DNA from: Candidatus Levyibacteriota bacterium
GTDB taxonomy: Bacteria; Patescibacteriota; Microgenomatia; Levybacterales; UBA12049
Direction: 5' to 3'
Assembly (NCBI GenBank): GCA_016432345.1
Contig: CP066685.1
Location: 432,236 to 496,235 of the forward strand
Length of the DNA: 64,000 bases
Part shown: in pieces, positions 1 to 64,000 of the stretch
How the letters are laid out: every line of letters starts with the position of its first letter
Numbering within the stretch: the first letter of the stretch is position 1
Position numbers and translations under genes: made by a program
The notes under the pieces: model-generated
Told to the model about the DNA's origin: nothing
Database searches by the model: none
Seen by the model: the letters and a program-made list of their open reading frames with translations, nothing else

Positions 1-1
1 G

Positions 2-688
2 ATGGGTACATCAGGAAGTTATGCAGTTGGACTTCTTAACGCACTTCATCATCTCGACAAAAATGCGGTACCTGTTCATGTTCTTGCAGAAGAAGCCTGT
101 CATATCAATATGGCTATTCTTAAAGATCCTAGCGGCAAACAAGACGAGTACATTGCTTCATACGGAGGTATTATGTGTTTTGAGATTGATAAGCAAGGGA
201 AAGTAAAGGTGTATCCTCTTAAAATATCTTTTCAAACGGTTAATGATTTACAAAATAATATGCTTATGTTCTATACAGGAATTTCGCGAAGCGCAAATCA
301 AGTATTGGCAAAGCAAAAAGAAGGTATGGTTAGTAAAGACCAAAAGATAATAGAAAATTTGCAAAAAATTCAAGATATCGGATATGAAATAAAAGAAGCG
401 TTAGAAAAAGGCAATACGACATTGTTTGGTAGGTTGTTGGATAAACATTGGCGGGTAAAAAAAGAGCGAGAGGCAACAAGCACTCCACAAATCAATAAAT
501 GGTATGACATAGCAATTAAGAATGGGGCATTGGGAGGAAAAATTATGGGCGCTGGGGGCGGCGGATTTTTTGCATTTTACTGCGAAGATAAAAAAGATAA
601 ATTACGAGCAGCACTTAGAAAAGAAGGTCTTGATGAAGTCAGGTTTCATTTTGACTTCGAAGGTACAAAACTGCTTGTAAATGTCTAA
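2..688 (+). CDS. hddA: GHMP-family sugar kinase, D-glycero-D-manno-heptose-7-phosphate kinase-like; 5' end cut by the window edge
   Basis: Frame is open to position 2. It has GTSGSYAVGLLNALHHL (GHMP motif 2 region) and GAGGGGFFAF (motif 3). It is homologous along its length to the complete paralog at 18223-19230 and is followed by SIS isomerase and GmhB genes. Confidence 0.8.
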   Translation: MGTSGSYAVGLLNALHHLDKNAVPVHVLAEEACHINMAILKDPSGKQDEYIASYGGIMCFEIDKQGKVKVYPLKISFQTVNDLQNNMLMFYTGISRSANQVLAKQKEGMVSKDQKIIENLQKIQDIGYEIKEALEKGNTTLFGRLLDKHWRVKKEREATSTPQINKWYDIAIKNGALGGKIMGAGGGGFFAFYCEDKKDKLRAALRKEGLDEVRFHFDFEGTKLLVNV

Positions 689-691
689 GCA

Positions 692-1336
692 ATGAAAAAA
701 CCTCTTACTCATAAAGTGTTTATAAAACAGTACTTTGACGAATCAAAGAAAATTATGCAGAAAATCCCTATTAGAGATGTAGATAAAATTATAAGTATTC
801 TTTTTGAAGCGTGGCAACAGGAGTCAACGATATTCGTTATGGGAAACGGAGGTTCTGCTTCAACTGCTTCTCATTTTGCAGCCGATCTAACAAAATATAC
901 AGTCATGGGAGCTTCCTACGAACAGAAAAAAAAGAGATTTAAAGTAATGTGTTTAAACGACAATATCGTACTCAATAGTGCCTGGACCAACGATTTTGGA
1001 TTTGATATTATTTTTTCCGAGCAAATGGAGCCCTGGATCAAAAATAATGATGTTGTATTTGCGTTTTCTGTCCATGGAGGCGCAGAAAGAGTAGAAGGAG
1101 GAGTCTGGTCGCAAAACATACCAAAAGCATTCGAGTTAGCAAAAGAAAGAGGAGCAAAACTTGTTGGTTTATCTGGAGATACGGGGGGAGTTATGAAGCA
1201 AATGGCAGATGCTTGTGTGGTTGTACCAACAGTAAATAAAGATCATATTACAGTTCATGTAGAAGGTTTTCATGTTGTTATTCATCATCTTATCATACAT
1301 AGACTAAAGCAACTGATTCAATCGTGGGGTAAATAA
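692..1336 (+). CDS. SIS-domain sugar-phosphate isomerase, divergent GmhA-like
   Basis: VMGNGGSASTASHFAADL is the SIS phosphosugar-binding motif. It sits between the heptose kinase and phosphatase genes. At 214 aa it is longer and more divergent than the canonical GmhA at 17617. Confidence 0.7.
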   Translation: MKKPLTHKVFIKQYFDESKKIMQKIPIRDVDKIISILFEAWQQESTIFVMGNGGSASTASHFAADLTKYTVMGASYEQKKKRFKVMCLNDNIVLNSAWTNDFGFDIIFSEQMEPWIKNNDVVFAFSVHGGAERVEGGVWSQNIPKAFELAKERGAKLVGLSGDTGGVMKQMADACVVVPTVNKDHITVHVEGFHVVIHHLIIHRLKQLIQSWGK

Positions 1337-1340
1337 AAAA

Positions 1341-1940
1341 ATGCGTCATAAAAATAAAGCAATTTTTCTGGATAGAGATGGTATTGTTATCAAAATGCAT
1401 TATGACAGAAACTTTGGGATTATTGATACCCCGATTTCCGTAAAACAAATTGAATTTGTACCAGGAATATTTGAATTTTTGCGCGCGGCCAAAAGATTTG
1501 GATTTCTTCTTGTTCTTATATCGAATCAACCCGCAGTAGGAATAAAAAAAATAAGCCTCCAAACACATAAAGAAATGAAAACCTATATTACCAAAACCTT
1601 GCAAAGTCATGGGATTACACTTGATGGAGAATACTACTGCTTGCATCATTCATATGCGAGTATATCCAAATACAAAAAAGATTGTGTATGTCGCAAACCG
1701 AAAACAGGTTTTTTCATGCAAGCAGTTAAAGATTATGATATAGACTTAAAGCAGTCATGGATGATTGGAGATGGGGTATACGATATTATTGCTGGACACA
1801 ATGTTGGATGTAAAACCATACTGGTCGGAAATATAATTGAGGCAGAGTATTTGGATATACTAGAAAAAAAATTGGAAGGTATAAAACCAGACTATCTCGT
1901 AAAATATATAAGTGAAGTGAAAAATCTCATAGAGAAGTAA
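1341..1940 (+). CDS. gmhB: D,D-heptose 1,7-bisphosphate phosphatase (HAD-IIIA)
   Basis: AIFLDRDGIV (DxD nucleophile), LISNQPAVG, the C-x-H...CVCRKPKTG zinc motif and GDGVYDIIAG. It is a paralog of 27099-27665. Confidence 0.8.
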   Translation: MRHKNKAIFLDRDGIVIKMHYDRNFGIIDTPISVKQIEFVPGIFEFLRAAKRFGFLLVLISNQPAVGIKKISLQTHKEMKTYITKTLQSHGITLDGEYYCLHHSYASISKYKKDCVCRKPKTGFFMQAVKDYDIDLKQSWMIGDGVYDIIAGHNVGCKTILVGNIIEAEYLDILEKKLEGIKPDYLVKYISEVKNLIEK

Positions 1941-1941
1941 T

Positions 1942-2607
1942 ATGGCGAGGCAAATATTTATTGATACTGCGAATATTGAAGATATTAAGTTTTGGAAAGA
2001 AAGAGGTATTTGTGATGGTATCACGACAAACCAAAAACTGTTTTTAACAGAAAAAGGTGTAGACTTCAAGAGAACAATTCAACAAATGTGCAATTTTACA
2101 AAAGTTCCTGTTTCTGTGGAGCTCACAGGACACGAATCAATTGAGAAAATGATAAAAGAAGCAAAAATGTATGCTGCTTGGAATAAATATATAGTTATAA
2201 AAGTCCCGATGACACCAGATGGGATGGGACTGACAGTACTGCGAAAATTAAAAAAACTTGGTATCAAAACAAATGCTACGCTTATGATGTCTTTTGAGCA
2301 AATGGTTCTAGCAATTATTTCAGGCGCTACGTATGCGAGCATTTTTTATAATCGGTCAAAAGATGCCGGTTATGATCCTGATGAGATAATTAAGAGAACA
2401 CGGGTCTTTATCGATGTAGGATCTTATAAAAGTCAAATTATCACAGGTTCAATTCGTGATATCAGGGATGTTGGCAACGCGTTTGCAGCGGGAAGTGATA
2501 TCGTCACAACACCACCCAAAATTTTAGACTTAATGCTTAAAGAAGAAATGACTATAAAAACTATGGAAGAATTTGACGCAGCATGGGAAGTATTCAAAAA
2601 GAACTAA
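1942..2607 (+). CDS. Short-type transaldolase / fructose-6-phosphate aldolase family
   Basis: 221 aa. IFIDTANIEDIKFWKERGICDGITTNQKL, the Schiff-base Lys context VIKVPMTPDGM, and NATLMMSFEQ...YASIFYNRSKD are typical of the TalC/FSA subfamily. Confidence 0.75.
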   Translation: MARQIFIDTANIEDIKFWKERGICDGITTNQKLFLTEKGVDFKRTIQQMCNFTKVPVSVELTGHESIEKMIKEAKMYAAWNKYIVIKVPMTPDGMGLTVLRKLKKLGIKTNATLMMSFEQMVLAIISGATYASIFYNRSKDAGYDPDEIIKRTRVFIDVGSYKSQIITGSIRDIRDVGNAFAAGSDIVTTPPKILDLMLKEEMTIKTMEEFDAAWEVFKKN

Positions 2608-2635
2608 AGGTCTCACTAATTCCTTTATATATTAT

Positions 2636-3460
2636 ATGAAGAACTCTTTGCTTATTAATGCAATCTTGCAAAAAGAAATTGACCCAGCATTTAGAAGACG
2701 AGCGGAGGTAGTGATTAAAAATCTGTCTCTTAAAAATGGCGATAAAATTCTAGAAGTAGGCTGCGGAAGAGGATTTTACGGACATATTATCGGGACATTT
2801 TTCCCTAAAATTTCTTACATCGGGATTGATATAAATGAAAAGCATTTGAGAATAGCAAAAGTTTTTGCCCAAGCGCCAAACGTAAATTTTCGAAAAGTCG
2901 ATGCAACAAAACTTCCTTTTGATGATAAAGTTTTTGATAAAATTATTTGCACAGAGGTCCTTGAACATATCAAAAATGACAGATTAGCTATTTCCGAATT
3001 ATACAGGGTAATAAAACCTCATGGGGCAGCAATAATTACTGTCCCCAATAAAAATTACCCATTTTTTTGGGATCCTATCAATTGGGTTCTTGAGCGGTTT
3101 TTTCATACTCATATTCCTTCTCATGTTTTATGGTTTGCTGGTATTTGGGCTTATCATGTAAGATTGTACGGCGAAGACGAACTGTTAGAAAAAATTAAGA
3201 AGCAGGGATTTAAGGTAAGCAGTATTACAAGAACAACACATTTTTGTTTCCCTTTTGCACATTTTCTTCTCGGAATTGGGAAGATTATTGTGGAAAAGGG
3301 TTTTTTTACTTCTTTTGATAGATTCGCCCCCTCAGGCAAGAATTCATTTCTACTTAAATTAGTTTTGAAAATGTTCTATTTGTTTGATAAATATAACGAC
3401 ATGAAAACTCTAAAAAAAGGCAGTTCTTTCGTCAATATAATTATAAAGGTGAAGGCGTGA
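2636..3460 (+). CDS. Class I SAM-dependent methyltransferase
   Basis: ILEVGCGRGFYG (SAM motif I) and DKIICTEVLEHI. I chose the ATG at 2636 because the longer ORF from 2573 would overlap the transaldolase gene by 35 nt. Confidence 0.75.
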   Translation: MKNSLLINAILQKEIDPAFRRRAEVVIKNLSLKNGDKILEVGCGRGFYGHIIGTFFPKISYIGIDINEKHLRIAKVFAQAPNVNFRKVDATKLPFDDKVFDKIICTEVLEHIKNDRLAISELYRVIKPHGAAIITVPNKNYPFFWDPINWVLERFFHTHIPSHVLWFAGIWAYHVRLYGEDELLEKIKKQGFKVSSITRTTHFCFPFAHFLLGIGKIIVEKGFFTSFDRFAPSGKNSFLLKLVLKMFYLFDKYNDMKTLKKGSSFVNIIIKVKA

Positions 3461-3464
3461 AATT

Positions 3465-4466
3465 TTAATAGTTTTGGACTGCGAATTCAGTAATCCTTTT
3501 CAGGCCTTGTGTAAGACTTACCCTCGGGTCCCAATGAAGTAGTTTTTTGGCTTTTTTGATAGAAGCCAATGTATATCTATGAACTTCATCTTCTACGAAG
3601 TTTTTTTGCAGAGGAAATTTTCCTTTAAAAAGGTTTGGGTATGTATCCCATAAAAGTGAAGGTTTTCTAAAAATTGGTTTTATTTTCTCTTTACCTAAAT
3701 ATGCTGCAACTTGCTTGTAAATTTCGTTTATTGAAGAGGCTTTTCCCGATCCAACGTTGAACGTTTGATTTTTTGCATTTGTATTTGTGATTGCTATTTC
3801 ACATACTTGCAAGACGTCATCAATATAAATCATATCTCTTGATTGATTTCCGTCTGAATGTAAAACTGGAACACGATCTCTAAGGAGACACGTAAGTATA
3901 TAGCTGATAAAAGGAGGATTGGGGCGGCGAAAATCCATATGAGGCCCATACACATTAAAGAATCGGAATATTACTATATCCATTTTGTAAAGTTCTTGAT
4001 AGGCGTGACAAATTTCCTCTGCAGATTTCTTTGATAGACTATATGCTAATGTTGGGTTTACCTGCATATCTTCTGTTAAGGGGAAAGATTTTTCATTTTC
4101 ATATACCGCAGAGCTCGAAGAAAAAATTACCCGTCTTATACTGCATTTGCGGGCGATCTCTAAAACATTGGCTGTTCCTATGACATTTACGCTAAAGGTT
4201 TCTAACGGATCGCTTTGACAAGCTGGTAAAGAATTCATTCCGGCAAAATGAAAAATGATATCTACATTTTTGATAACTTTTTCAATTTTTCTATCCCTCA
4301 CATCCATTTGTATAAATTGAAGGTTCAAATTATTTCTATTTGTCAGATTTTCCAGATAACCAAAACGCAAATTATCCAGTACAACAACCTGATGCTTTTT
4401 CCCAAGTAAATAAGCAGCCAAGTTTGAACCGATAAATCCTGCTCCGCCGGTGATTAGAATTTTCAT
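3465..4466 (-). CDS. NAD-dependent nucleotide-sugar epimerase/dehydratase (extended SDR)
   Basis: MKILITGGAGFIGSNL Rossmann motif, a SSSAVYE catalytic Ser region and YSLSK (YxxxK). Confidence 0.8.
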   Translation of the reverse strand: MKILITGGAGFIGSNLAAYLLGKKHQVVVLDNLRFGYLENLTNRNNLNLQFIQMDVRDRKIEKVIKNVDIIFHFAGMNSLPACQSDPLETFSVNVIGTANVLEIARKCSIRRVIFSSSSAVYENEKSFPLTEDMQVNPTLAYSLSKKSAEEICHAYQELYKMDIVIFRFFNVYGPHMDFRRPNPPFISYILTCLLRDRVPVLHSDGNQSRDMIYIDDVLQVCEIAITNTNAKNQTFNVGSGKASSINEIYKQVAAYLGKEKIKPIFRKPSLLWDTYPNLFKGKFPLQKNFVEDEVHRYTLASIKKAKKLLHWDPRVSLTQGLKRITEFAVQNY

Positions 4467-4470
4467 CTAA

Positions 4471-5190
4471 TTATCCTTTCTTGTCCTTTTTGTTACGTGA
4501 GAATGAAATAATAGATCGGCCAAGAGTTGGAAAAATTTTAGCTGGCGCGTCAAATAGGAAAAAACCAGGTAAGGTAATGGTATCGGAAAATGCTGTAATT
4601 TGTTCAAATTTATGGAGTTGGAGAAGCTCTTTTAGCGTTTCAAAAGTAAAATATCGGATATGACCTGCAGCATTTTTGGGCAAACTGAATGATTGCTCCA
4701 TAAATGCGCCTTTTCCAAATAAGTAATAAAGTCTTCTTCCAAAAGAAACAAAATTAGGTGTAGTAATGATTAGTGTCCCATCTGGTTTTAAAATTCGTTT
4801 AATTTCACGCAGAAAGAAATCCGTATCATACAAATGCTCAATTATTTCTCCTGCGAATACATAGTCAAAGAAATTTGATTCAAAATCTATGCCTTTTTCT
4901 ATATCGCAAATTTTTGCGATTATTCCCTTTTGACGAGCAAGAACAATAGTTTTTTTTGCGATATCTATGCCATAGGCCTCACAGTTTCTTAGACAATCTT
5001 TTAAAAGGGAAGCAAGGTATCCATCATAGCAACCAATATCCAAAAGTTTCACAGAATCTTTCGCATTCGAATTACGTTTAACAAGGAAAGATAGGATTGC
5101 TTTTAATCGAGGATCGTTCTCGTAATTTATAGTCCGATTGGCAACGGGATCATAACGTTTTTTAAGAAATTCTTGACGATTTTTATACAT
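4471..5190 (-). CDS. Class I SAM-dependent methyltransferase
   Basis: LLDIGCYDGYLASLL motif I and DYVFAGEIIEHL. I chose the ATG at 5190 (MYKNRQEF) because a TTGCGC-N17-TATACT promoter lies 8 nt upstream. The ORF-track start at 5241 is a TTG inside that promoter region. Confidence 0.7.
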   Translation of the reverse strand: MYKNRQEFLKKRYDPVANRTINYENDPRLKAILSFLVKRNSNAKDSVKLLDIGCYDGYLASLLKDCLRNCEAYGIDIAKKTIVLARQKGIIAKICDIEKGIDFESNFFDYVFAGEIIEHLYDTDFFLREIKRILKPDGTLIITTPNFVSFGRRLYYLFGKGAFMEQSFSLPKNAAGHIRYFTFETLKELLQLHKFEQITAFSDTITLPGFFLFDAPAKIFPTLGRSIISFSRNKKDKKG

Positions 5191-5198
5191 AGTTAGAA

Positions 5199-5227
5199 AG
5201 TATACCATGTATTTTCTAAGCGCGCAA
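5199..5227 (-). promoter_or_regulatory. Sigma70-type promoter TTGCGC-N17-TATACT, ATG (5190) 8 nt downstream
   Basis: Read on the minus strand: -35 at 5227-5222, -10 at 5204-5199, exact 17-nt spacer. It is back-to-back with the plus-strand promoter at 5231. Confidence 0.5.
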
Positions 5228-5230
5228 AAA

Positions 5231-5259
5231 TTGTATGCCAAAGCAGAGAAGTGTATAAT
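5231..5259 (+). promoter_or_regulatory. Sigma70-type promoter TTGTAT-N17-TATAAT for the GT2 gene at 5280
   Basis: -35 at 5231-5236, -10 at 5254-5259 preceded by GTG, 17-nt spacer. The ATG is 20 nt downstream with no obvious SD. Confidence 0.5.
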
Positions 5260-5279
5260 AGCATCTTACATAAACTATT

Positions 5280-6353
5280 ATGTTGAAGAGACCATTTTTT
5301 TCCATCGTCATTCCTACATATAATAGGGCTGTGGATTTACAATTTGCGCTTTACTGTATTTTTCAACAAACATTTGCTGATTTTGAAGTAGTTATTTCTG
5401 ATAATTGTTCCAGTGATAATACAAAATCTGTTGTACAAAATATAAAAGATAAACGAGTGCGTTATTTTAGATTAAAAAAAACAGTAGGAAACGCGATCAA
5501 TTTTAAAAATGGGATAAAACGGGCAAAAGGAAAATATGTTTTTCTCCATAGCGATGATGATTTTATCCTATACCAGAGGTCTCTTGGAGAAATTTACAGC
5601 CAGATTATTAGACTGCGTCCGGGATATATTCGTATTAATTATGTCAGTTTATCTTTGGATAAGAAGCGGATTTTTTATTATCGGCTTGTTAAGAGGTTTA
5701 CCAAGAAGAATGAGTATTTTTCCCCATCTGTTGAAAATGAAAAAATATTAACATTTATTCTTAATTCTGATCCTTATTTTATTTCAGGGATAATTTTCAA
5801 AAATGAATTTAGTAAAGGCATTAAAATAATTGATTCAGATCCATTGCCTTGTATAGAGATTCTGTTTGATGTAATCAGAAATTTTGGTGGATATTATATT
5901 GCAAAGCCTTATATAGCAGCATCTTGGTCTAGGAGGGAGATTAAAAAAAACGAACCACATCACTTTTATGTTTTAATTGATGGAAAATTACGATTTGAAC
6001 AGTATCTTGAAGTAGTTAAACGAAATGTCAATAAAGAAACGTATGCTAAATTTTTGCATCGTGAATTAATGAATCATTATGTTTTGCTCTTTCCGGCAAT
6101 GAAAGTTCTGGCGGGAAATAAAAAAACATTACAAATTTCCTTGAGAATTTGCCAACTTGATCCAGCTGTGAAAAAGAATGTTGTTTTTTGGATAAGTTTA
6201 GGGATAGCATTTCTATTGCCTGGTTGTATTCTTAAAGTTCTCCGAGACACATTTTTAAGTCTATTTGCAAGATATTCCAAAGTAGAAGGCGGCGATGAAA
6301 TTTATGCCACAATAAGGAATTTACAATTGGGATGCGAAGGACGAAAACATTAG
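5280..6353 (+). CDS. GT2-family glycosyltransferase
   Basis: FSIVIPTYNRAVDL, VVISDNCSSDNT and the FLHSDDD (DxD) GT-A signature. Confidence 0.75.
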   Translation: MLKRPFFSIVIPTYNRAVDLQFALYCIFQQTFADFEVVISDNCSSDNTKSVVQNIKDKRVRYFRLKKTVGNAINFKNGIKRAKGKYVFLHSDDDFILYQRSLGEIYSQIIRLRPGYIRINYVSLSLDKKRIFYYRLVKRFTKKNEYFSPSVENEKILTFILNSDPYFISGIIFKNEFSKGIKIIDSDPLPCIEILFDVIRNFGGYYIAKPYIAASWSRREIKKNEPHHFYVLIDGKLRFEQYLEVVKRNVNKETYAKFLHRELMNHYVLLFPAMKVLAGNKKTLQISLRICQLDPAVKKNVVFWISLGIAFLLPGCILKVLRDTFLSLFARYSKVEGGDEIYATIRNLQLGCEGRKH

Positions 6354-7355
6354 CCTCTTTTTAATCCATAAAATTTCCGACCATCCATAACCAAAAAGCA
6401 TTGCCAGACAAATAACAGGATGCAAAAACCATGCTAAGTCTCGTATCTTTATGAAGCCTCGCACCGCTTCAAAAATTGGAATGATAATGGTTATCGAAAA
6501 GAAGATGAATTTCATAACATTAAAGATATCTTTTTTTGACCTCCAACTAAAAACGTAATATATCCTTTTGTAACGTTGATGGTCATAATATACTTTCTTG
6601 AGCCATAACTTTCCTTTTACCATACCTAAGATATTGGGATTAGCTATATGAATTATGCCATTTTTCACAACCCCAAATGTATCGTACCCAAGGTCGAGTA
6701 GCTTTGCAAATGCATCAGGATGCGCATACACCTCTGGATCAATATTTACTTTTTCCATAGCGCTTCTCAAAAACAAACTTCCGTTATCTCCCAAGACAGG
6801 TAAATTTTCTCTTTTGAAACGAACAACAAAATAATTTTTCGTTTCTCCTAATATCTCCCCCTTATCATAATGCTTATCAACTATTGAAATCTTCTCATTT
6901 TTCTTTAAGAAATATACTGTTGGTTCAGGAGTTCCAAATAATGCAGAGTATCTTGTTGTTGCCGGTAGACTTTTATTGTAACCATAATAAGCACTATACG
7001 TGCAAAATATTCGTTTGTCCGCCAGAAAGGGTTGAATCATTTCCATCAACCAATTACGAGAGCTAAGAATATTATCTGCTTCAAGTATGAGGATAAGGTC
7101 GTTTTTCGCCTTTTTTATTCCTATTGCCATACGCTCTTGAGCTTCTTCCAACAGATCTTTTCGTATAAAAACTTTACATCCATATTTTTTTGCTAGTTCC
7201 ATAGATCCATTTGTTGAACCTCCATCCATAACGATATGCTCAATTAATTTTTTGGGATAGTGCTGATTTTCAATGGAAGATAGCCCCTTACGAAAAAAAA
7301 TTAAATCGCTATTAAATAGACATGTGACGATTGAAATTGTTGGTAAACTCTTCAT
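6321..7355 (-). CDS. GT2-family glycosyltransferase with C-terminal membrane helices
   Basis: ISIVTCLFNS, HIVMDGGSTNGS and LILEADN. The hydrophobic C-terminus reads FIFFSITIIIPIF and LHPVICLAMLFGYGW. It is the last gene of the minus-strand operon. Confidence 0.7.
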   Translation of the reverse strand: MKSLPTISIVTCLFNSDLIFFRKGLSSIENQHYPKKLIEHIVMDGGSTNGSMELAKKYGCKVFIRKDLLEEAQERMAIGIKKAKNDLILILEADNILSSRNWLMEMIQPFLADKRIFCTYSAYYGYNKSLPATTRYSALFGTPEPTVYFLKKNEKISIVDKHYDKGEILGETKNYFVVRFKRENLPVLGDNGSLFLRSAMEKVNIDPEVYAHPDAFAKLLDLGYDTFGVVKNGIIHIANPNILGMVKGKLWLKKVYYDHQRYKRIYYVFSWRSKKDIFNVMKFIFFSITIIIPIFEAVRGFIKIRDLAWFLHPVICLAMLFGYGWSEILWIKKRLMFSSFASQL

Positions 7356-8656
7356 AATTTTTGAAAAAATTCATCAAAAGATGAAGTCACATATTTAAGC
7401 ATTGTGTCAGAAATACTAGGGTACACTCCAACCCAAAAGCCATTATCCATTATTTTATCGGAATTAGTAAGACTTCCAACGATTTTATGTTTTATTGTCT
7501 TATACGCAGGATGACGAAGAAGATTTCCGGCGAATAAACTCCGGGTCGCTATTTTTTTGGATTCCAGAAAATTTACCAGGTCCAATCTAGTAAAGGCGGA
7601 ACCATCTTTTATAACCATCATAAATCCAAACCAGCATGGATCTGCCTCGTCTTCCCATTTTGGCAAAATCAGAAACTTTTCGTATTTTTTAAGATGTTTA
7701 TAAAGTTTTTGAAAGTTAGATTTACGCATCGCTATAAAATTATGTAATTTATCAAGCTGAGCTAGTCCAATCGCAGCCTGCATGTCGGTAAGTTTTAGAT
7801 TATATCCAATTTGTGAGTAAATATATTTATGATCATACCCAAAGGGAAGATCTCCCATTTTCCAGCCAAATCTTTTTCCACATGTATTATCTTTTCCCGT
7901 ATCGCACCAGCAGTCTCTTCCCCAGTCACGAAACTGACGAATATATCGGTGCAGCAATGGATTATTTGTTATTATGGCGCCTCCCTCTCCCATGGTAATT
8001 TGGTGGGCCGGATAAAAGCTAAACGTTGCGATATCCCCGAAAGTACCCACGTATTTGCCGTTATATGTTGAACCGAGCGCATCACAGCAATCTTCGATTA
8101 CCCAAAGATTGTGTTTTCTTGCAAGAGAAATAATTTCTGATAAAGCAAAAGGATTTCCCAGCGTATGGGCAATCATAATTGCTTTTGTTTTTTTTGTTAT
8201 TGCTTTTTTAATTAGTGATGGAATCACATTTCTTGTTGCCAGATCCACATCAAGAAAAACCGGAACGCAGCCTTTTAAAATAATAGGATTGACAGTTGTA
8301 GGAAAACCTGTTGCTGTTGTAATTATTTCGTCTCCAGGCTTTAATGCTTTTTTACCAAACACTTCTGAAGTTAACGCTGAAAAAGCAACAAGATTTGCCG
8401 ATGATCCTGAATTGACCAGAGAGACGTATCGAATGTTTAAATGTGCCGCAAATTTTCTTTCAAATTTTTGGGCAAATTTCCCTTCAGTCCACCAACCATC
8501 AAGTACAGCCTGCGTACCCATAAGCAACTCGTTATCATCAAAGACTTTTCCGGATACAGGAATGGGCGACTCTCCCGGTACAAACTTTTTTTTGGGAAAG
8601 TTTTCTTTGTAATATGCTTGTATGAACTTTACTAAATCAGTTTTCATAAGTAGCAT
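7352..8656 (-). CDS. rfbH: CDP-4-keto-6-deoxy-D-glucose-3-dehydrase (E1; PMP and [2Fe-2S] dependent)
   Basis: 434 aa, DegT/EryC1 fold (VNSGSSANLVAFSAL). His replaces the PLP-Lys in FSFYPAHQITMGEGG. The cysteine spacing is exactly C-X57-C-X1-C-X7-C (EDCC...RDCWCDTGKDNTCGKRF). It is encoded in the same operon as rfbF and rfbG. Confidence 0.9.
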   Translation of the reverse strand: MLLMKTDLVKFIQAYYKENFPKKKFVPGESPIPVSGKVFDDNELLMGTQAVLDGWWTEGKFAQKFERKFAAHLNIRYVSLVNSGSSANLVAFSALTSEVFGKKALKPGDEIITTATGFPTTVNPIILKGCVPVFLDVDLATRNVIPSLIKKAITKKTKAIMIAHTLGNPFALSEIISLARKHNLWVIEDCCDALGSTYNGKYVGTFGDIATFSFYPAHQITMGEGGAIITNNPLLHRYIRQFRDWGRDCWCDTGKDNTCGKRFGWKMGDLPFGYDHKYIYSQIGYNLKLTDMQAAIGLAQLDKLHNFIAMRKSNFQKLYKHLKKYEKFLILPKWEDEADPCWFGFMMVIKDGSAFTRLDLVNFLESKKIATRSLFAGNLLRHPAYKTIKHKIVGSLTNSDKIMDNGFWVGVYPSISDTMLKYVTSSFDEFFQKL

Positions 8657-9557
8657 GTATTGTTTTTACAATCTGCTCCAAAGATAATTCGTTTGCTTTC
8701 CGCATATATTCTTGACTCCCTATTACTTTTGTAAATTGGTCAGGAACACCAATTCTTTTAAATCTTACGGGGCTGCCGGCCTCCGCCAATACTTCTGCGA
8801 CTGCACTTCCTAATCCACCGATTATACTATGTTCTTCGATAGTAAATATTGCCTTTGTTTTTTTTGCTGACTTAAGAATAATATCTTTATCTAAAGGCTT
8901 AATACTTGGCATACTGATAAGTCGTACTGAATAATTTTCTTTTTCAAGCTCGCTGGCTGCCTGAAATGCTCTATAAAGTAATGTGGAACAGCTTATTACT
9001 GTTATTGTAGTCCCATCTTTAATTATGATTCCTTTACCAATGGTAAAATCTATTGGTTTTTTATGTACATTCGGTTCACCAGCTTTGCCAAGTCTAAGAT
9101 ACACAGGGCCAATATGTCGAAGCATAGCTTTCGTTGCTAAATCAGTTTCAATAGGATCTCCAGGGGCAAAGATAACTAAACCGGGAAGAGTCCGTAAAAT
9201 TCCTATGTCTTCAAGACCATGATGTGTATGTCCATATGGTCCATACGAAAAACCAGCTCCTACGCCCACAATTTTCACATTGAGGTTTTGGTAGCAAATA
9301 TCGTTTCGAATTTGCTCGAAATTACGCATTGTGGTAAAAGGAGCAATCGAATATATAATGGGCATTTTGTCTTCTATTGCCATTCCGGCCGCTACTCCTG
9401 CCATATTTTGTTCTGCAACACCCATGTTAAGATACTGATCAGGGAAAGCCTCAATATATTTTTCAAAGACTGAAAATCCTAAATCTCCAGTTAAAAGAAA
9501 AATACTTTTATCTTTTTTGGCAAACTCAAATAATCTATGAACAAATGTTATTCTCAT
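8637..9557 (-). CDS. Split transketolase, C-terminal (pyrimidine-binding plus C-terminal domain) subunit
   Basis: LTGDLGFSVFEKYIEAFPDQYLNMGVAEQNMAGVAAGMA. At 306 aa it sits directly downstream of the N-terminal subunit gene with a 4-nt overlap. Confidence 0.85.
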   Translation of the reverse strand: MRITFVHRLFEFAKKDKSIFLLTGDLGFSVFEKYIEAFPDQYLNMGVAEQNMAGVAAGMAIEDKMPIIYSIAPFTTMRNFEQIRNDICYQNLNVKIVGVGAGFSYGPYGHTHHGLEDIGILRTLPGLVIFAPGDPIETDLATKAMLRHIGPVYLRLGKAGEPNVHKKPIDFTIGKGIIIKDGTTITVISCSTLLYRAFQAASELEKENYSVRLISMPSIKPLDKDIILKSAKKTKAIFTIEEHSIIGGLGSAVAEVLAEAGSPVRFKRIGVPDQFTKVIGSQEYMRKANELSLEQIVKTIHATYEN

Positions 9558-10390
9558 GAATTTTCTTCAGAAAAAATCTCTTCTATTTCTTCATCTGTTG
9601 GTGGTTTATACTGGGATGAAATTTGATTGATATGTACTTTCGGTCCTCCGAATCCTTTAATCGTGTTTGCGATTACAACAGACGGCTTACCGTTTTTAAA
9701 CGGAAGATGATTAAGTGTTTTTATTATTTCTTCAAAGCTGTGTCCGTTTATCTCTTTTACTTCCCATTGAAAACTTTTCCATTTATCAACAAATGGTTCC
9801 AAATCTAAAATATCTTTGGTAAAACCAAATCCCTGGAGTTTATTATAGTCAACAATGGTAATTAAATTGTCGAGTTTGTGATGACCAGCAAAAAGAATTG
9901 CCTCCCATGTAGATCCCTCGTCGCATTCTCCATCAGATAGAATAGTAAAAACTCGAAACTTTTTTTTATCGATTTTTCCAACATAAGCTATCCCTGCAGC
10001 CATAGATAGCCCATGCCCCAAAGCACCAGCTGATACCTCAACCCCTGGCATACAATGCCGTGTTGAGTGTCCTGGTAATAATCCACCATTCATTTCATAT
10101 CCTTCAAGAATTTTTTTATCAAAAAAACCACGCTCTGCCAGTACTGCGTACAAAACTTTTGCATCATGCGCTTTACTAAAGATTAAACGATCTCGTAAAG
10201 GATTATCTGCGTCTCTTGGGAAAACTTTCATGATTGTAAAATATAATGCCACCATTATTTCAACACAAGAAAGAGCTCCTCCAGTATGGGCACTTTTAGC
10301 GACGTAAGCCATGGTAATGATTTGTTTTCTAATCTCATTTGCATGCTTTTCGAGCTTGACTCTTTCCGATGTCAACGTTTTTTTATTCAT
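9554..10390 (-). CDS. Split transketolase, N-terminal (TPP-binding) subunit
   Basis: GHSTRHCMPGVEVSAGALGHGLSMAAGIAY and the TPP motif LSDGECDEGSTWEAILFAGHHKLDNLITIVDYN. Confidence 0.85.
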   Translation of the reverse strand: MNKKTLTSERVKLEKHANEIRKQIITMAYVAKSAHTGGALSCVEIMVALYFTIMKVFPRDADNPLRDRLIFSKAHDAKVLYAVLAERGFFDKKILEGYEMNGGLLPGHSTRHCMPGVEVSAGALGHGLSMAAGIAYVGKIDKKKFRVFTILSDGECDEGSTWEAILFAGHHKLDNLITIVDYNKLQGFGFTKDILDLEPFVDKWKSFQWEVKEINGHSFEEIIKTLNHLPFKNGKPSVVIANTIKGFGGPKVHINQISSQYKPPTDEEIEEIFSEENS

Positions 10391-11327
10391 AAAGATTGTT
10401 ATTCGTTCTGAACCAAGATATAGTTTTTAATAATCCGTCATCTAAGCTATATTTTGCTTTCCATTTTAACATTTTTTTTGATTTTCTAATGTCAGCCTGC
10501 CATTTTCCCTTCTCAATTTGTCTTTTTTGAGCTAAAACCTTACCCCATATAATTTTTGATTCGCTTTTTGAGAGATGAATGATTTTTTCCGTTGTTTCTT
10601 CTATTGTGCTTTGCTTTCCTGTCCCAATATTAAATATTTCCCCCGGAGCTACTTTCTTCTTGCATGCATTTAAATATGCGTCAACGACATCCTCTATGTA
10701 TATAAAATCTCTAACGTTTTTTTTGCTACCTACTATAATTGGTTCATTTTTTATTGCAGCCCGGACAATAGAAGAGATAAAACGTGAGTTATGTTCGTAT
10801 GGGCCGTAGGCTGAAAATAATCGAAATGTAATCATAGGTAGATTATTTACTATTGCTTCTTTCTGTACATAAAGCGTTACGGCCGTTTTAACAACTCCAT
10901 AGTCGTTGATGGGAAGAGCAGGGTCGGTCTCGCTCATTTTATCAAACTTTACTCCGTATTCCGAAGAGCTCCCCGTATTTATAAATAATTTAAAAGGATT
11001 TTTCTTTAAAGCATCGATTAGATTGACAGTCCCCTTAAAATTAACCTTTATTAGCTCATCTAGACTGTCTTCGTTTGGCAAAGATCCGTGAGTGGTCAGA
11101 TGGAAAATGTAATCTGGTTTAATTTTTGTGATTACTCTATGAAGGTTAGGACTAAGGAGATCAACTTCGTGAATCTTAATTTTTGATTTTACATCAGATA
11201 ACCGCCAATTTAGATTTTTTTTTCTTGATAGAACATGAACGTTCTTTTTATCATGGGCTAAACGTCTTGCTATGTTTGCTCCTACAAAACCAGTCGCCCC
11301 AGTAAGTAAATAAACATCTTTATTCAT
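10383..11327 (-). CDS. NAD-dependent nucleotide-sugar epimerase/reductase (extended SDR)
   Basis: VYLLTGATGFVGANIARRL, GSSSEYG and YGVVK (YxxxK). Confidence 0.75.
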   Translation of the reverse strand: MNKDVYLLTGATGFVGANIARRLAHDKKNVHVLSRKKNLNWRLSDVKSKIKIHEVDLLSPNLHRVITKIKPDYIFHLTTHGSLPNEDSLDELIKVNFKGTVNLIDALKKNPFKLFINTGSSSEYGVKFDKMSETDPALPINDYGVVKTAVTLYVQKEAIVNNLPMITFRLFSAYGPYEHNSRFISSIVRAAIKNEPIIVGSKKNVRDFIYIEDVVDAYLNACKKKVAPGEIFNIGTGKQSTIEETTEKIIHLSKSESKIIWGKVLAQKRQIEKGKWQADIRKSKKMLKWKAKYSLDDGLLKTISWFRTNNNLYE

Positions 11328-12457
11328 GTTAAAAACATTGGTTCGGGAGTAATGACTGCTATTTGGTTTTTTTTGAAATTATATTTTTTCTGGAGAGTAG
11401 AAACAATCTCATCAACATATGCCATAGCAGTAACCACTACAACATTTATATCTTCTTTTTTAAGAGCATCAGGACTAGCGACAGGAATGTGGCTTCCTGG
11501 TAAATAAGTCCCCCACTTATTGGGGTCCGAATCAACACAAAAGACAATAGCATCTTTGGGAATATTTGAAAAAGATATTGATGAAATTCCCTTTGCTCCT
11601 GCTCCCCAGAGAGCAATTTTATTATTAGCGATATTTCTAAAGAATTTTTTATACTGACTTCTATAGTCGATGAACTGCTTCTGAATATTATTTCCCAGTC
11701 CTGATTTATTTGTGTATTGGAAGTAGGCAATTAGATAGTTTTCATCCGGAGAATGCTTAACTGAAAAAACATCAAATCCATTCAGATGAAGCATATACGA
11801 TAAAGAAGTTGGTGAATAATATGCTACATGATCAGGAAAAAAATCATAGTATCTATTATCTCTTAGTGTTTTTACTAAAGATGGGACCTCAACTAATCCA
11901 TATCCACCCACTTTTAAGAATTTCTTGATATTTGTGAGTAATTTTTTAGGATCAGAGATGTGCTCAAAAACCTCTAAGGTTACAAACGCATCAGCTTTTT
12001 GATCAAGTTTAAATTTATCATCCACATAGTCTCTAATAACCTTTACGCCTTTGTCTTTTGCTAATCTAGTTGCGACATCGCTTGGTTCTATGCCAATTGA
12101 TTTAGATTTGGCTTTTAAAAGTGCGTAAACAAAATATCCGTCGCCACAACCTACATCCACGACCAGCTTATTTTTTAAATCAAAAAAGGAAATAAAGTCC
12201 TTAGCTAATCCTTTTAAGTATTTCCGAGCGTGCGGCGAATATGTCCTGCTCATTATGTAGTCATCATAATAATCATTTACCACATAATTTTTATCAGATA
12301 GTTGGATTAAGGTACATTTCTCACACTTTAAGATTTTAAGGTCATTTTTTTTATCTCTTTGAAGATTTTTCTCCGAAATTACCTGGACACGCATTGGAGC
12401 ATTTGGGACCTCTAAAAAAGTCGATAGCTTTTCAAAACCACAGGAAATACATCTCAT
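11324..12457 (-). CDS. NDP-hexose C-methyltransferase (TylCIII-like three-domain type)
   Basis: N-terminal Cys pairs C-x2-C...C-x2-C (MRCISCG...ILKCEKC). SAM motif VVDVGCGDGYF. A C-terminal Rossmann-like domain (IALWGAGAKG...VVVVTAMAY) is typical of sugar C-methyltransferases. It is a paralog of 31343-32602. Confidence 0.7.
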   Translation of the reverse strand: MRCISCGFEKLSTFLEVPNAPMRVQVISEKNLQRDKKNDLKILKCEKCTLIQLSDKNYVVNDYYDDYIMSRTYSPHARKYLKGLAKDFISFFDLKNKLVVDVGCGDGYFVYALLKAKSKSIGIEPSDVATRLAKDKGVKVIRDYVDDKFKLDQKADAFVTLEVFEHISDPKKLLTNIKKFLKVGGYGLVEVPSLVKTLRDNRYYDFFPDHVAYYSPTSLSYMLHLNGFDVFSVKHSPDENYLIAYFQYTNKSGLGNNIQKQFIDYRSQYKKFFRNIANNKIALWGAGAKGISSISFSNIPKDAIVFCVDSDPNKWGTYLPGSHIPVASPDALKKEDINVVVVTAMAYVDEIVSTLQKKYNFKKNQIAVITPEPMFLT

Positions 12458-13386
12458 AGTATTTTACTATACCAATTTAACACTCCAGGAAGTGTTTTTT
12501 CAAGACTATATTCATTCTTCCAACCTAAACTTTTAACCTTTTGGTTATCCAGGTGCTGATAAGGAATTTCATTGCGCGCTACATTTAATATTTTGTAGGG
12601 AATCTTTACTCCTAAAATAGCTTGTGCTTTTTCAATTACTTCAAGGACAGAAAGAGTATCTTGCGAAGAAAAATTATATGCCTGTCCTTCTATATCGCCT
12701 TTGTGAGTCAACAAGAATAGATAGCCATCCACAACATCTTTAACATAGACGTAATCGCGAATATATTGACCATCGCTTCTTATCGCAAAGGTGTTTTTAT
12801 TTACTATTGCTTTACAAAGTCCTGGAATAATCCTATCAAAATGCAAATCGCCTTCGCCATATACATTTCCAAATCGTGCAATAACAATAGGAAGATTATA
12901 CGTTTTATAATATGTTTGCGCGATTAAATCTGCGCTCGATTTAGAAACATCATATGGATGATCTCCAGCAAGAGGGGAATCTTCGGTATATGTTTTTTTT
13001 GTCTTTCCATAAGCCTTGTCGGAAGAAGCAAATACTATTCTTTTTACCCCCCCGATTACTCTACATGCTTCAAAAATATTAATTGAACCTAAAATATTTG
13101 TTTCGAATGTTTCCATAGGTTTATCAAAGGCAGTAGTTACGATCGTTTGCGCAGCTAAATGAGTAACATATGAGGGTTTATATATTTTAAATATGTCAAA
13201 TACTTTCTTTTTATCCCGTATATCAATTTGTACAAACTCAACTTTTTTTTGAAGCGAATGTTGCCAAAAAATTGATTTTGGAGTAATCTTTCTATCTACA
13301 ATAATAATTTTATTGGGTGTCTTAACAAGTGCATCTACAAGATTACTCCCAATAAAACCGGCTCCCCCAGTAATAATAATATTCAT
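12454..13386 (-). CDS. rfbG: CDP-glucose 4,6-dehydratase-like SDR
   Basis: MNIIITGGAGFIGSNL, ASSDKAYG and YDVSK. The start at 13386 forms an ATGA overlap with the rfbF stop. It lies next to the cytidylyltransferase gene. Confidence 0.75.
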   Translation of the reverse strand: MNIIITGGAGFIGSNLVDALVKTPNKIIIVDRKITPKSIFWQHSLQKKVEFVQIDIRDKKKVFDIFKIYKPSYVTHLAAQTIVTTAFDKPMETFETNILGSINIFEACRVIGGVKRIVFASSDKAYGKTKKTYTEDSPLAGDHPYDVSKSSADLIAQTYYKTYNLPIVIARFGNVYGEGDLHFDRIIPGLCKAIVNKNTFAIRSDGQYIRDYVYVKDVVDGYLFLLTHKGDIEGQAYNFSSQDTLSVLEVIEKAQAILGVKIPYKILNVARNEIPYQHLDNQKVKSLGWKNEYSLEKTLPGVLNWYSKIL

Positions 13387-14078
13387 TCTTTCCATACTTT
13401 CCAAGGTGCGTGTTGTTTCCAAAGTTTATTTAATTCCTCCATATCTCTATACGTATCCATTGCATGCCAAAACCCTTCATGTCTATAAAGCGACAACTGT
13501 CTATTCTTTGTTAGTCGTATCAACGTGGGATGCTCCATCTCGCCTTTTCTAAAGTAAGATAAGGCGTCCTTTCTAAAAACCATAAATCCTCCGCTTACCC
13601 ATTCGGAAAGGACTGGTTTCTCAACAAATTTTGTTACCTTATTTCCATCTCGAATTTTCACTAAGCCATAGAGGGAGCGAGGGTGCACTCCTGTTATTGT
13701 TCCTATTGTTTTTTGCCTTTTATGGAATGTAACTAATTCTGTAATGTTAACATCTGATACACCATCACCGTAAGTAAGCATAAATTCGTCCCCATCAATA
13801 TAGTCTTTTACTCGCAATACTCTTTCTCCAGGTAAAGTCTCCAAACCTGTATCAACAAATGTTATCTTAAATCCATCGTCGTTACGAAAAAACTTTCTGA
13901 TATAGTCTCCTTTATAACCCAAAGCGACAATAAAATCGGAAAAACCATAATGATCATAAATTTTCATAATATGCCAAAGAATAGGTTTTCCCCCAATAGT
14001 TATCATTGGCTTAGGAATCCACTCTGTTTTCTCTTTTAACCTATATCCTCTTCCCCCGGATAATATTATTGTTTTCAT
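13383..14078 (-). CDS. rfbF: Glucose-1-phosphate cytidylyltransferase
   Basis: MKTIILSGGRGYRLKEKTEWIPKPMITIGGKPILWHIMKIY is the characteristic RfbF N-terminus. It also has LTYGDGVSDVN, and HEGFWHAMDTYRD near the C-terminus. Confidence 0.85.
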   Translation of the reverse strand: MKTIILSGGRGYRLKEKTEWIPKPMITIGGKPILWHIMKIYDHYGFSDFIVALGYKGDYIRKFFRNDDGFKITFVDTGLETLPGERVLRVKDYIDGDEFMLTYGDGVSDVNITELVTFHKRQKTIGTITGVHPRSLYGLVKIRDGNKVTKFVEKPVLSEWVSGGFMVFRKDALSYFRKGEMEHPTLIRLTKNRQLSLYRHEGFWHAMDTYRDMEELNKLWKQHAPWKVWKE

Positions 14079-14093
14079 TTTTTGATTATACTA

Positions 14094-15203
14094 CTAATTA
14101 TCCATTTCTACTTTTTCAAGTGTACGCATGCTTTTTTTGGCTGCATGCGCCCAACTAAATTTCTGTGACCATTTTATAGCATTTTTACTTAATGTTTCTC
14201 GAAGAGTCCTGTCGTTTAATACTTCACATATTTTATTAATCAATTCTTCTTCGTCTTTTGCTAATATACCTGTTTTCCCATTCTGTATTGATTCTGTTAA
14301 TCCTGAAACATTAAAAGAAACAGCAGGTGTTCCATATAAGTTTGCTTCTATAACAGCCATACCCCAACCTTCACCAATTGAAGGATTAACAACTAGCCAT
14401 GATTTGGATAACAAGGATTTTTTTTCCGCATCGTTTACCGGCCCAAGCAGGGTAATTTTTCTACGCAGTGGACTTTTCATAACCAAATTTGCTATATTGG
14501 ATGCCTCTGTTCCCCAACCAGCAATAATCAAACGGGTTTGAGGCATTTTTTCAATTATTTTAGGAAAAATTTTGACCAGCAAGTCAACCCTTTTATACCT
14601 CTTGATTCGTCCTAAATAGAGAATTGTCGGCGCAGAAAATTTTTTTATAGAGTTTTTTATAGTATTTGATCCGTTAATACCGCAATAAACAATAGAAATA
14701 TTTTTTTTGTTAAAGCCTATACTTATCAACTGTTTTTTTGTTGTTTCCGAAATGACAATAATAGAGAGATGTTTATAGAGGAAAGGGAAAACAAATCTTT
14801 CGACAATAAATCCAAAATAACTTAAAGGAAAGGGGAGTTCATAAAAAAATTGATCGCCGTGTAAATGGTATACATAGCTTACTTTAGGAATTCTACAAAA
14901 TAGGGGTGTAAAAAATGGAATCCCATTTACAACGTCCACTACAACATCGGCTTTTCCTCTAAAACGAGAAATATAATACCATATCGCCCAAAGATAAAGA
15001 TTATACCTACCGCCTTTTCTATAAATTTTTATGCCGTCTATTATTTCAAAAGAGGGAAGATTTTCTTCTATATCCTGTCCACAAAAAAGACTTACTTCAT
15101 GACCCATTTTTACCCAACGGGAGGCCTGTTCAAAAATATAAATCTCACCGCCTCCGGCCCAACTATGTTTGAGATCTCGCCAGTTAAAAATAAGTATTCT
15201 CAT
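14094..15203 (-). CDS. GT4-family glycosyltransferase (first gene of the minus-strand operon)
   Basis: The E-x7-E motif GEGWGMAVIEANLYGTPAV and the N-terminus MRILIFNW. I chose the ATG at 15203. The ORF-track start at 15218 is a TTG inside the predicted -10 element. Confidence 0.8.
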   Translation of the reverse strand: MRILIFNWRDLKHSWAGGGEIYIFEQASRWVKMGHEVSLFCGQDIEENLPSFEIIDGIKIYRKGGRYNLYLWAIWYYISRFRGKADVVVDVVNGIPFFTPLFCRIPKVSYVYHLHGDQFFYELPFPLSYFGFIVERFVFPFLYKHLSIIVISETTKKQLISIGFNKKNISIVYCGINGSNTIKNSIKKFSAPTILYLGRIKRYKRVDLLVKIFPKIIEKMPQTRLIIAGWGTEASNIANLVMKSPLRRKITLLGPVNDAEKKSLLSKSWLVVNPSIGEGWGMAVIEANLYGTPAVSFNVSGLTESIQNGKTGILAKDEEELINKICEVLNDRTLRETLSKNAIKWSQKFSWAHAAKKSMRTLEKVEMDN

Positions 15204-15217
15204 TTTAAGTTCGGTCA

Positions 15218-15246
15218 AGTATACTATAGCTACAATTTCTTATCAA
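15218..15246 (-). promoter_or_regulatory. Sigma70-type promoter TTGATA-N17-TATACT for the nine-gene minus-strand operon (15203 to 6321)
   Basis: Minus strand: -35 at 15246-15241, -10 at 15223-15218, 17-nt spacer. The ATG at 15203 is 14 nt downstream. Confidence 0.55.
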
Positions 15247-15267
15247 CATCGTGTATACTAATAAGGA

Positions 15268-17577
15268 ATGCGGCGTATTAATTTTAGTTTTCTTAGGGAA
15301 CACAAGTTAGCCTTAGTAATCTGTATCATTCTTTTTATATTACCTTTTTTTTGGTTAAAACCAGGAGAAATGGATTTGGGGGGGGATAGCAGTCGATTAT
15401 TTTTCTACGATCCTCTAAATTATCTTAAAAACTCAAATCTTTATTATGTTGCAAGAGATGGAATAGGATCGGTTGAGCCTGAATATAGTTATGATTATGC
15501 CCTTATTCCATATTTAGCAATACTTATATTATTAAAATCCATATTTTCTTCTACTATTCTAATCAATTTATTTAATGGAGTAAAACTTGCCGGTGGATTC
15601 ATAGTAATATATTTTATAGTACGGGAATTTCTTTTAGAGACATACGGTAAGACTAAAAAAGATACACTTAATAATGTATCGGTATTAAGCGGAGTTTTTT
15701 ATATAGTTTCTCAAGGATCAATTAATTTGGTTGTCAGTTGGGAGACAGCTCTCACATCACATAATCAGTTTTTTATATATCCTCTTATTTTTTTCTTGCT
15801 TTTTAAATCTTTAATTACGCATAAATATAGCTATCTTTGGATTGCATTACTGATTAGTTTTATTTTTTCTCCAAATTTTGGAGGACTGGAGTCTATTCCA
15901 CCCTTTTTTGCATTCTGGCCAATAGTAGCAGTATTTTTGTTTCTGTATATAAAGATTTTTGGTAAAAAACCAATTTCATGGAAAATAATAATTATGGCAG
16001 CAGTACTTTTCTTAGGCGTTCATACTTTTCATCTTCTTGCTCAAGCAGTTAGCTTATTTGATAGCGGGAGTTTTACTAATGTTAAAGTTTTTGACAAATA
16101 TTATATGATAGACCTTGGGCTTAATATTTTTGGCGCTGTGCTTTCAAGCGGAATGGCAACCCTAAATTTTCTGCTTCCTTCTCCAAATATATTTCTTAGA
16201 TGGATATCTTTTCTGTCTGCATTAATAATTCTTGTCGGATTTATTTTAAACAAAAAAAAAGAATTTTTATTCATTTCTATTTTCTTTTTTATTACTTTTT
16301 TTTTCTCAACAGCCAATATAACAAATGTTGGAGTAGAATTTTATAAGAGTTTATTCTATCTACCTGGTTTTTCCATGTTTAGAATTTTTTCCAAATGGCT
16401 GTATGTTTTTGTTTTCTTTTACGCTTTATTATTTGGGTTTGCTGCGTATAGTATTAGCGAAAAGTTAAAAGTAAATTATTCAAAGCTTTTTTTTATTTTT
16501 GTTTTTACTTTTTTAATTATATCCGGTATTCCGCTATTTTCTGGAGCTCCAATAAATAAATCTTTAATAGGCGGTACCAATATAAAAAAAACCTTCTTAA
16601 TGGATTCTAAATATGAGCAAGTGCTTGAACATATTCGTACTTTACCGGATGACGGAAAGATATTAGTACTACCATTAGTTGGTTTTAATTATCAATTTTT
16701 CTTTGGTGTTGATTCGGGAGCATATTTAGGGCTTAGTTCGATAAGTCACTTAACAGATAAATATAGTTTTACAGGGGAACGACATTTTGGCGTTGCTGGG
16801 TTTTACGGGCCAAATTTATATAGTTATTTGGTTCAAAAATACGCCAAAGAAAAAAACTATAAAAGATTAAATCAGTTATTTACTCTTATGAATATTCGAT
16901 ATATTTTATATAATGCTGATTCAAGACAATACGAACGAGGATTTTCAGATACTCAATTTTTCTTGCCGGAATCCTTTCCCAAAACGAAAGCTGGATACGA
17001 TGAGTTTATAAGGCACTTTTCTATACAACAAATATATAAAAACGGCAATTATATTTTGTACGAATTTAGTAAATCCAGTTATAACTCTACTATTTTTATC
17101 CCAAAAGGAGTATATGAGAGCAATGATCTCATCTATGATGAGAAGAATTTACATTCAATTTTTATTGATAAAAATACTTGTAATATAAAAGAGTTTAAGG
17201 AAATTTGTAAAGGAGGTTATAACGCTTCAGACAACGATGTAAGTTTTAAAATGATAAATCCCGTCCTTTACGAAGTAACAATTATCAAAAAAAAACCACA
17301 AGACACAATACTTTTAGTTATGCAGCACGCCTTTAATAGAGCCTGGAAATTGATAATCGACAAAAAAAATGTATCGAAAGAGTCACATGTGTTAGTAAAT
17401 GGATATGCAAACGGATGGTTATTGGGTAAGGGTGATATTCCACAGGCAAAAAAATTTACAGTATTTATAAAACTCGATTCCCAAAAATATTTTTGGTATG
17501 GGTGGGTAGTAACAGCTGTTTCTTTAGCTGTTGTAATTGGATTATTAGTAGTTTCCATAGTTAAACAACGGCATTGA
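15268..17577 (+). CDS. Giant-family GT-C-like polytopic membrane protein, short form (paralog 1)
   Basis: 769 aa. The first ~430 aa hold about a dozen hydrophobic segments, followed by a large soluble region and a final TM helix (WVVTAVSLAVVIGLLVV). The loop motif PFFWLKPGEMDLGGDSSRLFFYDP and the blocks HNQFFIYPLIFFLL, IFSPNF, PGFSMFR, LPDDGKILVLP, NIRYILYNAD, INPVLYEV, FNRAWKL and VNGYANGW are shared with 34533, 37320 and 41633. Confidence 0.7.
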   Translation: MRRINFSFLREHKLALVICIILFILPFFWLKPGEMDLGGDSSRLFFYDPLNYLKNSNLYYVARDGIGSVEPEYSYDYALIPYLAILILLKSIFSSTILINLFNGVKLAGGFIVIYFIVREFLLETYGKTKKDTLNNVSVLSGVFYIVSQGSINLVVSWETALTSHNQFFIYPLIFFLLFKSLITHKYSYLWIALLISFIFSPNFGGLESIPPFFAFWPIVAVFLFLYIKIFGKKPISWKIIIMAAVLFLGVHTFHLLAQAVSLFDSGSFTNVKVFDKYYMIDLGLNIFGAVLSSGMATLNFLLPSPNIFLRWISFLSALIILVGFILNKKKEFLFISIFFFITFFFSTANITNVGVEFYKSLFYLPGFSMFRIFSKWLYVFVFFYALLFGFAAYSISEKLKVNYSKLFFIFVFTFLIISGIPLFSGAPINKSLIGGTNIKKTFLMDSKYEQVLEHIRTLPDDGKILVLPLVGFNYQFFFGVDSGAYLGLSSISHLTDKYSFTGERHFGVAGFYGPNLYSYLVQKYAKEKNYKRLNQLFTLMNIRYILYNADSRQYERGFSDTQFFLPESFPKTKAGYDEFIRHFSIQQIYKNGNYILYEFSKSSYNSTIFIPKGVYESNDLIYDEKNLHSIFIDKNTCNIKEFKEICKGGYNASDNDVSFKMINPVLYEVTIIKKKPQDTILLVMQHAFNRAWKLIIDKKNVSKESHVLVNGYANGWLLGKGDIPQAKKFTVFIKLDSQKYFWYGWVVTAVSLAVVIGLLVVSIVKQRH

Positions 17578-17616
17578 CATTTTTTCTCTATTAAGATAAG
17601 GTATTATCATAAATTT

Positions 17617-18219
17617 ATGACTAAAATTAGCACGAAGTATCGTGATAAAGCCCGAAAACGCTTATTGGAAAGTGCTGATGTTAAAAAAAAAGTTGCAGAA
17701 GAATGTTTAGAGTTAATTTTAATCGCCAGTCAAATGATAGTTGATACATTTGCATCCGGCGGAAAGGTAATGATTTGCGGCAATGGTGGCAGCGCAGCTG
17801 ACTCTCAGCATATGGCAGGAGAATTAGTTTGCATGTTAAATAAAGTATTTGAAAGACCAGGTCTTCCCGCGATTGCTTTAAGTACAGATACATCTATTTT
17901 GACAGCGCATGCCAACGATCTTGGTTTTGAAAAAATCTTTAAACGACAAGTCAACGCATTAGGTAAGGCTGGAGATGTATTAATTGGAATCACAACAAGT
18001 GGCAGTTCTCCAAATATTCTTGCCGCAATCAATTCCGCAAGAACTGCTAAAATACGTACAATCATGCTAACTGGGAACAGTAAAAAAACAAAAAAATTAG
18101 CGGATGTTGTATTGTCGGTTCCGAGTAGCAATACCCAATATATTCAAGAATCACATATAGCTATTGAACACATAATATGTGAGATTGTAGAAGATCATCT
18201 TTTTGGTGCAAAAAGGTAA
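17617..18219 (+). CDS. gmhA: Phosphoheptose isomerase (sedoheptulose-7-phosphate isomerase)
   Basis: ICGNGGSAADSQHMAGEL, ITTSGSSPNIL and QESHIAIEH. The 200-aa length is typical of GmhA. Confidence 0.85.
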   Translation: MTKISTKYRDKARKRLLESADVKKKVAEECLELILIASQMIVDTFASGGKVMICGNGGSAADSQHMAGELVCMLNKVFERPGLPAIALSTDTSILTAHANDLGFEKIFKRQVNALGKAGDVLIGITTSGSSPNILAAINSARTAKIRTIMLTGNSKKTKKLADVVLSVPSSNTQYIQESHIAIEHIICEIVEDHLFGAKR

Positions 18220-18222
18220 GAT

Positions 18223-19230
18223 ATGGTAATAAGTAGAACTCCTTTTCGAATTTCTTTTTTTGGCGGAGGAACTGATTATCCGGCGTGGTATAAAAAACAC
18301 GGTGGATCTGTTTTAGCTACCTCTATTAACAAATATTGTTATCTTTCTGTCAGATACCTACCTCCATTTTTTAATCACAAATATAGAATTGCTTATTCTA
18401 AAATTGAAAGCCGCAAAACTATTGGAGAAATTACACACCCTTCTGTACGGGAAATTTTGCGTTTTTTGAAAATAAAGCAAGGTTTGGAGATACATCATGA
18501 TGGCGATTTACCAGCAAGAAGTGGCTTAGGTTCTAGTTCTGCTTTCACTGTGGGTCTGCTTCACGCGCTTTATGCTTTAGGTGGTCATATGCCAAATAAA
18601 CATAAATTAGCCAAAGAGAGTATTTATCTTGAACAAAAAGTTCTTAAAGAAACAGTTGGATCACAAGATCAAGTATTAGCCGCCTATGGCGGATTTAATC
18701 TTGTAAATTTTTCTAAAAATGAAGAGATAACACTTAAGCCTATGACAATTTCCTTAAAACGTATTGAAGAGTTGCAGAATCATTTAATGCTTTTTTATAC
18801 TGGTATAGTTCGTACGGCTTCTGATATAGCTAAGAGCTATGTTAGCAATATCAATAGACAAGAAAAACAATTGGAGTTTATGCAGCAATTGGTAGATAAA
18901 GCTTTTTCAATTGTTAATAGCAAAAAAGATATAAGAGGTTTCGGAGAATTTTTAAACGAGTACTGGCAAATTAAGCGTTCGCTTAGTTCTGCAGTTTCTA
19001 ATCCAGAAATAGATGAATTTTATGAAAGGGCGTTATCGGCTGGAGCGTTAGGCGGTAAATTGATTGGCGCAGGCGGCGGAGGATTTTTTTTGTTTTTTGT
19101 TCCTCCAGCTAATCAAGCTAAAGTCAGAAAACAGTTTAACAAACTTATTCATGTCCCTTTCAAATTTGAGCATGAAGGATCCCAAATCATTTTTTATGAC
19201 CGAGAAGAAGATTATTCTTATTTCAAATGA
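18223..19230 (+). CDS. hddA: D-glycero-D-manno-heptose-7-phosphate kinase (GHMP family)
   Basis: RTPFRISFFGGGTDYP, PARSGLGSSSAFTVGLLHAL and GAGGGGFFLFF. It lies directly downstream of gmhA. Confidence 0.8.
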   Translation: MVISRTPFRISFFGGGTDYPAWYKKHGGSVLATSINKYCYLSVRYLPPFFNHKYRIAYSKIESRKTIGEITHPSVREILRFLKIKQGLEIHHDGDLPARSGLGSSSAFTVGLLHALYALGGHMPNKHKLAKESIYLEQKVLKETVGSQDQVLAAYGGFNLVNFSKNEEITLKPMTISLKRIEELQNHLMLFYTGIVRTASDIAKSYVSNINRQEKQLEFMQQLVDKAFSIVNSKKDIRGFGEFLNEYWQIKRSLSSAVSNPEIDEFYERALSAGALGGKLIGAGGGGFFLFFVPPANQAKVRKQFNKLIHVPFKFEHEGSQIIFYDREEDYSYFK

Positions 19231-20216
19231 GCAAACAAAATAACATCCAAAAAGTACTCATAACAGGAATTAGCGGTTCAGGTGGCAGCTACCTGGCCGA
19301 ATATATAGTGAATAATCATCCAAAAGTTTCGGTGCATGGAATTTCCCGCTGGCACTCAACCACAGTAGATAATTTAAGTTTAGTCCATAAAAAAGTTACT
19401 GTTCACGAAGCAGATTTAATGGATATGGGTTCCATAATTGAGGTTTTGCAAAAAGTAAAGCCTGATGCTATTTTTCATTTAGCAGCTCATGCAAACGTTA
19501 GAGCATCATTTATTACTCCCATTGCAGTATTAAATAACAATATCATCGGCACTGCTAATCTTTTTGAGGCGATTCGATTAGGCAATAATTATCCTATTAT
19601 CCAACTTTGCTCTACATCAGAAGTCTATGGACAAGTAGATCCCAAGTTTGTCCCTATTAAAGAAGATACACCAATTAAACCAGCTAGTCCCTATGCTGTG
19701 TCAAAAACAACTCAAGATTTATTGGGATGGAGTTATTTTGTAAGTTATAAGATGCCAATTATTCGTACGCGCATGTTTGCATATGTAAATCCACGTAGAG
19801 CGGATTTATTTGCCTCTGCTTTTGCCAAACAAGTAGCTTGGATCGAAGAGGGTTTGCAAGAAAAGCTCGTTCATGGAAATTTGGATTCTGTCCGAACATT
19901 TATCGATGTGCGAGATGCTATGAGAGCGTATTGGGAAGCAATAGCGCACTGCGAACCAGGAGAGGTTTATAATATTGGAGGTACAACCACGATGACAGTA
20001 GGTGAATTCCTAAAAAAATTAATCTCAATGGCTAAAGTTCCTATTCCAACTATTCTTGATCCTAACTTACTTCGTCCGGCTGATGTTACACTTCAAATTC
20101 CTTCTGTTGAAAAATTCATTAAGAAAACTGGTTGGAAACCTATTTATTCTTTTGAAGAGAGTATAAGCGAATTGTTTTCCTACTGGAGGGAGCAAGCAAA
20201 AAAGCAAAAAAAATGA
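19227..20216 (+). CDS. GDP-mannose 4,6-dehydratase / GDP-4-keto-6-deoxymannose reductase (Gmd/Rmd)-like SDR
   Basis: VLITGISGSGGSYLAEY, CSTSEVYG, YAVSK, and the C-terminal LRPADVTLQIPSVEKFIKKTGWKP typical of the Gmd/Rmd clade. Confidence 0.65.
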   Translation: MSKQNNIQKVLITGISGSGGSYLAEYIVNNHPKVSVHGISRWHSTTVDNLSLVHKKVTVHEADLMDMGSIIEVLQKVKPDAIFHLAAHANVRASFITPIAVLNNNIIGTANLFEAIRLGNNYPIIQLCSTSEVYGQVDPKFVPIKEDTPIKPASPYAVSKTTQDLLGWSYFVSYKMPIIRTRMFAYVNPRRADLFASAFAKQVAWIEEGLQEKLVHGNLDSVRTFIDVRDAMRAYWEAIAHCEPGEVYNIGGTTTMTVGEFLKKLISMAKVPIPTILDPNLLRPADVTLQIPSVEKFIKKTGWKPIYSFEESISELFSYWREQAKKQKK

Positions 20217-21151
20217 ATGCAAAAATTTACCGTTCGTTATATAGAATTAGACGCGTAGAAGAAGAGATCGGAAAAGTCTACCCAACTGATAAAATCAAAA
20301 GCCCAGTACATCTTTCAATTGGACAGGAAGCTGTATCGGTAGGGGTTTGTCTTGCTTTAGACTCTCAAGATATAGTTTTCGGCACTTACCGCGGCCATGC
20401 GCTTTACTTAGCAAAGGGTGGAAATTTAAAGAAAATGATTGCAGAACTCTACGGAAAAGCCACAGGTTGCGCTAAAGGAAAAGGAGGCTCAATGCATCTT
20501 ATTGATGTAGCAGCAGGCGTAATGGGAGAATCTGCTATTGTGGGAACAACTATTCCGCAGGCTGTTGGGTATGCCTATGCTTTAAAAATTAAGAGAAGTA
20601 GTAGCGTTGTGGTAAGTTTTTTTGGTGATGGAGCAGTGGAGGAGGGAGTTTTTCATGAAAGTATGAATTTTGCTGCACTTAAAAAACTTCCTATTATATT
20701 TATCTGTGAAAATAACTTTTATGCCATTCATACCCATCAAATGAAAAGGCAGGCAAATCCAAAAATTTGGGAAAGAGTAAAATCATACGGAATATCTTCA
20801 GAGCGAATAGTTGGTAACGATCTTTTCAAAATATACCAACATGTTGGTAATGCTGTTAAGGCTTTACGATCTGGAAAATTAGGTCCAATTTTCTTTGAAT
20901 GCACAACTTATCGGCTAAAGGAGCATGTAGGTCCAAATGAGGATTACTATTTAGGATATAGAACAAGGGAGGAGGCAGAACCTTGGTTAAAAAATGATCC
21001 TCTCCAAAAACTAGCCTTGCTTATTAAATCAAAAAACCGTCAAGAGATTGAAAAAGAAGTAGAAAAAGAAATTGTTGAGGCTTTTGCATATGCCGAAAAA
21101 AGTCCGTTTCCAAAAGGTTCTGAATTATTTACAGAGGTTTTTAAAGACTAA
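20213..21151 (+). CDS. TPP-dependent 2-oxoacid dehydrogenase E1 alpha-like subunit
   Basis: The TPP motif GDG-X26-NN (GDGAVEEGVFHESMNFAALKKLPIIFICENN, nt 20624-20716), and YRGHA and MHL upstream. Confidence 0.8.
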   Translation: MNAKIYRSLYRIRRVEEEIGKVYPTDKIKSPVHLSIGQEAVSVGVCLALDSQDIVFGTYRGHALYLAKGGNLKKMIAELYGKATGCAKGKGGSMHLIDVAAGVMGESAIVGTTIPQAVGYAYALKIKRSSSVVVSFFGDGAVEEGVFHESMNFAALKKLPIIFICENNFYAIHTHQMKRQANPKIWERVKSYGISSERIVGNDLFKIYQHVGNAVKALRSGKLGPIFFECTTYRLKEHVGPNEDYYLGYRTREEAEPWLKNDPLQKLALLIKSKNRQEIEKEVEKEIVEAFAYAEKSPFPKGSELFTEVFKD

Positions 21152-21152
21152 T

Positions 21153-22199
21153 ATGAAACGAAATCTAACTTATGTAGAAGCAATACGTGAGGCAAGCGAT
21201 CAAGAAATGGATCGAGATAAATCCGTGATTGTATTTGGTTTGGATGTAGATGATCCAAAAGCAATACAGGGCACAACCGAGGGACTTTTGAGAAAATATG
21301 GTGCAGAAAGAGTTTTTGGTACTCCACTTTCTGAAGATGCTATGACAGGCGCAGCGATAGGCATGGCGCTTGCGGGTTTTAGACCAATCCATATTCATAT
21401 CCGAATGGATTTTATTCTTCTTGCAATGAATCAGTTGATTAATATTGCCGCCAAATACAACTATATGTATGGAGGACAAATCAACATACCTTTAGTTGTG
21501 CGTTCCATGATAGGAAAAAGCTGGGGTCAGGGCGCACAACATTCCCAAAGTTTATACTCATTTTTTATGCATGTCCCGGGCTTAAAAGTGGTTGCGCCCA
21601 CAACTCCATATGATGCCAAGGGTTGTCTTATTACAGCTATAAGAGACAATAATCCTGTAATCTATATTGAACATCGTATTCTACATTTTCAAAAGGGTTA
21701 TGTTCCGAAGAAGTTATATACCGTTCCTTCAGGCAAAGCAAGAATTACCGTTAAAGGTAAAGATATTACTCTTGTTGGTATTTCCTATATGCAGATTGAG
21801 TGTCAGAGAGCCGCACGTTATCTTGAAGGTGCAGGAATTAAGGCAGAAGTTATAGATCCAATCTGGTTATCGCCATTAGATATTGATACAATCGTTGCAT
21901 CTGTTAATAAAACTGGCAGATTAATTGTTGTGGATAATGATTGGACAACTTGTGGGGCAGGCAGTGAGATTGTCTCTATGGTTTTAGAAAAATTACAAGG
22001 AAAAAGAGTTATAAAAGTCCGTCGTTTAGGTTTTGCTCCTGTAACTTGCCCTCCGACTCCGCCACTTGAAAAACTTTTTTACCCTGATGGACGTGGTATT
22101 GCATCAGTTGCTTTTGATTTAGTTAAAGGTGGACAAAGCAAGTGGGTTCCAGATGAGCAAATAGATCTTAAAGAAATTGAATTTAAAGGACCTTTTTAA
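21153..22199 (+). CDS. TPP-dependent 2-oxoacid dehydrogenase E1 beta-like subunit
   Basis: LTYVEAIREA...VFGLDV...GTPLSEDAMTGAAIGMALAGFRPI is a transketolase-like pyrimidine-binding domain. The ATG at 21153 lies 1 nt after the alpha stop. Confidence 0.8.
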   Translation: MKRNLTYVEAIREASDQEMDRDKSVIVFGLDVDDPKAIQGTTEGLLRKYGAERVFGTPLSEDAMTGAAIGMALAGFRPIHIHIRMDFILLAMNQLINIAAKYNYMYGGQINIPLVVRSMIGKSWGQGAQHSQSLYSFFMHVPGLKVVAPTTPYDAKGCLITAIRDNNPVIYIEHRILHFQKGYVPKKLYTVPSGKARITVKGKDITLVGISYMQIECQRAARYLEGAGIKAEVIDPIWLSPLDIDTIVASVNKTGRLIVVDNDWTTCGAGSEIVSMVLEKLQGKRVIKVRRLGFAPVTCPPTPPLEKLFYPDGRGIASVAFDLVKGGQSKWVPDEQIDLKEIEFKGPF

Positions 22200-23377
22200 T
22201 GAAAAATTTAGATCTACCTTTAATGAAAGATAATATCACTCGGGAAGATTTGGATACCCTTATCGAGTTTTTGAAACAGGAAGATCCGATGTTGACTCAA
22301 GGAAAAAATGTTTTAGAGTTTGAAAGGGAATGGTCAAAATGGCTGGGAGCTAAATATAGTGTGTTTGTTAATTCGGGTTCATCAGCTAATTTAATTACTT
22401 TGTCTGCTTTAAGGGAATCTGTGGGATTAGGCGAAATAATTGTTCCTCCCTTAACTTGGGTGTCGGATATCGCATCGGTAATACAGTGCGGTTTTAAACC
22501 TATCTTTGCAGATATAAATCTGAAAACACTTGGAATGGATACTGATAAAATACTTGAAAAAATTACACCTTATACTAAGGCTGTTTTTATAACTCATATA
22601 TTAGGATTTAATGCCTTAACTCAAAAATTATTAGATGAGTTAAAGAAAAGAAATATTCCTTTAATTGAGGATGCGTGCGAATCGCATGGAGCAACCTTTA
22701 ATGGTAAGAAAGTTGGAACCTTCGGCTTAATGTCTAATTTTTCTTTCTACTATGCGCATCACATGAGCACTATTGAAGGGGGTATGGTTTCAACAAATGA
22801 TAGTAAATTATATGAAATGCTAAGAATGTTTCGAGCACATGGTATGGTAAGAGAATCTATTGCAAATAGATTGAAACAAAGTTACTATAAAAAATATTCT
22901 GACTTAAACCCTGATTTTATTTTTGCTTTTCCAGCTTTTAATGTTCGCTCCACTGAAATTAGCGCGGTTTTGGGACGTGCTCAAATTAAAAAATTAGATA
23001 GTAATAATAAAATTCGTTCTGAAAATTTTAGAATTTTTTTAGAAAATTTAGATAAAAAGATTTTTTATACTGATTTTGATATTACAGGCAGTTCCAATTA
23101 TGCCTTTATTCTAATTTTGAAAAATCCTGATATGAAACTTTGTAAAAGAATAATGACAACTCTTCATAAGTTTGGTATTGAATTTCGCAGAGGTACTTCT
23201 GGTGGGGGGAATCAACTTAGGCAGCCATACCTTAAAAAGATTGTTGGTGAAAAAGAGCATGAAAAATATCCAAATGTAGAACATATCCATTTTTATGGAT
23301 TTTATATTGGTAACTATCCAACGCTCGACAAGGAAAAAATTTTAAAGCTTTGTGCCATTTTAAATAATATAAAATGA
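22199..23377 (+). CDS. ColD-like PMP-dependent nucleotide-sugar 3-dehydratase (DegT/EryC1 family)
   Basis: 392 aa with VNSGSSANLITLSAL. The PLP-Lys position is occupied by His-His (FSFYYAHHMSTIEGG, codons 187-188). It has no CxC iron-sulfur motif, unlike 7352-8656. Confidence 0.65.
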   Translation: MKNLDLPLMKDNITREDLDTLIEFLKQEDPMLTQGKNVLEFEREWSKWLGAKYSVFVNSGSSANLITLSALRESVGLGEIIVPPLTWVSDIASVIQCGFKPIFADINLKTLGMDTDKILEKITPYTKAVFITHILGFNALTQKLLDELKKRNIPLIEDACESHGATFNGKKVGTFGLMSNFSFYYAHHMSTIEGGMVSTNDSKLYEMLRMFRAHGMVRESIANRLKQSYYKKYSDLNPDFIFAFPAFNVRSTEISAVLGRAQIKKLDSNNKIRSENFRIFLENLDKKIFYTDFDITGSSNYAFILILKNPDMKLCKRIMTTLHKFGIEFRRGTSGGGNQLRQPYLKKIVGEKEHEKYPNVEHIHFYGFYIGNYPTLDKEKILKLCAILNNIK

Positions 23378-24318
23378 AAACAAAAGTTGTAATTTGCGGC
23401 GCGAGTGGTTTTATTGGTAGAAATATAGCCGAAAAACTGGCAGAAAGAGACGATTTAGAAGTCTTTGGGACATATTTTAAAAATAAACCAGCCTTGCTTT
23501 CCAAAAAAATTAAGCTTATTCAAGCTGATTTAACTAAGATTAAAGATGTAGACAAGGTAATTATGGGGAAAGATATTATTATTCAGGCCTCTGCAGTAAC
23601 TTCCGGATCCAAAGATATTGTCACAAAACCTTATATGCATGTTACTGACAATGCAGTTATGAACAGTCTTATTTTTAGAAGCGCTTTTGAAAATAAACTA
23701 AAACATGTCGTTTTTTTTAGCTGTACAGTTATGTATCCAAATATTGATAGACCAGTAAAAGAAGAAGATTTTAACTATCAAATAACAGATAAGTATTTTG
23801 GTGTTGGCTGGACGAAAGTTTACTTAGAAAAGATGTGCGAGTTTTTCTCTAAAATTTCCAAAACTAAATATACAGCAATTAGACATTCCAATATTTATGG
23901 CCCATTCGATAAGTACGACTTAGAGCACTCACACGTCTTTGGAGCCACTATCACAAAGATCATGACAGCTAAAGACAAAATTGTAGTATGGGGAGACGGA
24001 TCTGAAGCCAGAGATTTATTATATGTGTCAGATCTGGTAGATTTTGTAGAATTGATACTTAAGCACCAAAAAACTCCCTTCGAACTGGTCAATGTCGGAT
24101 TTGGTTCTGCTGTTTCGGTTGCAAATTTAGTTAAGAAGATTATTGAAGTCTCGGGTAAAAAAATAAAAATTGAATTTGATATATCAAAACCTACTATTAA
24201 GTTTAGCCTTTCTTTAAATCTTGATAAAGCTAAGAAGGTGTATAATTGGAAACCGAAGGTAACTATTGAAGAAGGTATTAAAAAAACAATTAGTTGGTAT
24301 CAACAAAATATTTCATGA
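23374..24318 (+). CDS. NAD(P)-dependent nucleotide-sugar epimerase/reductase (extended SDR)
   Basis: VVICGASGFIGRNIAEKL and YLEK (YxxxK context VGWTKVYLEKM). ATGA overlaps at both ends. Confidence 0.7.
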   Translation: MKTKVVICGASGFIGRNIAEKLAERDDLEVFGTYFKNKPALLSKKIKLIQADLTKIKDVDKVIMGKDIIIQASAVTSGSKDIVTKPYMHVTDNAVMNSLIFRSAFENKLKHVVFFSCTVMYPNIDRPVKEEDFNYQITDKYFGVGWTKVYLEKMCEFFSKISKTKYTAIRHSNIYGPFDKYDLEHSHVFGATITKIMTAKDKIVVWGDGSEARDLLYVSDLVDFVELILKHQKTPFELVNVGFGSAVSVANLVKKIIEVSGKKIKIEFDISKPTIKFSLSLNLDKAKKVYNWKPKVTIEEGIKKTISWYQQNIS

Positions 24319-25298
24319 ATTTTTATAAAGGTAAAAAAGTACTTGTTACAGGTGGGACAGGTTTGATAGGCAGACCATTGGTGGAAATGTTGGTCGAAGC
24401 AGGCGCCAAGGTAGTCGTGGTTTCTCTTGATGACCCCAGTCGGGCGCCCAAAGGCGTCAAATTTATCCGTGCCGATTTGCGGGAGTTTAGCAACTGTATG
24501 CAGGCATGTAAATATCAGGAGATTGTTTTTCATTTGGCAGGAATTAAAGGTTCACCAAAAATGACTGCCCAACAACCTGCCAGTTTTTTTGTTCCCACTA
24601 TTACTTTTAATACTAATATGATGGAGGCAGCAAGAAGGCAAAATCTTAAAAGATTTTTGTATACAAGTACCATTGGGGTATATTCACCAGCTGAAATTTT
24701 CCATGAAGATGATGTCTGGAAAACCTTCCCATCTGTTAATGACCGTTTCGCCGGATGGGCAAAAAGAATGGGTGAACTACAGGCACAGGCATATAAAATC
24801 GAATATGATTGGGATAAAATATCAATAGTCAGGCCGGCCAATGTGTATGGCCCATTTGATAATTTTGATCCTGACACAGCAATGGTTATTCCTTCGCTTA
24901 TCCACAGAGCTCTAAGTGGAGAAAATCCTTTAACAGTCTGGGGTGATGGTTCAGCAATTCGAGATTTTATTTATTCTAAAGATGTAGCCCGCGGCATGAT
25001 GTTAGCTATTGAAAAAGGAATTAATGTTCCTGTAAATTTAGGCAGCGGTGCTGGAGTAACTATCAAAGAGATAGCAGAGGTTATTGCAAAAAATGTACCT
25101 GGCGGACCTATTAAGATTATTTGGGATAAAGATAAGCCTAAAGGAGATGCCAAAAGACTTATGGATATGAAAAGGGCTAAAAAACTATTAGGATTTAAAC
25201 CCATATATTCTTTGGAACAAGGAATAAAAGAAACAATTGCATGGTATCTTAATAATAAAGATCTTCTAAATAAAAGGTATAATGTTTTTCGTGAATAG
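24315..25298 (+). CDS. NAD(P)-dependent nucleotide-sugar epimerase/reductase (extended SDR)
   Basis: KVLVTGGTGLIGRPLVEML and TSTIGVYS. The start at 24315 forms an ATGA overlap with the upstream stop. Confidence 0.7.
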   Translation: MNFYKGKKVLVTGGTGLIGRPLVEMLVEAGAKVVVVSLDDPSRAPKGVKFIRADLREFSNCMQACKYQEIVFHLAGIKGSPKMTAQQPASFFVPTITFNTNMMEAARRQNLKRFLYTSTIGVYSPAEIFHEDDVWKTFPSVNDRFAGWAKRMGELQAQAYKIEYDWDKISIVRPANVYGPFDNFDPDTAMVIPSLIHRALSGENPLTVWGDGSAIRDFIYSKDVARGMMLAIEKGINVPVNLGSGAGVTIKEIAEVIAKNVPGGPIKIIWDKDKPKGDAKRLMDMKRAKKLLGFKPIYSLEQGIKETIAWYLNNKDLLNKRYNVFRE

Positions 25299-26046
25299 CT
25301 TTTTAATTACTGGTACTTCTAGCGGGCTTGGTAAATATCTTTATGCAAATTTAGGCGGAATTTCCTTAAATAGGGAAAAAATTCAAAAAAATGGCGCAGA
25401 GATAATCATTCATTGTGCTTTTAACTCGGAAAATAATCCTAAGGATTCAGATCAATACTATAACGATAATGTTTTATTAACCAAAAGATTGACCAAAATT
25501 CCCCATACAAAGTTTATATTTGTTTCTTCGGTTGATGTATATCCAAAAAATTCAAATAGACATACAGAGAGTGAAATTATAGACATGCATAATGTAGAGA
25601 GTTTATATGCCAAAACAAAACTTTTATCTGAAGATTTAGTCAAAAAGAATTGCCCTAATTTTTTAATTCTAAGATGCAGCGCTCTGTTAGGAAAAGACTC
25701 CAGAAGAAATAGCTTAATTAAAATCATTGAGGAAAAAAAACCTACTCTAACACTTTCTGGCGACTCCATATCCAATTATATTTTGCACGAAGATGTTTTA
25801 AGTTTTATTAAGGCGGCTTCAGAAAAAGATTTACAAGGAATATATAATCTGGCATCCTCTAAAAATATAACTCTAAAACAAGTTACAGATTTAGTTAAGA
25901 AAAAAGTTACTTTTGGAGATTATGTATATAATGTAGGAAACATAGATAATAGTAAAACAGTTTCTATCTCCAAAGTTTTTAAAAAAACTTCACGAGAGAT
26001 AATTACTGAATTCGTTAGCCATAACACAGTAAACCCAACAAGTTGA
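25282..26046 (+). CDS. Short RmlD-like NAD(P)-dependent reductase
   Basis: FLITGTSSGLGKYL, VSSVDVYP and YAKTK (YxxxK). 254 aa. Confidence 0.55.
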   Translation: MFFVNSFLITGTSSGLGKYLYANLGGISLNREKIQKNGAEIIIHCAFNSENNPKDSDQYYNDNVLLTKRLTKIPHTKFIFVSSVDVYPKNSNRHTESEIIDMHNVESLYAKTKLLSEDLVKKNCPNFLILRCSALLGKDSRRNSLIKIIEEKKPTLTLSGDSISNYILHEDVLSFIKAASEKDLQGIYNLASSKNITLKQVTDLVKKKVTFGDYVYNVGNIDNSKTVSISKVFKKTSREIITEFVSHNTVNPTS

Positions 26047-26071
26047 AATAGCTTTTATCTTATAGTATAAT
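26043..26071 (+). promoter_or_regulatory. Sigma70-type promoter TTGAAA-N17-TATAAT, ATG 6 nt downstream (leaderless configuration)
   Basis: -35 at 26043-26048 (overlaps the upstream TGA stop), -10 at 26066-26071, ATG at 26078. Confidence 0.6.
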
Positions 26072-26077
26072 ATAAGC

Positions 26078-27127
26078 ATGCTAGAACGCTTAGCGCAACT
26101 TGGAAGAGCTCTCCAAGCTGCTGGTAATCTTGATATACGTGTTAACAGAAGAGGTTTTCTTAAAGGTGGATTATCGGTTGTAGGTGTATTTACACTGTCT
26201 GGGTGTGAGCCAGCACCTTCTACATCAGCTCCTTCCCAAGCTACTATAGAAATAGGACAACCTGAAATAGAGTTGCGTGATATCACAAGCAGTTTTAATC
26301 ATGAAAATCTTTCTGATCCAGAACCCAGAAGTAAAGTAGTAGAATTAACTGCCTCAATAACGGAAAAACTCCAGTTAAACAGTTTAACAAAAGAACAAAT
26401 GGTTGCATCTATCGTTTGGGTAGAAGATCCCCTTCCACGAGCGCGTGAGAAAGCGCAAAGAAAAAAAACTTCTATAGAGAGTGAGCTTGCAAGAATGAGA
26501 ACGTGGTCTGCTGAGACGGATAATGGCAAAGTATACGTATACATACATGCTTCTACTCTTCAAAAATCTTACTGGGAGTTGCAACCACAATTACACTGGA
26601 ATCCGCTTAAAGAACTCGTGCACGCGCTTGACCATGAATGGAAGCACCTCGAAGTTAGAGAAAGAACAGATGCACGCATGGATACACTCCTTGATCCAGA
26701 GAATGCTTTTTCTGGTAAAGTTATTACTGGCTTTAGAATGAATGGCACTAATGCATCAGAATTTCCGAAATCCGTATATGCCCAGCTTGATGAAGGAATA
26801 ACAGATTATCTTGCCACACAATCAGTACTATCATATTTTGGAGCAGTGGTGAATTCGGCAGATGTTGCAACAATGGTTGATTATTTCCCAATAATTTTTA
26901 AAGAAGCTGGAATTCTTCCACAGACAATACAACAACTGCATCAAGAATCAAAATTTTATGAATTTTTGATTTTGTTAGCCAAAATTAAGGGAGTAGAAGG
27001 GTCTATCATAACTGAGAGGCAACAAGTTCTGGCTGGACTTGCTGTTGTAAATGCACTTGTTAATAACGATAAGCCAACGATAGAAAAATACATTCAAGCT
27101 ATCCGTGAGAATAAAGCTCATCATTAG
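26078..27127 (+). CDS. Predicted secreted lipoprotein with HEXXH motif (function unknown)
   Basis: The N-terminus NRRGFLKGGLSVVGVFTLSGC is Tat-like RR plus a lipobox Cys. HEWKH is at nt 26633-26647. GC is visibly higher than in the neighbours. It has its own TTGAAA-N17-TATAAT promoter. Confidence 0.5.
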   Translation: MLERLAQLGRALQAAGNLDIRVNRRGFLKGGLSVVGVFTLSGCEPAPSTSAPSQATIEIGQPEIELRDITSSFNHENLSDPEPRSKVVELTASITEKLQLNSLTKEQMVASIVWVEDPLPRAREKAQRKKTSIESELARMRTWSAETDNGKVYVYIHASTLQKSYWELQPQLHWNPLKELVHALDHEWKHLEVRERTDARMDTLLDPENAFSGKVITGFRMNGTNASEFPKSVYAQLDEGITDYLATQSVLSYFGAVVNSADVATMVDYFPIIFKEAGILPQTIQQLHQESKFYEFLILLAKIKGVEGSIITERQQVLAGLAVVNALVNNDKPTIEKYIQAIRENKAHH

Positions 27128-27665
27128 TGTGTGTTTTCAAAATTGTGTTTACTGCAGAATATAAGTCATCAACTACAAAATCAGGATTAACTATATTTTC
27201 TTTTTCCACCATCGTTCCATAGCCGGTACGTACCAAAAAGGTAGTTGCTCCCATTTTTTGCCCCAACTCAATATCGATTGCCTTATCGCCAATCACAAAA
27301 CTCTCTTGTGGATTAAAATCATGGTCTTTTAAGGCTTGCTCTATAAGACCTAATTTTGGTTTCCTGCAATGACAATTATCTTCTGCTTTGTGAGGGCAAA
27401 AATAAATACCATCGAGAATAACACCTTCTGCAGCTAGTAAATCTAGCATTCTTTTATGAATTAATTTTAGATCATCAAGATTAAAGTAACCTCTACCAAC
27501 CCCTGCTTGATTAGTTACTACCAGAAGTCCAAATCCCAACTCTCTTAATTTTTTAAGTCCTATGGCTGCATTGGAAATCAGTTCAACTTGGTTATGATGA
27601 GATAAGTAATTGCGTTCTGTAATTATAGTGCCATCGCGGTCAAGTATTACAAATTTTCTTTTCAT
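27099..27665 (-). CDS. gmhB: D,D-heptose 1,7-bisphosphate phosphatase (HAD-IIIA)
   Basis: FVILDRDGTII, VVTNQAGVGRGYF, CPH...CHCRKPKLG and GDKAIDIELG. Confidence 0.8.
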   Translation of the reverse strand: MKRKFVILDRDGTIITERNYLSHHNQVELISNAAIGLKKLRELGFGLLVVTNQAGVGRGYFNLDDLKLIHKRMLDLLAAEGVILDGIYFCPHKAEDNCHCRKPKLGLIEQALKDHDFNPQESFVIGDKAIDIELGQKMGATTFLVRTGYGTMVEKENIVNPDFVVDDLYSAVNTILKTHTNDELYSHG

Positions 27666-28369
27666 ATTGAGCCAAAAAAACTTTGGGCTTCTTGATAAGA
27701 CTTAGGTGTACCAATATCTATAAATTTTCCTTTGGCCTCAAATCCATAAAAATCTTTTCCAATTAATGTTGGAAACAATTCTTTCTCGAATGAGACTGCT
27801 TTATTTTTGGGGATTTTCAAAAGCAGTGGTTTTTTAAATAAATAGATGCCACTGTTGATAAGTCCTGTTCCAACCTTTCCATGTTTTTCTTGAAACGAAG
27901 TAATTTTATTGTTTTTATCCAACACAACCTGTCCGTATCTATCAAGATTAGAGACCCTAGTTAATAAAATTGAAGCTTTAGATTTTTTTTGGAGGTGAAA
28001 TTGCCAAAACTTTTTTAGATCAAAGTCTAAATAAGAATCGCCATTGGTAACTAAAATATCCTCTGTTTTTATAAAAGGTAAAGCTAATCTTATGGCGCCG
28101 GCTGTATCCAATTTTGAATTTTCTTGAGAGTAATAAATGGACAGATTGCCATATGTATTGCCAAATTCTTTTTTGACTTGTTCGCCCAAGTGTCCTGTGC
28201 AAATGATAACTTTCTTAATGCCTGTTTTTTGTAACTTATCTAATATATACTTTAGGAAGGGATAATTTTTTACGGTAGCTAAAACTTTCTGCTTTCTTTT
28301 TATTGCGGAGCTAAGTCTTGTTCCTAATCCTCCTGCTAAAATTGCCGCAGTGATATCTTCTAAATCCAT
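27662..28369 (-). CDS. hddC: Sugar-1-phosphate nucleotidyltransferase, heptose-1-phosphate guanylyltransferase-like
   Basis: ILAGGLGTRL and VTNGDSYLD. 235 aa, overlapping gmhB by 4 nt. Confidence 0.65.
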   Translation of the reverse strand: MDLEDITAAILAGGLGTRLSSAIKRKQKVLATVKNYPFLKYILDKLQKTGIKKVIICTGHLGEQVKKEFGNTYGNLSIYYSQENSKLDTAGAIRLALPFIKTEDILVTNGDSYLDFDLKKFWQFHLQKKSKASILLTRVSNLDRYGQVVLDKNNKITSFQEKHGKVGTGLINSGIYLFKKPLLLKIPKNKAVSFEKELFPTLIGKDFYGFEAKGKFIDIGTPKSYQEAQSFFGSI

Positions 28370-29302
28370 CTAAATATTTTTGAATTCCAAACGCCTAATA
28401 AGTTGATAGCCTTTTATAAGTTCTTTTATTCCTTCATCTAGTGTTTTTTTTGCTTCAAATCCAGCAGTTTTGAGCCTTTGGCTTAAGACAATATAGTTTC
28501 TTTTGTCAGGGTCTGAGTTTATTTCTGCAAAATCAATATAAAATTTAGGGAGATGCTGTTTGATTTTTCCTGCTAACTCTTCTTTTGTTAGATTTTCAGA
28601 ATCTAAGCCAAGATTATATGCTTTTCCAGTCATTTTCTTGTGATTTTCAATGGAGAAGATAAAACAATCAATAACATCGCGAATATGAACAAAATTTCTT
28701 TTAAAATTTTTTTCAAAAAGCACAATATATCCATCAGTTAGGGCGGTATATACAAAGTGGTTCACCAGTAAATCTAGTCTTAATCGTGGAGACATGCCAA
28801 AAACCGAAGCAAGCCTAAGGGTAATGGTATTTTTTGATGATAACAACTCTATTTCTGCGTCAGTCTTAGTTTTTCCATAGAGCGTTACTGGTTTAAGCGG
28901 TGTTTCTTCTGTGCAAAAATTTCCGCAGGAGGGGGTACCATATCCATTATTTGTCATAGGAAAAACGACTAATTGATCTTTGCTTCGTAACTTGTTAAGT
29001 AGTTTTATAGAGTCTAAATTTGTCGTTGTAGCAAGATAGGGATCACTGTCGCAAGCAGAAGTTCCGACAATTGCTGCAAGGGGAACTACAACATCAGCAT
29101 TTTTAAGAAGTTTACTCATTAAGCTTTTGTCTCGGACATCTCCAAAAACAAAATCAAAATTGGGATTGTTACATAAATGGAATAGGCTTTTTTGTCGATA
29201 TATGAGGTTATCTATTGCTGTAACGTTATAGCCTTTATCCAAGAGAATCTCGCAGAGAACTGATCCTAAATAACCTGCGCCCCCCGTGACCAAAATATTC
29301 AT
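28370..29302 (-). CDS. NAD-dependent nucleotide-sugar epimerase/dehydratase (extended SDR)
   Basis: MNILVTGGAGYLGSVL and YGKTK (YxxxK). It is the operon head, with a TTGAAT-N17-TACAAT promoter 6 nt upstream of the ATG. Confidence 0.75.
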   Translation of the reverse strand: MNILVTGGAGYLGSVLCEILLDKGYNVTAIDNLIYRQKSLFHLCNNPNFDFVFGDVRDKSLMSKLLKNADVVVPLAAIVGTSACDSDPYLATTTNLDSIKLLNKLRSKDQLVVFPMTNNGYGTPSCGNFCTEETPLKPVTLYGKTKTDAEIELLSSKNTITLRLASVFGMSPRLRLDLLVNHFVYTALTDGYIVLFEKNFKRNFVHIRDVIDCFIFSIENHKKMTGKAYNLGLDSENLTKEELAGKIKQHLPKFYIDFAEINSDPDKRNYIVLSQRLKTAGFEAKKTLDEGIKELIKGYQLIRRLEFKNI

Positions 29303-29308
29303 TGGTCA

Positions 29309-29337
29309 ATTGTAGCTCAATTATTAAATAAATTCAA
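29309..29337 (-). promoter_or_regulatory. Sigma70-type promoter TTGAAT-N17-TACAAT, ATG 6 nt downstream (leaderless configuration)
   Basis: Minus strand: -35 at 29337-29332, -10 at 29314-29309, ATG at 29302. Confidence 0.6.
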
Positions 29338-29341
29338 TAAC

Positions 29342-29370
29342 TTGAAACTTGATACAATTTTTGATATAAT
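29342..29370 (+). promoter_or_regulatory. Sigma70-type promoter TTGAAA-N17-(TGa)TATAAT, ATG 7 nt downstream (leaderless configuration)
   Basis: -35 at 29342-29347, extended -10 TG at 29362-29363, -10 at 29365-29370, ATG at 29378. The -35 lies 4 nt from the divergent -35. Confidence 0.65.
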
Positions 29371-29377
29371 CTAAGTT

Positions 29378-30634
29378 ATGGAAGGGGCTATCACTCCCAA
29401 AGCTTTATTGTATACACGATTCGCTCGTGAAGAGCGCAAACTTCCTCCGCTTATTGAAGATGCGCGTCAAAACCCGCTTGTAAAAGCAGAGACCGCAGAT
29501 GGAACAGTATATGTAAAAGATGTTGCGATCCTCACAGCACGTCAACACATGTTGGTAATTCCAGACCAGCCAAGCGGAGTGATTATGGGAAGTGTACAGG
29601 AAGTACCTTTGCCTTTGCTTGGAGATACATTTCAGGCTGCCGGTGATATCGCAAAATATTATGAATCTCAACCTGGAATAGAACAGGTGGATATGATGAT
29701 TAATTTTTCTACTGATCCTCTCAAAAGAATTCAAACCCAGCCAAATTTGCATGTGCATATACTTGGATATGGTCCAGATGATATACAAAAACCTACAAAT
29801 AGAAGAGAAATGAGGGCAAATCCAGAGCTGCGTCCTCAAGAAAGTGAGCCACTCAACAGTGTAATTTATGACTTGTTAGATCAGCAAGTTTTTCCTTCTG
29901 TGGCAACAGACCCCGCTTTTAAGCAGTTATTTGAGCGGACTACTGATGAACATGGAGCAATAACGTATAGGCTTATTTATGGAGATGCGACATTTTCGGA
30001 TTCTGACTTTCCCCGTGTAATGCAAGAAATTCATAAAAGAAGTCAAGAAGTATATAATCAACTCGCATCTGTATATTTTGAAATGGATAAAGACGGAAGA
30101 TTTGTAGAAGAAGTTGATGGACGTAATAAACTTTTATCACAAGAAAAACGGATAAATAATGTAGCTATATATATTTCAGAGCATCCAAGTCTTTCATCAA
30201 CAAGTCAAAGATGGCTTCAGTTTTTGGCAAATCATGCAACAGATTTAGAAACTGTTATAGTCAGCAAAGAACAAGCAAAAGGAAGTGAGTTATCGCCGCA
30301 AGAGAGAAAGCACGTAATTAATAGATTCGCTGCCATAAAAGACTTATCATATGGCTTAACATTTTCAGGAATAAAAATTGATGATAAGTATGATTGGCGC
30401 ATGGGATATGATCCTATTGTTTTTTCGACTAGAGGTACCTTAGCGGCTTCCAGAGGCATACCAAAAGCGGGCATAATGGATTCAACTATGATATATGATC
30501 CACAGACGTTAGAAATTGTTAAAGCCTCTGAAAGAAAGTTAGGGGAATATTTAGTAGAAAAAGGCAAGCAAGACAGTAGTCTTCCTTATCAACCAGGTCC
30601 CCAACTTTATTCAGAATCAATTAATCCAGGATAG
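29378..30634 (+). CDS. HIT-like N-terminal domain protein with an unassigned ~270-aa C-terminal region
   Basis: RQHMLVIPDQP plus MMINFSTDPLKRIQTQPNLHVHILGY resembles the HIT fold with an N-x-H-x-H-x-x triad variant (HVH at nt 29750-29758). GC is higher than in flanking genes. Confidence 0.45.
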   Translation: MEGAITPKALLYTRFAREERKLPPLIEDARQNPLVKAETADGTVYVKDVAILTARQHMLVIPDQPSGVIMGSVQEVPLPLLGDTFQAAGDIAKYYESQPGIEQVDMMINFSTDPLKRIQTQPNLHVHILGYGPDDIQKPTNRREMRANPELRPQESEPLNSVIYDLLDQQVFPSVATDPAFKQLFERTTDEHGAITYRLIYGDATFSDSDFPRVMQEIHKRSQEVYNQLASVYFEMDKDGRFVEEVDGRNKLLSQEKRINNVAIYISEHPSLSSTSQRWLQFLANHATDLETVIVSKEQAKGSELSPQERKHVINRFAAIKDLSYGLTFSGIKIDDKYDWRMGYDPIVFSTRGTLAASRGIPKAGIMDSTMIYDPQTLEIVKASERKLGEYLVEKGKQDSSLPYQPGPQLYSESINPG

Positions 30635-30697
30635 CAGGCAAGTGTAGATATAGAAGCAGAGAAATTATATTATTCCGAGTTTGCTAGGGCTCAAGAA

Positions 30698-31333
30698 ATG
30701 GTCTTAAACGATAGACCTACCGAACCAGTTGATGCTGCTTTATTTTTTGGACGCTCCTGGTTTGATGCCGAAAAAACTGGAGTATATCAATTAATGAAAG
30801 ACTTTTATGACCAAGGGATGATTAAATATATAGTTCTTTATGGTGGAGATGGACAAAAATTCGGAGAAACTGTTCCAGATGTTGCCGCACCAGGCAAAAG
30901 ATTTGCCAGAGATCGTCTGGTCAAAATGGGTGTGCCTAATGAAAGTATTCTTGACAGTGAATTAGAAGATCAAACTGAAAACAATACTTTAGAAGAAGGA
31001 AGGGGGATGTTAAACTTAGTTAGATCTCGCGGTTGGAGTAGAGTTGTTGCTGTGGCAAATGAACATCAGTTGTTACGTGCTACACTGGGACTTATTCCGA
31101 TGATAAATAATTCGGAAGGAGAACAAATTGATCTTTGGACAGCAGCTCCTCATGATACAAATTGGAATAAGCGAGTAAGGGGGGCACAAGGAGAACATTT
31201 TGGTCCAAGATCTGATCATATAATTTTAGAAAATAACAGAGTTCGTCAGTATCAAGAAAAAGGCGATCTCGCTTCTTTTGAGAGGTATCATGCCTATATA
31301 CAAAATAGAGATCAAAGAATAGGAATTCGTTAA
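30698..31333 (+). CDS. DUF218 / YdcF-like domain protein
   Basis: YIVLYGGDG...RDRLVKMGVPNESILDSELEDQTENNTLEEGRGMLNLVRSRGWSRVVAVANEHQLLRA matches the DUF218 pattern (GG..G, GVP...I, NT.E, HQ..RA). Confidence 0.5.
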   Translation: MVLNDRPTEPVDAALFFGRSWFDAEKTGVYQLMKDFYDQGMIKYIVLYGGDGQKFGETVPDVAAPGKRFARDRLVKMGVPNESILDSELEDQTENNTLEEGRGMLNLVRSRGWSRVVAVANEHQLLRATLGLIPMINNSEGEQIDLWTAAPHDTNWNKRVRGAQGEHFGPRSDHIILENNRVRQYQEKGDLASFERYHAYIQNRDQRIGIR

Positions 31334-31342
31334 GTCTTATTT

Positions 31343-32602
31343 TTAGACAATTTTAGGCTCTGGGATTGGGATAATAAATTTTCCACCTTTTTCTTTAAAC
31401 CATTTCTCGTTTTCCATAATATTATCGGCATAATTCCAGGCAGTAATTATTATGAAATCCGGAGTTTTTATTTTTAATACATCTGGAGCAACTATTGGAA
31501 TATGCGTTCCTGGTGTAAACTTCCCCTGTTTGGAAGAGGCACTGTCGGTAATATAATCAATCACATCCGGACCAATATCACAATATTGCAGTAGTGTAGT
31601 TGCTTTAGCAGATGCGCCATATGCTACAATTTTTTTACCCTTTTTCTTTAAATCCAAAAGCATGTTTGTTAATTGTTTTTTAACAATAGGGGGCCTTTTG
31701 GCAAACTTTTTATAAGTTGAAAGTTTATCCAAACCAAATCTCTTTTCATTTTCCAAAAATTTATTAACGGCTTTTGCAATAGTAAGTGAAGAACGAGAAT
31801 GCGTTGCAAAAACCATAATTCCTCCTCCATGAGTATCAGTATGAATAATATCAATAATTTTCATTCTATACATTTTTAGAAGATATGTAAGAGGGGTAAT
31901 AGCGTGGAAACAAATATGCTCGTGATAAATATTATCAAACTCATTGTGAGTTAGTAGATCTAAAAGATATTGCACTTCAAAAACAAAAACTCCTTTCTCA
32001 TCTAAAAATTCTTTTACCCCTTCAAAGATATTATGTAAGGCATCGGTATGAGCTAAGGTATTATTTGAAGTAATAATACCAGCTTTTCCATATTTTTTTA
32101 TAAGGTTTTCTACTTTATCTTTACCAAAAAAGTCTGCTATAGTTTCAATACCTTGCTCATTTGCTATTTTGGCAATATTTTTTGCTGGATCTATTCCTAA
32201 AACTCTGGCTCCTAATCTTTTAAAAGGTTTTAGTAAAACACCATCGTTGCTACCAATATCCACAACTAACTGTTTTGATTGAGAAGGGAAGCGTGTAAAA
32301 ACCTCTTTTGCATACTCCTCGAAATGCTTAACAAGCATGGGAGAAGTAGATGAGAAGTAAGCATAGTCAGAGTAGATATGACTCCTATCAACTATATGAA
32401 GTAACTGTGTTAAGTTACAATTATGGCAGAAATATACCTCTAGAGGAGCTTTAAATTCTTTTTTGTTGAGCTGCGCTTTAGTAAGATAAGAATTAGCCGG
32501 TGCTTGAATTTCTAATGATAAATATTTGCTTAATTTTTTGCTTCCGCAGATAAGACATTTGTTGTTTAACAGATACAGTTTTTTGTTTTTAGGCGATGCC
32601 AT
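31343..32602 (-). CDS. NDP-hexose C-methyltransferase (TylCIII-like three-domain type)
   Basis: The zinc-ribbon-like CLICGS...CHNC, SAM motif VVDIGSNDGVLL and the C-terminal domain IVAYGASAKATT...FIIITAWNY. It is a paralog of 11324-12457. Confidence 0.7.
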   Translation of the reverse strand: MASPKNKKLYLLNNKCLICGSKKLSKYLSLEIQAPANSYLTKAQLNKKEFKAPLEVYFCHNCNLTQLLHIVDRSHIYSDYAYFSSTSPMLVKHFEEYAKEVFTRFPSQSKQLVVDIGSNDGVLLKPFKRLGARVLGIDPAKNIAKIANEQGIETIADFFGKDKVENLIKKYGKAGIITSNNTLAHTDALHNIFEGVKEFLDEKGVFVFEVQYLLDLLTHNEFDNIYHEHICFHAITPLTYLLKMYRMKIIDIIHTDTHGGGIMVFATHSRSSLTIAKAVNKFLENEKRFGLDKLSTYKKFAKRPPIVKKQLTNMLLDLKKKGKKIVAYGASAKATTLLQYCDIGPDVIDYITDSASSKQGKFTPGTHIPIVAPDVLKIKTPDFIIITAWNYADNIMENEKWFKEKGGKFIIPIPEPKIV

Positions 32603-33518
32603 ATTCTTTGACGTATTTTACATAATCTATAATCCCTTTATCTATACTCATTTTGGGAAACCAACCAAGTACCTTTTTTGCCTTCCCATTGCTCATTGTT
32701 CCCCTACGGGGTCTGTCATGTATATCTTTAACTTCATACTCAAAAGTAAAATGTTTTTTTAAGATATTCACAAATTCAATCAAGTTAATTGCGTTATTAC
32801 CGCTAATATGAAAAACTTCTTTTGCGGGAGCTTTTAAAGCTACCTCTATAATTCCCGCCACTAAATCTTTAACATAAATAAAATCCATCATAATATTTTT
32901 ATTAATCCAAAAGTTTTTTCCTTTTAAAATTTTACCTACAATAATATTACAAGCTCTTCCGTTCATATCTGCAAATCCATATATATTAGTTGTTCTTATA
33001 ATATTCCAATTGTTCAGCTGGGCTTTAATCAAAAATTCGCAACTGGCTTTCGATACCCCATAAGGAGTTTTTGGAAGAAGTCGGTAGTCCTCGTCAATAG
33101 TATCTATACAATCTCCATATGCCGAAATTGATGACATAAAAATGAATTTTTTAAGTTTAGTTTTTTTGACAGTTTCTATTATTTTATAAGTTAAAGCAAC
33201 GTCGTCTGTCAGTTGTTTTAGGCTGATTTCAATATCATCAGTTTTTTCCAGGGGAATTCCTGCCAGATGTATCAAAATGTCCGGCTTTTCTTTTTTTAAA
33301 ATTTTTTCCCCCCCATCCTCAAATTTTTTATGATAAATTTTTGCTCCTTTAAGCAAGTATTCTTTTTTGAAATTGTTTATTTTTTTGATGCGGTTTTTGT
33401 CTGAATCTGAATAATAAATAGAAGAATCAATAATCACCACAGCATGCCCTCTTGATATTAGCTCGCGGGTAAGCCACGAACCTACAAATCCCCCTCCACC
33501 AATTATTAAATATTTCAT
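32589..33518 (-). CDS. NAD-dependent nucleotide-sugar epimerase/dehydratase (extended SDR)
   Basis: MKYLIIGGGGFVGSWL, MSSISAYG and YGVSK. Confidence 0.75.
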   Translation of the reverse strand: MKYLIIGGGGFVGSWLTRELISRGHAVVIIDSSIYYSDSDKNRIKKINNFKKEYLLKGAKIYHKKFEDGGEKILKKEKPDILIHLAGIPLEKTDDIEISLKQLTDDVALTYKIIETVKKTKLKKFIFMSSISAYGDCIDTIDEDYRLLPKTPYGVSKASCEFLIKAQLNNWNIIRTTNIYGFADMNGRACNIIVGKILKGKNFWINKNIMMDFIYVKDLVAGIIEVALKAPAKEVFHISGNNAINLIEFVNILKKHFTFEYEVKDIHDRPRRGTMSNGKAKKVLGWFPKMSIDKGIIDYVKYVKEYGIA

Positions 33519-34453
33519 GTTATTTTTTTAGCGTATACGCACATTATATCAAAAGGATTTATATAAAAACTTAAATCTTTAGGCAAAACAAATTGCGCTG
33601 CGTTTAATATTGTGCCTGCAACTTTATTATATAATCCAATTCGATCTGTAAAAAGACTCAAATTGACATATTTACCAACATGCTTACTTGATACAAGAGA
33701 AAGTCCAGCCTTTTCAAGAAGTTGTGCAACTGTTTTTTTTGAAAAATAGGTAAGATGTTCATCAGATAATTTGTAGCCTATCCATTTATGTTTTGTTAGT
33801 TTTGCTGGTATTGATCCGACATTTGGTGTTGAAAATACAAGCAAACCATTTTTTTTTAGAGCTCGTTTCGATGCTTGAATAACTTCAATAGGATTTGTTA
33901 AATGTTCAATAACATCCCACATGGTAATCAAATCATATGTATTGGCGGGTAAGTCAATTTGCATTACATTTCCAACATGGATTTTAAAACCAAAAGTTTT
34001 TTTTGCATAAGAAGCAGCAAACTTCGAAATTTCTACACCTTCAACTTTCCATCCCCGCATTTTTGCGCTATGCATAAAAAATCCTGTTGCGCATCCGATA
34101 TCAAGCAGTTTTCCAGGAGACAGAAAAGTTTCAATTGCTTTAAGACGTTTATCAAATGTCTTTATAATATTCTTCCGATCTTGTAGATAACTGCTATATC
34201 CCAATAATGAGGAATGATCATTTTTAAAATACTCTTCTGTGTAAAGCTCTTTTAAGTATTTATTTTTTAACCGTGGATTTGTATATATAAGTTCACATTT
34301 TATACATGTTACAATTCGGGGATAATACTCTGGATATTTTTTGGTATGTGTTTTACTATTACATAAGGGGCAGGAGATATTTTCAAGATACTTTGGTGGG
34401 AAAATGTTTCTATGAGAACTTTTTTGAATATGCTTTTTTAGTTTTATTTCCAT
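33515..34453 (-). CDS. Class I SAM-dependent methyltransferase with N-terminal zinc ribbon
   Basis: CPLCNS...CIKCELIYTNP, LLDIGCATGFF and DLITMWDVIEHL. It is the operon head. Confidence 0.75.
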   Translation of the reverse strand: MEIKLKKHIQKSSHRNIFPPKYLENISCPLCNSKTHTKKYPEYYPRIVTCIKCELIYTNPRLKNKYLKELYTEEYFKNDHSSLLGYSSYLQDRKNIIKTFDKRLKAIETFLSPGKLLDIGCATGFFMHSAKMRGWKVEGVEISKFAASYAKKTFGFKIHVGNVMQIDLPANTYDLITMWDVIEHLTNPIEVIQASKRALKKNGLLVFSTPNVGSIPAKLTKHKWIGYKLSDEHLTYFSKKTVAQLLEKAGLSLVSSKHVGKYVNLSLFTDRIGLYNKVAGTILNAAQFVLPKDLSFYINPFDIMCVYAKKIT

Positions 34454-34475
34454 AATAAGATTATTGTAAAACTAG

Positions 34476-34504
34476 ATTATAGCTGGTATTCTTACAGAAG
34501 CCAA
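34476..34504 (-). promoter_or_regulatory. Sigma70-type promoter TTGGCT-N17-TATAAT for the minus-strand operon 34453 to 31343
   Basis: Minus strand: -35 at 34504-34499, -10 at 34481-34476. The ATG at 34453 is 22 nt downstream. Confidence 0.45.
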
Positions 34505-34532
34505 GTAACAATAAAGATATCATCTTTAATGA

Positions 34533-36953
34533 ATGAAAAAACTCTTTAGATTTTCAAAACCAAAAATTTTCGTTTCTCTTATTTGTATCGTATTATTTAT
34601 TCTTCCTTTTTTTTGGCTTCATACTAACGAATTAGAACTGGGTGGAGATAGTAGTAGGCTTTACATGTATGACCCCGATTCATTTATGCAATCGGATAGT
34701 TTATACAGCATTGAACCCGGCGGTATTGGAGCCTTGAGATCAGATCAAGCCATGCTGCCATTTTTATTTCTATTAAAGTTTTTTTACTTTATTTTCCATT
34801 CATCCTACATTGTCATTTGTCTTTTAAATTCTCTTAAGTTGGTGGGAGCATTTTTATTTATGTATTTAATCGTTGTTGAAATTCTTAAAAAACATGCGCA
34901 GGAAAACAAAATGCTTCTGGTGGAGATTGCAGGAATACTAGCAGGGCTTTTTTATACATTTTCCCCAAGCGGTGGTGAATCCATGCAATTTTCCCTGATT
35001 GTACATAATCAAGTATTTTTAAATCCGATGGTTTTTTATCTGCTCCTGCGATTCTTGATTTCGCAAAAAAATAAATATTTATGGTTTGCCATCTTAACAA
35101 CACTTATTTTTTCACCTAATTTTACACTGGTTGTTCCCTCTGTTTACGCTTTTTTTCCATTGGCGTTTATATTCCTTGGATTATATGTAACTTTCTGCCT
35201 TGGTAAACCATTGCCTTTGAGAAAAATATTTGGGGGTATTATTTTATTTCTGGGCCTACATGCTTTTCATCTAATACCTACTATTATGCTTATTTTTGAC
35301 CCGGGTAATATCTTAAATACGCGAATATTTGATAGAAGTTCAATTCAGAATGTAGGGGTAGATTATTTCAGCTCGGTAGTGCTTCATTCAATGGTTACGA
35401 AGAGCTTTTTCTATAGCTACTCAATTCCTCAAACACAATGGACTGTATTTATCGCACCATTAAGTATTATTTTAGGATTCCTGATAAGCCGGGCGCGCGA
35501 AAAAACTTTTACGCTAATCGCCTTATTTTTTTTCATAACAACCTTTTTACAATCGGCAAATATTACATATCTTGGCAATGCTATGTATAAAATGCTGTTT
35601 TATATTCCCGGTTTTTCTATGTTTCGAAACTTTCCAGGGTGGTTTATGTACGTGCAAACTTTTTTTTATGCATTGCTTTTAGGATATGCATTTTTTTTAA
35701 TCTTTTCAAAGTTAAAAGAAAGAATTGTTTATATCTCTTCAATTTTAATCATAGGAGTGTTTGTTTTTAACAGCTGGAAGTTTATAAGCGGACAAATTCT
35801 TAGGCAGCCCCATAGAGGAACAAACAATGTGAGCACGATTATACAAATGGATCCTGCTTATGAAAAGATACTGTCATATTTACGAAACCTGCCTGATGAC
35901 GGTAAAATTTTTGACTTTCCTCTTACAGAATTTGGCTATCAAGTAGTTCCAGGTTTAAACAGAGGCGCGTATATTGGTCCTTCTCCTATTTCTTTTCTCA
36001 CTAATCGGAGTGACTTCGCGGGGAACCCAATTCTTGACCCATTTTCAGCTACACTTCATAATCTAATTAAAGAAAAGAATATAGATGGCATCAAAAGATT
36101 ATTTGGATTGTTAAATGTAAAATATATTTTTTACAATTCAGATCCCAGAGCTTACGAAGAGTTTTTTCCCGATGTTCCCAATACTGTGCTTCTTAAACTG
36201 TTGCCAGATTCTGCTTCTCTTGCAAATTTAGTTGATAAAATCATAGGAGAAAAAGTAGTAAATTTTGGAACATATAACCTTTATTACGCAGATAAAAATT
36301 ATTACTTGCCTCATTTTTTTGTCCTAACTTCAGTTATTCCATACGATGGCAAAAAAATTGATCTCATTGGACAAAATACATCATTTTTTGTTGATACCAA
36401 ACTTACCGATCCAAGAATTGGCTATATTGATTCACAACTGTGTACACAAGTGTTATCTTCTTGTAAAGAGGGAGAGATAATATACGAGAGCGATATCCCC
36501 ACAATTACGTATCAGAAAATCAATCCGACAAAGTATAAAGTTATAGTTTCCAATGCTAATGCCCCTTTTTTTCTTATATTCTCTGATAAATTTCATACGA
36601 GTTGGAAGGCCTATATGACAAATCAAGAAGCTGAAAAGCTAAAAATACAAGGTAGATATTTTGACGGTAGAATACAAGAATCTTATCACGAAAATATCTT
36701 TTTAAATAATAAGACATTCGAGACACTGAATATGAAAAGTTTGCCAGAAGCGCAACATTTTACGGCCAATGGATACGCCAATGCCTGGTATATTACTCCA
36801 GGAGATTTCGATGGAGAAAGTAATTATGAAATTATTGTTGAGATGACGCAACAAAGAGCAGCTTACATAGGACTGATTATCTCTTTTATAAGTATTATAA
36901 TTTTTATGATCTATGGAGTAAAAATTTTGAAAAACAGCGCATTGCACCAATAG
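34533..36953 (+). CDS. Giant-family GT-C-like polytopic membrane protein, short form (paralog 2)
   Basis: 806 aa with PFFWLHTNELELGGDSSRLYMYDP, HNQVFLNPMVFYLLL, IFSPNF, PGFSMFRNF, LPDDGKIFDFPLTEFGYQ, NVKYIFYNSDP, INPTKYKV, FHTSWKA and ANGYANAW, plus a terminal TM helix. Confidence 0.7.
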   Translation: MKKLFRFSKPKIFVSLICIVLFILPFFWLHTNELELGGDSSRLYMYDPDSFMQSDSLYSIEPGGIGALRSDQAMLPFLFLLKFFYFIFHSSYIVICLLNSLKLVGAFLFMYLIVVEILKKHAQENKMLLVEIAGILAGLFYTFSPSGGESMQFSLIVHNQVFLNPMVFYLLLRFLISQKNKYLWFAILTTLIFSPNFTLVVPSVYAFFPLAFIFLGLYVTFCLGKPLPLRKIFGGIILFLGLHAFHLIPTIMLIFDPGNILNTRIFDRSSIQNVGVDYFSSVVLHSMVTKSFFYSYSIPQTQWTVFIAPLSIILGFLISRAREKTFTLIALFFFITTFLQSANITYLGNAMYKMLFYIPGFSMFRNFPGWFMYVQTFFYALLLGYAFFLIFSKLKERIVYISSILIIGVFVFNSWKFISGQILRQPHRGTNNVSTIIQMDPAYEKILSYLRNLPDDGKIFDFPLTEFGYQVVPGLNRGAYIGPSPISFLTNRSDFAGNPILDPFSATLHNLIKEKNIDGIKRLFGLLNVKYIFYNSDPRAYEEFFPDVPNTVLLKLLPDSASLANLVDKIIGEKVVNFGTYNLYYADKNYYLPHFFVLTSVIPYDGKKIDLIGQNTSFFVDTKLTDPRIGYIDSQLCTQVLSSCKEGEIIYESDIPTITYQKINPTKYKVIVSNANAPFFLIFSDKFHTSWKAYMTNQEAEKLKIQGRYFDGRIQESYHENIFLNNKTFETLNMKSLPEAQHFTANGYANAWYITPGDFDGESNYEIIVEMTQQRAAYIGLIISFISIIIFMIYGVKILKNSALHQ

Positions 36954-36970
36954 AGTGTATTTACTATAAT
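36942..36970 (+). promoter_or_regulatory. Internal sigma70-type promoter TTGCAC-N17-TATAAT, ATG of small protein A 8 nt downstream
   Basis: -35 at 36942-36947, -10 at 36965-36970. The stop codon of paralog 2 lies in the spacer, and the ATG is at 36979. Confidence 0.55.
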
Positions 36971-36978
36971 TATCTTTT

Positions 36979-37332
36979 ATGTCTGGCGCAATACAAAAAC
37001 AAGGTTTAAGCAGAAACGTTATTAGATTTTTAGCCCTTTCCCCAATTATTTTGCTGATCCTCGGGGATGCTCTTCTTTTCCAACAAAATTCAGATTGGCG
37101 GACATTTCCGATTTTAATCTTTTATATATTCCTTATAATTCGTTATAAAATTGCTGCGAATACAACGTTTCTTATTTGTTTGGCGCTTTTCTTATTTATG
37201 TATATTCATTATATTTTTTCCGATCCTAAAGTATTTGCGACTCGATATCCTCTTGCTCCTTTTGGAGAAAAAATGGCTGAGTGGCTTTATCTTTTTTTGG
37301 TAATTGGCGTTATACAAAAATGGCAAGAATAA
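36979..37332 (+). CDS. Small four-helix membrane protein, family member A (unknown function)
   Basis: 117 aa with four hydrophobic segments. Its C-terminal tail EKMAEWLYLFLVIGVIQKWQE is homologous to the tails of 40987 and 41301. The last 13 nt overlap the ATG of the next giant gene. A TTGCAC-N17-TATAAT promoter ends 8 nt upstream. Confidence 0.7.
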   Translation: MSGAIQKQGLSRNVIRFLALSPIILLILGDALLFQQNSDWRTFPILIFYIFLIIRYKIAANTTFLICLALFLFMYIHYIFSDPKVFATRYPLAPFGEKMAEWLYLFLVIGVIQKWQE

Positions 37333-40300
37333 AATTTAGCTTCATTTTTCCGTTATTATTTTCTATTGCCTTCTTTGTAATTCCTTTTTTCTGGTTTGCC
37401 CCCGGAGAAATGGATTTGGGCGGCGATGCAAGTCGCCTTTATTTTTATGACCCAATACATTATCTAAGCCAGTCGCTTTACAGTATCTCTTATGGCGCAT
37501 TTGGAATTGAAAATGCATCGTACTATGCGTCAATTCCTTTATTCCTTTTGCTTATTTTATTAAAATTCATTTTACGATCACCAACATTACTGATCGAAGT
37601 ATTTCATGGATTAAGCTTAAGCGTCGCTTTTCTTGCGTGTTATTTTATTATCAAGGATTTGTTGCATCAAGAAGGAGATAAAGGCAGGTTTGGTAGAAAT
37701 ATTATTGAGGCGTCAGCTATTTTAGCAGGAGTGTTTTATAATCTTTCCCCTGTGCCGATTCTAAACTGGGATCATATTCTCCTAATAGGTAACGTGGTCT
37801 TTCTGAATCCGCTGATATTTTTTTTGCTCCTGCGGTTTTTCCTTTTCCGGAATATGAATTATATGCTCGGTGCGCTTTTGTTAAGTTTTATTTTCGCGTC
37901 TAACTTTTCCCTTGCCGGCGCGCCTCCATTTTTTTCATTCTATCCTATTGTTGTTTTATTTCTCATTTTGTATACAAAATTTGTAGTAAAAAAGCCAATT
38001 CCTGTCAAAAAAATTATAGTTTCGGCTATACTTTTTTTTCTTATCCACGCATTTCAGTTAGGCCCGCAAATTATAGGTTTACTAACGCCTGGAAATGTGA
38101 TAAATACGACTGTATTTTCCGAAGCATCAATACAAGAAAGGGGACTTAGCTACTTTACGGCCGTTGCTCCAAGCATTAAAACAAGTCTTAACTTGTTGGC
38201 TCTTCCGCAACAGCAGGCCAAGCTTGATTGGTACGCCTTCTTTTTTATCTTATTTCCGCTGCTTTTGGTTTTAGGATTTATTTGGAACAAGAAAAAAGGA
38301 TATCTTCTTTCGGGCATTTTTTTTCTTATTGTATTATTTTTTGCCTCGGCCAACATTACGAAAGTTGGATTTACTCTGTATATAGCTTTATTTCAGATTC
38401 CCGGTTTTTCCATGTTTCGTAATTTTTACGGTCAGTGGTTTCGGTCGTACGACTTTTTCTATATGCTTCTGTTTGGTCAAGCAATGGCTATAGTTTTATC
38501 TAGCTTAGATAAAAAATTTTATCGATATCTTCTTGGTTCTCTTATTTTTATTCTCCTGTTGACTACCTCATGGCCCATGATCAATGGGGAACTTGTCAAC
38601 ACAAATCTTTGGCAAAGCAAAAATATAAAGTCGCACATAGAAATGGACCCACAATACGAAAAAGTTCTGGAGTTTATACGCACACTTCCTGTTGATGGAA
38701 GAGTGCTTACTTTGCCGATGACTAACTATGGATACCAAGTCCTTCAAGGAAAGAATGGGGGAGCTTATATGGGGCCTTCAACAATTACATATTTAACTCA
38801 AAAAAGTGAATTTACCGCTCCTGGTGATTTTGGAGCATTTGATAGTGTTTTTCTAAAAGCTGTGCGAGACAAACACTTTTCTGCTGTTAAGAATATGCTC
38901 GCGGTATTTAACGTAAAGTATATTTTTTACAATAGCGATCCGTATATTTATGGAGATAATTTCCCCGCATTTCCCTATGAGCACGTCCTCAAATATTTGC
39001 CACCAACCCAAGAGGAATATAAAGCGTTTATTAAAAATTTAGATGTTGAAGAGATTGCGGATTTTGGAGATAAATACCATATCTATAGTCTAAAAGATAC
39101 TGATTACCTTCCGCATATATATGCCGCGAAGGAAGCCTATTATGCAGATCAATTAGCAAAGGAAGCTTTATTGCCATTGTTTTTTGATCTGCCGGAGAAA
39201 CGAATAGCGCTTTATAACAAAAATATGGATTCTCAAAACATAGGTCGTTATGATAAGATTTTTCTTGAAGCGAAAATTAAAAGCCTCTATGCCGATGCCG
39301 CGAAGAAAAAAAATTATCAGCCAATAGATTATCCAGGCATTGCAGAAAGACTTTCCTCGCCACTGCGCTTTTTAACGGGTTTAAGTCAAGGATATAAATC
39401 TAACAAGATAGATGATGCATCAATAGATAATGCAACAAAGAAAGCAGAAAGTATAATAGATAATTTGAGAAACAAAGGTGAACAGTTATCAGTATTAGTA
39501 GATTCTGCGGTTATAACAAATCTAAACTACGAACCAGACGATCTCAATCAGATATTTAGTACGAATGCTCTTATTGACGGTTCTTGGAACTTAGAACTTT
39601 ATCACTATATAACAGAGATGCTAGATGTTATTGATAAGATAAAAAAACCGAATAACTCTCTTTATCCTCTATGGACAAATAAAGAAAGTATGAATTACAT
39701 ACTTAATGTAGACGAAATAAATTCGGATAGAATAACTGCTTCTTTGACAACAAAAACAGATCAGGATAAAATGTTTTTACACTTACTCGAGAATAAAATT
39801 TTTGATTATCTTCGAAAGCGGCTAGATTTTAATTTACCGGGAAATCTTGAGACGAACTATATTGTTGATGTCCCAGAAAATGGGATATATGAAGTATATA
39901 GATATAAAGACCCACTTGATGATCTTAAAGAAACTACACAATCTTTACTTAGCATAGATAGTAAAATACTTAGTGTCAATAAACTGCAGTCACAACAAAG
40001 TTGGCTGAGATTTAATGATTTCTATATAAACGCTGCAAAAGATTTAACCATTAAAAGTCCTTTGATAAGTAATAATCTTATGAAAGATGAGGTATGGCAA
40101 TCTCTCGACGGACATATAATAAATAATAATAACGCCACCTTTTTGCTTAATGATGTATTGGGTGATAATCAAGGGCTATTTCGTCAAATAGTCCCCTTTA
40201 GACCAAGTACGTATTATGTGATCTCCTTTGACTACAATACACTGGGGAAAAATTTTTGGATTCAATTTTATACACTTTCAGGAAAGGAGCGTAATCAAGC

Positions 40301-40994
40301 AAATTTAATTAAAAGTGAAAGTCTTAGATCGTATGATTGGAAGACATATCGATCGGTTATTCAATCTAGTGATGATCCCAATACAGCCTCTCTCATACAA
40401 ATTATGCTGAGAGACCAATGTTTATCAAATTGTCCAATGGATAAAGTGGAAATGAAAAATTTTGAAGTTGTTGAAGTTCCGCAACCAAGAATTGTTTTGA
40501 AAAAAAATAATGCAATTGACAGTCAAGAAAAGATATTGCCGCAAATTACCTTTACTAAAATTAATCCGACAAAATATCAAATAAAAATTAGGAATGCAGC
40601 AGATCCTTATACCTTAGTTTTCCAAGGAGCTTATAACAAAGACTGGAAATTATTTCGAGAAAGCGGAGAAATGAGTGAAGATGAGAATGCTTCTTACACA
40701 AGTTACTTTAACGGGGAGATAAAAGAGGGAAATCATACCAGTATATTCTTAAGTCCTCAAACTTTTGACACATGGGGAAAACAAACAGTTGCCGATAAAA
40801 AACACTTTTTGGTAAATGGATATGCAAATGGATGGAATATAGATCCAAATGATATGGATGGAAAAACAGACTATGCGTTAATTCTTGAATTTAACACGCA
40901 AAGAATATTTTATGGATTTCTTTTGATTTCCGTAATAACTTTTATCGGATGCATAATTTTATTATGCTATAATAGCTACAAAAAAAATGTTTAG
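37320..40994 (+). CDS. Giant-family GT-C-like polytopic membrane protein, long form (paralog 3)
   Basis: 1224 aa from the ATG at 37320 (MARIKFSF). It has PFFWFAPGEMDLGGDASRLYFYDP and all family blocks. It carries an extra ~430-470 aa between the YLPH block and the INPTKY block, including a YYVISFDYNTLGKNF beta-rich module. Confidence 0.7.
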   Translation: MARIKFSFIFPLLFSIAFFVIPFFWFAPGEMDLGGDASRLYFYDPIHYLSQSLYSISYGAFGIENASYYASIPLFLLLILLKFILRSPTLLIEVFHGLSLSVAFLACYFIIKDLLHQEGDKGRFGRNIIEASAILAGVFYNLSPVPILNWDHILLIGNVVFLNPLIFFLLLRFFLFRNMNYMLGALLLSFIFASNFSLAGAPPFFSFYPIVVLFLILYTKFVVKKPIPVKKIIVSAILFFLIHAFQLGPQIIGLLTPGNVINTTVFSEASIQERGLSYFTAVAPSIKTSLNLLALPQQQAKLDWYAFFFILFPLLLVLGFIWNKKKGYLLSGIFFLIVLFFASANITKVGFTLYIALFQIPGFSMFRNFYGQWFRSYDFFYMLLFGQAMAIVLSSLDKKFYRYLLGSLIFILLLTTSWPMINGELVNTNLWQSKNIKSHIEMDPQYEKVLEFIRTLPVDGRVLTLPMTNYGYQVLQGKNGGAYMGPSTITYLTQKSEFTAPGDFGAFDSVFLKAVRDKHFSAVKNMLAVFNVKYIFYNSDPYIYGDNFPAFPYEHVLKYLPPTQEEYKAFIKNLDVEEIADFGDKYHIYSLKDTDYLPHIYAAKEAYYADQLAKEALLPLFFDLPEKRIALYNKNMDSQNIGRYDKIFLEAKIKSLYADAAKKKNYQPIDYPGIAERLSSPLRFLTGLSQGYKSNKIDDASIDNATKKAESIIDNLRNKGEQLSVLVDSAVITNLNYEPDDLNQIFSTNALIDGSWNLELYHYITEMLDVIDKIKKPNNSLYPLWTNKESMNYILNVDEINSDRITASLTTKTDQDKMFLHLLENKIFDYLRKRLDFNLPGNLETNYIVDVPENGIYEVYRYKDPLDDLKETTQSLLSIDSKILSVNKLQSQQSWLRFNDFYINAAKDLTIKSPLISNNLMKDEVWQSLDGHIINNNNATFLLNDVLGDNQGLFRQIVPFRPSTYYVISFDYNTLGKNFWIQFYTLSGKERNQANLIKSESLRSYDWKTYRSVIQSSDDPNTASLIQIMLRDQCLSNCPMDKVEMKNFEVVEVPQPRIVLKKNNAIDSQEKILPQITFTKINPTKYQIKIRNAADPYTLVFQGAYNKDWKLFRESGEMSEDENASYTSYFNGEIKEGNHTSIFLSPQTFDTWGKQTVADKKHFLVNGYANGWNIDPNDMDGKTDYALILEFNTQRIFYGFLLISVITFIGCIILLCYNSYKKNV

Positions 40995-41304
40995 TTTAAA
41001 AAAACTTAGGGCTTTTAGATTTCTTTTAATATCAATATTTTTAATTGGAGTAATAATAGATATATTTTCAAAAGCAAATTCTGATATAAGCTTATTGTTG
41101 CTTTGCGCATTGTGGATTTTAGCTATAAAGCTTTTTAAGCTTAAAAGCGCTATGACATTTAAAGTTACCTTTGTCTTTCTTGCAACCCTTTTTTTCTTAT
41201 TTTTAATAAGTCCGGATCAGAAATCTATAGAACGAGTTGCCACATGGATATTCCTCTTTTTAGTATTGGGAATAGTCCAGCAGTTTAGAGAGGTTGCTTC
41301 GTGA
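40987..41304 (+). CDS. Small four-helix membrane protein, family member B (unknown function)
   Basis: 105 aa with tail IERVATWIFLFLVLGIVQQFREVAS. Its ATG overlaps the stop of 37320-40994 by 8 nt (ATGTTTAG). Confidence 0.65.
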   Translation: MFSLKKLRAFRFLLISIFLIGVIIDIFSKANSDISLLLLCALWILAIKLFKLKSAMTFKVTFVFLATLFFLFLISPDQKSIERVATWIFLFLVLGIVQQFREVAS

Positions 41305-41645
41305 AATTCCGATTCATAATGTCTAAGAATAATGAAAAAATTATAACCCTCTTAAAGGAAAACAAAAAAACAGTTTTAGCTATTTTTACCGTCTTTATAG
41401 TTGTGGAAAGTCAATCAAAAAGATTAAGCTCGGACTTTGTGATTTTTAGCGCATTGTTGCTTTATGGAATTTTTATAAAAATATTTCAAATTAAGAGTAC
41501 ATCTACTTTTTTGTTATGCCTCTTATTATTAGTTGAAATGTCTATTGATTATCTTCTTACCGGCGCCTCAATTTCAACAGAAAAAGCAGCAGTTTGGCTC
41601 ATTTTGTTTTTGGGAGTTGGAGTTATTCAACAATGGAGAGAATAA
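41301..41645 (+). CDS. Small four-helix membrane protein, family member C (unknown function)
   Basis: 114 aa from the GTG at 41301 (GTGA overlap), or 108 aa from the ATG at 41319. The tail is TEKAAVWLILFLGVGVIQQWRE. The last 13 nt overlap the ATG of the next giant gene. Confidence 0.65.
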   Translation: MKFRFIMSKNNEKIITLLKENKKTVLAIFTVFIVVESQSKRLSSDFVIFSALLLYGIFIKIFQIKSTSTFLLCLLLLVEMSIDYLLTGASISTEKAAVWLILFLGVGVIQQWRE

Positions 41646-44600
41646 AATTACTACAACACAAGATACTCCCTTTCATAATTGCAATTATCCTTTTTATGAT
41701 TCCTTTTTTCTGGTTTAAACCTGGGGAAATGGATTTGGGCGGCGATTCAAGTAGACTTTATTTTTATGATCCCGTATCATATTTTTTCACTAGCACGCTG
41801 TATACGATATCTCCTGGAAGCGTTGGGGGTCCAAATCTCAATTATGCTAATATCCCGTTTATCTTTTTGCTTATAGTCCTAAAGTATATTTTCACTTCTC
41901 CGACAATTCTCGTTTCAGGATTTTACGGTATTAACCTAAGTTTAGGTTTTATTTTTTGCTATCTAACAATAATGAAGTTAACAGAATCAAAAAACTCTTA
42001 TGCCGCAATTGCCGGTGGTTTAGTATATGTGTTCTTTCCTACATTTATTGACACATGGAGGTATGGTCTTTTAAGTTTCAATCAGATATTTCTAAATCCA
42101 TTAATGTTTTATCTGCTTTTAAGCTATTTCAAATCTACCAAGATTTACTTGCTATTTTGTGCAGTTTTATTGACTTTTATCTTTTCTCCCAATTTTAGCG
42201 CTCTTGCTGCGCCAAGCATAGTGGCATTTTATCCCATAAGTATTTTATTTCTTTTACTATATACAAAATTAATCATTAAAAGAAAAATAGCAGTAAGGCA
42301 TATTATGCTGGCTTTGTTTCTTTTCTTGGGAATACAAGCATTCCATTTAATGATTATGATAAATAGTATATTCTCATTTGGAAATACGCTTAATACGACA
42401 ATTTTTTCTGACGCGGGAAAATATGATCGGGGCTTAAGCTATTTTTTATCAATCGCTCCCAACATTAAAGCAAGTATTAATCTCTTGGCTCTTCCCCAAA
42501 TGAGCATTTTAGAACCCTTTTCAAATATGTTTATAGTTTTCCCTTTCATAATAATTATTTCCCTTTTATTTAACAAACAAAAAACGATTCTTCTAACGAC
42601 ATTTTTCTTTCTTATAGTCTTATTTTTTGCCACAGCAAATATAACGGACACATGGTTGTTTATTTATAAATGGCTTTTTAATATTCCCGGATTTTCCATG
42701 TTTAGGAATTTTTTTGGTCAGTGGATGTACACATACATGTTTTTTTACTCCATTCTTTTTGGCCAGGCATTTTATATAGTATTGCATACGTTATATTATT
42801 CTAAAATCAGACTTAAAAAGTTGCTAACATTTTTGTTCATAAGTGTACCTATTCTTATTCTAATTATTAATGCAATACCTCTTATAAAAGGAGATATTAT
42901 ACGGAAGGCTATTTGGCAATCAAATAATGTTGAAGGAGTTTTGCAGATCGGTCCAGACTATGAACAAGCGCTTTCCTTTATGCGTTCTCTTCCAGCTGAA
43001 GGACGAGTTTTGACTTTACCTCTTACCGATTTCGGCTGGCAAATTATTGCAGGTGTTAATGGAGGAGCTTATATGGGACCTTCAACAATCTCGTATCTCG
43101 CAGGTAAAAAGGATTTTTCCGGCTATAATGAACTGCTTGGGTATGAAGATGTAATGCTTGATCTGATAAAAAGCGGGGAAATTGAGACCTTCAAAAGAAT
43201 ACTTGGAGTAATAAATATAAAATATGTATTTTACAATGCAGACACTATCGTATACGATCAATTTCCTACTTTTCCTTATAGACATCCTAGCTGGTTGCCC
43301 AAAAACCAGCACGAGTATAAGGAATTTATTGATAGCCTCAACCTCCATGAGATAAAAAATATCAACAACAAATTTTTTGTTTACGAAATACCAAACGATT
43401 ATTATTTGCCGCAAGTGAGTGTGGCAAAAAAATCGATCAATTTTAATAAGCCAATAACAGAGATACTAACGCCCCTCTCTTTAGATAAAAAAAATAATAG
43501 AATTGCCCTATTTAACTATAATGGTAACGCATTAAACCCTCAGATTAAATTTGATGAAGTTTTGATAGATGTTGCTGACAAGAGCTCTCTTTCTAATTTA
43601 ATTATAAGTACAAATAAATCTAAATTTGGGTTTCCATTTGCATCATGGAAAGTGACCTCACCGATATATCCCTATATTGTTTTACGTGAAAAAAAAGAGT
43701 TAGCTAGCTATAAAGATATGAATCAAACACATATTGATAGAAGATTATTTTTGGCGCAAAAACGCCTTGCCGAGTTAGAAAAATGGGGAAAAGAGATTTC
43801 CGTGCTGGGAAACATAAAAAATATAGATGATCTCACTACCTCATGGCGAGAACCTAATATATGGGAGGCAATAATTTTAAGAAAATATAATTTTTGGGAA
43901 ATAAGCCTCGTAAGATACAAAAAGGCAATAGATGACCTAATTGATAAAATTGAGAAAGTTAGTGAATCAGACAGTTATTTTATCTTTAATAATAAAGATA
44001 GGGTGAGAAGAGCAGTAAGGAGTCATACAGAACTACTTTATCGAATCATTAACAACGCTCAATATTTGTCAGAAAATCAAAAAATATATCTACTTACATT
44101 AGTTATAAATATGTCTGATTCTATTGCAAATCGTCTACAATTCAAAATGCCATCACTAGAAAATGTTATGTATAATTTTGAGTTAGACGCAGGTAACTAT
44201 GAAATGTTAATCGATAATAAATTTATGCAATATGATAATCAATCAAAGATACATGCTATTATTAACGATAAAGAACTATCTTTTGATTATTTTAAACCAG
44301 AGGAGGATTGGCTTAAAGCACAAAATATATCTATAAAAGAAAAAGCTCAAAATACTCTTAAGCTTTTTTTGCCAGAGGCAAGGGATCTTATTTCCGAGAC
44401 TAAATGGGAACTTGTTGAGAAAGGGAATTTCGCGACAAATTCTGCAACCCTACTAATAGATGATTCTTCTGCTGAAAAATTTGGTTTAATTAGACAGATA
44501 GCAAATTGGGATAAAGAGGCATATTATGTTGTATCGTTTGATTATATAACCTATGGGAAAAGTTTTAAATTTTTACTCTTTGATAAAAAAGGAGAAGAAA

Positions 44601-45367
44601 ATCAAAGCATACTTGCAGATGATCTAAGGTCTAATGAATGGAAAAAGTATGAATCAGTTGTTGCTTTAAGCAGTGAAGCGAATTCAGCATTTATACAAAT
44701 AATAAGACAGCAAGGTGGCAGTATTCCTGATAAAACCGAGCTGCAAGACCAACCCACAAAAATTGATATAAAAAACCTATCGATAATTCAAGTTCCAAAT
44801 CCCAAAATAATTTTTAGAAAAGTAAATAATACCCCCACAACTCAACCCTCAATTACGTTTAGAAGGATAAATCCGGCAAAGTATGAAGTAAAAGTTCACA
44901 ATGCAACTTCACCTTACACGTTGGTTTTAGTTAACCAATTTAATAAAGAATGGAAATTAGTAGATCCAACTCAAGAAACAGATACTATACAAGCCTTTCT
45001 TTCAAGAAGTGCAGCAGCTGTAGCAAAGACTGTTGTAGGTATTTTTGAAAAGGAAAATATACGAAACGATAATTTTGTATTGTCTTATTTTAATGGTGAT
45101 ATCAAGGAGATTGTCAGCAAGGATATATTTTTTAATAAAGGAACATTTGATACATGGGGAAAGAAAGAAATTGCCGAGTTCAAGCATTTTCCTGTAAATG
45201 GTTTGGCAAATGCTTGGTACATAGAACCTTCTGATATGGGAAATAAAACAGATTATAATCTTATTATCGAAATGAGCAGTCAAAAACTTTTGTATGCCGG
45301 TTTGCTTATATCTATCTCCACGACTATTTTTACACTCCTTTTGTTTGCTAAATTTTTAAAAAAGTGA
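41633..45367 (+). CDS. Giant-family GT-C-like polytopic membrane protein, long form (paralog 4)
   Basis: 1244 aa from the ATG at 41633 (MERIKLL). It has PFFWFKPGEMDLGGDSSRLYFYDP and all family blocks, plus a long insertion homologous to that of paralog 3 (YYVVSFDYITYGKSF). Confidence 0.7.
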   Translation: MERIKLLQHKILPFIIAIILFMIPFFWFKPGEMDLGGDSSRLYFYDPVSYFFTSTLYTISPGSVGGPNLNYANIPFIFLLIVLKYIFTSPTILVSGFYGINLSLGFIFCYLTIMKLTESKNSYAAIAGGLVYVFFPTFIDTWRYGLLSFNQIFLNPLMFYLLLSYFKSTKIYLLFCAVLLTFIFSPNFSALAAPSIVAFYPISILFLLLYTKLIIKRKIAVRHIMLALFLFLGIQAFHLMIMINSIFSFGNTLNTTIFSDAGKYDRGLSYFLSIAPNIKASINLLALPQMSILEPFSNMFIVFPFIIIISLLFNKQKTILLTTFFFLIVLFFATANITDTWLFIYKWLFNIPGFSMFRNFFGQWMYTYMFFYSILFGQAFYIVLHTLYYSKIRLKKLLTFLFISVPILILIINAIPLIKGDIIRKAIWQSNNVEGVLQIGPDYEQALSFMRSLPAEGRVLTLPLTDFGWQIIAGVNGGAYMGPSTISYLAGKKDFSGYNELLGYEDVMLDLIKSGEIETFKRILGVINIKYVFYNADTIVYDQFPTFPYRHPSWLPKNQHEYKEFIDSLNLHEIKNINNKFFVYEIPNDYYLPQVSVAKKSINFNKPITEILTPLSLDKKNNRIALFNYNGNALNPQIKFDEVLIDVADKSSLSNLIISTNKSKFGFPFASWKVTSPIYPYIVLREKKELASYKDMNQTHIDRRLFLAQKRLAELEKWGKEISVLGNIKNIDDLTTSWREPNIWEAIILRKYNFWEISLVRYKKAIDDLIDKIEKVSESDSYFIFNNKDRVRRAVRSHTELLYRIINNAQYLSENQKIYLLTLVINMSDSIANRLQFKMPSLENVMYNFELDAGNYEMLIDNKFMQYDNQSKIHAIINDKELSFDYFKPEEDWLKAQNISIKEKAQNTLKLFLPEARDLISETKWELVEKGNFATNSATLLIDDSSAEKFGLIRQIANWDKEAYYVVSFDYITYGKSFKFLLFDKKGEENQSILADDLRSNEWKKYESVVALSSEANSAFIQIIRQQGGSIPDKTELQDQPTKIDIKNLSIIQVPNPKIIFRKVNNTPTTQPSITFRRINPAKYEVKVHNATSPYTLVLVNQFNKEWKLVDPTQETDTIQAFLSRSAAAVAKTVVGIFEKENIRNDNFVLSYFNGDIKEIVSKDIFFNKGTFDTWGKKEIAEFKHFPVNGLANAWYIEPSDMGNKTDYNLIIEMSSQKLLYAGLLISISTTIFTLLLFAKFLKK

Positions 45368-47304
45368 AACCAATCAAGGTTATTTATAATATAATTATTT
45401 TTGGTCTAATCGTAATTGTTTTTAGAAATTGGTTTTTATGGCCAGAGATTATTGGTGGTGATTGGCAGTATCTCTTTCCGGAGATGCTAAGAAAATTTTC
45501 TTTCTTCCCGTTATCATGGGATCCTGCAAATGGAAATGGCTTAGGAGGAATAAGTCCTATATATTCTTTGATCATTTACAATAATTTTACTATTTCTATT
45601 GCGACTTATCTTCACATACCGTGGGTTATTGTATATAAAATTTTTTGGTTTGGACTTTTTATTGCTTTATCAATACTATCAAGCACAACTCTTCTAAAAA
45701 GCATCTTATCAAATGTTAAATACTGGCAATTAATTATAGGAGGAGTTATTTTTACTTCGAACACTTATATATTGATGATCGTTGGAGGTGGACAGATGGG
45801 GGTGGCGCTTGCTTACTCTGTAGCTCCACTTGTACTAGCATGGTTTATTAAGATCATTCATAATTCATCATTCATAATTCATCATTCATTTATTGCAGGT
45901 TTAGCATTGGGAGCGCAGGTGATGTTTGACTCAAGAATTGCCTATATAACTATGCTTGCTGTAGGAGTGTACTATGTATTAGATACTAAATACTATGAAT
46001 TGGCAAAAAAAAGTATACGCCTAGCAATACCTATTGGAATTGCTATTTTGCTTCATGCATCGTGGATACTCCCCATGTTTTTATTTAGACAAAACCCGTT
46101 TGGCGATCTTGGACAGTCTTATACAGGTAGTGGAATGGTGCGATTTTTAAGCTTCGCGCATTTTTCAGACGCGCTAGCTCTTCTTCACCCAAACTGGCCG
46201 GAGAATTTATTCGGGAAGGTGTACTTTATGCGTCCGGAGTTTTTATTCCTGTCCATATTGGCATACTCCTCACTACTTTTTCTTAAGAAATCAAATAGAA
46301 CAATTATTTTTTTTACGCTTCTTGGTTTGCTCGGTTCATTTCTGGCAAAAGGAACAAATGAACCGTTTGGAGAAGTATATATTTGGCTGTTTGAACATGT
46401 ACCGGGATTTGTATTGTTCAGAGATCCCACAAAATGGTATTTGATGATTGCATTATCTTATTCGGTACTTATCCCTTTTAGTTTATTGCAAATCTCAAGA
46501 AAAGTATCAAGTGTCAAGTATCTGGTGTTAGCTGCCTTTTTATTATTTTGGTTATTTTTAATTCGTCCTGCAATACTCGGCCAATTAGGAGGGACATTTC
46601 AACAGCATGAAATACCCAAAGAGTATATTGTGTTAAAAGATTTTTTGCATGATAAATCGGAATTTTTTAGGACACTTTGGATACCACGTGGAATTAGGTT
46701 TAACTATTTTTCTAATAACCATTTGATAGTTGCGCTTGAAAAGCTTTTTGGAACAAGATATATTTCTACAGAAACAAAGACTTATCTTCAAGAACTGGGC
46801 ATAAAATATATTATTGTTCCTTTTGATCCACTGGGGGAAATTTTTGTAACCAACCGAAAATATGATGAGGAGCAATATAAAGACACTATTAAGCGCTTAG
46901 AAACTTTGTCATGGCTCACGAGACTGCATGGTTTTGGAAGAATTGCGGTTTTTGAAGTTCCACATCCAAAAGATCGTTTTTGGCTTACCAAAAATGGCAA
47001 GATTTCATATACAATGATAAATCCCGTTGATTACGACCTTACTATTTCAATAACAGAACCACAAAATCTTATTTTTTCTGAAAACTATAATCCATCATGG
47101 ATAGCACAATCGGATGGGTTTACTGCTGTTTCAAGTAAAACAAGTATGGGTCTTAACAGCTTTTTCTTCGATAAAGCAGGAGATTATCATATAAAAGTTA
47201 TTTTTGCACAAGAGAGATATTTTCGAATTGGTTGGGTAATCGCTTCAATTACTCTAACGATTGTCATTTTTGCAATCCTTGCGCTAAAACATAAAAAAGA
47301 ATAA
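45364..47304 (+). CDS. Polytopic membrane protein, divergent member of the giant family / YfhO-like
   Basis: 646 aa with a GTG start in a GTGA overlap. The N-terminal loop is WPEIIGGDWQYLFPE...WDP (GGD retained). It has many TM segments. The C-terminal module INPVDYDL...YNPSWIAQSDG...GDYHIKVIF plus a terminal TM helix resembles the C-termini of paralogs 1-4. Confidence 0.55.
   Translation: MKPIKVIYNIIIFGLIVIVFRNWFLWPEIIGGDWQYLFPEMLRKFSFFPLSWDPANGNGLGGISPIYSLIIYNNFTISIATYLHIPWVIVYKIFWFGLFIALSILSSTTLLKSILSNVKYWQLIIGGVIFTSNTYILMIVGGGQMGVALAYSVAPLVLAWFIKIIHNSSFIIHHSFIAGLALGAQVMFDSRIAYITMLAVGVYYVLDTKYYELAKKSIRLAIPIGIAILLHASWILPMFLFRQNPFGDLGQSYTGSGMVRFLSFAHFSDALALLHPNWPENLFGKVYFMRPEFLFLSILAYSSLLFLKKSNRTIIFFTLLGLLGSFLAKGTNEPFGEVYIWLFEHVPGFVLFRDPTKWYLMIALSYSVLIPFSLLQISRKVSSVKYLVLAAFLLFWLFLIRPAILGQLGGTFQQHEIPKEYIVLKDFLHDKSEFFRTLWIPRGIRFNYFSNNHLIVALEKLFGTRYISTETKTYLQELGIKYIIVPFDPLGEIFVTNRKYDEEQYKDTIKRLETLSWLTRLHGFGRIAVFEVPHPKDRFWLTKNGKISYTMINPVDYDLTISITEPQNLIFSENYNPSWIAQSDGFTAVSSKTSMGLNSFFFDKAGDYHIKVIFAQERYFRIGWVIASITLTIVIFAILALKHKKE
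45853..45889 (+). repeat. 14-nt tandem repeat ATCATTCATAATTC x2 plus a 9-nt partial unit, inside a membrane protein CDS
   Basis: Units at 45853-45866 and 45867-45880, then ATCATTCAT. It encodes IIHNSSFIIHHSFI. Confidence 0.9.
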
Positions 47305-47317
47305 AATTCTATATAAT

Positions 47318-48343
47318 ATGGTATTGATTTCAATAGTCATTGTTAACTGGAGTGGTAAAAAATTCCTCAAAAACTGTTTAGATTCTCTGCAAAAAATCAC
47401 ATACAAGGCTATTGAAATTATTGTCGTAGATAATAATTCTACCGATGGATCAGGGGTATTTGTCAAGAAGTATTATCCAAAAGTAAAACTTATTGAAAAT
47501 AAAAAAAACTATGGATATGCCGGTGGTGCCAATATTGGATATAAACATGCGAGCGGTTCGTATGTGCTTTTTCTTAATAACGATACTGTTGTGACACCAG
47601 ATTTTATTGAACCGTTACTTGCCGATTTTAGAAAAGACCCAACAATTGGTTGCGTGCAGTCACAGATGAGGTTAGTGAATGATAAAAGCATGCTTGAGGT
47701 AGTTGGAGATTTTATATCGTTTACAGGATTTCTTTATCATTACGGATATAGAAAAAAAGCAAATCTGGAAAAATATAACAGACAAAAAATAATTTTTTCA
47801 CCAAAAGGAGCATGTTCAATTTTCCCCCGAAGCCTTTTGCAAAAAATTGGTCTTTTTGATGAAGATTTTTTTATTTTTTTCGAGGAGACAGATTTGAGTT
47901 TTAGAGTATGGCTTGCGGGATATAAAGTTTTGTACGAACCAAAGTCAGTAATTTATCATGTTAGTGGCGGTGATACCATTTTGTCTAATAAATATAGCTA
48001 TGAAAAAAGGATATATTTGATATTCAAAAATATGAACTGCTCTTATATAAAAAATTTTGGAACAAGAAATTTTCTTACGATTTTGCCTGTTTCTGCAATA
48101 GCACAAACTTTCATGCTCATATATTTTTTTGTTACATTTCGTTTTCATTTAGTAAGAGTAATTTTTAAAGCATATTGGTGGAATATTTTAAATTTGAATA
48201 AAACACTAGAGAAACGGAGATATATACAAAGTAAGATACGGAAAGTTTCAGATAAAGATGTAAATACATACATAAAAATGAGTCCCAGATGGAGTTATTA
48301 CTATTACAATCTTTTTAGATCAATCCAAGAATATAACGACTAA
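47318..48343 (+). CDS. GT2-family glycosyltransferase
   Basis: ISIVIVNWSGKKFLKNCLDSL, IIVVDNNSTDGS, VLFLNNDTVV and FFEETDLSFR. It is a paralog of 55322 and 62045. Confidence 0.8.
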   Translation: MVLISIVIVNWSGKKFLKNCLDSLQKITYKAIEIIVVDNNSTDGSGVFVKKYYPKVKLIENKKNYGYAGGANIGYKHASGSYVLFLNNDTVVTPDFIEPLLADFRKDPTIGCVQSQMRLVNDKSMLEVVGDFISFTGFLYHYGYRKKANLEKYNRQKIIFSPKGACSIFPRSLLQKIGLFDEDFFIFFEETDLSFRVWLAGYKVLYEPKSVIYHVSGGDTILSNKYSYEKRIYLIFKNMNCSYIKNFGTRNFLTILPVSAIAQTFMLIYFFVTFRFHLVRVIFKAYWWNILNLNKTLEKRRYIQSKIRKVSDKDVNTYIKMSPRWSYYYYNLFRSIQEYND

Positions 48344-48345
48344 AA

Positions 48346-49284
48346 ATGATAAACTCTTGTATTATATGCGGATCGTCAAAATTTATCCCCTTATATGAAA
48401 CTAGGGATAGAATGTTTGGTTTTCCTGGAAAGTTTTTCCTTAAGAAATGTAGCGCATGTTCTCTTGCGTTTTTAGATCCACAGCCCACTCAGTCGAAGAT
48501 TAAAAAATATTACCCAAGTAAAACCTACTATGCGTACAATAAAAGTAATAAAAAAGGTTTTTTTGAGAAACTTAGGGATTATCTTGTCGGTCATTATTAT
48601 TCGCCTAATTTTTTAAGCCGGCTTATTACAATATGTGTTAAGAATGTTCCGGCAATACCATCATATGTAAAAAGAGGGAAAATCCTAGATGTTGGATGTG
48701 GGACCGGTGATACGTTGGTACTTTTAAAAAAGTTAGGCTGGGATACGTATGGCATAGATATGGACAGAAATGCGATTTCTATTGGGATGAAAAGGGGACT
48801 TAGTAATTTAAAACTTGGCACATATAAAGATCTTACCAAATATCCAGATAATTATTTCGATGCCATAAGGCTATATCATGTCATCGAGCACTTGGATGAT
48901 CCGACGCTTTGCCTTCGTCTTATAAGAAAAAAGCTAAAGAAAAAAGGAGAGTTGATTATGGGCACTCCAAATATGGACAGTATGATTAGTAAGTTATTTA
49001 AGGCCTACTGGTATAATTTGGATTCCCCAAGGCATTTCTTTCTTTTTTCGCCCGTTACTCTTGGCAGGCTGGTCGAAAAAGAAGGATTTAGAATAAAAAA
49101 AATTGAGTTTTGTTCTGCAGGAGGAATAGCGGGAAGTTTACAATATTATATGGGAGACATGATGGATAAAAAAATAGACTTCATACATAAATTCGTAATT
49201 GTGTTAGGATTTTATCCTGTTGAATGGATTCTGGATGCATTTCAAGCTGGCGACATTTTTACTCTAAAGGCGGATTCAAAATAG
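48346..49284 (+). CDS. Class I SAM-dependent methyltransferase with N-terminal zinc ribbon
   Basis: CIICGS...CSACSLAFLDP, ILDVGCGTGDTL and DAIRLYHVIEHL. Confidence 0.75.
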   Translation: MINSCIICGSSKFIPLYETRDRMFGFPGKFFLKKCSACSLAFLDPQPTQSKIKKYYPSKTYYAYNKSNKKGFFEKLRDYLVGHYYSPNFLSRLITICVKNVPAIPSYVKRGKILDVGCGTGDTLVLLKKLGWDTYGIDMDRNAISIGMKRGLSNLKLGTYKDLTKYPDNYFDAIRLYHVIEHLDDPTLCLRLIRKKLKKKGELIMGTPNMDSMISKLFKAYWYNLDSPRHFFLFSPVTLGRLVEKEGFRIKKIEFCSAGGIAGSLQYYMGDMMDKKIDFIHKFVIVLGFYPVEWILDAFQAGDIFTLKADSK

Positions 49285-49320
49285 TTTTTTAATAACATCA
49301 ACTGTGATATATTATAAGCA

Positions 49321-50967
49321 ATGCATCCACCAAAAGATTTCAGTTTTAAAAAATTCCTCATAATGAATCGCTGGTATTTACTGCTTCTTTTAGGACTTGT
49401 TTTTATATCTTATGTAAACGCTCTCGGAAATAGTTTTGTTTCAGATGATCGCGGGCTTGTTATTAACATGCCTATTTGGGATACGAGTACTATTTTGTCA
49501 AATCCATATCCTCCTATGAGACAATTTTTGTATCTTGTAGCCTATAAAATAGGCGGATTAAATCCTGCTTTGTTTCGCTCATTCAATATTATTTTCCATG
49601 CGGGAACGGTAATGCTTATATATACAATTTTGTGCGTCATGCAAAAACCCAAAGTTGGGATTCTTGCGGCAGCACTTTTTGCTGTTCATCCAATTCTTGT
49701 TGAATCCATAACGTGGATAACAGCAGGTGCGCATGCACAGTATAGTTTTTTCTTTCTTCTCGCCCTTTTATTTTATATCCTCCCACGAAAAAACACGCTA
49801 AATTATGCAGTTTCTATCGGGTTTTACATACTGGCACTTCTATCATCTGAGAAAGCGGTTGTTTTAGCTTTGGCATTTCCTCTTTTTGAATTTTCTTTTG
49901 GGAGTCTTATAAGAAGTTGGAAAAGAATAATTCCGTACTTTATTTTAAGCGGGTTTTGGGTGTTATTGTATTTACGATTATTTACGCTGCGGATAGAATT
50001 CTTTGAGGGACCACAATTAATAGATTCAACATTTGTCAATCCACTTTTGCAGATTCCAATTGCTATTACGTCTTATTTGCAATTAATTTTTTGGCCAAAC
50101 AATTTAACAATATATCATACTGAATTATCGTTTACTCTTTTTGAATATATTGTAAGAGTTATTTTTTTCATTATTTTTTTGGGAGTTGCAGCATACTGTT
50201 TTAGACGCAATCGCTTAATATTTTTTTGGCTGACATTTTTTTTAGTGACGTTACTGCCGACTATCAATCCATTTGTTCACGCATGGATTGTGGCAGAAAG
50301 ATATATATATCTTGGGACAATAGGCATTGTAGTAACTGTGGCAGTGATTTTTGCAAGACTAGGTGAAAATTTAAAATATAAAAAGACAATATATATTGTT
50401 TTTTCTTTTATTATATTTTCTCTTGCGATTAGGACTATCGTACGTAATATAGATTGGCAAAATGAAGACAATTTATGGCTTGCCACGAAAGAGACATCGC
50501 CTTCAAGCGCTCAAAATCATAATAATCTAGGAGATTATTATGGCCGCCATGGTGATTTGGAAAATTCTGTTAAAGAATTTAAAAGGGCTATTGAACTTAA
50601 GCCTAATTATGCTGATGCTTATCATAATTTAGGAAATGCATACCGTGATATGGGCAGATTTGAAGATGCAATTAAACAATATGAAAAAGCACTTTCTTTT
50701 AATCCTGGTCTCTGGCAGTCATATCATAATATTGCTGCGATTTACTATAGTCAGAAAAGTTTTGATAGGGCAATTGATTATCTTCAAAAGGGTATTACTA
50801 TAAATCCTCAAAATCCTAATCTTTTTGTCGCGCTTTCTATAGTCTATTTTAAGCAAGGAGAAAAAAGTAAGGCAACTGAAGCAATAGCAACCGCGCTGAA
50901 AATAGATCCAAACAATAATTTTACAAAAGAGATATTCTTACAGATGCAGAATAATACCCTTCAATAA
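49321..50967 (+). CDS. GT-C-like membrane protein with C-terminal TPR repeats (TMTC/PMT-like architecture)
   Basis: The first-loop acidic motif NSFVSDDRGLV and about 10 hydrophobic segments. The C-terminal ~170 aa are canonical TPR units (NLGDYYGRHGDLENSVKEFKRAIELKPNYADAYHNLGNAYRDMGRFEDAIKQYEKALSFNP...). Confidence 0.65.
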   Translation: MHPPKDFSFKKFLIMNRWYLLLLLGLVFISYVNALGNSFVSDDRGLVINMPIWDTSTILSNPYPPMRQFLYLVAYKIGGLNPALFRSFNIIFHAGTVMLIYTILCVMQKPKVGILAAALFAVHPILVESITWITAGAHAQYSFFFLLALLFYILPRKNTLNYAVSIGFYILALLSSEKAVVLALAFPLFEFSFGSLIRSWKRIIPYFILSGFWVLLYLRLFTLRIEFFEGPQLIDSTFVNPLLQIPIAITSYLQLIFWPNNLTIYHTELSFTLFEYIVRVIFFIIFLGVAAYCFRRNRLIFFWLTFFLVTLLPTINPFVHAWIVAERYIYLGTIGIVVTVAVIFARLGENLKYKKTIYIVFSFIIFSLAIRTIVRNIDWQNEDNLWLATKETSPSSAQNHNNLGDYYGRHGDLENSVKEFKRAIELKPNYADAYHNLGNAYRDMGRFEDAIKQYEKALSFNPGLWQSYHNIAAIYYSQKSFDRAIDYLQKGITINPQNPNLFVALSIVYFKQGEKSKATEAIATALKIDPNNNFTKEIFLQMQNNTLQ

Positions 50968-51025
50968 TATTTCTAAATATATTTTTTTTCTTTCCTGTTT
51001 TTTGCTAAAATGTGAATGATTATAT

Positions 51026-51973
51026 ATGATAAGTGTTGTTATTCCATTTTTTAACGAAGAAGCAAGTCTGCTGGTTCTCTATCAAGAAATAATGAAATAT
51101 CTGCCGCAACTTGATCAAGAATATGAAATTATTTTTGTTGATGATGGATCTAAAGACGGATCGCTTGAGGTTGCTAAAAAGATTGCTCAAAGAAACAAAA
51201 ATGTTCGTCTCTTTTCATTTCGCAAAAACTACGGTAAAGCAGAGGCATTAACATTAGGATTTGAAAAAGCATTAGGGGATTATCTGGTTACAATTGATGC
51301 TGATTTGCAAGATAAGCCATCGGAAATAGAAAAAATGTTGAATAAAGCAAAGGAAGGATGGGATCTTGTTTGTGGGTGGAGAAAAAATAGAAAAGATAAA
51401 TTTATAAAAGTAATTTTTTCTCGTTTATTTAATTTTTTAGTGAGTAAAATGTGGGGATTGGAGCTTCATGATTATAACTGCGGTTTAAAGCTATATACAA
51501 AAGAAGTAGCAAAAAATCTTAAGTTATACGGAGGACTTCATCGTTTTATTCCTCTTATTGCTTTTGAGCAAGGTTTTCGTGTTTCTGAAGTACCTGTTAT
51601 ACACGAAAGGAGAAAATATGGTGTTTCAAAATTTGGATATTCGAAGCTATGGAAAGATTTTCCAGATATGCTTACAATGCTGTTTTTAACAAGATACAGC
51701 AATCGTCCTTTTCATCTTTTTGGCATTGTTGGGGGAATGTTTCTATTTTTGGGAATGTTGATCTTGATTTATTTAAGTATGGTCTGGCTTCAAGGGACAT
51801 CAATTGGTAGAAGGCCTTTGTTGTTTTTAGGAATGCTGTTTGTATTGTCTGGCTTTCAAGTTTTATTAACAGGATTTTTAGCGGATTTGATTATAAGTGT
51901 TTCAAAAAAATCGCACATATCTGATGAAAATAATATCCAAGCCCGATTAAAGTATACAAATATAGACAAATGA
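51026..51973 (+). CDS. Polyprenyl-phosphate glycosyltransferase (GT2; DPM1/GtrB/ArnC-like)
   Basis: ISVVIPFFNEE, IFVDDGSKDGS and TIDADLQD. Two C-terminal TM helices (FHLFGIVGGMFLFLGMLILIYL and LLFLGMLFVLSGFQVLLTGFLADLI) are characteristic of this subfamily. Confidence 0.75.
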   Translation: MISVVIPFFNEEASLLVLYQEIMKYLPQLDQEYEIIFVDDGSKDGSLEVAKKIAQRNKNVRLFSFRKNYGKAEALTLGFEKALGDYLVTIDADLQDKPSEIEKMLNKAKEGWDLVCGWRKNRKDKFIKVIFSRLFNFLVSKMWGLELHDYNCGLKLYTKEVAKNLKLYGGLHRFIPLIAFEQGFRVSEVPVIHERRKYGVSKFGYSKLWKDFPDMLTMLFLTRYSNRPFHLFGIVGGMFLFLGMLILIYLSMVWLQGTSIGRRPLLFLGMLFVLSGFQVLLTGFLADLIISVSKKSHISDENNIQARLKYTNIDK

Positions 51974-52194
51974 AAATACAAGATATATTTTTTATTTTAT
52001 TAACTGGGATTTGTTTCTACAAACGAGATCCCAAACTGGCTGTGTTATTTGGTATATTCTCATTGATATTTTCAATTCCTCTTTTTTCGCTGTGGATTTT
52101 TTTTACTGCAGAAAGGCTTACATGGTATGCTGCTGCATTTTTTCTTTTAGCAATACTTTTTTATAGCATCCAAAGATCACACAGTGAGTCTTAG
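51970..52194 (+). CDS. Small membrane protein (3 hydrophobic segments), unknown function
   Basis: 74 aa with an ATGA overlap to the polyprenyl-phosphate GT2 gene. The tail AERLTWYAAAFFLLAILFYSIQR faintly resembles the tails of the 36979/40987/41301 family. Confidence 0.5.
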   Translation: MKIQDIFFILLTGICFYKRDPKLAVLFGIFSLIFSIPLFSLWIFFTAERLTWYAAAFFLLAILFYSIQRSHSES

Positions 52195-52221
52195 TTGGCA
52201 AATACTATGTAATATACGTGT

Positions 52222-52227
52222 TATAAT
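52222..52227 (+). promoter_or_regulatory. Possible -10 element TATAAT, ATG 6 nt downstream; no convincing -35
   Basis: TATAAT at 52222-52227, ATG at 52234. The nearest TTGGCA (52195-52200) is 21 nt away, which is too far. Confidence 0.3.
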
Positions 52228-52233
52228 GGCGAT

Positions 52234-53124
52234 ATGTCTTATAAAAAAGCACAATTCTCTTTTAATCCACAAGAAATTGCTATTGCAACGAATACTTATT
52301 ACCCAAGATGGTATAAAGGGAGAGTAAGAAGCATTAAACACATAGATAAAATAAGAGGAGATTTGGCAATCAAGTTTTTCGAAGAAGCAAAAAAAAGAGG
52401 ATATTGTGTAGTTGCTGTTGATGGAAGAAGTAGTAAGACATTTCAAAAAGAAATAAAAAATATAGAAAATATTATTTTTATAAGAAGACGAAGCGCCAAG
52501 CGTTCTCCTGCCAAACGCCAAGCAATCAAAATAGCAATAAAACAAGACGGGATAAAAATTATTGTACTAACAGAAACAGAAAAAGTGTCTTTAGTGACTA
52601 GTTGTATTCCTATTTTGGTAAAGCCAATACTGGAGGGAAAGGCAGATATTGTTGTGCCAAAACGTGATGATAAACTTTTTGCTTCAACGTACCCTTCTTA
52701 TATGTACGAATCAGAGGTTGAAGGCAATAAAATATATAATGAGATTCTAAGAGTGCATGGATTTCTAAATAATAGCGATGAAGATCTCGATATGTTTTTT
52801 GGCCCAAGAGTATTTCGAAATGACCAAAAAATTATCTCGCTCTTTATGAAAAAATATTCTCTTTCCTCGATGCAATCTTCATTTACCAAAGATTTTTTTG
52901 ATGTTGAGGATTATTCCAATACTCTTTATTTTTCTATTGTTTTAGGGCTTAAAAAGCATTTTCAGATTAAAAGTATTACCGTTCCATTTACATATCCTAA
53001 AATCCAGAAAGAGAATGAGGAGAAAGGGGAGTTGGCGCTTTTTCTTGAGAAAAGAAAAAACCAAAGGCTATCAATTTTGGTTGAACTTTTACACTTTGTA
53101 AATTATCTGCAAAAACTAAAATAA
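52234..53124 (+). CDS. Hypothetical protein, possibly a GT-A-like fold
   Basis: A 296-aa ORF in an operon context. It shows only a weak GT-A-like pattern (IAIATNTYYP...VVAVDGRSS...VLTETEK...IVVPKRDD) and no confident motif. Confidence 0.3.
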   Translation: MSYKKAQFSFNPQEIAIATNTYYPRWYKGRVRSIKHIDKIRGDLAIKFFEEAKKRGYCVVAVDGRSSKTFQKEIKNIENIIFIRRRSAKRSPAKRQAIKIAIKQDGIKIIVLTETEKVSLVTSCIPILVKPILEGKADIVVPKRDDKLFASTYPSYMYESEVEGNKIYNEILRVHGFLNNSDEDLDMFFGPRVFRNDQKIISLFMKKYSLSSMQSSFTKDFFDVEDYSNTLYFSIVLGLKKHFQIKSITVPFTYPKIQKENEEKGELALFLEKRKNQRLSILVELLHFVNYLQKLK

Positions 53125-53127
53125 TAT

Positions 53128-53670
53128 ATGAGGATTGGGATTGATGTTAGTCAAGTTGCATACGAGGGGACAGGAGTGGGAGAATACATTAAGAATTTGG
53201 TTGGAGAACTTTTGAGAATTGATACAAAAAATGAATATATACTCTTTTTCTCGTCTTTGAGGAGGAAATTTTCTCCGCCAGCTGGCGGATTCAATTTTCA
53301 ATCAAAACCGAAAAATCTAGAAATTAAAACATATAGGTTTCCGCCATTGTTTTTTGATTTATTTTGGAATAGGCTGCATATTTTACCTATTGAGTGGTTT
53401 ATTGGAGATGTGGATATATTTATCTCATCGGACTGGACGCAGCCCCCGACAAGAAAAGCAAAAAAGATAACTATTTTGTATGATCTTATTGTATATAAAC
53501 ATCCAGAAGAAACTGACAGAAAGATAATTGACGTTCAAAAAAGATGTTTAAGCTGGGTTAAAAAAGAGTGCGATAAGATTATTTGTATTTCAGAAGCAAC
53601 AAAAAAAGATGCAAGTGATATCTTGGGAATAGAAAAAGAAAGGCTTAGGGTTATATACCCAGGAGCGTGA
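53128..53670 (+). CDS. Truncated GT4 glycosyltransferase: N-terminal (acceptor) domain only, possible remnant
   Basis: MRIGIDVSQVAYEGTGVGEYIKNLVGELLRIDTKNEYILFF is homologous to the N-termini of 53672 and 63824. The ORF stops at RVIYPGA, exactly where full-length paralogs continue into the donor-binding domain. No E-x7-E motif is present. Confidence 0.6.
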   Translation: MRIGIDVSQVAYEGTGVGEYIKNLVGELLRIDTKNEYILFFSSLRRKFSPPAGGFNFQSKPKNLEIKTYRFPPLFFDLFWNRLHILPIEWFIGDVDIFISSDWTQPPTRKAKKITILYDLIVYKHPEETDRKIIDVQKRCLSWVKKECDKIICISEATKKDASDILGIEKERLRVIYPGA

Positions 53671-53671
53671 T

Positions 53672-54772
53672 ATGCTTATTGGTATTGATGGAAATGAGGC
53701 AAATGTGGAAAGACGGGTTGGGATTTCGGAATACAGCTTCGAACTTCTTAAGAAGTTCGAAGAATTTCAAATTTCAAATTTCAAATTTCAAATTTATCTA
53801 AAGAATTATCCATTAATTTATTTACCTAAAGAGCATGATGGATGGAAATATAAAGTAATTGGTCCAAAAAAATTGTGGACGCAGATTGCTTTACCATTTG
53901 ATCTCTATTTTCATAAGCCTAGACCAGATGTTTTTTTTAGCCCCACACACTATGCGCCTCGATTTTCACCAGTACCAACAGTTATTTCTATTATGGATCT
54001 TTCGTATATTCGTTTTCCTGAAATGTTTAAAAAGAGTGATTTATACCAGCTTCGGAATTGGACTTCATATTCTGTAAACAAAGCAAAAAAGATATTTACA
54101 ATTAGCCAGGCAAGCAAAAATGATATAATTAAACTGTATGGAATTTCAGAAGGAAAGGTTATTGTTACTTATCCAGGAGTAAGACATAAAACAGCAATGC
54201 AAAACTCAAAAATAAAAGAAAAGTACGGAATTAAAGAAGACTATATTTTGTTTGTGGGGACATTGCAGCCACGAAAGAATATTGTTAGATTAATTGAGGC
54301 TTTTTCTAAAATTCAAGATAAAGATATTGATTTAGTTATTGTTGGTAAAAAGGGCTGGATGTATGAAGATATTTTACAGGCTCCAAAGAAATATAATGTT
54401 GAAAATAGAGTAAAGTTTCTTGAGTTTGTTTCAAATGAAGAGTTGCAGGAATTTTACAAACATGCAGTTTGTTTTATTTTGCCAAGTTTATATGAAGGAT
54501 TTGGTCTTCCAATACTTGAAGCAATGCAGTATGGGTGCCCTGTGATAACAAGCAATGTTTCGAGTCTTCCAGAAGCAGGAGGGGAAGCAGCTATTTATGT
54601 AAATCCAGAAGATGTAGACGATATGGCAAAAAAAATAGAGATGGTAATAAGCAATAAAAAGATTCAAGAGGAGTTGCGAGAAAAAGGATACAAACAAGCA
54701 AAAAAATTTAGTTGGGAAAGAGCAGCCAAAGAAACATTAAAAGTACTTGAGGAGGTAGCAAATGCTGGATAA
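53672..54772 (+). CDS. GT4-family glycosyltransferase (complete)
   Basis: MLIGIDGNEA..., VTYPGV, and the E-x7-E motif YEGFGLPILEAMQYGCPVITSNVSSLPE. It contains a heptanucleotide repeat near the 5' end. Confidence 0.8.
   Translation: MLIGIDGNEANVERRVGISEYSFELLKKFEEFQISNFKFQIYLKNYPLIYLPKEHDGWKYKVIGPKKLWTQIALPFDLYFHKPRPDVFFSPTHYAPRFSPVPTVISIMDLSYIRFPEMFKKSDLYQLRNWTSYSVNKAKKIFTISQASKNDIIKLYGISEGKVIVTYPGVRHKTAMQNSKIKEKYGIKEDYILFVGTLQPRKNIVRLIEAFSKIQDKDIDLVIVGKKGWMYEDILQAPKKYNVENRVKFLEFVSNEELQEFYKHAVCFILPSLYEGFGLPILEAMQYGCPVITSNVSSLPEAGGEAAIYVNPEDVDDMAKKIEMVISNKKIQEELREKGYKQAKKFSWERAAKETLKVLEEVANAG
53763..53795 (+). repeat. Heptanucleotide tandem repeat (AATTTCA) x4 plus a 5-nt partial unit, inside the GT4 CDS
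   Basis: Four perfect units at 53763-53790, then AATTT. It encodes FQISNFKFQI at codons ~31-41 of 53672-54772. Confidence 0.9.
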
Positions 54773-55313
54773 AATTATAAGAAGAATTAATACTATTATT
54801 TTAGAATTTGAAGTAATGGTTTTGCATATTGTTGGATATGTTCCTTCTCATTATATTCGTCGATTCTTTTACCGACTAAGCGGAATAAAAATAGGTAGGG
54901 GGTCGACAATTCATACCGGAGCGCGATTCTATAATCCAAGAAATATTCGTATAGGTGATGATTCAATTATCGGAGAAGGCGTAGTGTTGGATGGAAGAGG
55001 AAAATTAACTATTGGAAATCACGTTGCATTTGCAACAGATGTAATGGTATATAACTGCCAGCATGATATACACGATAGTAATTTTAGTCCGGTATGTGGG
55101 GTTGTAATCATAGAAGATTATGTTTTTATTGGCCCTCGCGCGATAATTCTTCCAGGAATTAGGGTAAAAAAAGGCGCTATTGTTGCAGCGGGAGCTGTTG
55201 TTACAAAAGACGTGGAGGAATCAACTATTGTTGGTGGCGTTCCAGCGCAAGCAATTGGGAAAAGAAACGGAGAATTATCTTATCGTTTAGGCAGAGCAGC
55301 TTGGTTTCGGTAG
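54762..55313 (+). CDS. Hexapeptide-repeat (LbH) O-acetyltransferase
   Basis: IGRGSTIHTGARF, IRIGDDSIIGEGVVL, TIGNHVAFATDVMV, IGPRAIILPGIRV and GGVPAQAIGKR. Confidence 0.75.
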   Translation: MLDKIIRRINTIILEFEVMVLHIVGYVPSHYIRRFFYRLSGIKIGRGSTIHTGARFYNPRNIRIGDDSIIGEGVVLDGRGKLTIGNHVAFATDVMVYNCQHDIHDSNFSPVCGVVIIEDYVFIGPRAIILPGIRVKKGAIVAAGAVVTKDVEESTIVGGVPAQAIGKRNGELSYRLGRAAWFR

Positions 55314-55321
55314 GTTTTATA

Positions 55322-56173
55322 ATGATTCTTTCAATTTGCATTTTGAGCTACAATACAAAAAGTTTAACTCTGCAGTGTCTAAAGTCGCTAGAAGATCAAT
55401 ATAAAGAAGAGATAAATAAAAAAATTTTAGAGATTATTGTGGTTGATAATGCATCGACCGATGGCTCTGCCGAAGCCATCAGTAATTTTCAATTAATTAA
55501 AAATAAAGAAAATGTTGGATTTTCAAAAGGTTGTAATGTTGGAGCTAAGGCGGCCAAAGGAGAATATGTATTATTTCTTAATTCCGACACAGAGGTAAAC
55601 GACCGCGGGTTACTTAGAATGGTGAAGTATCTAAAGCAACATCAAGACGTTGGTATTTTAGGCGGCAGATTGCTAAACGAGAATGGATCAGCGCAATTAT
55701 CTGCAGGTAGGTTTTATACACTTCTTAATATTTTTATTATGCTTTTTGGGGGAGAAAGATTTGGGTTTTTACGTTCAAGTCCGATAGAAATTTGTGAAGT
55801 GGATTGGGTGATGGGCGCATCTTTGATGATAAAAAAAGAATTGTTTGACAAGCTAAACGGATTTGATGAAAATTTTTTCATGTATATTGAAGATATGGAG
55901 CTTTGTTATAGAGTAAAAAAAATGGGGTATAAAGTAGTTTTTTACCCTGATGTTCAAATTATACACAAGAAATTGGGAAGTTCAAACAGAACGTTTGCAG
56001 TTATTTATATTTACAAGGGTATTTTGTACTTTTACAAAAAGCATAAAAATTACTTATCATATATAATAGTTAAAATCTTACTTATGATTAAAGCTCTAAT
56101 TTCAATTTTAATAGGAATAATTACATTTAAAAAGTATCTTATTTATACCTATAAAAAAGCCATCACTTTTTAA
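55322..56173 (+). CDS. GT2-family glycosyltransferase
   Basis: LSICILSYNTKSLTLQCLKSL, IIVVDNASTDGS, VLFLNSDTEV and MYIEDMELCYR. I prefer the ATG at 55322 over the TTG at 55301. Confidence 0.8.
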   Translation: MILSICILSYNTKSLTLQCLKSLEDQYKEEINKKILEIIVVDNASTDGSAEAISNFQLIKNKENVGFSKGCNVGAKAAKGEYVLFLNSDTEVNDRGLLRMVKYLKQHQDVGILGGRLLNENGSAQLSAGRFYTLLNIFIMLFGGERFGFLRSSPIEICEVDWVMGASLMIKKELFDKLNGFDENFFMYIEDMELCYRVKKMGYKVVFYPDVQIIHKKLGSSNRTFAVIYIYKGILYFYKKHKNYLSYIIVKILLMIKALISILIGIITFKKYLIYTYKKAITF

Positions 56174-56175
56174 TT

Positions 56176-59100
56176 ATGAAGTTGTTTCGTTTTGTATTCG
56201 ACAATATTTTATTTATTTTAACACTTTTTTTGTTAGCGTTTATTCCTTTATACCCAAAACTGCCTCTTATAGATATTCAGCATACCTGGGTATATATAAG
56301 AGCTGAAGATTTTTTTGTGCTTCTGGCGCTTTCAGTTTGGCTGGCGCTATTAATACGTAAAAAAATTACTCTTAAAAATCCTTTGATCTTGCCAATTTTA
56401 GCTTTTTGGATAATTGGGGCGTTGGCGACAATTCATGGATTATTTCTAATATTCCCTAATCTAACTGGGGTTCATACGAATGTGGCGTTTTTAAGTTATC
56501 TGCGAAGGATAGAATACATTAGTTTATTTTTTGTGGCGTTTTCAAGTGTAAGAGACAAACGTATCTTGTCATTTGTTGTCGGGATATTAACTTTTACTCT
56601 TTTGAGTGTGGCGGCGTATGGTTTTGGTCAAAAATATTTAGGTTTTAAAGCTTATCTTACCATGAATGAAGAATTTGCCAAAGGAGTTGGAGTACAGCTT
56701 TCTTCTATGTCTCGAATCCCTTCAACATTTGGAGGGCATTACGATCTGGCGGCATATCTGGTTTTGATTATCCCGCTTTTGGTAAGCGTTTCCTTTGGTA
56801 TAAAAAACTGGTTTTATAGATTATTGATTTTAGGTTCTTGCGCTTTAGGTTTTGTGTTGCTTCTAATGACAGTATCTCGCGTGTCTTTTGTTGTTTTGAT
56901 TGCAGCTTTATTGTTAGTGCTTATTTTATATAATAAAAGGTTCGTTATAGCATTGTTTTTTGTTGTCGTTTTACTTTTTTTTAGTTTTTCTCCCGGACTT
57001 TTACAGCGTTTTGGAAATACACTTAAGCAAACAGATGTTATGGTTAGCGCTCAAACAGGAGAGGTGGTAGGGAATGCCATGTTTGTTCCAAGAGCATACC
57101 TTAACGATAAGATTGTTAACCAAAAATTCGCAGAAAGTAAAGGAGAGCTGACTGTTGTTACTGACAAAGATAAAAAATATGCTACGTCATCGGCATTTGA
57201 TATCGCATCGCTTTCATCAACCATCCCGCTTGTAGTTGAGCCAAACGCTCCAACAGGGGAATCGCTTCCGCAAGGAACAGGTTATATTAATATCTTTCTT
57301 TCTCCAATAGAAACACGGGTAGGGAATTTTTTTTACCAGCAGGCAAAAAAAGATAATGCCACACAATCGGCGGTGCTATTTGTGCATGGAGATTATTTAA
57401 TAAAAAAATCAATTGCGTATGATCTTTCTTTTACTACTCGTTTTCAAGGAGAATGGCCTCAGGCGATTAAGGCATTTCAAAGAAATATTTTGGTTGGGAG
57501 CGGATATTCCTCGGTAGGGTTGGCAGTTGATAATAATTATTTGCGAATTTTAGCAGAAGTTGGTTTGTTAGGTTTTGTTGCTTTTTTTGGCATTTTTCTT
57601 ATGTTTGGAATTTATGTTAAGAGAGTTTATAGCAATATTGATTCGCCTTTTGTAAAAAGTTTTATCATAGGTGTTGAATGTGGTATTTTTGGCTTGTTTC
57701 TTAATGCCATATTTATTGATGTTTTCGAGGCATCAAAAATAGCGTATCTTCTTTGGTTGTTAATTGGTATTACAGTTGGTTTGGTCCACAAGTATCAAAA
57801 GGAAACAATAGACCTTTTTGATCAAGCAAAAAAAATAATAATATCTACTCCCGCAATTGTCTTGTATTTATTTATTATAACTGGAATTATGTTTTCGGGA
57901 ATGGCAAATTATTTTTTTGTCGGAGACGATTTTACCTGGTTACGTTGGGTTGCCGATTGTGGCGGTAGTGGTGCTAATTGCCATTTATCGTTATCCACAG
58001 CTACCAGTTATTTTACCAATGCCAATGGTTTTTTCTATCGTCCAGGGACAAAACTTTATTTTTTATTAATGTATTCTGGTTTTTGGTTTAATCAGACAGT
58101 TTATCATCTTGTTTCTATTTTGCTTCATGCGTCTGTTGTAGTGTTGGTTTTTCTTATTGCCAAAAAAATTTTAAAAAGCAAACTGCTTTCGATGCTTACG
58201 GCGTTGTTATTTGTTTTTTCCAGCGGCTACGGAGAAGCAGTGTTTTGGGTTTCTTCGGTGGGTTTTTTGTTTAATGCGTTTTTTACTCTTTTGGCGCTGT
58301 TATTATTTATTATTTGGCGTGAACAAAAAAAGATTATATTTTTTGTCTTTTCTTTTGCCTGTATAACTTTTTCTCTTTTATTCCATGAACTTGGAATAGT
58401 GGCGCCGCTTTTTGTTGTGTTTTACATATACATATATGAAGCAAATTTTTCTCTTTTAGCAGCCATAAAAAACAAGTTTTACTTTTTACTTTTTTTACCC
58501 CTTATTCCTTATCTTTTTTTTCGTTTGATTTCAGATAGTCATTGGTTTTCTGGCGACTACAGTTTTAATATAATTAAACTTCCGTATAATATTATCGGGA
58601 ATCTAATTGGGTATTTGGGATTAATTGGCATTGGTCCCATCTTTTTGCCTATTTATGGGATTTTAAGGAATTTCTTAAGAGAACATTTGTCGGTAGCTAC
58701 TATTTTGGCCCTCATTATTTTTTTAGGCGCTGTTTTTATATATAGAAAGTATAAGAAAAAAATTTCGACAGATGAGCAAAAAATAGTTTTGTTTAGTGTA
58801 TTATTTTTTATAACTGCTCTATTGCCATTTTTGGGACTGGGGAATATAACATCACGCTATAGTTATTTGGCAAGTATCGGGCTTGAACTGCTTTTTGCAT
58901 TTTTCATTAAAAAGCTATATATGCATTTGTTAGTAAATGGCAGGAATATTGCAATTGTCGTAACTATTTTTGCTGTTTGTATTTTTTCTTTTTTGCAGCT
59001 TATTCAGTTGCAGAAAGTAGATGGAGATTGGCATGCTGCGGGAAACAAGTCAATAGCATTTTTCACATCGCTTGATAGCTACTATGAAAATACCTGGAGG

Positions 59101-59358
59101 AAAGAACCAACACAGTTTTATTTTGTTGATGTTCCAATACGTCTTGGCGAGGCTTGGATCTTTCCAGTTGGTCTTCCTGACGCAGTTTGGTTTGTTACTC
59201 GCAATGGAAAGATACAAGTCTATCAGACATCATCCATTGATAAAGCCATAGCTATAGCGCATGATCCATTGTTGTATAAAAACATATTTATATTTCAGGG
59301 CGATGGGGATGTAAAATCAGTTATAAAAACAAATGCCTTGCAAATTTATGTTAAATAA
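56176..59358 (+). CDS. Fusion membrane protein: O-antigen ligase/polymerase (Wzy_C)-like N-terminal half plus GT-C/PMT-like C-terminal half
   Basis: 1060 aa. The N-half has LLMTVSRVSFVVLIAALLL, a large loop, then GSGYSSVGLAVDNNYLRILAEVGLLG (a Wzy_C-like end motif). The C-half starts with the acidic loop FFVGDDFTWLRW followed by about 10 more TM segments and a soluble tail. Confidence 0.55.
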   Translation: MKLFRFVFDNILFILTLFLLAFIPLYPKLPLIDIQHTWVYIRAEDFFVLLALSVWLALLIRKKITLKNPLILPILAFWIIGALATIHGLFLIFPNLTGVHTNVAFLSYLRRIEYISLFFVAFSSVRDKRILSFVVGILTFTLLSVAAYGFGQKYLGFKAYLTMNEEFAKGVGVQLSSMSRIPSTFGGHYDLAAYLVLIIPLLVSVSFGIKNWFYRLLILGSCALGFVLLLMTVSRVSFVVLIAALLLVLILYNKRFVIALFFVVVLLFFSFSPGLLQRFGNTLKQTDVMVSAQTGEVVGNAMFVPRAYLNDKIVNQKFAESKGELTVVTDKDKKYATSSAFDIASLSSTIPLVVEPNAPTGESLPQGTGYINIFLSPIETRVGNFFYQQAKKDNATQSAVLFVHGDYLIKKSIAYDLSFTTRFQGEWPQAIKAFQRNILVGSGYSSVGLAVDNNYLRILAEVGLLGFVAFFGIFLMFGIYVKRVYSNIDSPFVKSFIIGVECGIFGLFLNAIFIDVFEASKIAYLLWLLIGITVGLVHKYQKETIDLFDQAKKIIISTPAIVLYLFIITGIMFSGMANYFFVGDDFTWLRWVADCGGSGANCHLSLSTATSYFTNANGFFYRPGTKLYFLLMYSGFWFNQTVYHLVSILLHASVVVLVFLIAKKILKSKLLSMLTALLFVFSSGYGEAVFWVSSVGFLFNAFFTLLALLLFIIWREQKKIIFFVFSFACITFSLLFHELGIVAPLFVVFYIYIYEANFSLLAAIKNKFYFLLFLPLIPYLFFRLISDSHWFSGDYSFNIIKLPYNIIGNLIGYLGLIGIGPIFLPIYGILRNFLREHLSVATILALIIFLGAVFIYRKYKKKISTDEQKIVLFSVLFFITALLPFLGLGNITSRYSYLASIGLELLFAFFIKKLYMHLLVNGRNIAIVVTIFAVCIFSFLQLIQLQKVDGDWHAAGNKSIAFFTSLDSYYENTWRKEPTQFYFVDVPIRLGEAWIFPVGLPDAVWFVTRNGKIQVYQTSSIDKAIAIAHDPLLYKNIFIFQGDGDVKSVIKTNALQIYVK

Positions 59359-60850
59359 AAATATTTTATTTGCGATTTTATTTTCTTTTCTGATTGCTGG
59401 GGCAGTTGCTGTTCGTTTATATCATTTTGATTATCCAGTTTTGGATTGGCATTCATGGCGACAAGCAGATACGTCTGCAGTTTCTCGTAATTTTGTTAAT
59501 TATGGTTTTGATATATTACATCCAAAGTTTGACGACTTATCTAAAAATGTATCGTTATTAGATAACCCAAAAGGATACCGTTTTGTAGAGTTTCCAATTT
59601 ATAACATTTTGCAAGCTGGGTTATTTATATTTTTTCCAAAGTTTACTATAGAGGAATGGGGACGACTTATTAGCATAATATCTTCTATTGGGGCAATAGT
59701 TTTTTTGTATCTGTTTGTTAGCAAATATGTTTCCAGACAGGCGGCGTTTTGGGCGGCGTTTTTATATGCATTTGCTCCATATAGTGTTTATTTTGGAAGA
59801 ACAATCCTTCCTGATCAAATGATGGTGATGCTTATGTTGGGAGGCATATATTTTTTTGATGCATGGTTGGGCGTAAAACCATTTTTTAATTATAAATTTT
59901 TGTTGGCGATTATTTTTACTGCTTTAGCCGTATTAATAAAACCATTTGTTCTATTTTTTGGTTTTATTTTTTTATATCTTGCTTGGAAAAAATTTGGCAT
60001 TGCTCTCTTTAAGAGATGGGAATTATGGATATTTGGTATTATTGCGGTTTTGCCATTTATTCTTTGGAGATTATGGATGTTGCAGTATCCAGAAGGCATT
60101 CCTCAAAGCAATTGGCTATTTAATGGCAATGGAGTTCGTTTTACGGGCGCATTTTTACGTTGGATATTTGCCGATAGAATAGCAAGTCTTATCTTAGGAT
60201 TTTTTGGCCTGCCATTTTTTATAATTGGCATAATTGGGAAAATTAAAAAAGAAGGCTTGCTTTTTATTGCTTTTCTAGCCTCATCATTAATGTATATTAA
60301 TGTTATTGCGACAGGCAATACGCAACATGATTATTATCAGTTGCTTATTCTTCCGATGATTGCAATATTTTTTGGAAAAGGAATAAATTTAGTATTGACC
60401 AAACATAAAGAGGTATTTAATAGATTTATCGCTGTTTTAACTATTTTTGTTTGCGTTTTTTTTATGCTGGCATTAAGTTGGTATCGGATACGGGATTTTT
60501 ATACATTGCAACATTACGAAGTTTTAGGCGTAGGTAAAATTATTGATTCCGTAATTCCTAAAGGTAAAGATATAAAAATAATTGCGCCATTTGGCGGAGA
60601 CACAACGTTTTTATACTATACCAATAGACAGGGATGGCCAGTAGTTGATAGACCATTTTATCAGTTTGTTGATGCTGGGGCAGATTATATTGTGTTTGTA
60701 AATCCATCAAAGTCCGATTTGGGTTTACAAGAGCTTTTTACTCCAGTACAAATAGGCGCAAATTATGCAATTTTTGATCTAACAAAACCAACAGATAAAG
60801 GTAAAGAGAGCATGAAAATTGAAAGAAAAAAAGATAAAGGCAAAAAATGA
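59348..60850 (+). CDS. GT-C glycosyltransferase, ArnT/PMT (GT39/GT83)-like
   Basis: VLDWHSWRQADTSAVSRNF is a typical first-loop region. It has about 11 TM segments and a small C-terminal soluble domain. The ATG at 59348 overlaps the upstream stop by 11 nt. Confidence 0.65.
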   Translation: MLNKNILFAILFSFLIAGAVAVRLYHFDYPVLDWHSWRQADTSAVSRNFVNYGFDILHPKFDDLSKNVSLLDNPKGYRFVEFPIYNILQAGLFIFFPKFTIEEWGRLISIISSIGAIVFLYLFVSKYVSRQAAFWAAFLYAFAPYSVYFGRTILPDQMMVMLMLGGIYFFDAWLGVKPFFNYKFLLAIIFTALAVLIKPFVLFFGFIFLYLAWKKFGIALFKRWELWIFGIIAVLPFILWRLWMLQYPEGIPQSNWLFNGNGVRFTGAFLRWIFADRIASLILGFFGLPFFIIGIIGKIKKEGLLFIAFLASSLMYINVIATGNTQHDYYQLLILPMIAIFFGKGINLVLTKHKEVFNRFIAVLTIFVCVFFMLALSWYRIRDFYTLQHYEVLGVGKIIDSVIPKGKDIKIIAPFGGDTTFLYYTNRQGWPVVDRPFYQFVDAGADYIVFVNPSKSDLGLQELFTPVQIGANYAIFDLTKPTDKGKESMKIERKKDKGKK

Positions 60851-62052
60851 AAGTTCTTGTTGTTTCCTCCTTTCTTCCATATCCACTTTTCTCTGGTGGT
60901 CATGTACGTTTATATAGTATCTTAAAAGAACTTTATAATAAGGGATATGAATTAACTTTGACTTGCGAGAAAAGATCTTATCAGACAGATAGCGACATAA
61001 AGGAAATGGAAAAGATATGTAAAAAAGTAGTTGCAGTTTCGCGGCAAAAACAATGGTCGGTTAAAAATATTTTGCAATCGGGATTTTCCAGCTATCCATT
61101 TTTACTAATCGGACATACTCAAAAAGAATTTCAACAAGAAATTAAGAATATCCTTTCTAAGGAAAAGTTTGACCTTATTCATATTGAAACGTTTTATGTG
61201 ATGCAAAATTTGCCGGCAATTTCTACTCCAACTGTTTTAGTTGAACATAATATTGAGTATTTGGTCTACCAGCGATATGTTCAAAACGTGTCAGTGTTGT
61301 TGAGGCCACTGCTGATGTTGGATATTTTAAAGATGAAGTATTGGGAAAAATATTTTTGGAAAAAAGCCACAAAACTTGTTGCGGTATCTGATGAAGAGAA
61401 AAAATTAATGAGTAGAGATGATGTTATGGTTGTACCAAACGGGGTAGATCTTCAAAGATTTAAGATTAATGATTTAAGATTTAAAAATAAGAAGGAGAAT
61501 ACGATTTTGTTTATTGGGGATTTTAAATGGATGCAAAATAGAGATGCAGTAGAATGGATATTAAAAGAAATATGGCCCATGATTAACTTAAAACTTAAAA
61601 CTAAAAACTTAAAACTAAAGCTTTGGATTGTTGGGAGAAAAATTCCGGAATCAATTAAAAAATTAACAAATGATTCAGATGTAATTTTTGATGAAAACGC
61701 GCCTAAGGAGACTTCCGAGATTTTTAATAAAGCAGATCTGCTTCTTGCCCCGATCAGAATTGGGGGAGGGACAAGTTTTAAGATACTCGAGGCAATGGCT
61801 AGCGGAGTGCCGGTAGTAACCACATCTCTTGGGATAGAAGGTATAAATGCAGAGAATAACAAAGAGACAATTATAGCTAATACAACAGAAAATATTGCAA
61901 ATGATGTTGTTTCATTGCTAGAAAATAGTGAAAAATATCAAATGATTGTAAAAAATGCTAGAGCCCTAATTGAGGAAAAATATGATTGGAAAAAAATAGT
62001 CAAAAAATTAGAGGCAGTTTATGGGTCGGCAGTTGGAGATAAACATGATTGA
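60847..62052 (+). CDS. GT4-family glycosyltransferase
   Basis: MKVLVVSSFLPYPLFSGGHVRLY and GGGTSFKILEAMASGVPVVTT. ATGA overlap with the upstream gene. Confidence 0.8.
   Translation: MKVLVVSSFLPYPLFSGGHVRLYSILKELYNKGYELTLTCEKRSYQTDSDIKEMEKICKKVVAVSRQKQWSVKNILQSGFSSYPFLLIGHTQKEFQQEIKNILSKEKFDLIHIETFYVMQNLPAISTPTVLVEHNIEYLVYQRYVQNVSVLLRPLLMLDILKMKYWEKYFWKKATKLVAVSDEEKKLMSRDDVMVVPNGVDLQRFKINDLRFKNKKENTILFIGDFKWMQNRDAVEWILKEIWPMINLKLKTKNLKLKLWIVGRKIPESIKKLTNDSDVIFDENAPKETSEIFNKADLLLAPIRIGGGTSFKILEAMASGVPVVTTSLGIEGINAENNKETIIANTTENIANDVVSLLENSEKYQMIVKNARALIEEKYDWKKIVKKLEAVYGSAVGDKHD
61585..61619 (+). repeat. Imperfect heptanucleotide array AACTTAA/AACTAAA x5 inside the GT4 CDS
   Basis: AACTTAA AACTTAA AACTAAA AACTTAA AACTAAA, encoding NLKLKTKNLKLK in 60847-62052. 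Confidence 0.85.
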
Positions 62053-62938
62053 TTTATCAATTATTATTGTTTCATTTAATACTAAAGATATTTTGCAGGA
62101 GTGTCTTGACTCTGTTTATAAAAATTTATCTCAAAAATATAGTACCGAGGTTATAGTAGTTGATAATGGATCAACCGATGGAACGGTCGAGAAAATTCAA
62201 AATGTAAAAATCAAAATTATTCAAAATAAAAAGAATCTGGGATTTTCTCGAGCAAATAATATTGGTGTAAAACAAGCAAAAGGAAGATATGTATTATTTC
62301 TTAATTCCGATACGGTTCTTTTTAGGGGTACGGTTGAAATCATTGTAAAATTTATGGATTCCAATCAGGGCACCGGTGCTGCGACGTGCAAAGTGGTTTT
62401 ACCAAATGAAAAATTGGATGACGCAGCACACCGAGGTTTTCCAACGCCATGGAATGCGTTTTGTCATTTTTCGGGATTGTCGCGGGTTTTCCCAAGGTCG
62501 CGTATTTTTGCAGGGTACTCTCTTGGATGGATAGATTTGACAACAATACATGAAATTGATGCTTGTGCTGGGGCATTTATGATGGTTCGCCGCAGTGCTG
62601 GAGAAGAAATTGGCTGGTGGGATGAAGATTTTTTTTGGTACGGCGATGACTTGGATTTTTGCTATCGTCTTAAGGAAAAAAAATGGAAAATTTATTATGT
62701 TCCCACAGTTTCAATTTTGCATTATAAAGGTGTGTCTGGGGGCATAAAAGAGATTTCAAAAAACATTACTAAAGCTGATCCAAAAACAAAAGCACTTGCA
62801 ACAAAGGCTCGATTTGAAGCAATGAAGATTTTTTATAAGAAGCATTACACGGATAGATACCCAAGTATTATTACTTGGTTTGTAATGACAGGAATAAATG
62901 TAAAACTTAAACTTTCTGATAAGATTGAACATATATGA
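62045..62938 (+). CDS. GT2-family glycosyltransferase
   Basis: LSIIIVSFNTKDILQECLDSV, VIVVDNGSTDGT, VLFLNSDTVL and WYGDDLDFCYR. I prefer the ATG at 62045. Confidence 0.8.
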   Translation: MIDLSIIIVSFNTKDILQECLDSVYKNLSQKYSTEVIVVDNGSTDGTVEKIQNVKIKIIQNKKNLGFSRANNIGVKQAKGRYVLFLNSDTVLFRGTVEIIVKFMDSNQGTGAATCKVVLPNEKLDDAAHRGFPTPWNAFCHFSGLSRVFPRSRIFAGYSLGWIDLTTIHEIDACAGAFMMVRRSAGEEIGWWDEDFFWYGDDLDFCYRLKEKKWKIYYVPTVSILHYKGVSGGIKEISKNITKADPKTKALATKARFEAMKIFYKKHYTDRYPSIITWFVMTGINVKLKLSDKIEHI

Positions 62939-63678
62939 ATTACTATTTATTTTTGGATGAATCTGGTCATCACGGCTTGAAGATTGTTGATAAGCAATAC
63001 CCAATACTTCTTTTATGTGGTTGCTTAATTGAGAAGGATTATTATAATCATGAGGTTACGAAACAAATTAACAACTTAAAGCTTAAGTATTTTAAGACTA
63101 CAGAGATTATTCTTCATTCCAGAGATATCCGTAAATGGCAAAAGGATTTTAAAATTTTGGGAGATATCAAATTTCGACATAAATTCTACCAGGATTTGGA
63201 CGAAATAATAAAGAATATAGATTTTAGAATTATTGCCACCGCTGTTCTAAAAACCGAGCTAATAAAAACTTACGGACCGCAAGCGAATAATCCTTATGAT
63301 TTATCTTTGACTTTTATCATGGAAAGAACCGTTTTTTTAACAGATTTATTAAAATGTGGACAAGTAGAAGTTGTCGCTGAGGCGCGAGGCAAAAAAGAAG
63401 ATGCGCAGTTTCATAAACAATACCAAATTATTTTGAATAATGGAAGTACTTTTGTCTCCAGCGACCGTTTCCAAGATCGTTTTGCAAATATAGATTTTAA
63501 GAGAAAATCAGAAAACATTTTAGGGACACAGCTTTGCGATTTAGTAGCTTATCCGCTGGCTAATTATGTGTTATATCCAGAGAGGGAAAATTTAGCCTTC
63601 AGAGTTGTCGAACCAAAAATGTATCGGCAGTTTCCTACAGACGATTTTTTGGGATACGGATTAAAGATATTTCCATAA
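62935..63678 (+). CDS. DUF3800-like protein
   Basis: The N-terminal YLFLDESGHHG motif and LCDLVAYP near the C-terminus fit the DUF3800 pattern. ATGA overlap with the last GT2 gene. Confidence 0.5.
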   Translation: MNYYLFLDESGHHGLKIVDKQYPILLLCGCLIEKDYYNHEVTKQINNLKLKYFKTTEIILHSRDIRKWQKDFKILGDIKFRHKFYQDLDEIIKNIDFRIIATAVLKTELIKTYGPQANNPYDLSLTFIMERTVFLTDLLKCGQVEVVAEARGKKEDAQFHKQYQIILNNGSTFVSSDRFQDRFANIDFKRKSENILGTQLCDLVAYPLANYVLYPERENLAFRVVEPKMYRQFPTDDFLGYGLKIFP

Positions 63679-63683
63679 AAAAA

Positions 63684-63722
63684 CAAACCCCCAGAGGGGT
63701 TTGCCGATCGTGATCCACGATC
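63684..63722 (+). terminator. Two consecutive GC-containing hairpins after the last operon gene (putative terminator)
   Basis: CAAACCCC-CAGA-GGGGTTTG (8-bp stem, 63684-63703) preceded by an A7 run, then GATCGTG-ATC-CACGATC (7-bp stem, 63706-63722). There is no clean T-run on the plus strand. The A7 would be a T-run for the minus strand. Confidence 0.45.
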
Positions 63723-63823
63723 CGTATATAATGTATCAATTATGTAAGCGAAAGTCAAGCAGTAATATATAAAAATTTTTATATGAATAAAGATCAAGAC
63801 ATACAATCACGGAGGAATTTGTT

Positions 63824-64000
63824 ATGAGAATAGGAATTGATGCTAGGTTGTGGAATGAAAGTGGAGTTGGCCGTTATATCAGGAATTTAGTACACGAACT
63901 TGCAAAGATTGATAGAAAGAATGAGTATGCACTTTTTGTTTTAGAGAAAGATAAGGAAGGGATTCTGAAACAAGTTCAGAATGACAAATTTAGAATAGCT
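63824..64000 (+). CDS. GT4-family glycosyltransferase, 3' end beyond the window
   Basis: MRIGIDARLWNESGVGRYIRNLVHELAKIDRKNEYALF is homologous to the N-termini of 53128 and 53672. A GGAGGA Shine-Dalgarno sits at 63811-63816, 7 nt upstream of the ATG. Confidence 0.75.
   Translation, partial: MRIGIDARLWNESGVGRYIRNLVHELAKIDRKNEYALFVLEKDKEGILKQVQNDKFRIA

Follow-up and report, generated by a model that had tools for sequence, protein, structure and literature searches.

We propose, with a probability of about one in two, that an operon of a Levyibacteriota MAG (Patescibacteria/CPR) directs the synthesis of a nucleotide-activated, branched 3,6-dideoxyhexose destined for the cell envelope of this CPR bacterium: a transketolase-like enzyme would transfer a glycolaldehyde unit, in a ThDP-dependent manner, to C-4 of CDP-4-keto-3,6-dideoxyhexose, and an SDR would then reduce the product. 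This reading derives from sequence comparison. An earlier note on this DNA had suggested that a split transketolase branches the 4-keto-3,6-dideoxy intermediate, and the suggestion gains support from the separate clade with a remodelled pocket to which the enzyme belongs, from the significant association of this clade, in several phyla, with NDP-sugar and 3-dehydratase genes, and from the gene content of a Nevskia locus (L030).

The operon lies within a 64-kb stretch of DNA, referred to here as the window, where ORF and profile analysis recovered nine ORFs, all on the minus strand at 6321-15218 (Table 1); their families and order agree with those of the earlier note. The junctions overlap, measuring, from GT4 to GT2, +15, -40, -4, -4, -8, -4, -20 and -4 nt. 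The probable start of the RfbG-like gene is an internal ATG, whose use reduces the 40-nt overlap with the RfbF-like gene to 4 nt, and the 20-nt overlap of TKC with RfbH suggests coupled expression. An identical gene order was found on an independent Logan contig (L001). Concerning the glycosyltransferases, a GT4 homologue (69% identity) occupies the equivalent position in L011, and GT2 homologues (44-80% identity) adjoin the transketolase genes in L006, L008, L011 and L012.

Table 1. Genes of the operon, from GT4 to GT2, with their positions in the window and principal profile matches
Feature	Coordinates	Strand	Profile match
GT4 glycosyltransferase, 374 aa from TTG (ATG at 15203)	14094..15218	-	Pfam Glycos_transf_1 120 bits, Glyco_transf_4 61 bits
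RfbF-like glucose-1-phosphate cytidylyltransferase, short form, 231 aa	13383..14078	-	TIGR02623 241 bits
RfbG-like NDP-hexose 4,6-dehydratase, extended SDR	12454..13422	-	TIGR02622 183 bits, TIGR01181 179 bits
C-methyltransferase, TylCIII/TcaB9/MtmC class, divergent, short, 377 aa	11324..12457	-	Methyltransf_23, Methyltransf_14
Extended SDR, 314 aa	10383..11327	-	Pfam Epimerase 164 bits
Transketolase-like N-terminal (PP domain) subunit, TKN	9554..10390	-	Transketolase_N 123 bits
Transketolase-like C-terminal (Pyr + C domain) subunit, TKC	8637..9557	-	Transket_pyr + Transketolase_C
RfbH/E1, CDP-4-keto-6-deoxyglucose 3-dehydrase (PMP, [2Fe-2S])	7352..8656	-	NF011936 679 bits
GT2 glycosyltransferase, 344 aa, last gene of the operon	6321..7355	-	Glycos_transf_2 45 bits

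The closest PDB matches of the two transketolase-like subunits are to the split transketolase of Carboxydothermus hydrogenoformans (TKN, 6YAK, 203 bits; TKC, 6YAJ, 230 bits). We aligned them with this enzyme and with E. coli TktA, whose numbering is used here. Residues H26, H66, H100, D155 and N185 are intact in TKN, as are R358 (= R2), S385, E411 and H473 in TKC, so that the ThDP/Mg and catalytic residues of transketolase (D155, N185, E411, H26, H66, H100, H473) are all conserved. Other positions are replaced: R91, Q118, I189, D190, H261 (H261Q) and G262 in TKN, and F434I, H461G, V466Y, D469Y, Q474H and R520K in TKC. H261Q, F434I, H461G, V466Y, D469Y and R520K recur in four CPR relatives, and the differences at R91, Q118, I189, D190, G262 and Q474 are likewise found across the clade described below. 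H261, H461, D469 and R520 are invariant in E. coli and in all 46 canonical split transketolases, among which the whole pocket set, including R91 and D190, is invariant or nearly so. Judging from this alignment, the acceptor pocket of the window transketolase is remodelled while the cofactor and donor residues are retained. It is known that mutations of S385, D469 and R520 retarget E. coli transketolase to non-natural acceptors, D469T providing a hydrophobic surface for non-polar ones (PMC10787763). In DXPS, which uses pyruvate, Phe takes the place of H100 (PMC7661550); this residue stays His in the window protein.

In a neighbour-joining tree the 24 sequences bearing this signature form one bipartition (177 of 200 bootstraps), with a mean identity of 0.46 inside the clade against 0.37 to canonical split transketolases. 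The canonical sequences of Saccharibacteria, Berkelbacteria, Giovannonibacteria, Andersenbacteria and Daviesbacteria fall outside, and clade members were found, inside NDP-sugar clusters, in Nevskia, Pseudomonadales, Ktedonobacterales and others. Clustering with housekeeping enzymes, the outcome that the earlier note had set against its own proposal, was thus not observed, as the window protein stands apart from canonical CPR transketolases. The G461/Y466 signature is present in 127 of the 150 best cluster representatives; the clusters bearing it, defined at 50% identity, thus number at least 127, and nearly all of them come from uncultured organisms. The variant clade is part of a large unnamed subfamily that probably adds a two-carbon branch to cell-surface sugars.

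These data bear on one alternative, namely that the protein is a housekeeping transketolase of the pentose phosphate pathway, placed in a glycan island to supply sedoheptulose-7-phosphate to heptose pathways or, in a compact genome, by chance. A role in precursor supply is conceivable because the window holds two heptose pathways, each with a GmhA/HddA-type gene set, and a transaldolase/FSA gene inside one of these sets; moreover, the transketolase subunits are very well conserved in Patescibacteria (70-84% identity) and keep R358 and S385 of the phosphate site. However, four residues that no canonical enzyme of our set varies are replaced, the clade is separate from canonical CPR transketolases, and its members in Nevskia, Pseudomonadales, Ktedonobacterales and other groups also lie within NDP-sugar clusters. 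The transketolase genes are, furthermore, in the CDP-hexose operon and in neither heptose operon, and no canonical transketolase locus has a transaldolase or Rfb neighbour. We consequently regard a housekeeping function as improbable.

To what substrate the variant enzymes are directed is suggested by their neighbours. We compared 80 loci, pre-selected by similarity to the query and related by descent. A DegT-family neighbour occurs in 14 of 23 variant loci against 1 of 46 canonical ones (p=7e-8, a value to be read with the phylogenetic non-independence of the loci in mind), and any NDP-sugar gene is found nearby in 17 of 23 against 2 of 46. In the window, as in L004, L006, L008, L011, L014, L030 and L074, the adjoining PLP enzyme is a 3-dehydratase-type protein with His for Lys; this enzyme type, whose product is a 4-keto sugar, is the commonest and closest neighbour of variant transketolases. 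One example is the proteobacterial locus L030, which runs E3-like, RfbF (449 bits), RfbG (500 bits), RfbH (750 bits), SDR, TKN, TKC and glycosyltransferase, in other words a complete Yersinia-type (ddhDABC-like) set followed by an SDR and a transketolase where Yersinia has yerE/yerF. L014, from Margulisiibacteriota, repeats the gene order of the window, C-methyltransferase included.

Not all loci conform to this pattern. Some clade members adjoin Lys-type aminotransferases, TylF-like methyltransferases or an N-formyltransferase in loci without a 3-dehydratase, suggesting that acceptors other than 3,6-dideoxy sugars also occur, and in L008 a YerE/JanthE-like enzyme (8RPH, 453 bits) stands alongside the variant transketolase and RfbH. 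Since L008 has both, the transketolase may do a job other than that of YerE; it does not in every case simply stand in for that enzyme. Such loci are what would be expected if the window protein were a specialised ThDP enzyme with another task in sugar modification: making an unusual ketose or keto-acid precursor (for example the donor used by a YerE-like enzyme), providing the glycolyl group with which an amino sugar is N- or O-acylated, or branching another keto sugar or another carbon. Split transketolases of the QncN/QncL type load glycolyl onto a carrier, and a phosphorylated partner could still be bound through R358, S385 and Lys/Arg520. On the other hand, Pfam scans of nearly all window ORFs of at least 150 aa revealed no lipoyl, ACP or E2-like gene in the operon or the window, the prevalent neighbour makes a 4-keto sugar, and the TKC/RfbH overlap points to expression coupled with that enzyme. 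A different sugar task appears to us unlikely, although it deserves more weight than a housekeeping role.

The proposed transfer to C-4 of a CDP-sugar presupposes that such a sugar is made by the operon. RfbH scores far above the NF011936 cut-off of 423 and matches the E1 of Yersinia pseudotuberculosis (3BCX) with 545 bits; His218 replaces Lys (YPAHQITM), and the iron-sulfur motif C-X57-C-X-C-X7-C is intact with all four Cys. The RfbF-like protein remains under the TIGR02623 cut-off of 300, and its match falls into two segments that leave about 23 profile positions uncovered, indicating that about 23 aa have been deleted; similarly short homologues are kept in the CPR relatives L006 (62%) and L011 (84%). 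The RfbG-like protein is likewise under the cut-off of 278 of TIGR02622, the CDP-glucose 4,6-dehydratase model, and the dTDP model TIGR01181 scores nearly the same. Its motifs are SSDKAYG and YDVSK, and we take the Asp-Lys pair of the former to be that of CDP-glucose dehydratases. Because RfbF and RfbG score under their equivalog cut-offs, the case for CDP specificity comes mainly from the E1 orthologue.

As to the E3 reductase (AscD/RfbI), the earlier note had recognised no such ORF in the window, and our searches agree: tblastn of the 64-kb window with the bona fide E3-like protein of L030 gave no match at E<=10, no window ORF combines 2Fe-2S, RxYS and GxGxxP motifs, no ferredoxin-type Cys motif occurs in any window ORF of at least 50 aa, and Fer2 and FAD_binding_6 are absent in Pfam scans of nearly all window ORFs of at least 150 aa. 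The loci of CPR, Omnitrophota and Margulisiibacteriota likewise yielded neither an E3 nor a ferredoxin gene. Even for the 3-deoxy intermediate to form, a reductase from outside the window would therefore be needed, and E1 presumably takes its electrons from one encoded there. It could also be imagined that the transketolase itself replaces AscD/RfbI, by oxidising dihydroxyethyl-ThDP and so supplying electrons for the E1 [2Fe-2S] cluster. The enamine intermediate of transketolase is able to reduce ferricyanide, and the gene absences just listed and the 20-nt overlap of TKC with RfbH would fit. However, L030 has a full E3-like gene plus a variant transketolase, some clade members accompany His-type dehydratases lacking the Fe-S motif or plain aminotransferases, neither of which needs a reductant, and no redox cofactor site is obvious in TKN or TKC. 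We give this possibility hardly any credence.

The C-methyltransferase matches Methyltransf_23 (72 bits) and Methyltransf_14 (58 bits, cut-off 23.5), the latter only over profile positions 54-150, whereas its match to Methyltransf_13 (26 bits) is under the cut-off of 31.3. Its PDB matches are MtmC (4RV9, 79 bits) and TcaB9 (76 bits). Its architecture appears to be the three-part one of TylCIII, TcaB9 and MtmC, with a putatively Zn-binding Cys4 region at the N terminus, a SAM domain in the middle and Methyltransf_14 at the C terminus. A homologue with 39% identity is at the equivalent position in L014. The operon copy is shorter (377 against about 415 aa) and much more divergent than a second, full-length C-methyltransferase of the window (31343-32602, Methyltransf_14 191 bits). 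The SDR gave no equivalog match; its motifs are SSSEYG and YGVVK. The gene immediately upstream of TKN encodes a homologue of it in L004 (46%), L014 (40%) and L017 (41%), and in L016 and L030 an SDR is likewise in this position. The SDR of the operon may be the enzyme that reduces the branch carbonyl, or else C-4.

From these elements a pathway can be sketched. The RfbF-like nucleotidyltransferase, the 4,6-dehydratase with its CDP-type Asp-Lys pair and the E1 orthologue would lead to CDP-4-keto-3,6-dideoxy-D-glucose. The two transketolase-like subunits would form an alpha2beta2 ThDP enzyme and, because the donor and cofactor residues are intact, this enzyme is proposed to take up a dihydroxyethyl (glycolaldehyde) unit from a ketol, with a ketose phosphate and hydroxypyruvate as the two candidate donors. 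Because replacements affect the residues that normally hold the acceptor by its phosphate and 2-hydroxyl groups, the unit is expected to pass to the C-4 ketone of the CDP-sugar and not to an aldose phosphate, giving a 4-C-glycolyl tertiary alcohol. The adjacent SDR, like YerF, may then reduce the branch carbonyl to yield a 4-C-(1,2-dihydroxyethyl) sugar. The C-methyltransferase would, at some stage, methylate a carbon next to the 4-keto group (C-3 or C-5), and the GT4 and GT2 enzymes at the flanks of the operon would install the sugar.

More generally, we put forward, as a joint hypothesis that we hold to be somewhat short of an even bet, that the split transketolase-like proteins with G461/Y466 are a third, unrecognised ThDP class branching NDP-keto sugars, after the YerE-like lyases and the E1 alpha/beta type, that many phyla including CPR build cell-envelope sugars with glycolyl or dihydroxyethyl branches, and that the CPR E1 works without a dedicated E3. 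If true, such branches would be a feature not previously described in bacterial glycans.

Among known systems, the yersiniose A pathway of Yersinia pseudotuberculosis (DdhA-D, YerE, YerF) shares the same predicted early steps, namely cytidylyltransferase, 4,6-dehydratase and E1, and in both cases the cluster goes on to encode a ThDP enzyme and a reductase; in L030 the likeness extends even to E3-RfbF-RfbG-RfbH, whereas the window is without an E3 gene. YerE is, however, a single-chain, flavin-binding enzyme of the decarboxylase (acetolactate-synthase-like) superfamily that uses pyruvate, while the window enzyme is a two-subunit member of the transketolase superfamily, for which the conserved H100 predicts, unlike for YerE, a hydroxylated C2 donor. 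Identification of the window enzyme as a YerE-like lyase was rejected, as it matches only Transketolase_N and Transket_pyr/Transketolase_C and is without the TPP_enzyme_N/M/C single chain.

Two-subunit ThDP enzymes of the E1 alpha/beta type have been shown to branch keto sugars in the case of KbDH and aldgamycin (PMC12247030). AlmDI/DII (aldgamycin) and KbDH-alpha/beta (kibdelomycin) add a C2 unit to a deoxy-keto sugar, as is proposed for the window pair, but they use pyruvate as donor, form acetyl branches and belong to Pfam E1_dh instead of Transketolase_N. A further two-subunit ThDP enzyme of the window, which the earlier note does not mention, is an E1 alpha/beta pair homologous to AlmDI/DII and KbDH, located in a neighbouring, parallel heptose operon on the plus strand together with a 4,6-dehydratase and a His-type DegT.

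Of the same architecture are the split-gene transketolases proposed for hydroxyacetyl transfer to keto sugars in miharamycin and amipurimycin biosynthesis, to which 13 further Streptomyces candidates have been added, none of them characterised in vitro (PMC12247030). Separate PP and Pyr+C subunits are common to these and to the window pair, whose genes overlap by 4 nt between SDR and RfbH in a sugar cluster, and in both a C2 ketol is proposed to convert a keto sugar to a tertiary alcohol. This comparison concerns architecture, not sequence, and the actinomycete genes belong to secondary-metabolite clusters, while the window pair is in a CPR cell-envelope glycan locus with CDP-dideoxyhexose genes. 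The best solved relative remains the split transketolase of C. hydrogenoformans, with which the window pair shares the cofactor-binding residues and, presumably, the alpha2beta2 split architecture; the Carboxydothermus enzyme is, however, a working transketolase with H261, H461, D469 and R520, where the window enzyme has Q, G, Y and K.

All nine minus-strand genes that the earlier note had read as one operon were recovered in the window, and Pfam and NCBIfam assigned them to the families it had named (see the table). The junctions between them (+15, -40 or, with an internal ATG, -4, then -4, -4, -8, -4, -20 and -4 nt) overlap or are short, and the genes therefore form a single tightly packed operon, whose order is identical in an independent assembly, L001. 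By sequence, RfbH is a true E1 3-dehydrase: it scores 545 bits against the Yersinia pseudotuberculosis E1 (3BCX), has His218 at the position of the aminotransferase lysine and keeps the C-X57-C-X-C-X7-C motif intact. The RfbF-like protein differs from canonical glucose-1-phosphate cytidylyltransferases by a gap of about 23 residues at profile positions ~68-90; this short form (231-235 aa in the window and in the compared loci L006 and L011) is conserved among other CPR genomes, and the protein of locus L004 has the full 259 aa.

Coordinates and distinguishing observations for the window features discussed in the text
Feature	Coordinates	Strand	Observations
Heptose-like operon	2-3460	+	GHMP kinase, SIS isomerase, HAD phosphatase, transaldolase/fructose-6-phosphate aldolase, methyltransferase
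Transaldolase/fructose-6-phosphate aldolase	1942-2607	+	221 aa; TIGR00875 151 bits, below cut-off 246
GT2	6321-7355	-	
RfbH	7352-8656	-	NF011936 679 bits, cut-off 423
Transket_pyr + Transketolase_C subunit (TKC)	8637-9557	-	
Transketolase_N subunit (TKN)	9554-10390	-	
SDR	10383-11327	-	
C-methyltransferase	11324-12457	-	closest solved structures MtmC 79 bits, TcaB9 76 bits
RfbG-like extended SDR	12454-13422	-	TIGR02622 183 bits, below cut-off 278; motifs SSDKAYG, YDVSK
RfbF-like nucleotidyltransferase	13383-14078	-	TIGR02623 241 bits, below cut-off 300; ~23 profile positions missing
GT4	14094-15218	-	ATG at 15203, the end coordinate in the earlier note
Paralogue	15268-17577	+	769 aa; no Pfam match
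Second NDP-sugar module, plus-strand genes	17617-26046	+	GmhA, HddA-like kinase, GMD-like 4,6-dehydratase, three SDRs
PDH-type E1 alpha	20213-21151	+	
PDH-type E1 beta	21072-22199	+	
DegT-family protein	22199-23377	+	His for Lys, no Fe-S motif; ColD-like 3-dehydratase
GmhB + HddC of second module	27099-28369	-	
Second TylCIII-type C-methyltransferase	31343-32602	-	full-length, 419 aa; Methyltransf_14 191 bits, Methyltransf_13 63 bits
Paralogue	34533-36953	+	806 aa; no Pfam match
Paralogue	37281-40994	+	1237 aa; no Pfam match
Paralogue	41594-45367	+	1257 aa; no Pfam match
TPR-repeat protein	49321-50967		weak PMT_2 match
Wzy_C-like protein	56176-59358	+	1060 aa, ~25 hydrophobic segments, weak Wzy_C (O-antigen ligase/polymerase) match
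PMT_2-type GT-C glycosyltransferase	59333-60850	+	

The closest solved relatives of TKN and TKC are the two chains of the split transketolase of Carboxydothermus hydrogenoformans (203 and 230 bits), and the window protein was aligned with this enzyme and with E. coli TktA (residue numbers are those of E. coli transketolase). The cofactor and donor residues H26, H66, H100, D155, N185, E411, H473, R358 (residue 2 of TKC) and S385 are kept. Other positions are replaced, identically in four other CPR sequences (H261Q, F434I, H461G, D469Y, R520K), and the clade differs further at R91, Q118, I189, D190, G262 (Tyr throughout), V466 (also Tyr throughout) and Q474. Positions S385, D469 and R520 of the E. 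coli enzyme are engineering targets for altered acceptor specificity; with D469T the surface becomes hydrophobic and suits non-polar acceptors, and R520 and H461 touch the substrate's anionic group (PMC10787763). The clade represents a natural set of substitutions at the very acceptor-pocket positions that engineers mutate. The pyruvate-using DXPS has Phe instead of H100 (PMC7661550), a histidine that the window transketolase, unlike DXPS, retains. This pattern fits an enzyme that would still load a hydroxylated C2 unit and would no longer bind an alpha-hydroxy aldose phosphate as acceptor.

Relatives of TKC were collected from one genome per species (80 loci) and sorted by their active-site positions, and the split was clean: 24 sequences belonged to the variant class (I434 and G461, no Asp469) and 46 were canonical (F/Y434-H461-D469-H473-R520), the latter including Saccharibacteria, Berkelbacteria, Giovannonibacteria, Andersenbacteria, Daviesbacteria and other Patescibacteria. 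The 24 variants formed one bipartition in a neighbour-joining tree (177 of 200 bootstraps), with a mean identity of 0.46 inside the group against 0.37 between groups. Starting from a canonical Daviesbacteria TKC, we found at least 120 close canonical relatives in Microgenomates, and CPR bacteria therefore also possess an ordinary split transketolase distinct from the variant; among the best 120 relatives of that protein, no canonical TKC was named Levyibacteria. Of the best 150 representatives of 50%-identity clusters, drawn from a library of 1.8 billion proteins, 127 carried G461 and Y466 and only 2 were canonical. The subfamily is large and almost wholly metagenomic, and its cluster members are labelled only 'transketolase', a bare label that makes the pentose-phosphate pathway seem commoner than it is in CPR genomes and in others assembled from metagenomes.

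In CPR relatives the two transketolase genes lie in glycan loci and adjoin a DegT-family gene, either an orthologue of RfbH or some other member. A DegT-family neighbour was present in 14 of 23 variant loci against 1 of 46 canonical ones (Fisher p=7e-8), an RfbF-like gene was nearby in 9/23 against 0/46, and any window-type NDP-sugar gene in 17/23 against 2/46, all of these counts being taken over loci that are not independent and were preselected by similarity. A housekeeping enzyme, or one supplying sedoheptulose-7-phosphate, could be suspected from the heptose genes of the window and its transaldolase/fructose-6-phosphate aldolase, but residue signature, tree and genomic context all contradict such a role, which we consider improbable; the clustering with housekeeping enzymes that the earlier note had raised against its own reading was not seen, the transketolase being placed apart on each count. 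The aldolase, considered separately as a marker of pentose-phosphate context, was rejected, as none of the 89 other loci has a homologue. The transketolase-like enzyme is very probably a specialised sugar-pathway enzyme and not the housekeeping transketolase. Signature, phylogeny and synteny define a large and widespread subfamily, hitherto annotated 'transketolase', that most likely acts on NDP-keto sugars.

The PLP enzyme next to the variant transketolase is of the 3-dehydratase type, with His for Lys. The E1 Fe-S motif is present in the window and in L004, L008, L014 and L030, and is lacking in the His-type enzymes of L006, L011 and L074; RfbH-like genes (47-57% identity) occur also in L013, L015 and L019. 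The Margulisiibacteriota locus L014 repeats the order of the window (RfbF-RfbG-SDR-C-methyltransferase-TKN-TKC-RfbH). In L030, from Nevskia (Gammaproteobacteria), the stretch 3821-10897 carries an E3-like reductase, RfbF, RfbG and RfbH (449, 500 and 750 bits, all above the NCBIfam cut-offs), followed by an SDR, the variant TKN/TKC and rhamnosyltransferase-like glycosyltransferases. This is a Yersinia-type ddh set with transketolase and SDR in place of yerE/yerF, and biochemical work would probably be easiest with it. A segment near-identical to it occurs in L031, labelled Kiritimatiellae, with the same tblastn matches and an E3-like gene 99.7% identical.

Other neighbourhoods are more varied. 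In L011 (CAYJRY010000001.1), titled 'uncultured Gammaproteobacteria', the locus is syntenic with the window at 69-84% protein identity over most shared genes (GT4, RfbF, RfbG, TKN, TKC, GT2 and the 769-aa protein), and the contig is probably mis-binned or mislabelled; its order RfbF-RfbG-DegT-N-formyltransferase-TKN-TKC places the transketolase beside a formamido-sugar pathway. L008 encodes at 1353-3194 a 613-aa ThDP enzyme that we class as YerE/JanthE-like because its score against PDB 8RPH (453 bits) is far above that against acetolactate synthases (262 bits); this enzyme and an FGGY kinase share the locus with the variant transketolase and RfbH, so that two candidate branching enzymes stand together. 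Both the varied neighbour genes of some clade members and the presence of such an enzyme in a transketolase locus speak for another specialised role, for example in making a precursor, in delivering glycolyl or with some other acceptor, a tentative alternative that we hold to be rather unlikely.

The earlier note had also stated that no E3 (AscD/RfbI-type) reductase is recognisable in the window, and three independent searches bore this out in full: tblastn with a genuine E3-like protein of a related locus gave no window match at E<=10, no window ORF combined the 2Fe-2S, RxYS and GxGxxP motifs, and no ferredoxin-type cysteine pattern was found among window ORFs of at least 50 aa. Pfam scans of almost all larger window ORFs likewise contained no Fer2/FNR protein. 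Substitution of the missing E3 by the transketolase-like enzyme is hardly credible and was dropped as the main reading, since in L030 the variant transketolase coexists with an E3-like gene, and since some of the enzymes beside clade members do without a reductant.

As far as sequence analysis reaches, the branching interpretation proposed in the earlier note is supported. We read the finding as ThDP-dependent sugar branching by a transketolase subfamily not defined before, which occurs in envelope-glycan loci of CPR bacteria and of further phyla. From family membership, the RfbF-like enzyme would make CDP-glucose from glucose-1-phosphate and CTP, the RfbG-like enzyme would convert it to CDP-4-keto-6-deoxyglucose, and E1 with an electron donor would yield CDP-4-keto-3,6-dideoxyglucose. 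TKN/TKC would then take a dihydroxyethyl unit, bound to ThDP, from a ketol donor and attach it to the ketone at C-4, so that a 4-C-glycolyl tertiary alcohol results; the SDR may reduce the branch carbonyl in a YerF-like manner, the C-methyltransferase may at some stage of the route methylate beside the 4-keto group, and GT4 and GT2 would pass the sugar to the glycan. To this specific chemistry we assign a probability of about 0.5. It predicts a mass shift of +60 Da on CDP-4-keto-3,6-dideoxyglucose, and test material is supplied by the window operon and by the Nevskia locus with its complete E1/E3 set.

The 64 kb of the window amount to a single large island of envelope-glycan genes. They encode two heptose sets of the GmhA/HddA type, numerous SDRs, methyltransferases and GT2/GT4 enzymes, membrane glycosyltransferases of the PMT_2 type and a Wzy_C-like protein; an ultra-small CPR bacterium thus gives over tens of kilobases to an elaborate sugar chemistry of its envelope. 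A second NDP-sugar module, with a plus-strand operon divergent from the main one, looks like a branched 3,6-dideoxyheptose pathway using an E1 alpha/beta-class ThDP branching enzyme. The same logic therefore appears twice: in each operon a 4,6-dehydratase and a 3-dehydratase accompany a two-subunit ThDP enzyme, the ThDP superfamilies being different. The four paralogues listed in the table have ~11 N-terminal hydrophobic segments each and one C-terminal segment, and homologues lie directly after TK-RfbH in the CPR loci L004, L006, L008 and L012 (32-40% identity), that of L011 reaching 72%; they may be glycosyltransferases or polymerases of the membrane that form a family peculiar to CPR. A pentose-phosphate-type aldolase inside the heptose-like operon is unusual. 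After the second TylCIII-type C-methyltransferase come an SDR and a further methyltransferase, an arrangement that points to one more C-methylated sugar in this island. The Wzy_C-like, PMT_2-type and TPR-repeat proteins together suggest that a bacterium lacking an outer membrane has machinery for glycosylating proteins or lipids.

Full-text literature searches for transketolase paired with rfbH, O-antigen gene cluster or yersiniose returned nothing relevant beyond one 2025 review. According to it, formation of tertiary alcohols on keto sugars by ThDP enzymes has in vitro support for two classes only, the YerE-like lyases and the E1 alpha/beta type, the latter backed by experiment, for KbDH and aldgamycin, in the acetyl branching of deoxy-keto sugars; split-gene transketolases have been proposed as branching enzymes for miharamycin and amipurimycin, with 13 more Streptomyces candidates, none characterised and all reportedly from Streptomycetes (PMC12247030). 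Compared with transketolase (EC 2.2.1.1), the window enzyme lacks the acceptor-pocket features tested and is predicted not to be a functional member. Compared with the yersiniose route, the pathway would work alike, but the branching enzyme is outside the YerE family because its superfamily differs; among published concepts, the split-gene transketolase proposed for miharamycin and amipurimycin comes closest.

Follow-up and report, generated by a model that had tools for sequence, protein, structure and literature searches.

Gene content of the locus

Nine plus-strand genes form a compact operon at positions 17617–26046 of the window (the whole 64-kb stretch of DNA analyzed here, from a tiny bacterium of the candidate phyla radiation, CPR). 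The first two encode a GmhA-type sedoheptulose-7-phosphate isomerase (17617–18219) and an HddA-like GHMP kinase, a putative heptose-7-phosphate 1-kinase (18223–19230). They are followed by a Gmd/DmhA-like extended SDR (19227–20216), a TPP-binding E1 alpha (20213–21151) and an E1 beta (21153–22199) that together resemble orphan pairs of the alpha-KADH2 type, and a ColD-type PLP/PMP-dependent sugar 3-dehydratase of the DegT family (22199–23377). Three SDRs complete the operon: SDR1, a GDP-fucose-synthase-like extended SDR and putative reductase/epimerase (23374–24318); SDR2, an extended SDR similar to Fcl, UXS and GalE (24315–25298); and SDR3, a short RmlD-like protein (25282–26046). A preliminary description had listed all nine genes at these places and in this order, and two starts needed correction. 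E1 beta had been given the ORF 21072–22199, starting inside E1 alpha, whereas its real ATG is at 21153, one base past the E1 alpha stop. SDR2, whose ORF is open from 24294, probably starts at the ATG at 24315, which overlaps the stop of SDR1. Since the junctions consist of ATGA, TAATG or spacers of 1–3 nt, the nine genes are translationally coupled. The start of the Gmd-like gene overlaps the HddA stop as ATGA.

The same description had placed a GmhB and an HddC-like gene nearby on the minus strand, and both were found there: a GmhB-like HAD phosphatase, the candidate heptose 1,7-bisphosphate 7-phosphatase (27099–27665), and an HddC-like heptose-1-phosphate guanylyltransferase (27662–28369). 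A Cj1427-like SDR (28370–29302), absent from the earlier gene list, runs in the same direction.

Putative heptose activation and deoxygenation enzymes

The GmhA-like protein matches Pfam SIS_2 (1.4e-23) and scores 189 and 180 bits against NCBIfam phosphoheptose isomerase models (180 for TIGR00441), slightly below their cut-offs. The kinase carries GHMP_kinases_N and GHMP_kinases_C domains; its top NCBIfam match is HddA (159 bits versus a cut-off of 600), followed by fucokinase, and its top PDB matches are the heptose kinases 3k85, 4n3o and 4usk/4ut4. The HddC-like protein has HddC as its top NCBIfam match (160 bits, cut-off 300) and 6jq8 and 5xhw, both described as "6-deoxy-D-mannoheptose pathway protein," as its top PDB matches, and the GmhB-like protein combines Pfam Hydrolase_like with 169.4 bits against PRK08942 (cut-off 178). 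Because all four fall below the NCBIfam equivalog cut-offs, their substrates are assigned from best matches and genomic context. A transaldolase is also encoded in the window, as is a second set of kinase, SIS and HAD genes.

Two routes to a 4-keto sugar are present. The Gmd-like SDR (Pfam GDP_Man_Dehyd, 5e-68; STSE and YxxxK motifs) matches both the reductase Rmd (2pk3, 1.3e-54) and the Campylobacter jejuni GDP-D-glycero-D-manno-heptose 4,6-dehydratase (7us5, 4.8e-52). Judged by these similarities it is probably a GDP-heptose 4,6-dehydratase, but it may be an Rmd-like reductase, the two matches being equally good. The minus-strand SDR, which has the motif TNNGYG and lacks the dehydratase Glu, aligns over its full length with 6vo6/6vo8 (2.7e-99, 336 bits); we take 6vo6 to be C. 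jejuni Cj1427, a GDP-heptose C4-dehydrogenase. This function of Cj1427 is documented (PMC10680097, PMC7949155). With both routes available, the product may retain its 6-OH.

The DegT-family enzyme (Pfam DegT_DnrJ_EryC1, 4e-69) has ColD (2gms, 4.4e-59) as its top PDB match. Its "AHH" aligns with the "SHH" of ColD that contains His188 and reads "SNH" in the H188N mutant 3b8x; the enzyme thus has His in place of the Schiff-base Lys. The three downstream SDRs have only distant characterized relatives in the PDB. SDR1 matches Pfam Epimerase (1e-37) and, at the top of NCBIfam, Fcl (133 bits, cut-off 500), with PDB matches of ~83 bits; SDR2 matches Epimerase (4.5e-48) and PDB entries at up to 121 bits; SDR3, with TGTSSGLG and YAKTK motifs, matches Epimerase and RmlD_sub_bind weakly and PDB entries at up to 27 bits.

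The orphan E1 pair

E1 alpha (312 aa; Pfam E1_dh, 4e-67) is ~35 N-terminal residues shorter than human PDH E1 alpha, and the GDG-X26-NN TPP motif previously described as intact can be read directly in its translation. E1 beta comprises Transket_pyr and Transketolase_C domains. Both scored below the NCBIfam equivalog cut-offs for PDH E1: 310.6 bits against PDH_E1_alph_y for E1 alpha (cut-off 393.85) and 282.9 bits against PRK09212 for E1 beta (cut-off 321). The active-site His of both subunits appears conserved in alignments. E1 beta matches 3duf_B (3.5e-64) and extends ~22 residues beyond its C terminus, ending in ...EFKGPF. The family-specific form of this tail, ...F-x-G-P-F, is shared by 58 of 83 loci and by 49 of the top 150 representatives. 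In the PDH of Geobacillus stearothermophilus, the free C terminus of E1 beta docks the subunit-binding domain of E2.

No lipoyl/E2 or E3 domain was found in any ORF of at least 150 aa in the 64-kb window, in agreement with the earlier statement that these components are missing. In related loci, the 25 Pfam families that recur most often in 136 neighboring genes include no E2/E3 family. Together with the scores below the PDH equivalog cut-offs, the coupling between Gmd-like and ColD-like genes, and the retention across many phyla of a His-type 3-dehydratase, a heptose kinase and a 4-keto-forming SDR, this argues for the proposed orphan E1 pair of a sugar pathway.

Conservation across phyla

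Homologs of E1 alpha with 54%–91% identity occur across many phyla, and we counted partner genes in 36 loci with close E1 homologs, from cyanobacteria, Nitrospirota, Chloroflexi, Planctomycetes, Binatia, Verrucomicrobia, CPR and others. Nodosilinea nodulosa PCC 7104 is one organism that carries the cassette. Cassette synteny is maintained in at least 12 phylum-level lineages, whose native GC ranges from 34% to 62%, so the arrangement is not accidental. A His-type sugar dehydratase adjoins the E1 pair in 30 of the 36 loci; the His occupies the Lys position in all 28 aligned partner DegT ORFs, the sole Lys-type DegT ORF belonging to an upstream operon, and the ColD-type motif NFSFYYAHHMSTIEGG is near-identical in 20 related loci. 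A gene for a B12-radical-SAM protein often follows the dehydratase in related loci.

Homologs of the heptose kinase (360–630 bits) are present in 28 of the 36 loci, of GmhA in 14 and of SDR3 in five; GmhA or GmhB is missing from several. The Cj1427-like SDR, usually first in the cassette, is among the most strongly conserved partners (20 of 36, 340–640 bits), and nearly all loci with enough flanking sequence have either a Cj1427-like or a Gmd-like 4-keto-forming enzyme. In the widespread form of the cassette, the Cj1427-like C4-dehydrogenase and an Fcl-like SDR replace the Gmd-like gene of the window. Even where the E1 pair is only ~50% identical (three loci), it is still accompanied by a His-type DegT gene, HddA and a Cj1427-like gene.

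Six of the related loci contain split-transketolase genes as well as homologs of the E1 pair. This makes it doubtful that the two are independent TPP modules, as had been suggested for the window, and they may instead cooperate.

A proposed route to a branched heptose

Recurrence of the same combination in at least 12 phyla suggests that the cassette is probably a route to an undescribed carbon-branched surface sugar. We propose, with a probability of roughly 0.55 and by analogy with characterized enzymes, that the locus converts sedoheptulose-7-phosphate to a deoxyheptose that is C-branched, activated with GDP and destined for a cell-surface glycan, through C2 branching of the alpha-KADH2 type. 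From family-level assignments, the 4-keto group would be introduced by the Cj1427-like C4-dehydrogenase (retaining the 6-OH), by the Gmd/DmhA-like 4,6-dehydratase (giving a 6-deoxy sugar), or by both; the ColD-type enzyme would then remove the 3-OH, consuming glutamate and releasing 2-oxoglutarate, and yield a GDP-3-deoxy- or 3,6-dideoxy-4-keto-heptose.

The subsequent steps are modeled on AviB1/B2 and KbDH. The E1 heterotetramer would act as a carboligase without E2/E3, decarboxylating pyruvate on thiamine diphosphate and transferring the hydroxyethyl carbanion to the C4 carbonyl, which would give a 4-C-acetyl tertiary alcohol. One downstream SDR might reduce the side-chain ketone to 1-hydroxyethyl, and the others might act as epimerases or reductases, or work toward a second heptose that is not branched, before glycosyltransferases of the island use the branched sugar. 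Three or four SDRs exceed what a branched product with a quaternary C4 needs; some of the genes may therefore belong to the synthesis of another sugar. We infer the branching reaction, its donor, the acceptor carbon and the order of reactions from the analogy.

The route first put forward, to a branched 3,6-dideoxy-heptose, holds in part. The sugar-pathway E1 pair and the likeness to AviB remain, as does 3-deoxygenation of a heptose by a ColD-like enzyme, which has a precedent in C. jejuni HS:5 (PMC10440746). The 3,6-dideoxy part is uncertain, the widespread cassette having the Cj1427-like and Fcl-like SDRs and not the Gmd-like one, and the independence of the two TPP modules is doubtful.

Alternative explanations

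The E1 pair might act in this nucleotide-heptose pathway yet catalyze another TPP reaction, which we consider possible but rather doubtful: it could use a different donor (hydroxypyruvate, 2-oxobutyrate or the 2-oxoglutarate from the ColD-type step), extend the chain linearly at an oxidized C7 aldehyde, or cleave a C–C bond of the keto sugar in the manner of a transketolase or acetoin lyase. Synteny shows membership in the pathway, not the reaction; the alpha-KADH2 superfamily includes the acetoin-cleaving Ao:DCPIP oxidoreductase (PMC12247030), and YerE-like enzymes accept C3 to C8 donors (PMC9306805). The split transketolase beside E1 pairs hints at more elaborate carbon chemistry, and the frequent B12-radical-SAM gene also fits such a reading. 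However, the sugar-pathway alpha-KADH2 enzymes characterized or inferred to date all add a C2 unit from pyruvate (PMC12247030). A 3-dehydratase accompanies the pair almost invariably, which suggests that, as in YerE, a 3-deoxy-4-keto carbonyl is the electrophile. In addition, ring cleavage would destroy the glycosyl donor.

It is unlikely that the kinase, nucleotidyltransferase and SDRs act on a hexose or fucose-type sugar, with the GmhA/GmhB-like genes serving a different pathway. The subthreshold scores of HddA, HddC, GmhA and GmhB, the second-best kinase match to fucokinase and the loci without GmhA or GmhB would fit this explanation. Against it, the top PDB matches of the kinase and the HddC-like protein are heptose-pathway enzymes, as are that of the Gmd-like SDR (tied with Rmd) and that of the minus-strand SDR (presumably Cj1427); in cyanobacteria GmhA and GmhB lie within the cassette; and the transaldolase and second kinase/SIS/HAD set fit a supply of sedoheptulose-7-phosphate. 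Gram-negative genomes without GmhA/GmhB in the cassette normally have both for LPS core synthesis.

That the pair is an ordinary E1 of a catabolic dehydrogenase for pyruvate, acetoin or branched-chain 2-oxo acids, with E2/E3 elsewhere in the genome, is very improbable. In its favor, the pair finds its top matches in Pfam, NCBIfam and the PDB among PDH/BCKDH E1 subunits, its active-site His residues appear conserved, and the E2/E3 search covered 64 kb of a ~762-kb contig. The scores below PDH cut-offs, the translational coupling between sugar enzymes and the ...FxGPF extension in place of the free, E2-docking E1 beta C terminus speak against it, and so, strongly, does the synteny with sugar genes, which persists across many phyla (more than 30 loci) without E2/E3 families among the common neighbors.

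Comparison with known systems

Our search of the literature found no report of a C-branched heptose; the individual steps of the proposed branched-heptose route have counterparts. Enzymes of C. jejuni yield GDP-3,6-dideoxy-4-keto-heptose and, in vitro, GDP-3-deoxy-4-keto-heptose (PMC10440746, PMC10680097). The comparison with AviB1/AviB2 made in the preliminary description agrees with the literature on alpha-KADH2, a class that covers AviB1/AviB2, Pau11/12 and the in vitro characterized KbDH-alpha/beta; in these and in the aldgamycin pathway, keto sugars receive a pyruvate-derived C2 unit at C3 or C4 (PMC12247030, PMC4802897, PMC4753412). The TPP branching enzyme YerE acts on CDP-3,6-dideoxy-4-keto-glucose (PMC9306805), a 3-deoxy-4-keto NDP-sugar of exactly the kind that we propose as the substrate of the E1 pair.

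The E1 pair within a coupled operon

The E1 alpha (20213-21151, Pfam E1_dh) and E1 beta (21153-22199, Pfam Transket_pyr and Transketolase_C) subunits of the TPP enzyme are encoded side by side on the plus strand as separate genes, with one base between them, inside a nine-gene operon (17617-26046). ORF calling and family scans bear out every gene that the preliminary description had listed there: GmhA (17617-18219), an HddA-like GHMP kinase (18223-19230) and a Gmd/Rmd-like SDR (19227-20216) ahead of the pair, and after it a DegT-family enzyme (22199-23377), whose best solved relative is ColD, and three extended SDRs (23374-26046), for which PDB searches returned distant matches only. The junctions within this operon are ATGA or TAATG overlaps, or else gaps of 1-3 nt, so the nine genes form a translationally coupled unit. 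GmhB-like and HddC-like genes, said to lie on the other strand, are indeed encoded there (27099-27665 and 27662-28369), the second directly downstream of a further minus-strand SDR (28370-29302). The TPP motif of E1 alpha, GDG-X26-NN, is intact exactly as claimed, with a 26-residue spacer in the protein sequence. A scan for promoters and terminators gave counts not above those of shuffled sequence; two promoter-like sites scoring 11/12 (26043-26071 and 29342-29370) are weak hints of operon ends. Directly downstream of the first of these sites, a plus-strand gene (26078-27127) encodes a protein of 349 aa that belongs to no Pfam family. It carries a signal resembling the twin-arginine type (RRGFLKGG...SGC) as well as an HEWKH (HExxH) motif, and the 3' end of the gene overlaps the convergent 3' end of GmhB by 29 nt.

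Predicted 4-keto-forming enzymes and 3-dehydratase

The SDR at 28370-29302 aligns along its whole length with PDB 6vo6/6vo8 (336 bits, E 2.7e-99, residues 2-309); 6vo6 we take to be Cj1427 of C. jejuni, a GDP-heptose C4-dehydrogenase. The protein carries TNNGYG and lacks the dehydratase Glu. It was absent from the preliminary gene list, yet in other phyla few partner genes of the E1 pair are as strongly conserved. For the Gmd-like protein, the PDB search ends in a near tie between 2pk3, an Rmd reductase (1.3e-54), and 7us5, the C. jejuni GDP-heptose 4,6-dehydratase (4.8e-52); it is likely, but not certainly, a dehydratase. With the Cj1427-like SDR alongside this Gmd/DmhA-like enzyme, the window would have two ways to GDP-4-keto-heptose, the former keeping the 6-OH and the latter removing it.

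The DegT enzyme at 22199-23377 is closest to ColD (2gms, 4.4e-59), with its "AHH" aligned on the ColD "SHH". The first His of the ColD motif is residue 188, since the entry for the H188N mutant reads "SNH", and a His at this position indicates that the window enzyme is of the dehydratase type, not an aminotransferase. The replacement of the Schiff-base Lys by His fits the ColD type, and the motif is kept in 20 related loci. E1/RfbH-type dehydrases carry a [2Fe-2S] Cys motif, and dehydratases lacking it need no E3 reductase. By reading of the sequence, rather than a formal motif search, the enzyme has four scattered Cys, and it scores 199 bits against an RfbH cut-off of 423; the other DegT protein of the window (7352-8656) is over this cut-off with 679 bits and is a bona fide RfbH-type His dehydratase.

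Conservation of the cassette in other genomes

Close homologues of E1 alpha abound, at about 70% identity in other phyla. We gathered 83 loci around E1 homologues (L001-L083), assigned each ORF to the window protein that it matched best, and counted neighbours within the locus for the 36 loci with close E1 pairs. A DegT enzyme stands beside the pair in 30 of the 36, an HddA-like kinase is found in 28, a Cj1427-like SDR in 20, HddC in 18, a Gmd-like SDR in 15 and GmhA in 14. In the window, the pair sits between the Gmd-like SDR and the ColD-type dehydratase, and this NDP-keto-sugar context is kept in 30/36 loci; a Cj1427-like or a Gmd-like enzyme is encoded in almost all loci whose flanks are long enough. 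All of the aligned partner DegT ORFs (28/28) have His at the Schiff-base position, and the sole Lys-type DegT ORF, in L004, belongs to an upstream operon. The commonest order is Cj1427-like, HddC, (GmhB), (GmhA), HddA, SDR, E1 alpha, E1 beta, ColD-like, seen in Microcoleus, Floridaenema, Dapis, Nodosilinea PCC 7104, Nitrospirae, Binatia, Deltaproteobacteria and Caldilineaceae; the SDR preceding E1 alpha in this arrangement is GDP-fucose-synthase-like (ASSCSYPK), not Gmd-like. Locus GC is that of the hosts, from 34% to 62%, and the cassette link is still present at about 50% E1 identity (L043, L048, L073).

Among the 136 remaining neighbours in 33 related loci, a Pfam census found B12-radical-SAM enzymes, glycosyltransferases, NUDIX, DAO and methyltransferases, with radical SAM in 14/136 and DAO in 4/136. 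In cyanobacterial, Nitrospirae and other cassettes, a B12-binding radical-SAM enzyme follows the ColD-like gene, often with a DAO-family FAD oxidoreductase (L001 15210-18212; L002 13241-17143; L007, L025, L026, L028), an arrangement that suggests further C-methylation. A more distant E1 alpha/beta clade, at 45-50% identity (L038-L083), has SIS, 4,6-dehydratase-like and other SDR genes nearby, for example in Leptospira (L059), Legionellaceae (L061, L078) and Chlamydiae (L053, L066, L068, L081). Its DegT neighbours are Lys-type aminotransferases rather than His-type dehydratases, and it appears to mark a different, likewise uncharacterised, sugar cassette. Three MAG contigs labelled "uncultured Gammaproteobacteria" (L004, L005, L006) share 80-84% nucleotide identity with the window across the operon, at the same 34-36% GC. 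The window protein bears a Candidatus Levybacteria label, and one of the two taxonomic assignments is probably wrong.

A proposed route and the role of the E1 pair

Family assignments suggest how the pathway would begin: GDP-heptose would be made, a 4-keto group would be installed, with 6-deoxygenation optional, and the 3-OH would be removed. By analogy and synteny, the E1 pair would then add a 4-C-acetyl group, and one of the SDRs would reduce the side chain. The preliminary description had proposed a branched 3,6-dideoxy-heptose route, and this is supported in part: the keto-sugar context is conserved, and the product may keep its 6-OH, as it would by one of the two 4-keto routes predicted in the window. 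As a matter of speculation, the 2-oxoglutarate from the ColD-type step may be consumed by the Cj1427-type step, and the DAO-family protein of several cassettes may re-oxidise the L-2-hydroxyglutarate left by the Cj1427-type enzyme.

We put the probability that the E1 pair carries out the branching reaction at roughly 55%, by analogy with the enzymes compared below. An SDR that forms the 4-keto group, a His-type 3-dehydratase and a TPP enzyme recur together, and this trio follows the logic of yersiniose synthesis. The pair could also belong to the pathway and use another donor, or catalyse another TPP reaction, which we consider less likely. The catalytic His is kept in both subunits (at human His263 in the E1 alpha alignment and at G. 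stearothermophilus His128 in that of E1 beta), which does not discriminate between carboligase and dehydrogenase.

Branching or not, the E1 pair very probably works in some kind of nucleotide-heptose modification. The SIS, GHMP kinase, HAD-IIIA and NTP_transferase proteins are all present, and the best NCBIfam and/or PDB match of each is a heptose enzyme: among solved structures, the kinase comes closest to heptose kinases, and the nucleotidyltransferase to a Yersinia "6-deoxy-D-mannoheptose pathway protein". None of the four in the window reaches its NCBIfam equivalog cut-off (GmhA 189 versus 276 and 180 versus 209; HddA 159 versus 600; GmhB 169 versus 178; HddC 160 versus 300), and they are thus divergent members of presumed function. 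The sub-cut-off scores leave some room for a substrate other than a heptose, which with these best matches we hold to be quite improbable. A second heptose-type set lies at the start of the window (2-2607, plus strand) and could supply sedoheptulose 7-phosphate; it comprises a GHMP kinase, truncated at the window edge, together with a SIS isomerase, a HAD phosphatase and a protein of the transaldolase/FSA family.

A distinct E1 subfamily

The closest solved structures of both E1 subunits are PDH and BCKDH E1 subunits, and nevertheless a catabolic E1 (PDH, BCKDH or acetoin) that stands in this operon by chance is very improbable, as both subunits miss the curated equivalog scores, E1 alpha with 310.6 against 393.85 for TIGR03182 (the PDH equivalog) and E1 beta with 282.9 against 321 for PRK09212, and no association with E2 plus E3 was seen in the window or in the 20-kb related loci. 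In keeping with the preliminary description, no window ORF of at least 150 aa encodes an E2 (lipoyl acyltransferase) or E3, and E2/E3 families do not occur among the 25 commonest Pfam families of the 136 neighbours in the 33 related loci.

The window E1 alpha is missing the N-terminal segment of the human protein, and E1 beta is about 22 residues longer at its C-terminus than G. stearothermophilus PDH E1 beta, ending in ...EFKGPF (codons 22100-22196). The family C-terminus of E1 beta, ...[F/Y]-x-G-P-F, is kept in 58/83 loci (L001-L081). A search of 1.84 billion cluster representatives at 50% identity, with the tail scored in the best 150, found it in 49 of these and in 16 of the first 18 (proteins P0121-P0264); some GPF-tailed representatives are alpha-beta fusions of about 670 aa. 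Taken together, the sub-cut-off scores, the shortened E1 alpha N-terminus, the E1 beta extension and the conserved tail argue, at the level of sequence, that the window pair is part of a large and distinct E1 subfamily.

The surrounding glycan island

The window, at about 34% GC, is almost entirely a glycan-synthesis island, with nucleotide-sugar enzymes, C- and O-methyltransferases, GT2 and GT4 glycosyltransferases and a PMT_2-like GT-C protein. That an island of more than 60 kb is kept by a CPR bacterium whose sole reported contig is about 0.76 Mb suggests that the sugar coat matters greatly to its lifestyle. A DUF3800 protein (62935-63678, plus strand), unrelated to sugar synthesis, ends a run of glycosyltransferases and may mark the island border. 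Four plus-strand paralogues (15268-17577, 34533-36953, 37281-40994 and 41594-45367; 769, 806, 1237 and 1257 aa) match one another with 350-825 bits. Prediction places 10-12 TM helices within the first 420 residues of each, and all have a conserved PFFW..PGEMDLGGDSSRLYFYDP loop and, at the C-terminus, a TM anchor. These large multi-pass membrane proteins gave no Pfam match and may be GT-C-like glycosyltransferases; a homologue of the 769-aa type also precedes the operon in L005 and L006.

A minus-strand operon (6321-15218) encodes a GT4, a glucose-1-P cytidylyltransferase-like protein, a CDP-glucose 4,6-dehydratase-like protein, a C-methyltransferase, an SDR, a split transketolase (N part 9554-10390, C part 8637-9557), the adjoining RfbH-type dehydratase and a GT2. 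The preliminary description had counted the split transketolase and the E1 pair as two independent TPP modules. Split-transketolase homologues share a gathered locus with E1 pairs in six cases (L024, L030, L042, L044, L049, L053), and the two modules may therefore be functionally linked.

Comparison with known systems

Carbon-branched sugars are rare. Three enzyme types that branch them, or are proposed to do so, resemble what we find in the window. The first is the alpha-keto-acid-dehydrogenase-2 type (alpha-KADH2) of actinomycetes, comprising AviB1/AviB2 of avilamycin, Pau11/Pau12 (= Plm8/Plm9) of paulomycin, the aldgamycin and kosinostatin pairs, and KbDH-alpha/beta of kibdelomycin. In these antibiotic pathways, a pyruvate-derived C2 unit is added onto C3 or C4; genetics and feeding experiments support this for AviB1/B2, Pau11/12 and the aldgamycin pair, and KbDH-alpha/beta was assayed in vitro with ketone acceptors (PMC12247030, PMC4802897, PMC4753412). 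Like the window pair, these enzymes have separate E1 alpha and E1 beta genes, no E2/E3, an intact TPP motif and an NDP-deoxy-keto-sugar pathway as setting, and by analogy the window pair would be expected to add a pyruvate-derived C2 unit onto a ring ketone, with ketoreduction as the next step (PMC12247030, PMC4802897, PMC4753412). They differ in sugar, which is a dTDP- or UDP-deoxyhexose or pentose rather than the predicted GDP-heptose; in setting, which is a secondary-metabolite cluster rather than a cell-envelope glycan island with many glycosyltransferases; and in hosts, which are actinomycetes, whereas the cassette occurs in CPR, cyanobacteria, Nitrospirota, Planctomycetes and others.

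The second is YerE, which in yersiniose synthesis adds activated acetaldehyde onto C4 of CDP-3,6-dideoxy-4-keto-glucose (PMC9306805). The YerE/YerF (yersiniose A), ErwE, MMAR_2332 and MygE systems share the logic of the window, in that a 4-keto NDP-sugar loses its 3-OH to a His-type PMP dehydratase, receives a TPP-dependent acyl branch at C4 and is then reduced (PMC9306805), and both the YerE route and the window belong to an LPS or surface-glycan setting. However, YerE is a single-chain, acetolactate-synthase-like flavoprotein of the decarboxylase superfamily, whereas the window enzyme is an E1 alpha/beta pair; the sugar is a CDP-hexose rather than the predicted GDP-heptose; and no YerE-like protein that unites TPP_enzyme_N, M and C domains in one chain is encoded in the window. 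A heptose with C-methylation and a C2 branch is rejected as the origin of erwiniose and caryophyllose, since YerE-like enzymes build both from CDP-3,6-dideoxy-4-keto-glucose with long-chain keto-acid donors (PMC9306805).

The third is the split transketolase of miharamycin and amipurimycin, with a proposed keto-sugar hydroxyacetylation. The window split transketolase (8637-10390, minus strand) resembles it and, next to the RfbH-type His dehydratase, shows the pairing of dehydratase and TPP enzyme again; it differs from the E1 pair in TPP superfamily and lies outside the E1 operon. According to a 2025 review, YerE-like enzymes serve LPS sugars, and alpha-KADH2 and split transketolases serve secondary metabolites; the review counts 13 candidate sugar-branching split transketolases, all from Streptomycetes and none tested (PMC12247030).

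For the heptose-specific upstream steps of our route there is direct precedent in C. jejuni, where GDP-3,6-dideoxy-4-keto-heptose and GDP-3-deoxy-4-keto-heptose have been synthesised enzymatically (PMC10440746, PMC10680097). The C. jejuni HS:5/HS:11 3,6-dideoxy-heptose and Cj1427/MlghA routes share with the window the GmhA, HddA, GmhB and HddC activation, a Cj1427-type C4-dehydrogenase and/or a GDP-heptose 4,6-dehydratase, the latter probable in the window, a ColD-like PLP C3-dehydratase and SDR reductases (PMC10440746, PMC10680097, PMC7949155). Unlike the window proposal, they have no TPP enzyme and lead to unbranched products. They also have cupin-type C3/C5 epimerases, whereas no window ORF of at least 150 aa encodes a dTDP_sugar_isom or cupin protein.

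Our literature search turned up neither a heptose-linked E1 cassette nor a C-branched heptose. Krug et al. (2024) reportedly list about 120 alpha-KADH2 clusters, with which some overlap of the present cassette is possible. Tentatively, we read these observations jointly: the GPF-tailed, E2-independent E1 alpha/beta subfamily, large and previously unrecognised, may be a standard cell-envelope glycan tool across much of the bacterial tree, with one widespread branch making a nine-carbon, C4-branched 3-deoxyheptose from GDP-heptose. If so, alpha-KADH2 sugar branching, so far an oddity of actinomycete antibiotics, would become a common trait of bacterial surfaces, and a new monosaccharide class would be predicted in cyanobacteria, anammox bacteria, Nitrospirota and CPR. 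Should the inferred chemistry hold, surfaces of environmentally important bacteria would bear an undescribed nine-carbon branched monosaccharide, and the cassettes would be a large new source of ThDP carboligases that accept ketones and could make chiral tertiary alcohols; culturable hosts exist, such as Nodosilinea nodulosa PCC 7104. Both antibiotic-type enzymes, E1 alpha/beta and split transketolase, occur here in surface-glycan loci, with a predicted heptose scaffold and in at least 12 phyla. Compared with the known systems, then, the enzymology is familiar; the novelty lies in the substrate, in the biological setting, in how widely the cassette is spread across taxa and in the product that it is predicted to make.

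Follow-up and report, generated by a model that had tools for sequence, protein, structure and literature searches.

Elevated GC of three genes in the sugar-coat island of a Candidatus Levyibacteriota bacterium probably reflects protein composition rather than foreign DNA

The 64-kb window analysed here, that is, the whole stretch of DNA under study, derives from a Candidatus Levyibacteriota MAG representing an uncultured groundwater bacterium, and belongs to a sugar-coat gene island. Three of its genes, here called A, B and C, are set among genes for heptose and nucleotide-sugar enzymes (Table 1), and the remainder encodes glycosyltransferases, methyltransferases, SDRs and membrane proteins. 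Neither a tRNA nor an Rfam element was found within the window.

Table 1. Features of the locus around genes A, B and C (window positions).
Feature	Position	Strand	Remark
Promoter-like site TTGAAA-17-TATAAT	26043..26071	+	-10 box ends 6 nt before ATG of A
Gene A (HYV37_02450), 349 aa	26078..27127	+	putative Tat-exported lipoprotein, HEXXH
GmhB-type D-glycero-D-manno-heptose-1,7-bisphosphate phosphatase (HAD-IIIA)	27099..27665	-	window-typical composition
HddC-like sugar-1-phosphate nucleotidyltransferase	27662..28369	-	window-typical composition
SDR epimerase/dehydratase	28370..29302	-	directly beside C homolog in L012
Promoter-like site TTGAAA-17-TATAAT	29342..29370	+	TG upstream of -10; box ends 7 nt before ATG of B
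Gene B (HYV37_02470), 418 aa	29378..30634	+	divergent HIT domain at N-terminus
Junction scar	30612..30697	+	in relatives, homologous sequence extends the C coding region at its 5' end
Gene C (HYV37_02475), 211 aa	30698..31333	+	Rossmann-like alpha/beta protein, undescribed family
Sugar C-methyltransferase	31343..32602	-	Methyltransf_13, Methyltransf_23, Methyltransf_14 domains; convergent with C
SDR (4,6-dehydratase/ketoreductase type)	32589..33518	-	co-conserved with C-methyltransferase

The product of gene A carries a twin-arginine motif (RRGFLK) followed by a lipobox (LSGC), as well as an HEXXH motif (H186, E187, H190) that is conserved in its family together with an invariant E239. These features bear out its original designation as an HEXXH lipoprotein, and A is likely a membrane-anchored extracytoplasmic zinc metallopeptidase. 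It resembles the zincin (HEXXH) lipoprotein metallopeptidases in this motif, the downstream invariant glutamate, the twin-arginine motif and the lipobox, but differs from them in that it matched neither the peptidase models of Pfam and NCBIfam nor, by sequence, any solved structure. Among 1.84 billion representatives at 50% identity, some 21 belong to the A family.

In B, the HIT region (HMLVIPD; N123-L-H125-V-H127-I-L-G) is followed by a roughly 280-aa C-terminal region without assignable family. Alignments of the protein to Pfam HIT and E. coli HinT follow the canonical register and preserve both the nucleophile and the general-acid histidine, yet its score stays under the Pfam gathering threshold; its earlier description as HIT-like holds weakly but consistently. 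Compared with the HIT superfamily (HinT/Fhit and GalT branches), B shares the catalytic-register histidines, and its best structural neighbours are two-lobed enzymes of the GalT branch; however, the first histidine of the HxHxHxx motif is replaced by asparagine, and neither sequence similarity to GalT nor an HxHxQ motif was detected. Because of its HIT domain B is likely a nucleotide-handling enzyme, presumably a HIT-type nucleotide hydrolase or transferase.

The assignment of C to DUF218 is not supported, as none of 21 family members matched Pfam DUF218, hhalign returned a probability of only 36.6%, and the top 50 structural matches included none annotated as DUF218 or YdcF. Although C is similar to the DUF218 / YdcF-SanA-ElyC proteins in its Rossmann-like alpha/beta fold, its size and a weak 21-column profile match over a "G-x-V-x-x-I-x-x-G" strand, profile and structure searches did not place it in that family. 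A comparison of gene order revealed C to be syntenic with the C-methyltransferase/SDR pair in 8/9 loci (Microgenomates-type loci and one Parcubacteria genome), and the C-methyltransferase is 73-82% identical in relatives keeping C or B alongside. NDP-hexose C-methyltransferases and ketoreductases form modules of branched- and deoxysugar pathways, with enzymes of the TylC3/TcaB9 type; the gene beside C resembles them in its Methyltransf_13 and Methyltransf_14 domains and in its SDR partner. To our knowledge, none of the described sugar C-methyltransferase pathways has a C-like partner. C itself is a hitherto undescribed protein almost always adjoining a sugar-methylating enzyme, and we infer that it serves the NDP-sugar C-methyltransferase/SDR module in an accessory role. 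The three genes had been regarded as unrelated in function, which is wrong for C in view of this synteny and doubtful for B in view of its HIT domain.

A and B had also been credited with promoters of their own. Both are indeed preceded by TTGAAA-17-TATAAT sites (11/12 consensus match each), and the A transcript is probably leaderless, given the position of its -10 box. However, these sites are not special: promoter-like matches are as numerous in the region as expected from shuffling, and of the 21 ORFs whose upstream gap measures 25 nt or more, 11 have a -10 box abutting the start codon, versus a background of 7%. The promoters of A and B thus appear typical of the lineage, representing the normal leaderless-type architecture of the window. 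Since the -10/start block of B is nearly identical in L008, the B promoter seems to travel with its gene.

Among the three genes, only B is mobile in terms of gene content. In L012, the closest C-bearing relative, it is absent from its slot, so that SDR and C homolog are immediate neighbours; B behaves as a promoter-bearing cassette, variably present at this slot. This amounts to shuffling inside the lineage, not to import from a GC-richer donor. B and C share a reading frame, and the scar at their junction is made up of the last 7 codons of B, its TAG stop (30632-30634) and 21 sense codons.

With regard to base composition, the original prediction had placed A, B and C at 42-47% GC, from single 60-nt lines. 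The direction of this elevation was correct, but its size was overstated: GC amounts to 0.393 in A, 0.388 in B and 0.384 in C, corresponding to z-scores of 2.1, 1.9 and 1.7 against the mean of 0.342 (sd 0.025) of the 57 ORFs in the window, a baseline lying entirely within the glycan island. A, B and C are the top three ORFs and differ from the other 54 (Mann-Whitney p = 0.0001), yet they stand at the edge of the distribution only, as the remaining ORFs reach 0.384 and three of them have z-scores of 1.56-1.70. Likewise, 60-nt lines within the three genes average 0.392 and 0.385, with just 29-34% of them reaching 0.42; the mean is 0.341 in the heptose/SDR block, and elsewhere individual lines go as low as 0.13-0.20. 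The mosaic as a whole is partly confirmed.

The extra GC sits wholly at codon positions 1 and 2. GC1 is 0.535-0.549 in the three genes versus 0.426 in the other 54 ORFs, and GC2 is 0.375-0.380 versus 0.324, whereas GC3 (A 0.251, B 0.255, C 0.226; 57-ORF mean 0.266) deviates in the opposite direction from that of the other 54 (0.267; Mann-Whitney p = 0.10). Synonymous usage is equally native, with z-scores of 1.18 for A, 0.36 for B and -1.12 for C, and codon usage hence provides no foreign signal. Moreover, GC predicted from protein sequence, using leave-one-out native synonymous usage of the window, is 0.398 for A, 0.397 for B and 0.411 for C, and observed GC, at 0.394, 0.388 and 0.386, is equal or slightly lower; with native codon choice, the amino-acid sequences thus fully account for the elevation. 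The distinctive amino-acid flavour noted originally proved to be the strongest signal. FYMINK fractions (A 0.238, B 0.258, C 0.251) are the lowest three of all 57 ORFs, with z-scores of -2.5 to -3.0 and the next-lowest ORF at 0.295. A, R, Q and E are up and K, I, F and Y down in all three proteins, but the supposed excess of P is clear in B only, and N is reduced in A and B, not in C.

The same offset recurs in relatives. In the AT-rich relatives examined (L005, L008, L010, L012, L013, L014, L020-L022), homologs of A, B and C have GC of 0.38-0.43, GC1 of 0.51-0.57, GC3 of 0.24-0.32 and FYMINK of 0.22-0.30, while genes neighbouring them have GC of about 0.28-0.42 (mostly <0.37) and FYMINK mostly of 0.31-0.47. 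In contrast, the C homolog is no outlier in its Daviesbacteria (39% GC) or Parcubacteria (58% GC) host. Because the offset appears in every AT-rich relative and is absent in GC-richer hosts, the composition is best seen as a property of the protein families. These are small, with 2, 8 and 21 protein clusters among 5.8 billion, and C relatives are present in 6/185,579 species representatives. All named relatives are CPR bacteria (Levyibacteriota, Daviesbacteria, Microgenomates, Parcubacteria), and our searches found none outside the CPR. L007 and L008 also have low-FYMINK hypothetical proteins beside their B homologs.

Taken together, the GC bumps very probably arise at the protein level and are no nucleotide-level mark of foreign DNA. 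A, B and C encode soluble or exported proteins of three small, CPR-restricted families. Residues F, Y, M, I, N and K are scarce in these proteins and A, R, E and Q abundant, as are G and D in B and C; this make-up lifts GC by about 12 points at codon position 1 and about 5 points at position 2, with position 3 and synonymous choice tracking the host genome. Purifying selection, rather than recent arrival, may hold their composition off AT drift; the mosaic look would then arise because the surrounding genes drifted further to AT-rich codons. Of the two origins proposed originally, recent acquisition finds no support, as GC3 and codon usage are native, GC is as the proteins predict, the window holds no tRNA, and every named relative belongs to the CPR; neither composition nor taxonomy gives any hint of a recent import. 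The other, that of strongly constrained core genes, stands as far as a family-held composition resisting the AT drift of neighbours is concerned, but rarity and a patchy distribution set these families apart from core genes. This ordinary compositional effect rests on three undescribed protein families.

Three other readings deserve consideration. That ordinary gene-to-gene variance placed three high-GC genes near each other by chance seems very unlikely: although the total-GC z-scores are modest, three further ORFs come close, and 4.5% of 300-nt windows outside A, B and C reach at least 0.40 (maximum 0.463), the three genes rank highest in GC and lowest in FYMINK of 57, three random genes would fall within six consecutive genes with P = 0.018, and recurrence of the offset in independent relatives largely refutes this reading. 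Possible, albeit clearly less probable than the protein-level effect, is that A, B and C are compositionally normal for the genome and that it is the glycan island which stands out by its AT and FYMINK richness, a frequent trait of polysaccharide clusters. The Muto-Osawa and Lawrence-Ochman regressions reportedly relate codon-position GC to genome GC; by these, GC1 and GC2 of the other 54 ORFs imply a genome of only 21-26% GC, their GC3 about 35%. In addition, the more conserved soluble enzymes of the window (E1/transketolase-like, SIS, hexapeptide transferase) reach GC of 0.37-0.38 and FYMINK of 0.30-0.32, housekeeping genes in the Daviesbacteria loci have FYMINK of about 0.27-0.35, and the hypothetical proteins adjoining B homologs point the same way. 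However, FYMINK of A, B and C lies below even the most conserved of these window enzymes, and an unusual island would complement a protein-level effect, not exclude it.

Rather improbable is an ancient horizontal transfer in which the donor had about 41-45% GC and synonymous sites were then fully ameliorated, while constrained non-synonymous sites kept the donor's amino-acid bias. Such an origin would agree with GC1 and GC2 of A, B and C, which by the same regressions point to a genome GC of about 41-45% (GC3 to about 34%), with the patchiness of the families, with the variably occupied slot beside the C-methyltransferase and, within the CPR, with one C relative in the 58%-GC Parcubacteria genome. 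The clear local mobility of B also weighs against the protein-level reading. Against it, codon usage is native, relatives are confined to the CPR, and homologs at 40-88% identity share composition and host-like GC3 in independent AT-rich hosts. Since composition is kept over such distances, any transfer would predate the split of these lineages, and a transfer that old would not be recent and would be indistinguishable from constraint.

The protein-level effect has a close parallel in amino-acid-driven GC heterogeneity (GARP versus FYMINK; Muto and Osawa), in which the excess likewise lies at positions 1 and 2 and follows the FYMINK and GARP content of the protein, with GC3 and codon usage unchanged; here, three such proteins occur within six genes, and an otherwise strongly AT-shifted island exaggerates the contrast. 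With ameliorated horizontal islands (Lawrence and Ochman model) the locus has in common the local contrast, the patchy families and the variable slot content, but A, B and C differ by lacking a GC3, codon-usage or tRNA signature and by having relatives that are all CPR. Furthermore, the higher-GC genes are here a minority inside the island, not the island itself.

Genes A, B and C are set apart from their surroundings by a GC elevation that is real in its direction, but amounts to about 5 points and not to the 10-14 points of the original prediction, which had described a mosaic of three higher-GC genes embedded in a glycan island. They are the top three in GC of the 57 ORFs (mean 0.342, SD 0.025, the reference for the z-scores in the table), with others reaching up to 0.380-0.384, and the comparison with these other ORFs (Mann-Whitney p = 0.0001) shows that the bump is real; their clustering has a chance probability of P = 0.018. 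Earlier hand counts of 42-47% GC per 60-nt line were too high, as the mean of such lines is 0.392 in A and 0.385 in B and C together, with about one third of them at 0.42 or above, and 0.341 in the heptose/SDR block between A and B. Likewise, 300-nt windows average 0.387 in the three genes vs 0.337 (SD 0.034) elsewhere, where 4.5% of the windows have a GC of at least 0.40 and the maximum is 0.463. Measured against gene-to-gene variance, the difference in total GC therefore sits at the upper edge of the spread and nearly disappears in it, while that in GC3 and codon usage lies entirely within the ordinary range.

Features of the window, with GC and z-score for the three genes under study
Feature	Position	GC	z
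A (349 aa)	26078-27127 (+)	0.393	2.1
B (418 aa)	29378-30634 (+)	0.388	1.9
C (211 aa)	30698-31333 (+)	0.384	1.7
Heptose/SDR block between A and B	27099-29302 (-)		
Overlap of A and GmhB 3' ends	27099-27127		
TAG between B and C	30632-30634		
Three heptose-type modules	2-1940; 17617-19230; 27099-28369		
Two split transketolase/E1-like pairs	8637-10390; 20213-22199		
Two sugar C-methyltransferases	11324-12457; 31343-32602		
SDR beside the second C-methyltransferase	32589-33518		
Full-length SDR	24294-25298		
SDR-like ORF	25282-26046		
Large ORFs of 769, 806 and 1237 aa	15268-17577; 34533-36953; 37281-40994		
Large ORFs of 1257, 646 and 1060 aa	41594-45367; 45364-47304; 56176-59358		
Example starts with a -10-like hexamer at 4-10 nt	14078(-), 15218(-), 15268, 17617, 26078, 29302(-)		
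Further such starts	29378, 34453(-), 36979, 49321, 52234		

Resolved by codon position, GC1 is 0.535-0.549 in A, B and C vs 0.426 in the other 54 ORFs, and GC2 is 0.375-0.380 vs 0.324, whereas GC3 (0.226-0.255 vs 0.267) is not raised and, if anything, lower. When GC was predicted from the protein sequences with leave-one-out synonymous codon frequencies of the whole window, the values for A, B and C (0.398, 0.397 and 0.411) closely approached those observed (0.394, 0.388 and 0.386), and the synonymous-usage likelihood was ordinary (z 1.18, 0.36 and -1.12), so that the GC excess is wholly due to amino-acid content. The distinct amino-acid flavour of the three products proved to be the strongest part of the earlier observation: all are enriched in A, R, Q and E and depleted in K, I, F and Y, and their fractions of F, Y, M, I, N and K residues (FYMINK; 0.238, 0.258 and 0.251, respectively) are the bottom three of the 57 ORFs (z -2.5 to -3.0), the next lowest being 0.295.

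The same pattern recurs in related loci, which were recovered by exact-protein look-up and pattern scans. In every AT-rich relative (L005, L008, L010, L012, L013, L014 and L020-L022; locus GC 0.32-0.38), the homologs of A, B and C have a GC of 0.38-0.43, GC1 of 0.51-0.57, GC3 of 0.24-0.32 and FYMINK of 0.22-0.30, vs mostly below 0.37 GC and mostly 0.31-0.47 FYMINK in their neighbours. The C homolog is unremarkable in a Daviesbacteria locus of 39% GC, and in a Parcubacteria genome of 58% GC it resembles its neighbours (GC 0.61, GC3 0.71, FYMINK 0.20). In all cases GC3 tracks the host, and the protein composition of A, B and C responds far less to host GC than the composition of the neighbours does, which together argue for compositionally constrained families and not for recent import. 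Domain-less hypothetical proteins beside B homologs in two related loci (L007:325-1715 and L008:6-971) also combine GC1 of 0.53-0.55 and native GC3 with FYMINK of 0.20-0.26; in these genomes, A, B and C are thus not the only proteins of this type.

Recent acquisition, one of the two origins first proposed, is unsupported by composition as well as by taxonomy. GC3 and codon usage are native, the observed GC does not exceed the protein-based prediction, and the closest relatives are not distant, all named ones (Levyibacteriota, Daviesbacteria, Microgenomates and Parcubacteria) belonging to the CPR, the wider bacterial group of the host. No integrase was found among the Pfam matches of the window's ORFs, and presence/absence polymorphism among close relatives concerns only B, A and C holding their positions. 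The other proposed origin, strongly constrained core genes, holds for the constraint on composition but not for the core, as all three belong to rare accessory families. Two further explanations are less probable. One is that A, B and C were transferred long ago and have since fully ameliorated, in which case their GC1 and GC2 would, by the Muto-Osawa / Lawrence-Ochman regressions, imply a donor of 41-45% GC. The other is that the AT-shifted island, and not the three genes, is the compositional outlier; as the entire window is a glycan island, it holds no housekeeping baseline. Four TPA_asm MAG records among the related loci (CAYMUB010000035.1, CAZVJU010000037.1, CAZCNP010000002.1 and CAZAZW010000001.1; L018, L020, L021 and L022) are titled “uncultured Gammaproteobacteria bacterium”, have the same synteny at 32-38% GC, and carry a C-methyltransferase 73-80% identical to that of the Levyibacteriota window, which makes these titles doubtful; they look like placeholders or mislabels.

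The compositional effect itself is textbook: where genomes are AT-rich and evolve fast, as in the CPR, bumps of 4-5 points in total GC can stem purely from protein composition, and without deviating GC3 or codon usage such a bump should not be taken as horizontal transfer. Beyond this the gain is modest and consists of three undescribed, unannotated and CPR-restricted protein families, the association of C with a sugar C-methyltransferase, the possible scar at the B/C junction, and a leaderless promoter architecture. A, B and C are identical to the hypothetical proteins HYV37_02450, HYV37_02470 and HYV37_02475 of a Levyibacteriota (CPR/Microgenomates) contig of 762,565 bp; none matched Pfam or NCBIfam at 1e-3, and a sequence search of their profiles against all PDB chains returned nothing significant.

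For C, 21 clusters were found, with relatives in 6 of 185,579 species representatives. Its confident structural model (pLDDT 85, pTM 0.85) predicts a Rossmann-like alpha/beta fold, the top 50 PDB neighbours being generic Rossmann-like or HUP proteins (argininosuccinate synthetase, USP, PPAT and SDRs). Its former label as a DUF218 protein finds no support: none of the 21 family members matches that model at E <=1, C of the window has no Pfam match at E <=10, and none of the top 50 Foldseek matches in the PDB is described as DUF218 or YdcF. When its family alignment (A2) was compared by hhalign with YdcF, SanA, ElyC and YgjQ of E. coli, the probability was 36.6% over 21 columns. Nor does “unrelated function” describe C, since its homolog adjoins a sugar C-methyltransferase (the second in the table) in the window and in L005, L010, L012, L020, L021 and L022, where the methyltransferase is 73-82% identical and the SDR usually lies alongside. 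In the Parcubacteria locus (L023) the order is C, SDR and C-methyltransferase, the latter only 39% identical; the sole exception is Daviesbacteria, with C amid 6PGD, G6PD, PGI and EamA genes. This recurrent adjacency indicates that C is a conserved partner of a sugar-modifying module, a strong case of “guilt by association”, and C is a candidate missing piece of CPR surface-glycan biosynthesis. The pair of C-methyltransferase (Methyltransf_13/14) and SDR (31343-33518) is itself 65-82% identical across the related MAGs compared (L005, L010, L012 and L020-L023), and the slot beside it varies, holding B and C, C alone, a frameshifted C (in L005, where tblastn splits it into two segments of different frame), or B with a 230-aa ORF (L008).

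B has only 8 clusters in 5.8 billion, and a metagenome scan for further B loci found none. Its N-terminal 130 residues probably form a divergent HIT domain, judging from profile and motif comparisons. The match of B to Pfam HIT (PF01230; 14.2 bits, E = 0.071) falls under the cutoff of 21.5; of 8 family members, 6 give a match to it at E <=1 (best 6.5e-5) and 2 match DcpS_C at 3e-5. The triad reads N123-L-H125-V-H127-I-L, with Asn in place of the first His of H-phi-H-phi-H-phi-phi, and all seven sequences that cover the region have its second and third His. Residues 51-131 align by hhalign with E. coli HinT 33-107 in the canonical register, pairing HMLVIPD with HILIIPN and NLHVHILGY with HIHMHLLGG; the nucleophile and general-acid histidines are kept. 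With the AF2 model (pLDDT 71, pTM 0.77), Foldseek placed two-lobed HIT enzymes of the GalT branch first (6k9z, 6k5z, 2h39, 5in3 and 1hxp), albeit weakly (E at best 3.5e-3, TM-scores 0.18-0.25); membership in this branch was rejected, as the motif is HVHIL and not HxHxQ, and hhalign against E. coli GalT gave a probability of 0.2%.

The surroundings of B differ from locus to locus. L012 lacks B and has the order SDR, C and C-methyltransferase; in L008 a B of 88% identity is followed by an unrelated 230-aa ORF and the C-methyltransferase; and in L007 a 40%-identical B lies amid hypothetical genes. In DNA alignments, the spacer upstream of B is, in its SDR-proximal half, ~95% identical to the L012 spacer upstream of C; the window and L008 share the -10 box and start of B (TGATATAATCTAnGTTATGGAAGG); and the last 7 codons of B (SESINPG) come from the 5' coding extension of C. 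Hence, B is a promoter-bearing cassette at a variable slot, and it is shuffled within the lineage.

At the junction (window 30590-30700, compared with L012:1723-1860, L008:2240-2290 and L013:1631-1810), B and C share a reading frame, and between them stand a single TAG and 21 sense codons with ~80% identity to the N-terminal coding extension that C has in relatives; the original stop of B and the original start of C are both lost. Assembly error does not account for this, as the independent assemblies L001 and L002 have the identical sequence. L013 carries a TAA immediately before the same internal Met (TAA-ATG). The junction may be a scar or a site of read-through or coupling. Although we consider it rather unlikely that all its parts hold jointly, one reading would connect these features: C founds a new family and may act as an enzyme or accessory with the NDP-sugar C-methyltransferase/SDR pair towards a branched or methylated sugar in CPR, in a neighbourhood kept from Levyibacteria to the Parcubacteria genome of 58% GC; B would be a new nucleotide-sugar-handling HIT-type cassette “plugging into” the same slot; and the B-TAG-(21 codons)-C arrangement, with the split in L013, could reflect occasional read-through fusion or translational coupling instead of a simple scar.

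The description of A as an HEXXH lipoprotein is supported. Its N-terminus carries a twin-arginine motif, a hydrophobic region and a lipobox Cys (RRGFLKGG...LSGC; signal region RRGFLKGGLSVVGVFTLSGC), as befits a putative Tat-exported lipoprotein; Pfam TAT_signal matches at E = 0.061, and at 4.5e-4 in a relative, and the relative P0038 is named [quoted passage not shown] at NCBI. A k-mer-seeded search found one other cluster only, whereas a HMMER scan of 1.84 billion representatives yielded 20 relatives at 22-30% identity, the named ones from Daviesbacteria and Microgenomates. Across 22 sequences of 20-30% identity, H186 and E187 of the HEXXH are kept in at least 90% and H190 is invariant, as is the downstream E239 across the family, a candidate third zinc ligand if A is a zincin metallopeptidase; peptidase models of Pfam and NCBIfam and PDB sequences gave no significant match to A. 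Groundwater contigs carry an 83%-identical homolog at the corresponding site, with a truncated SDR on one side and, in the place that GmhB has in the window, a convergent ORF on the other; a distant Daviesbacteria relative is instead flanked by the secE-nusG-L11-L1 operon and a PBP1 gene. In the window, the convergent A (+) and GmhB (-) overlap at their 3' ends by 29 nt.

The TTGAAA-17-TATAAT sites predicted upstream of A and B do exist, each ending 6-7 nt before the ATG, but they do not mark A and B as special or foreign, being the usual leaderless-type arrangement of unit-leading genes in the window. Of the 21 ORFs whose upstream gap measures 25 nt or more, 11 have a -10-like hexamer 4-10 nt ahead of the start codon (background 7%, P ~8e-6). 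This count is rough and conservative, as the gap calculation wrongly labels several overlapping ORFs “leading”; the ORFs with such a hexamer have no Shine-Dalgarno sequence. This suggests that leaderless mRNAs may be the norm for unit-leading genes of this Levyibacteriota genome. Literature searches turned up no directly relevant work on leaderless transcription in CPR or on glycosylation in Levyibacteria.

When the 57 ORFs of 100 aa or more were annotated with Pfam and NCBIfam, nearly the entire 64 kb (33.9% GC) proved to be a single nucleotide-sugar/glycan island, with GHMP kinases, SIS isomerases, HAD phosphatases, NDP-sugar transferases, many SDR epimerases/dehydratases, two DegT aminotransferases, GT2/GT4 glycosyltransferases and several domain-less giant ORFs; tRNA genes and Rfam families were not found in the window. 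The six large ORFs (646-1257 aa) amid the glycosyltransferases have no Pfam match at 1e-5 and may encode undescribed membrane or surface proteins or polymerases. The SDR-like ORF upstream of A, which overlaps the end of the preceding full-length SDR, aligns with the Epimerase model at positions 48-240 only, its N-terminal dinucleotide-binding part being apparently absent; it could represent an SDR that was truncated or split, and the short form is also kept in a relative (L014:216-1013). Given the small size of CPR genomes, a glycan island of 64 kb represents a heavy investment.
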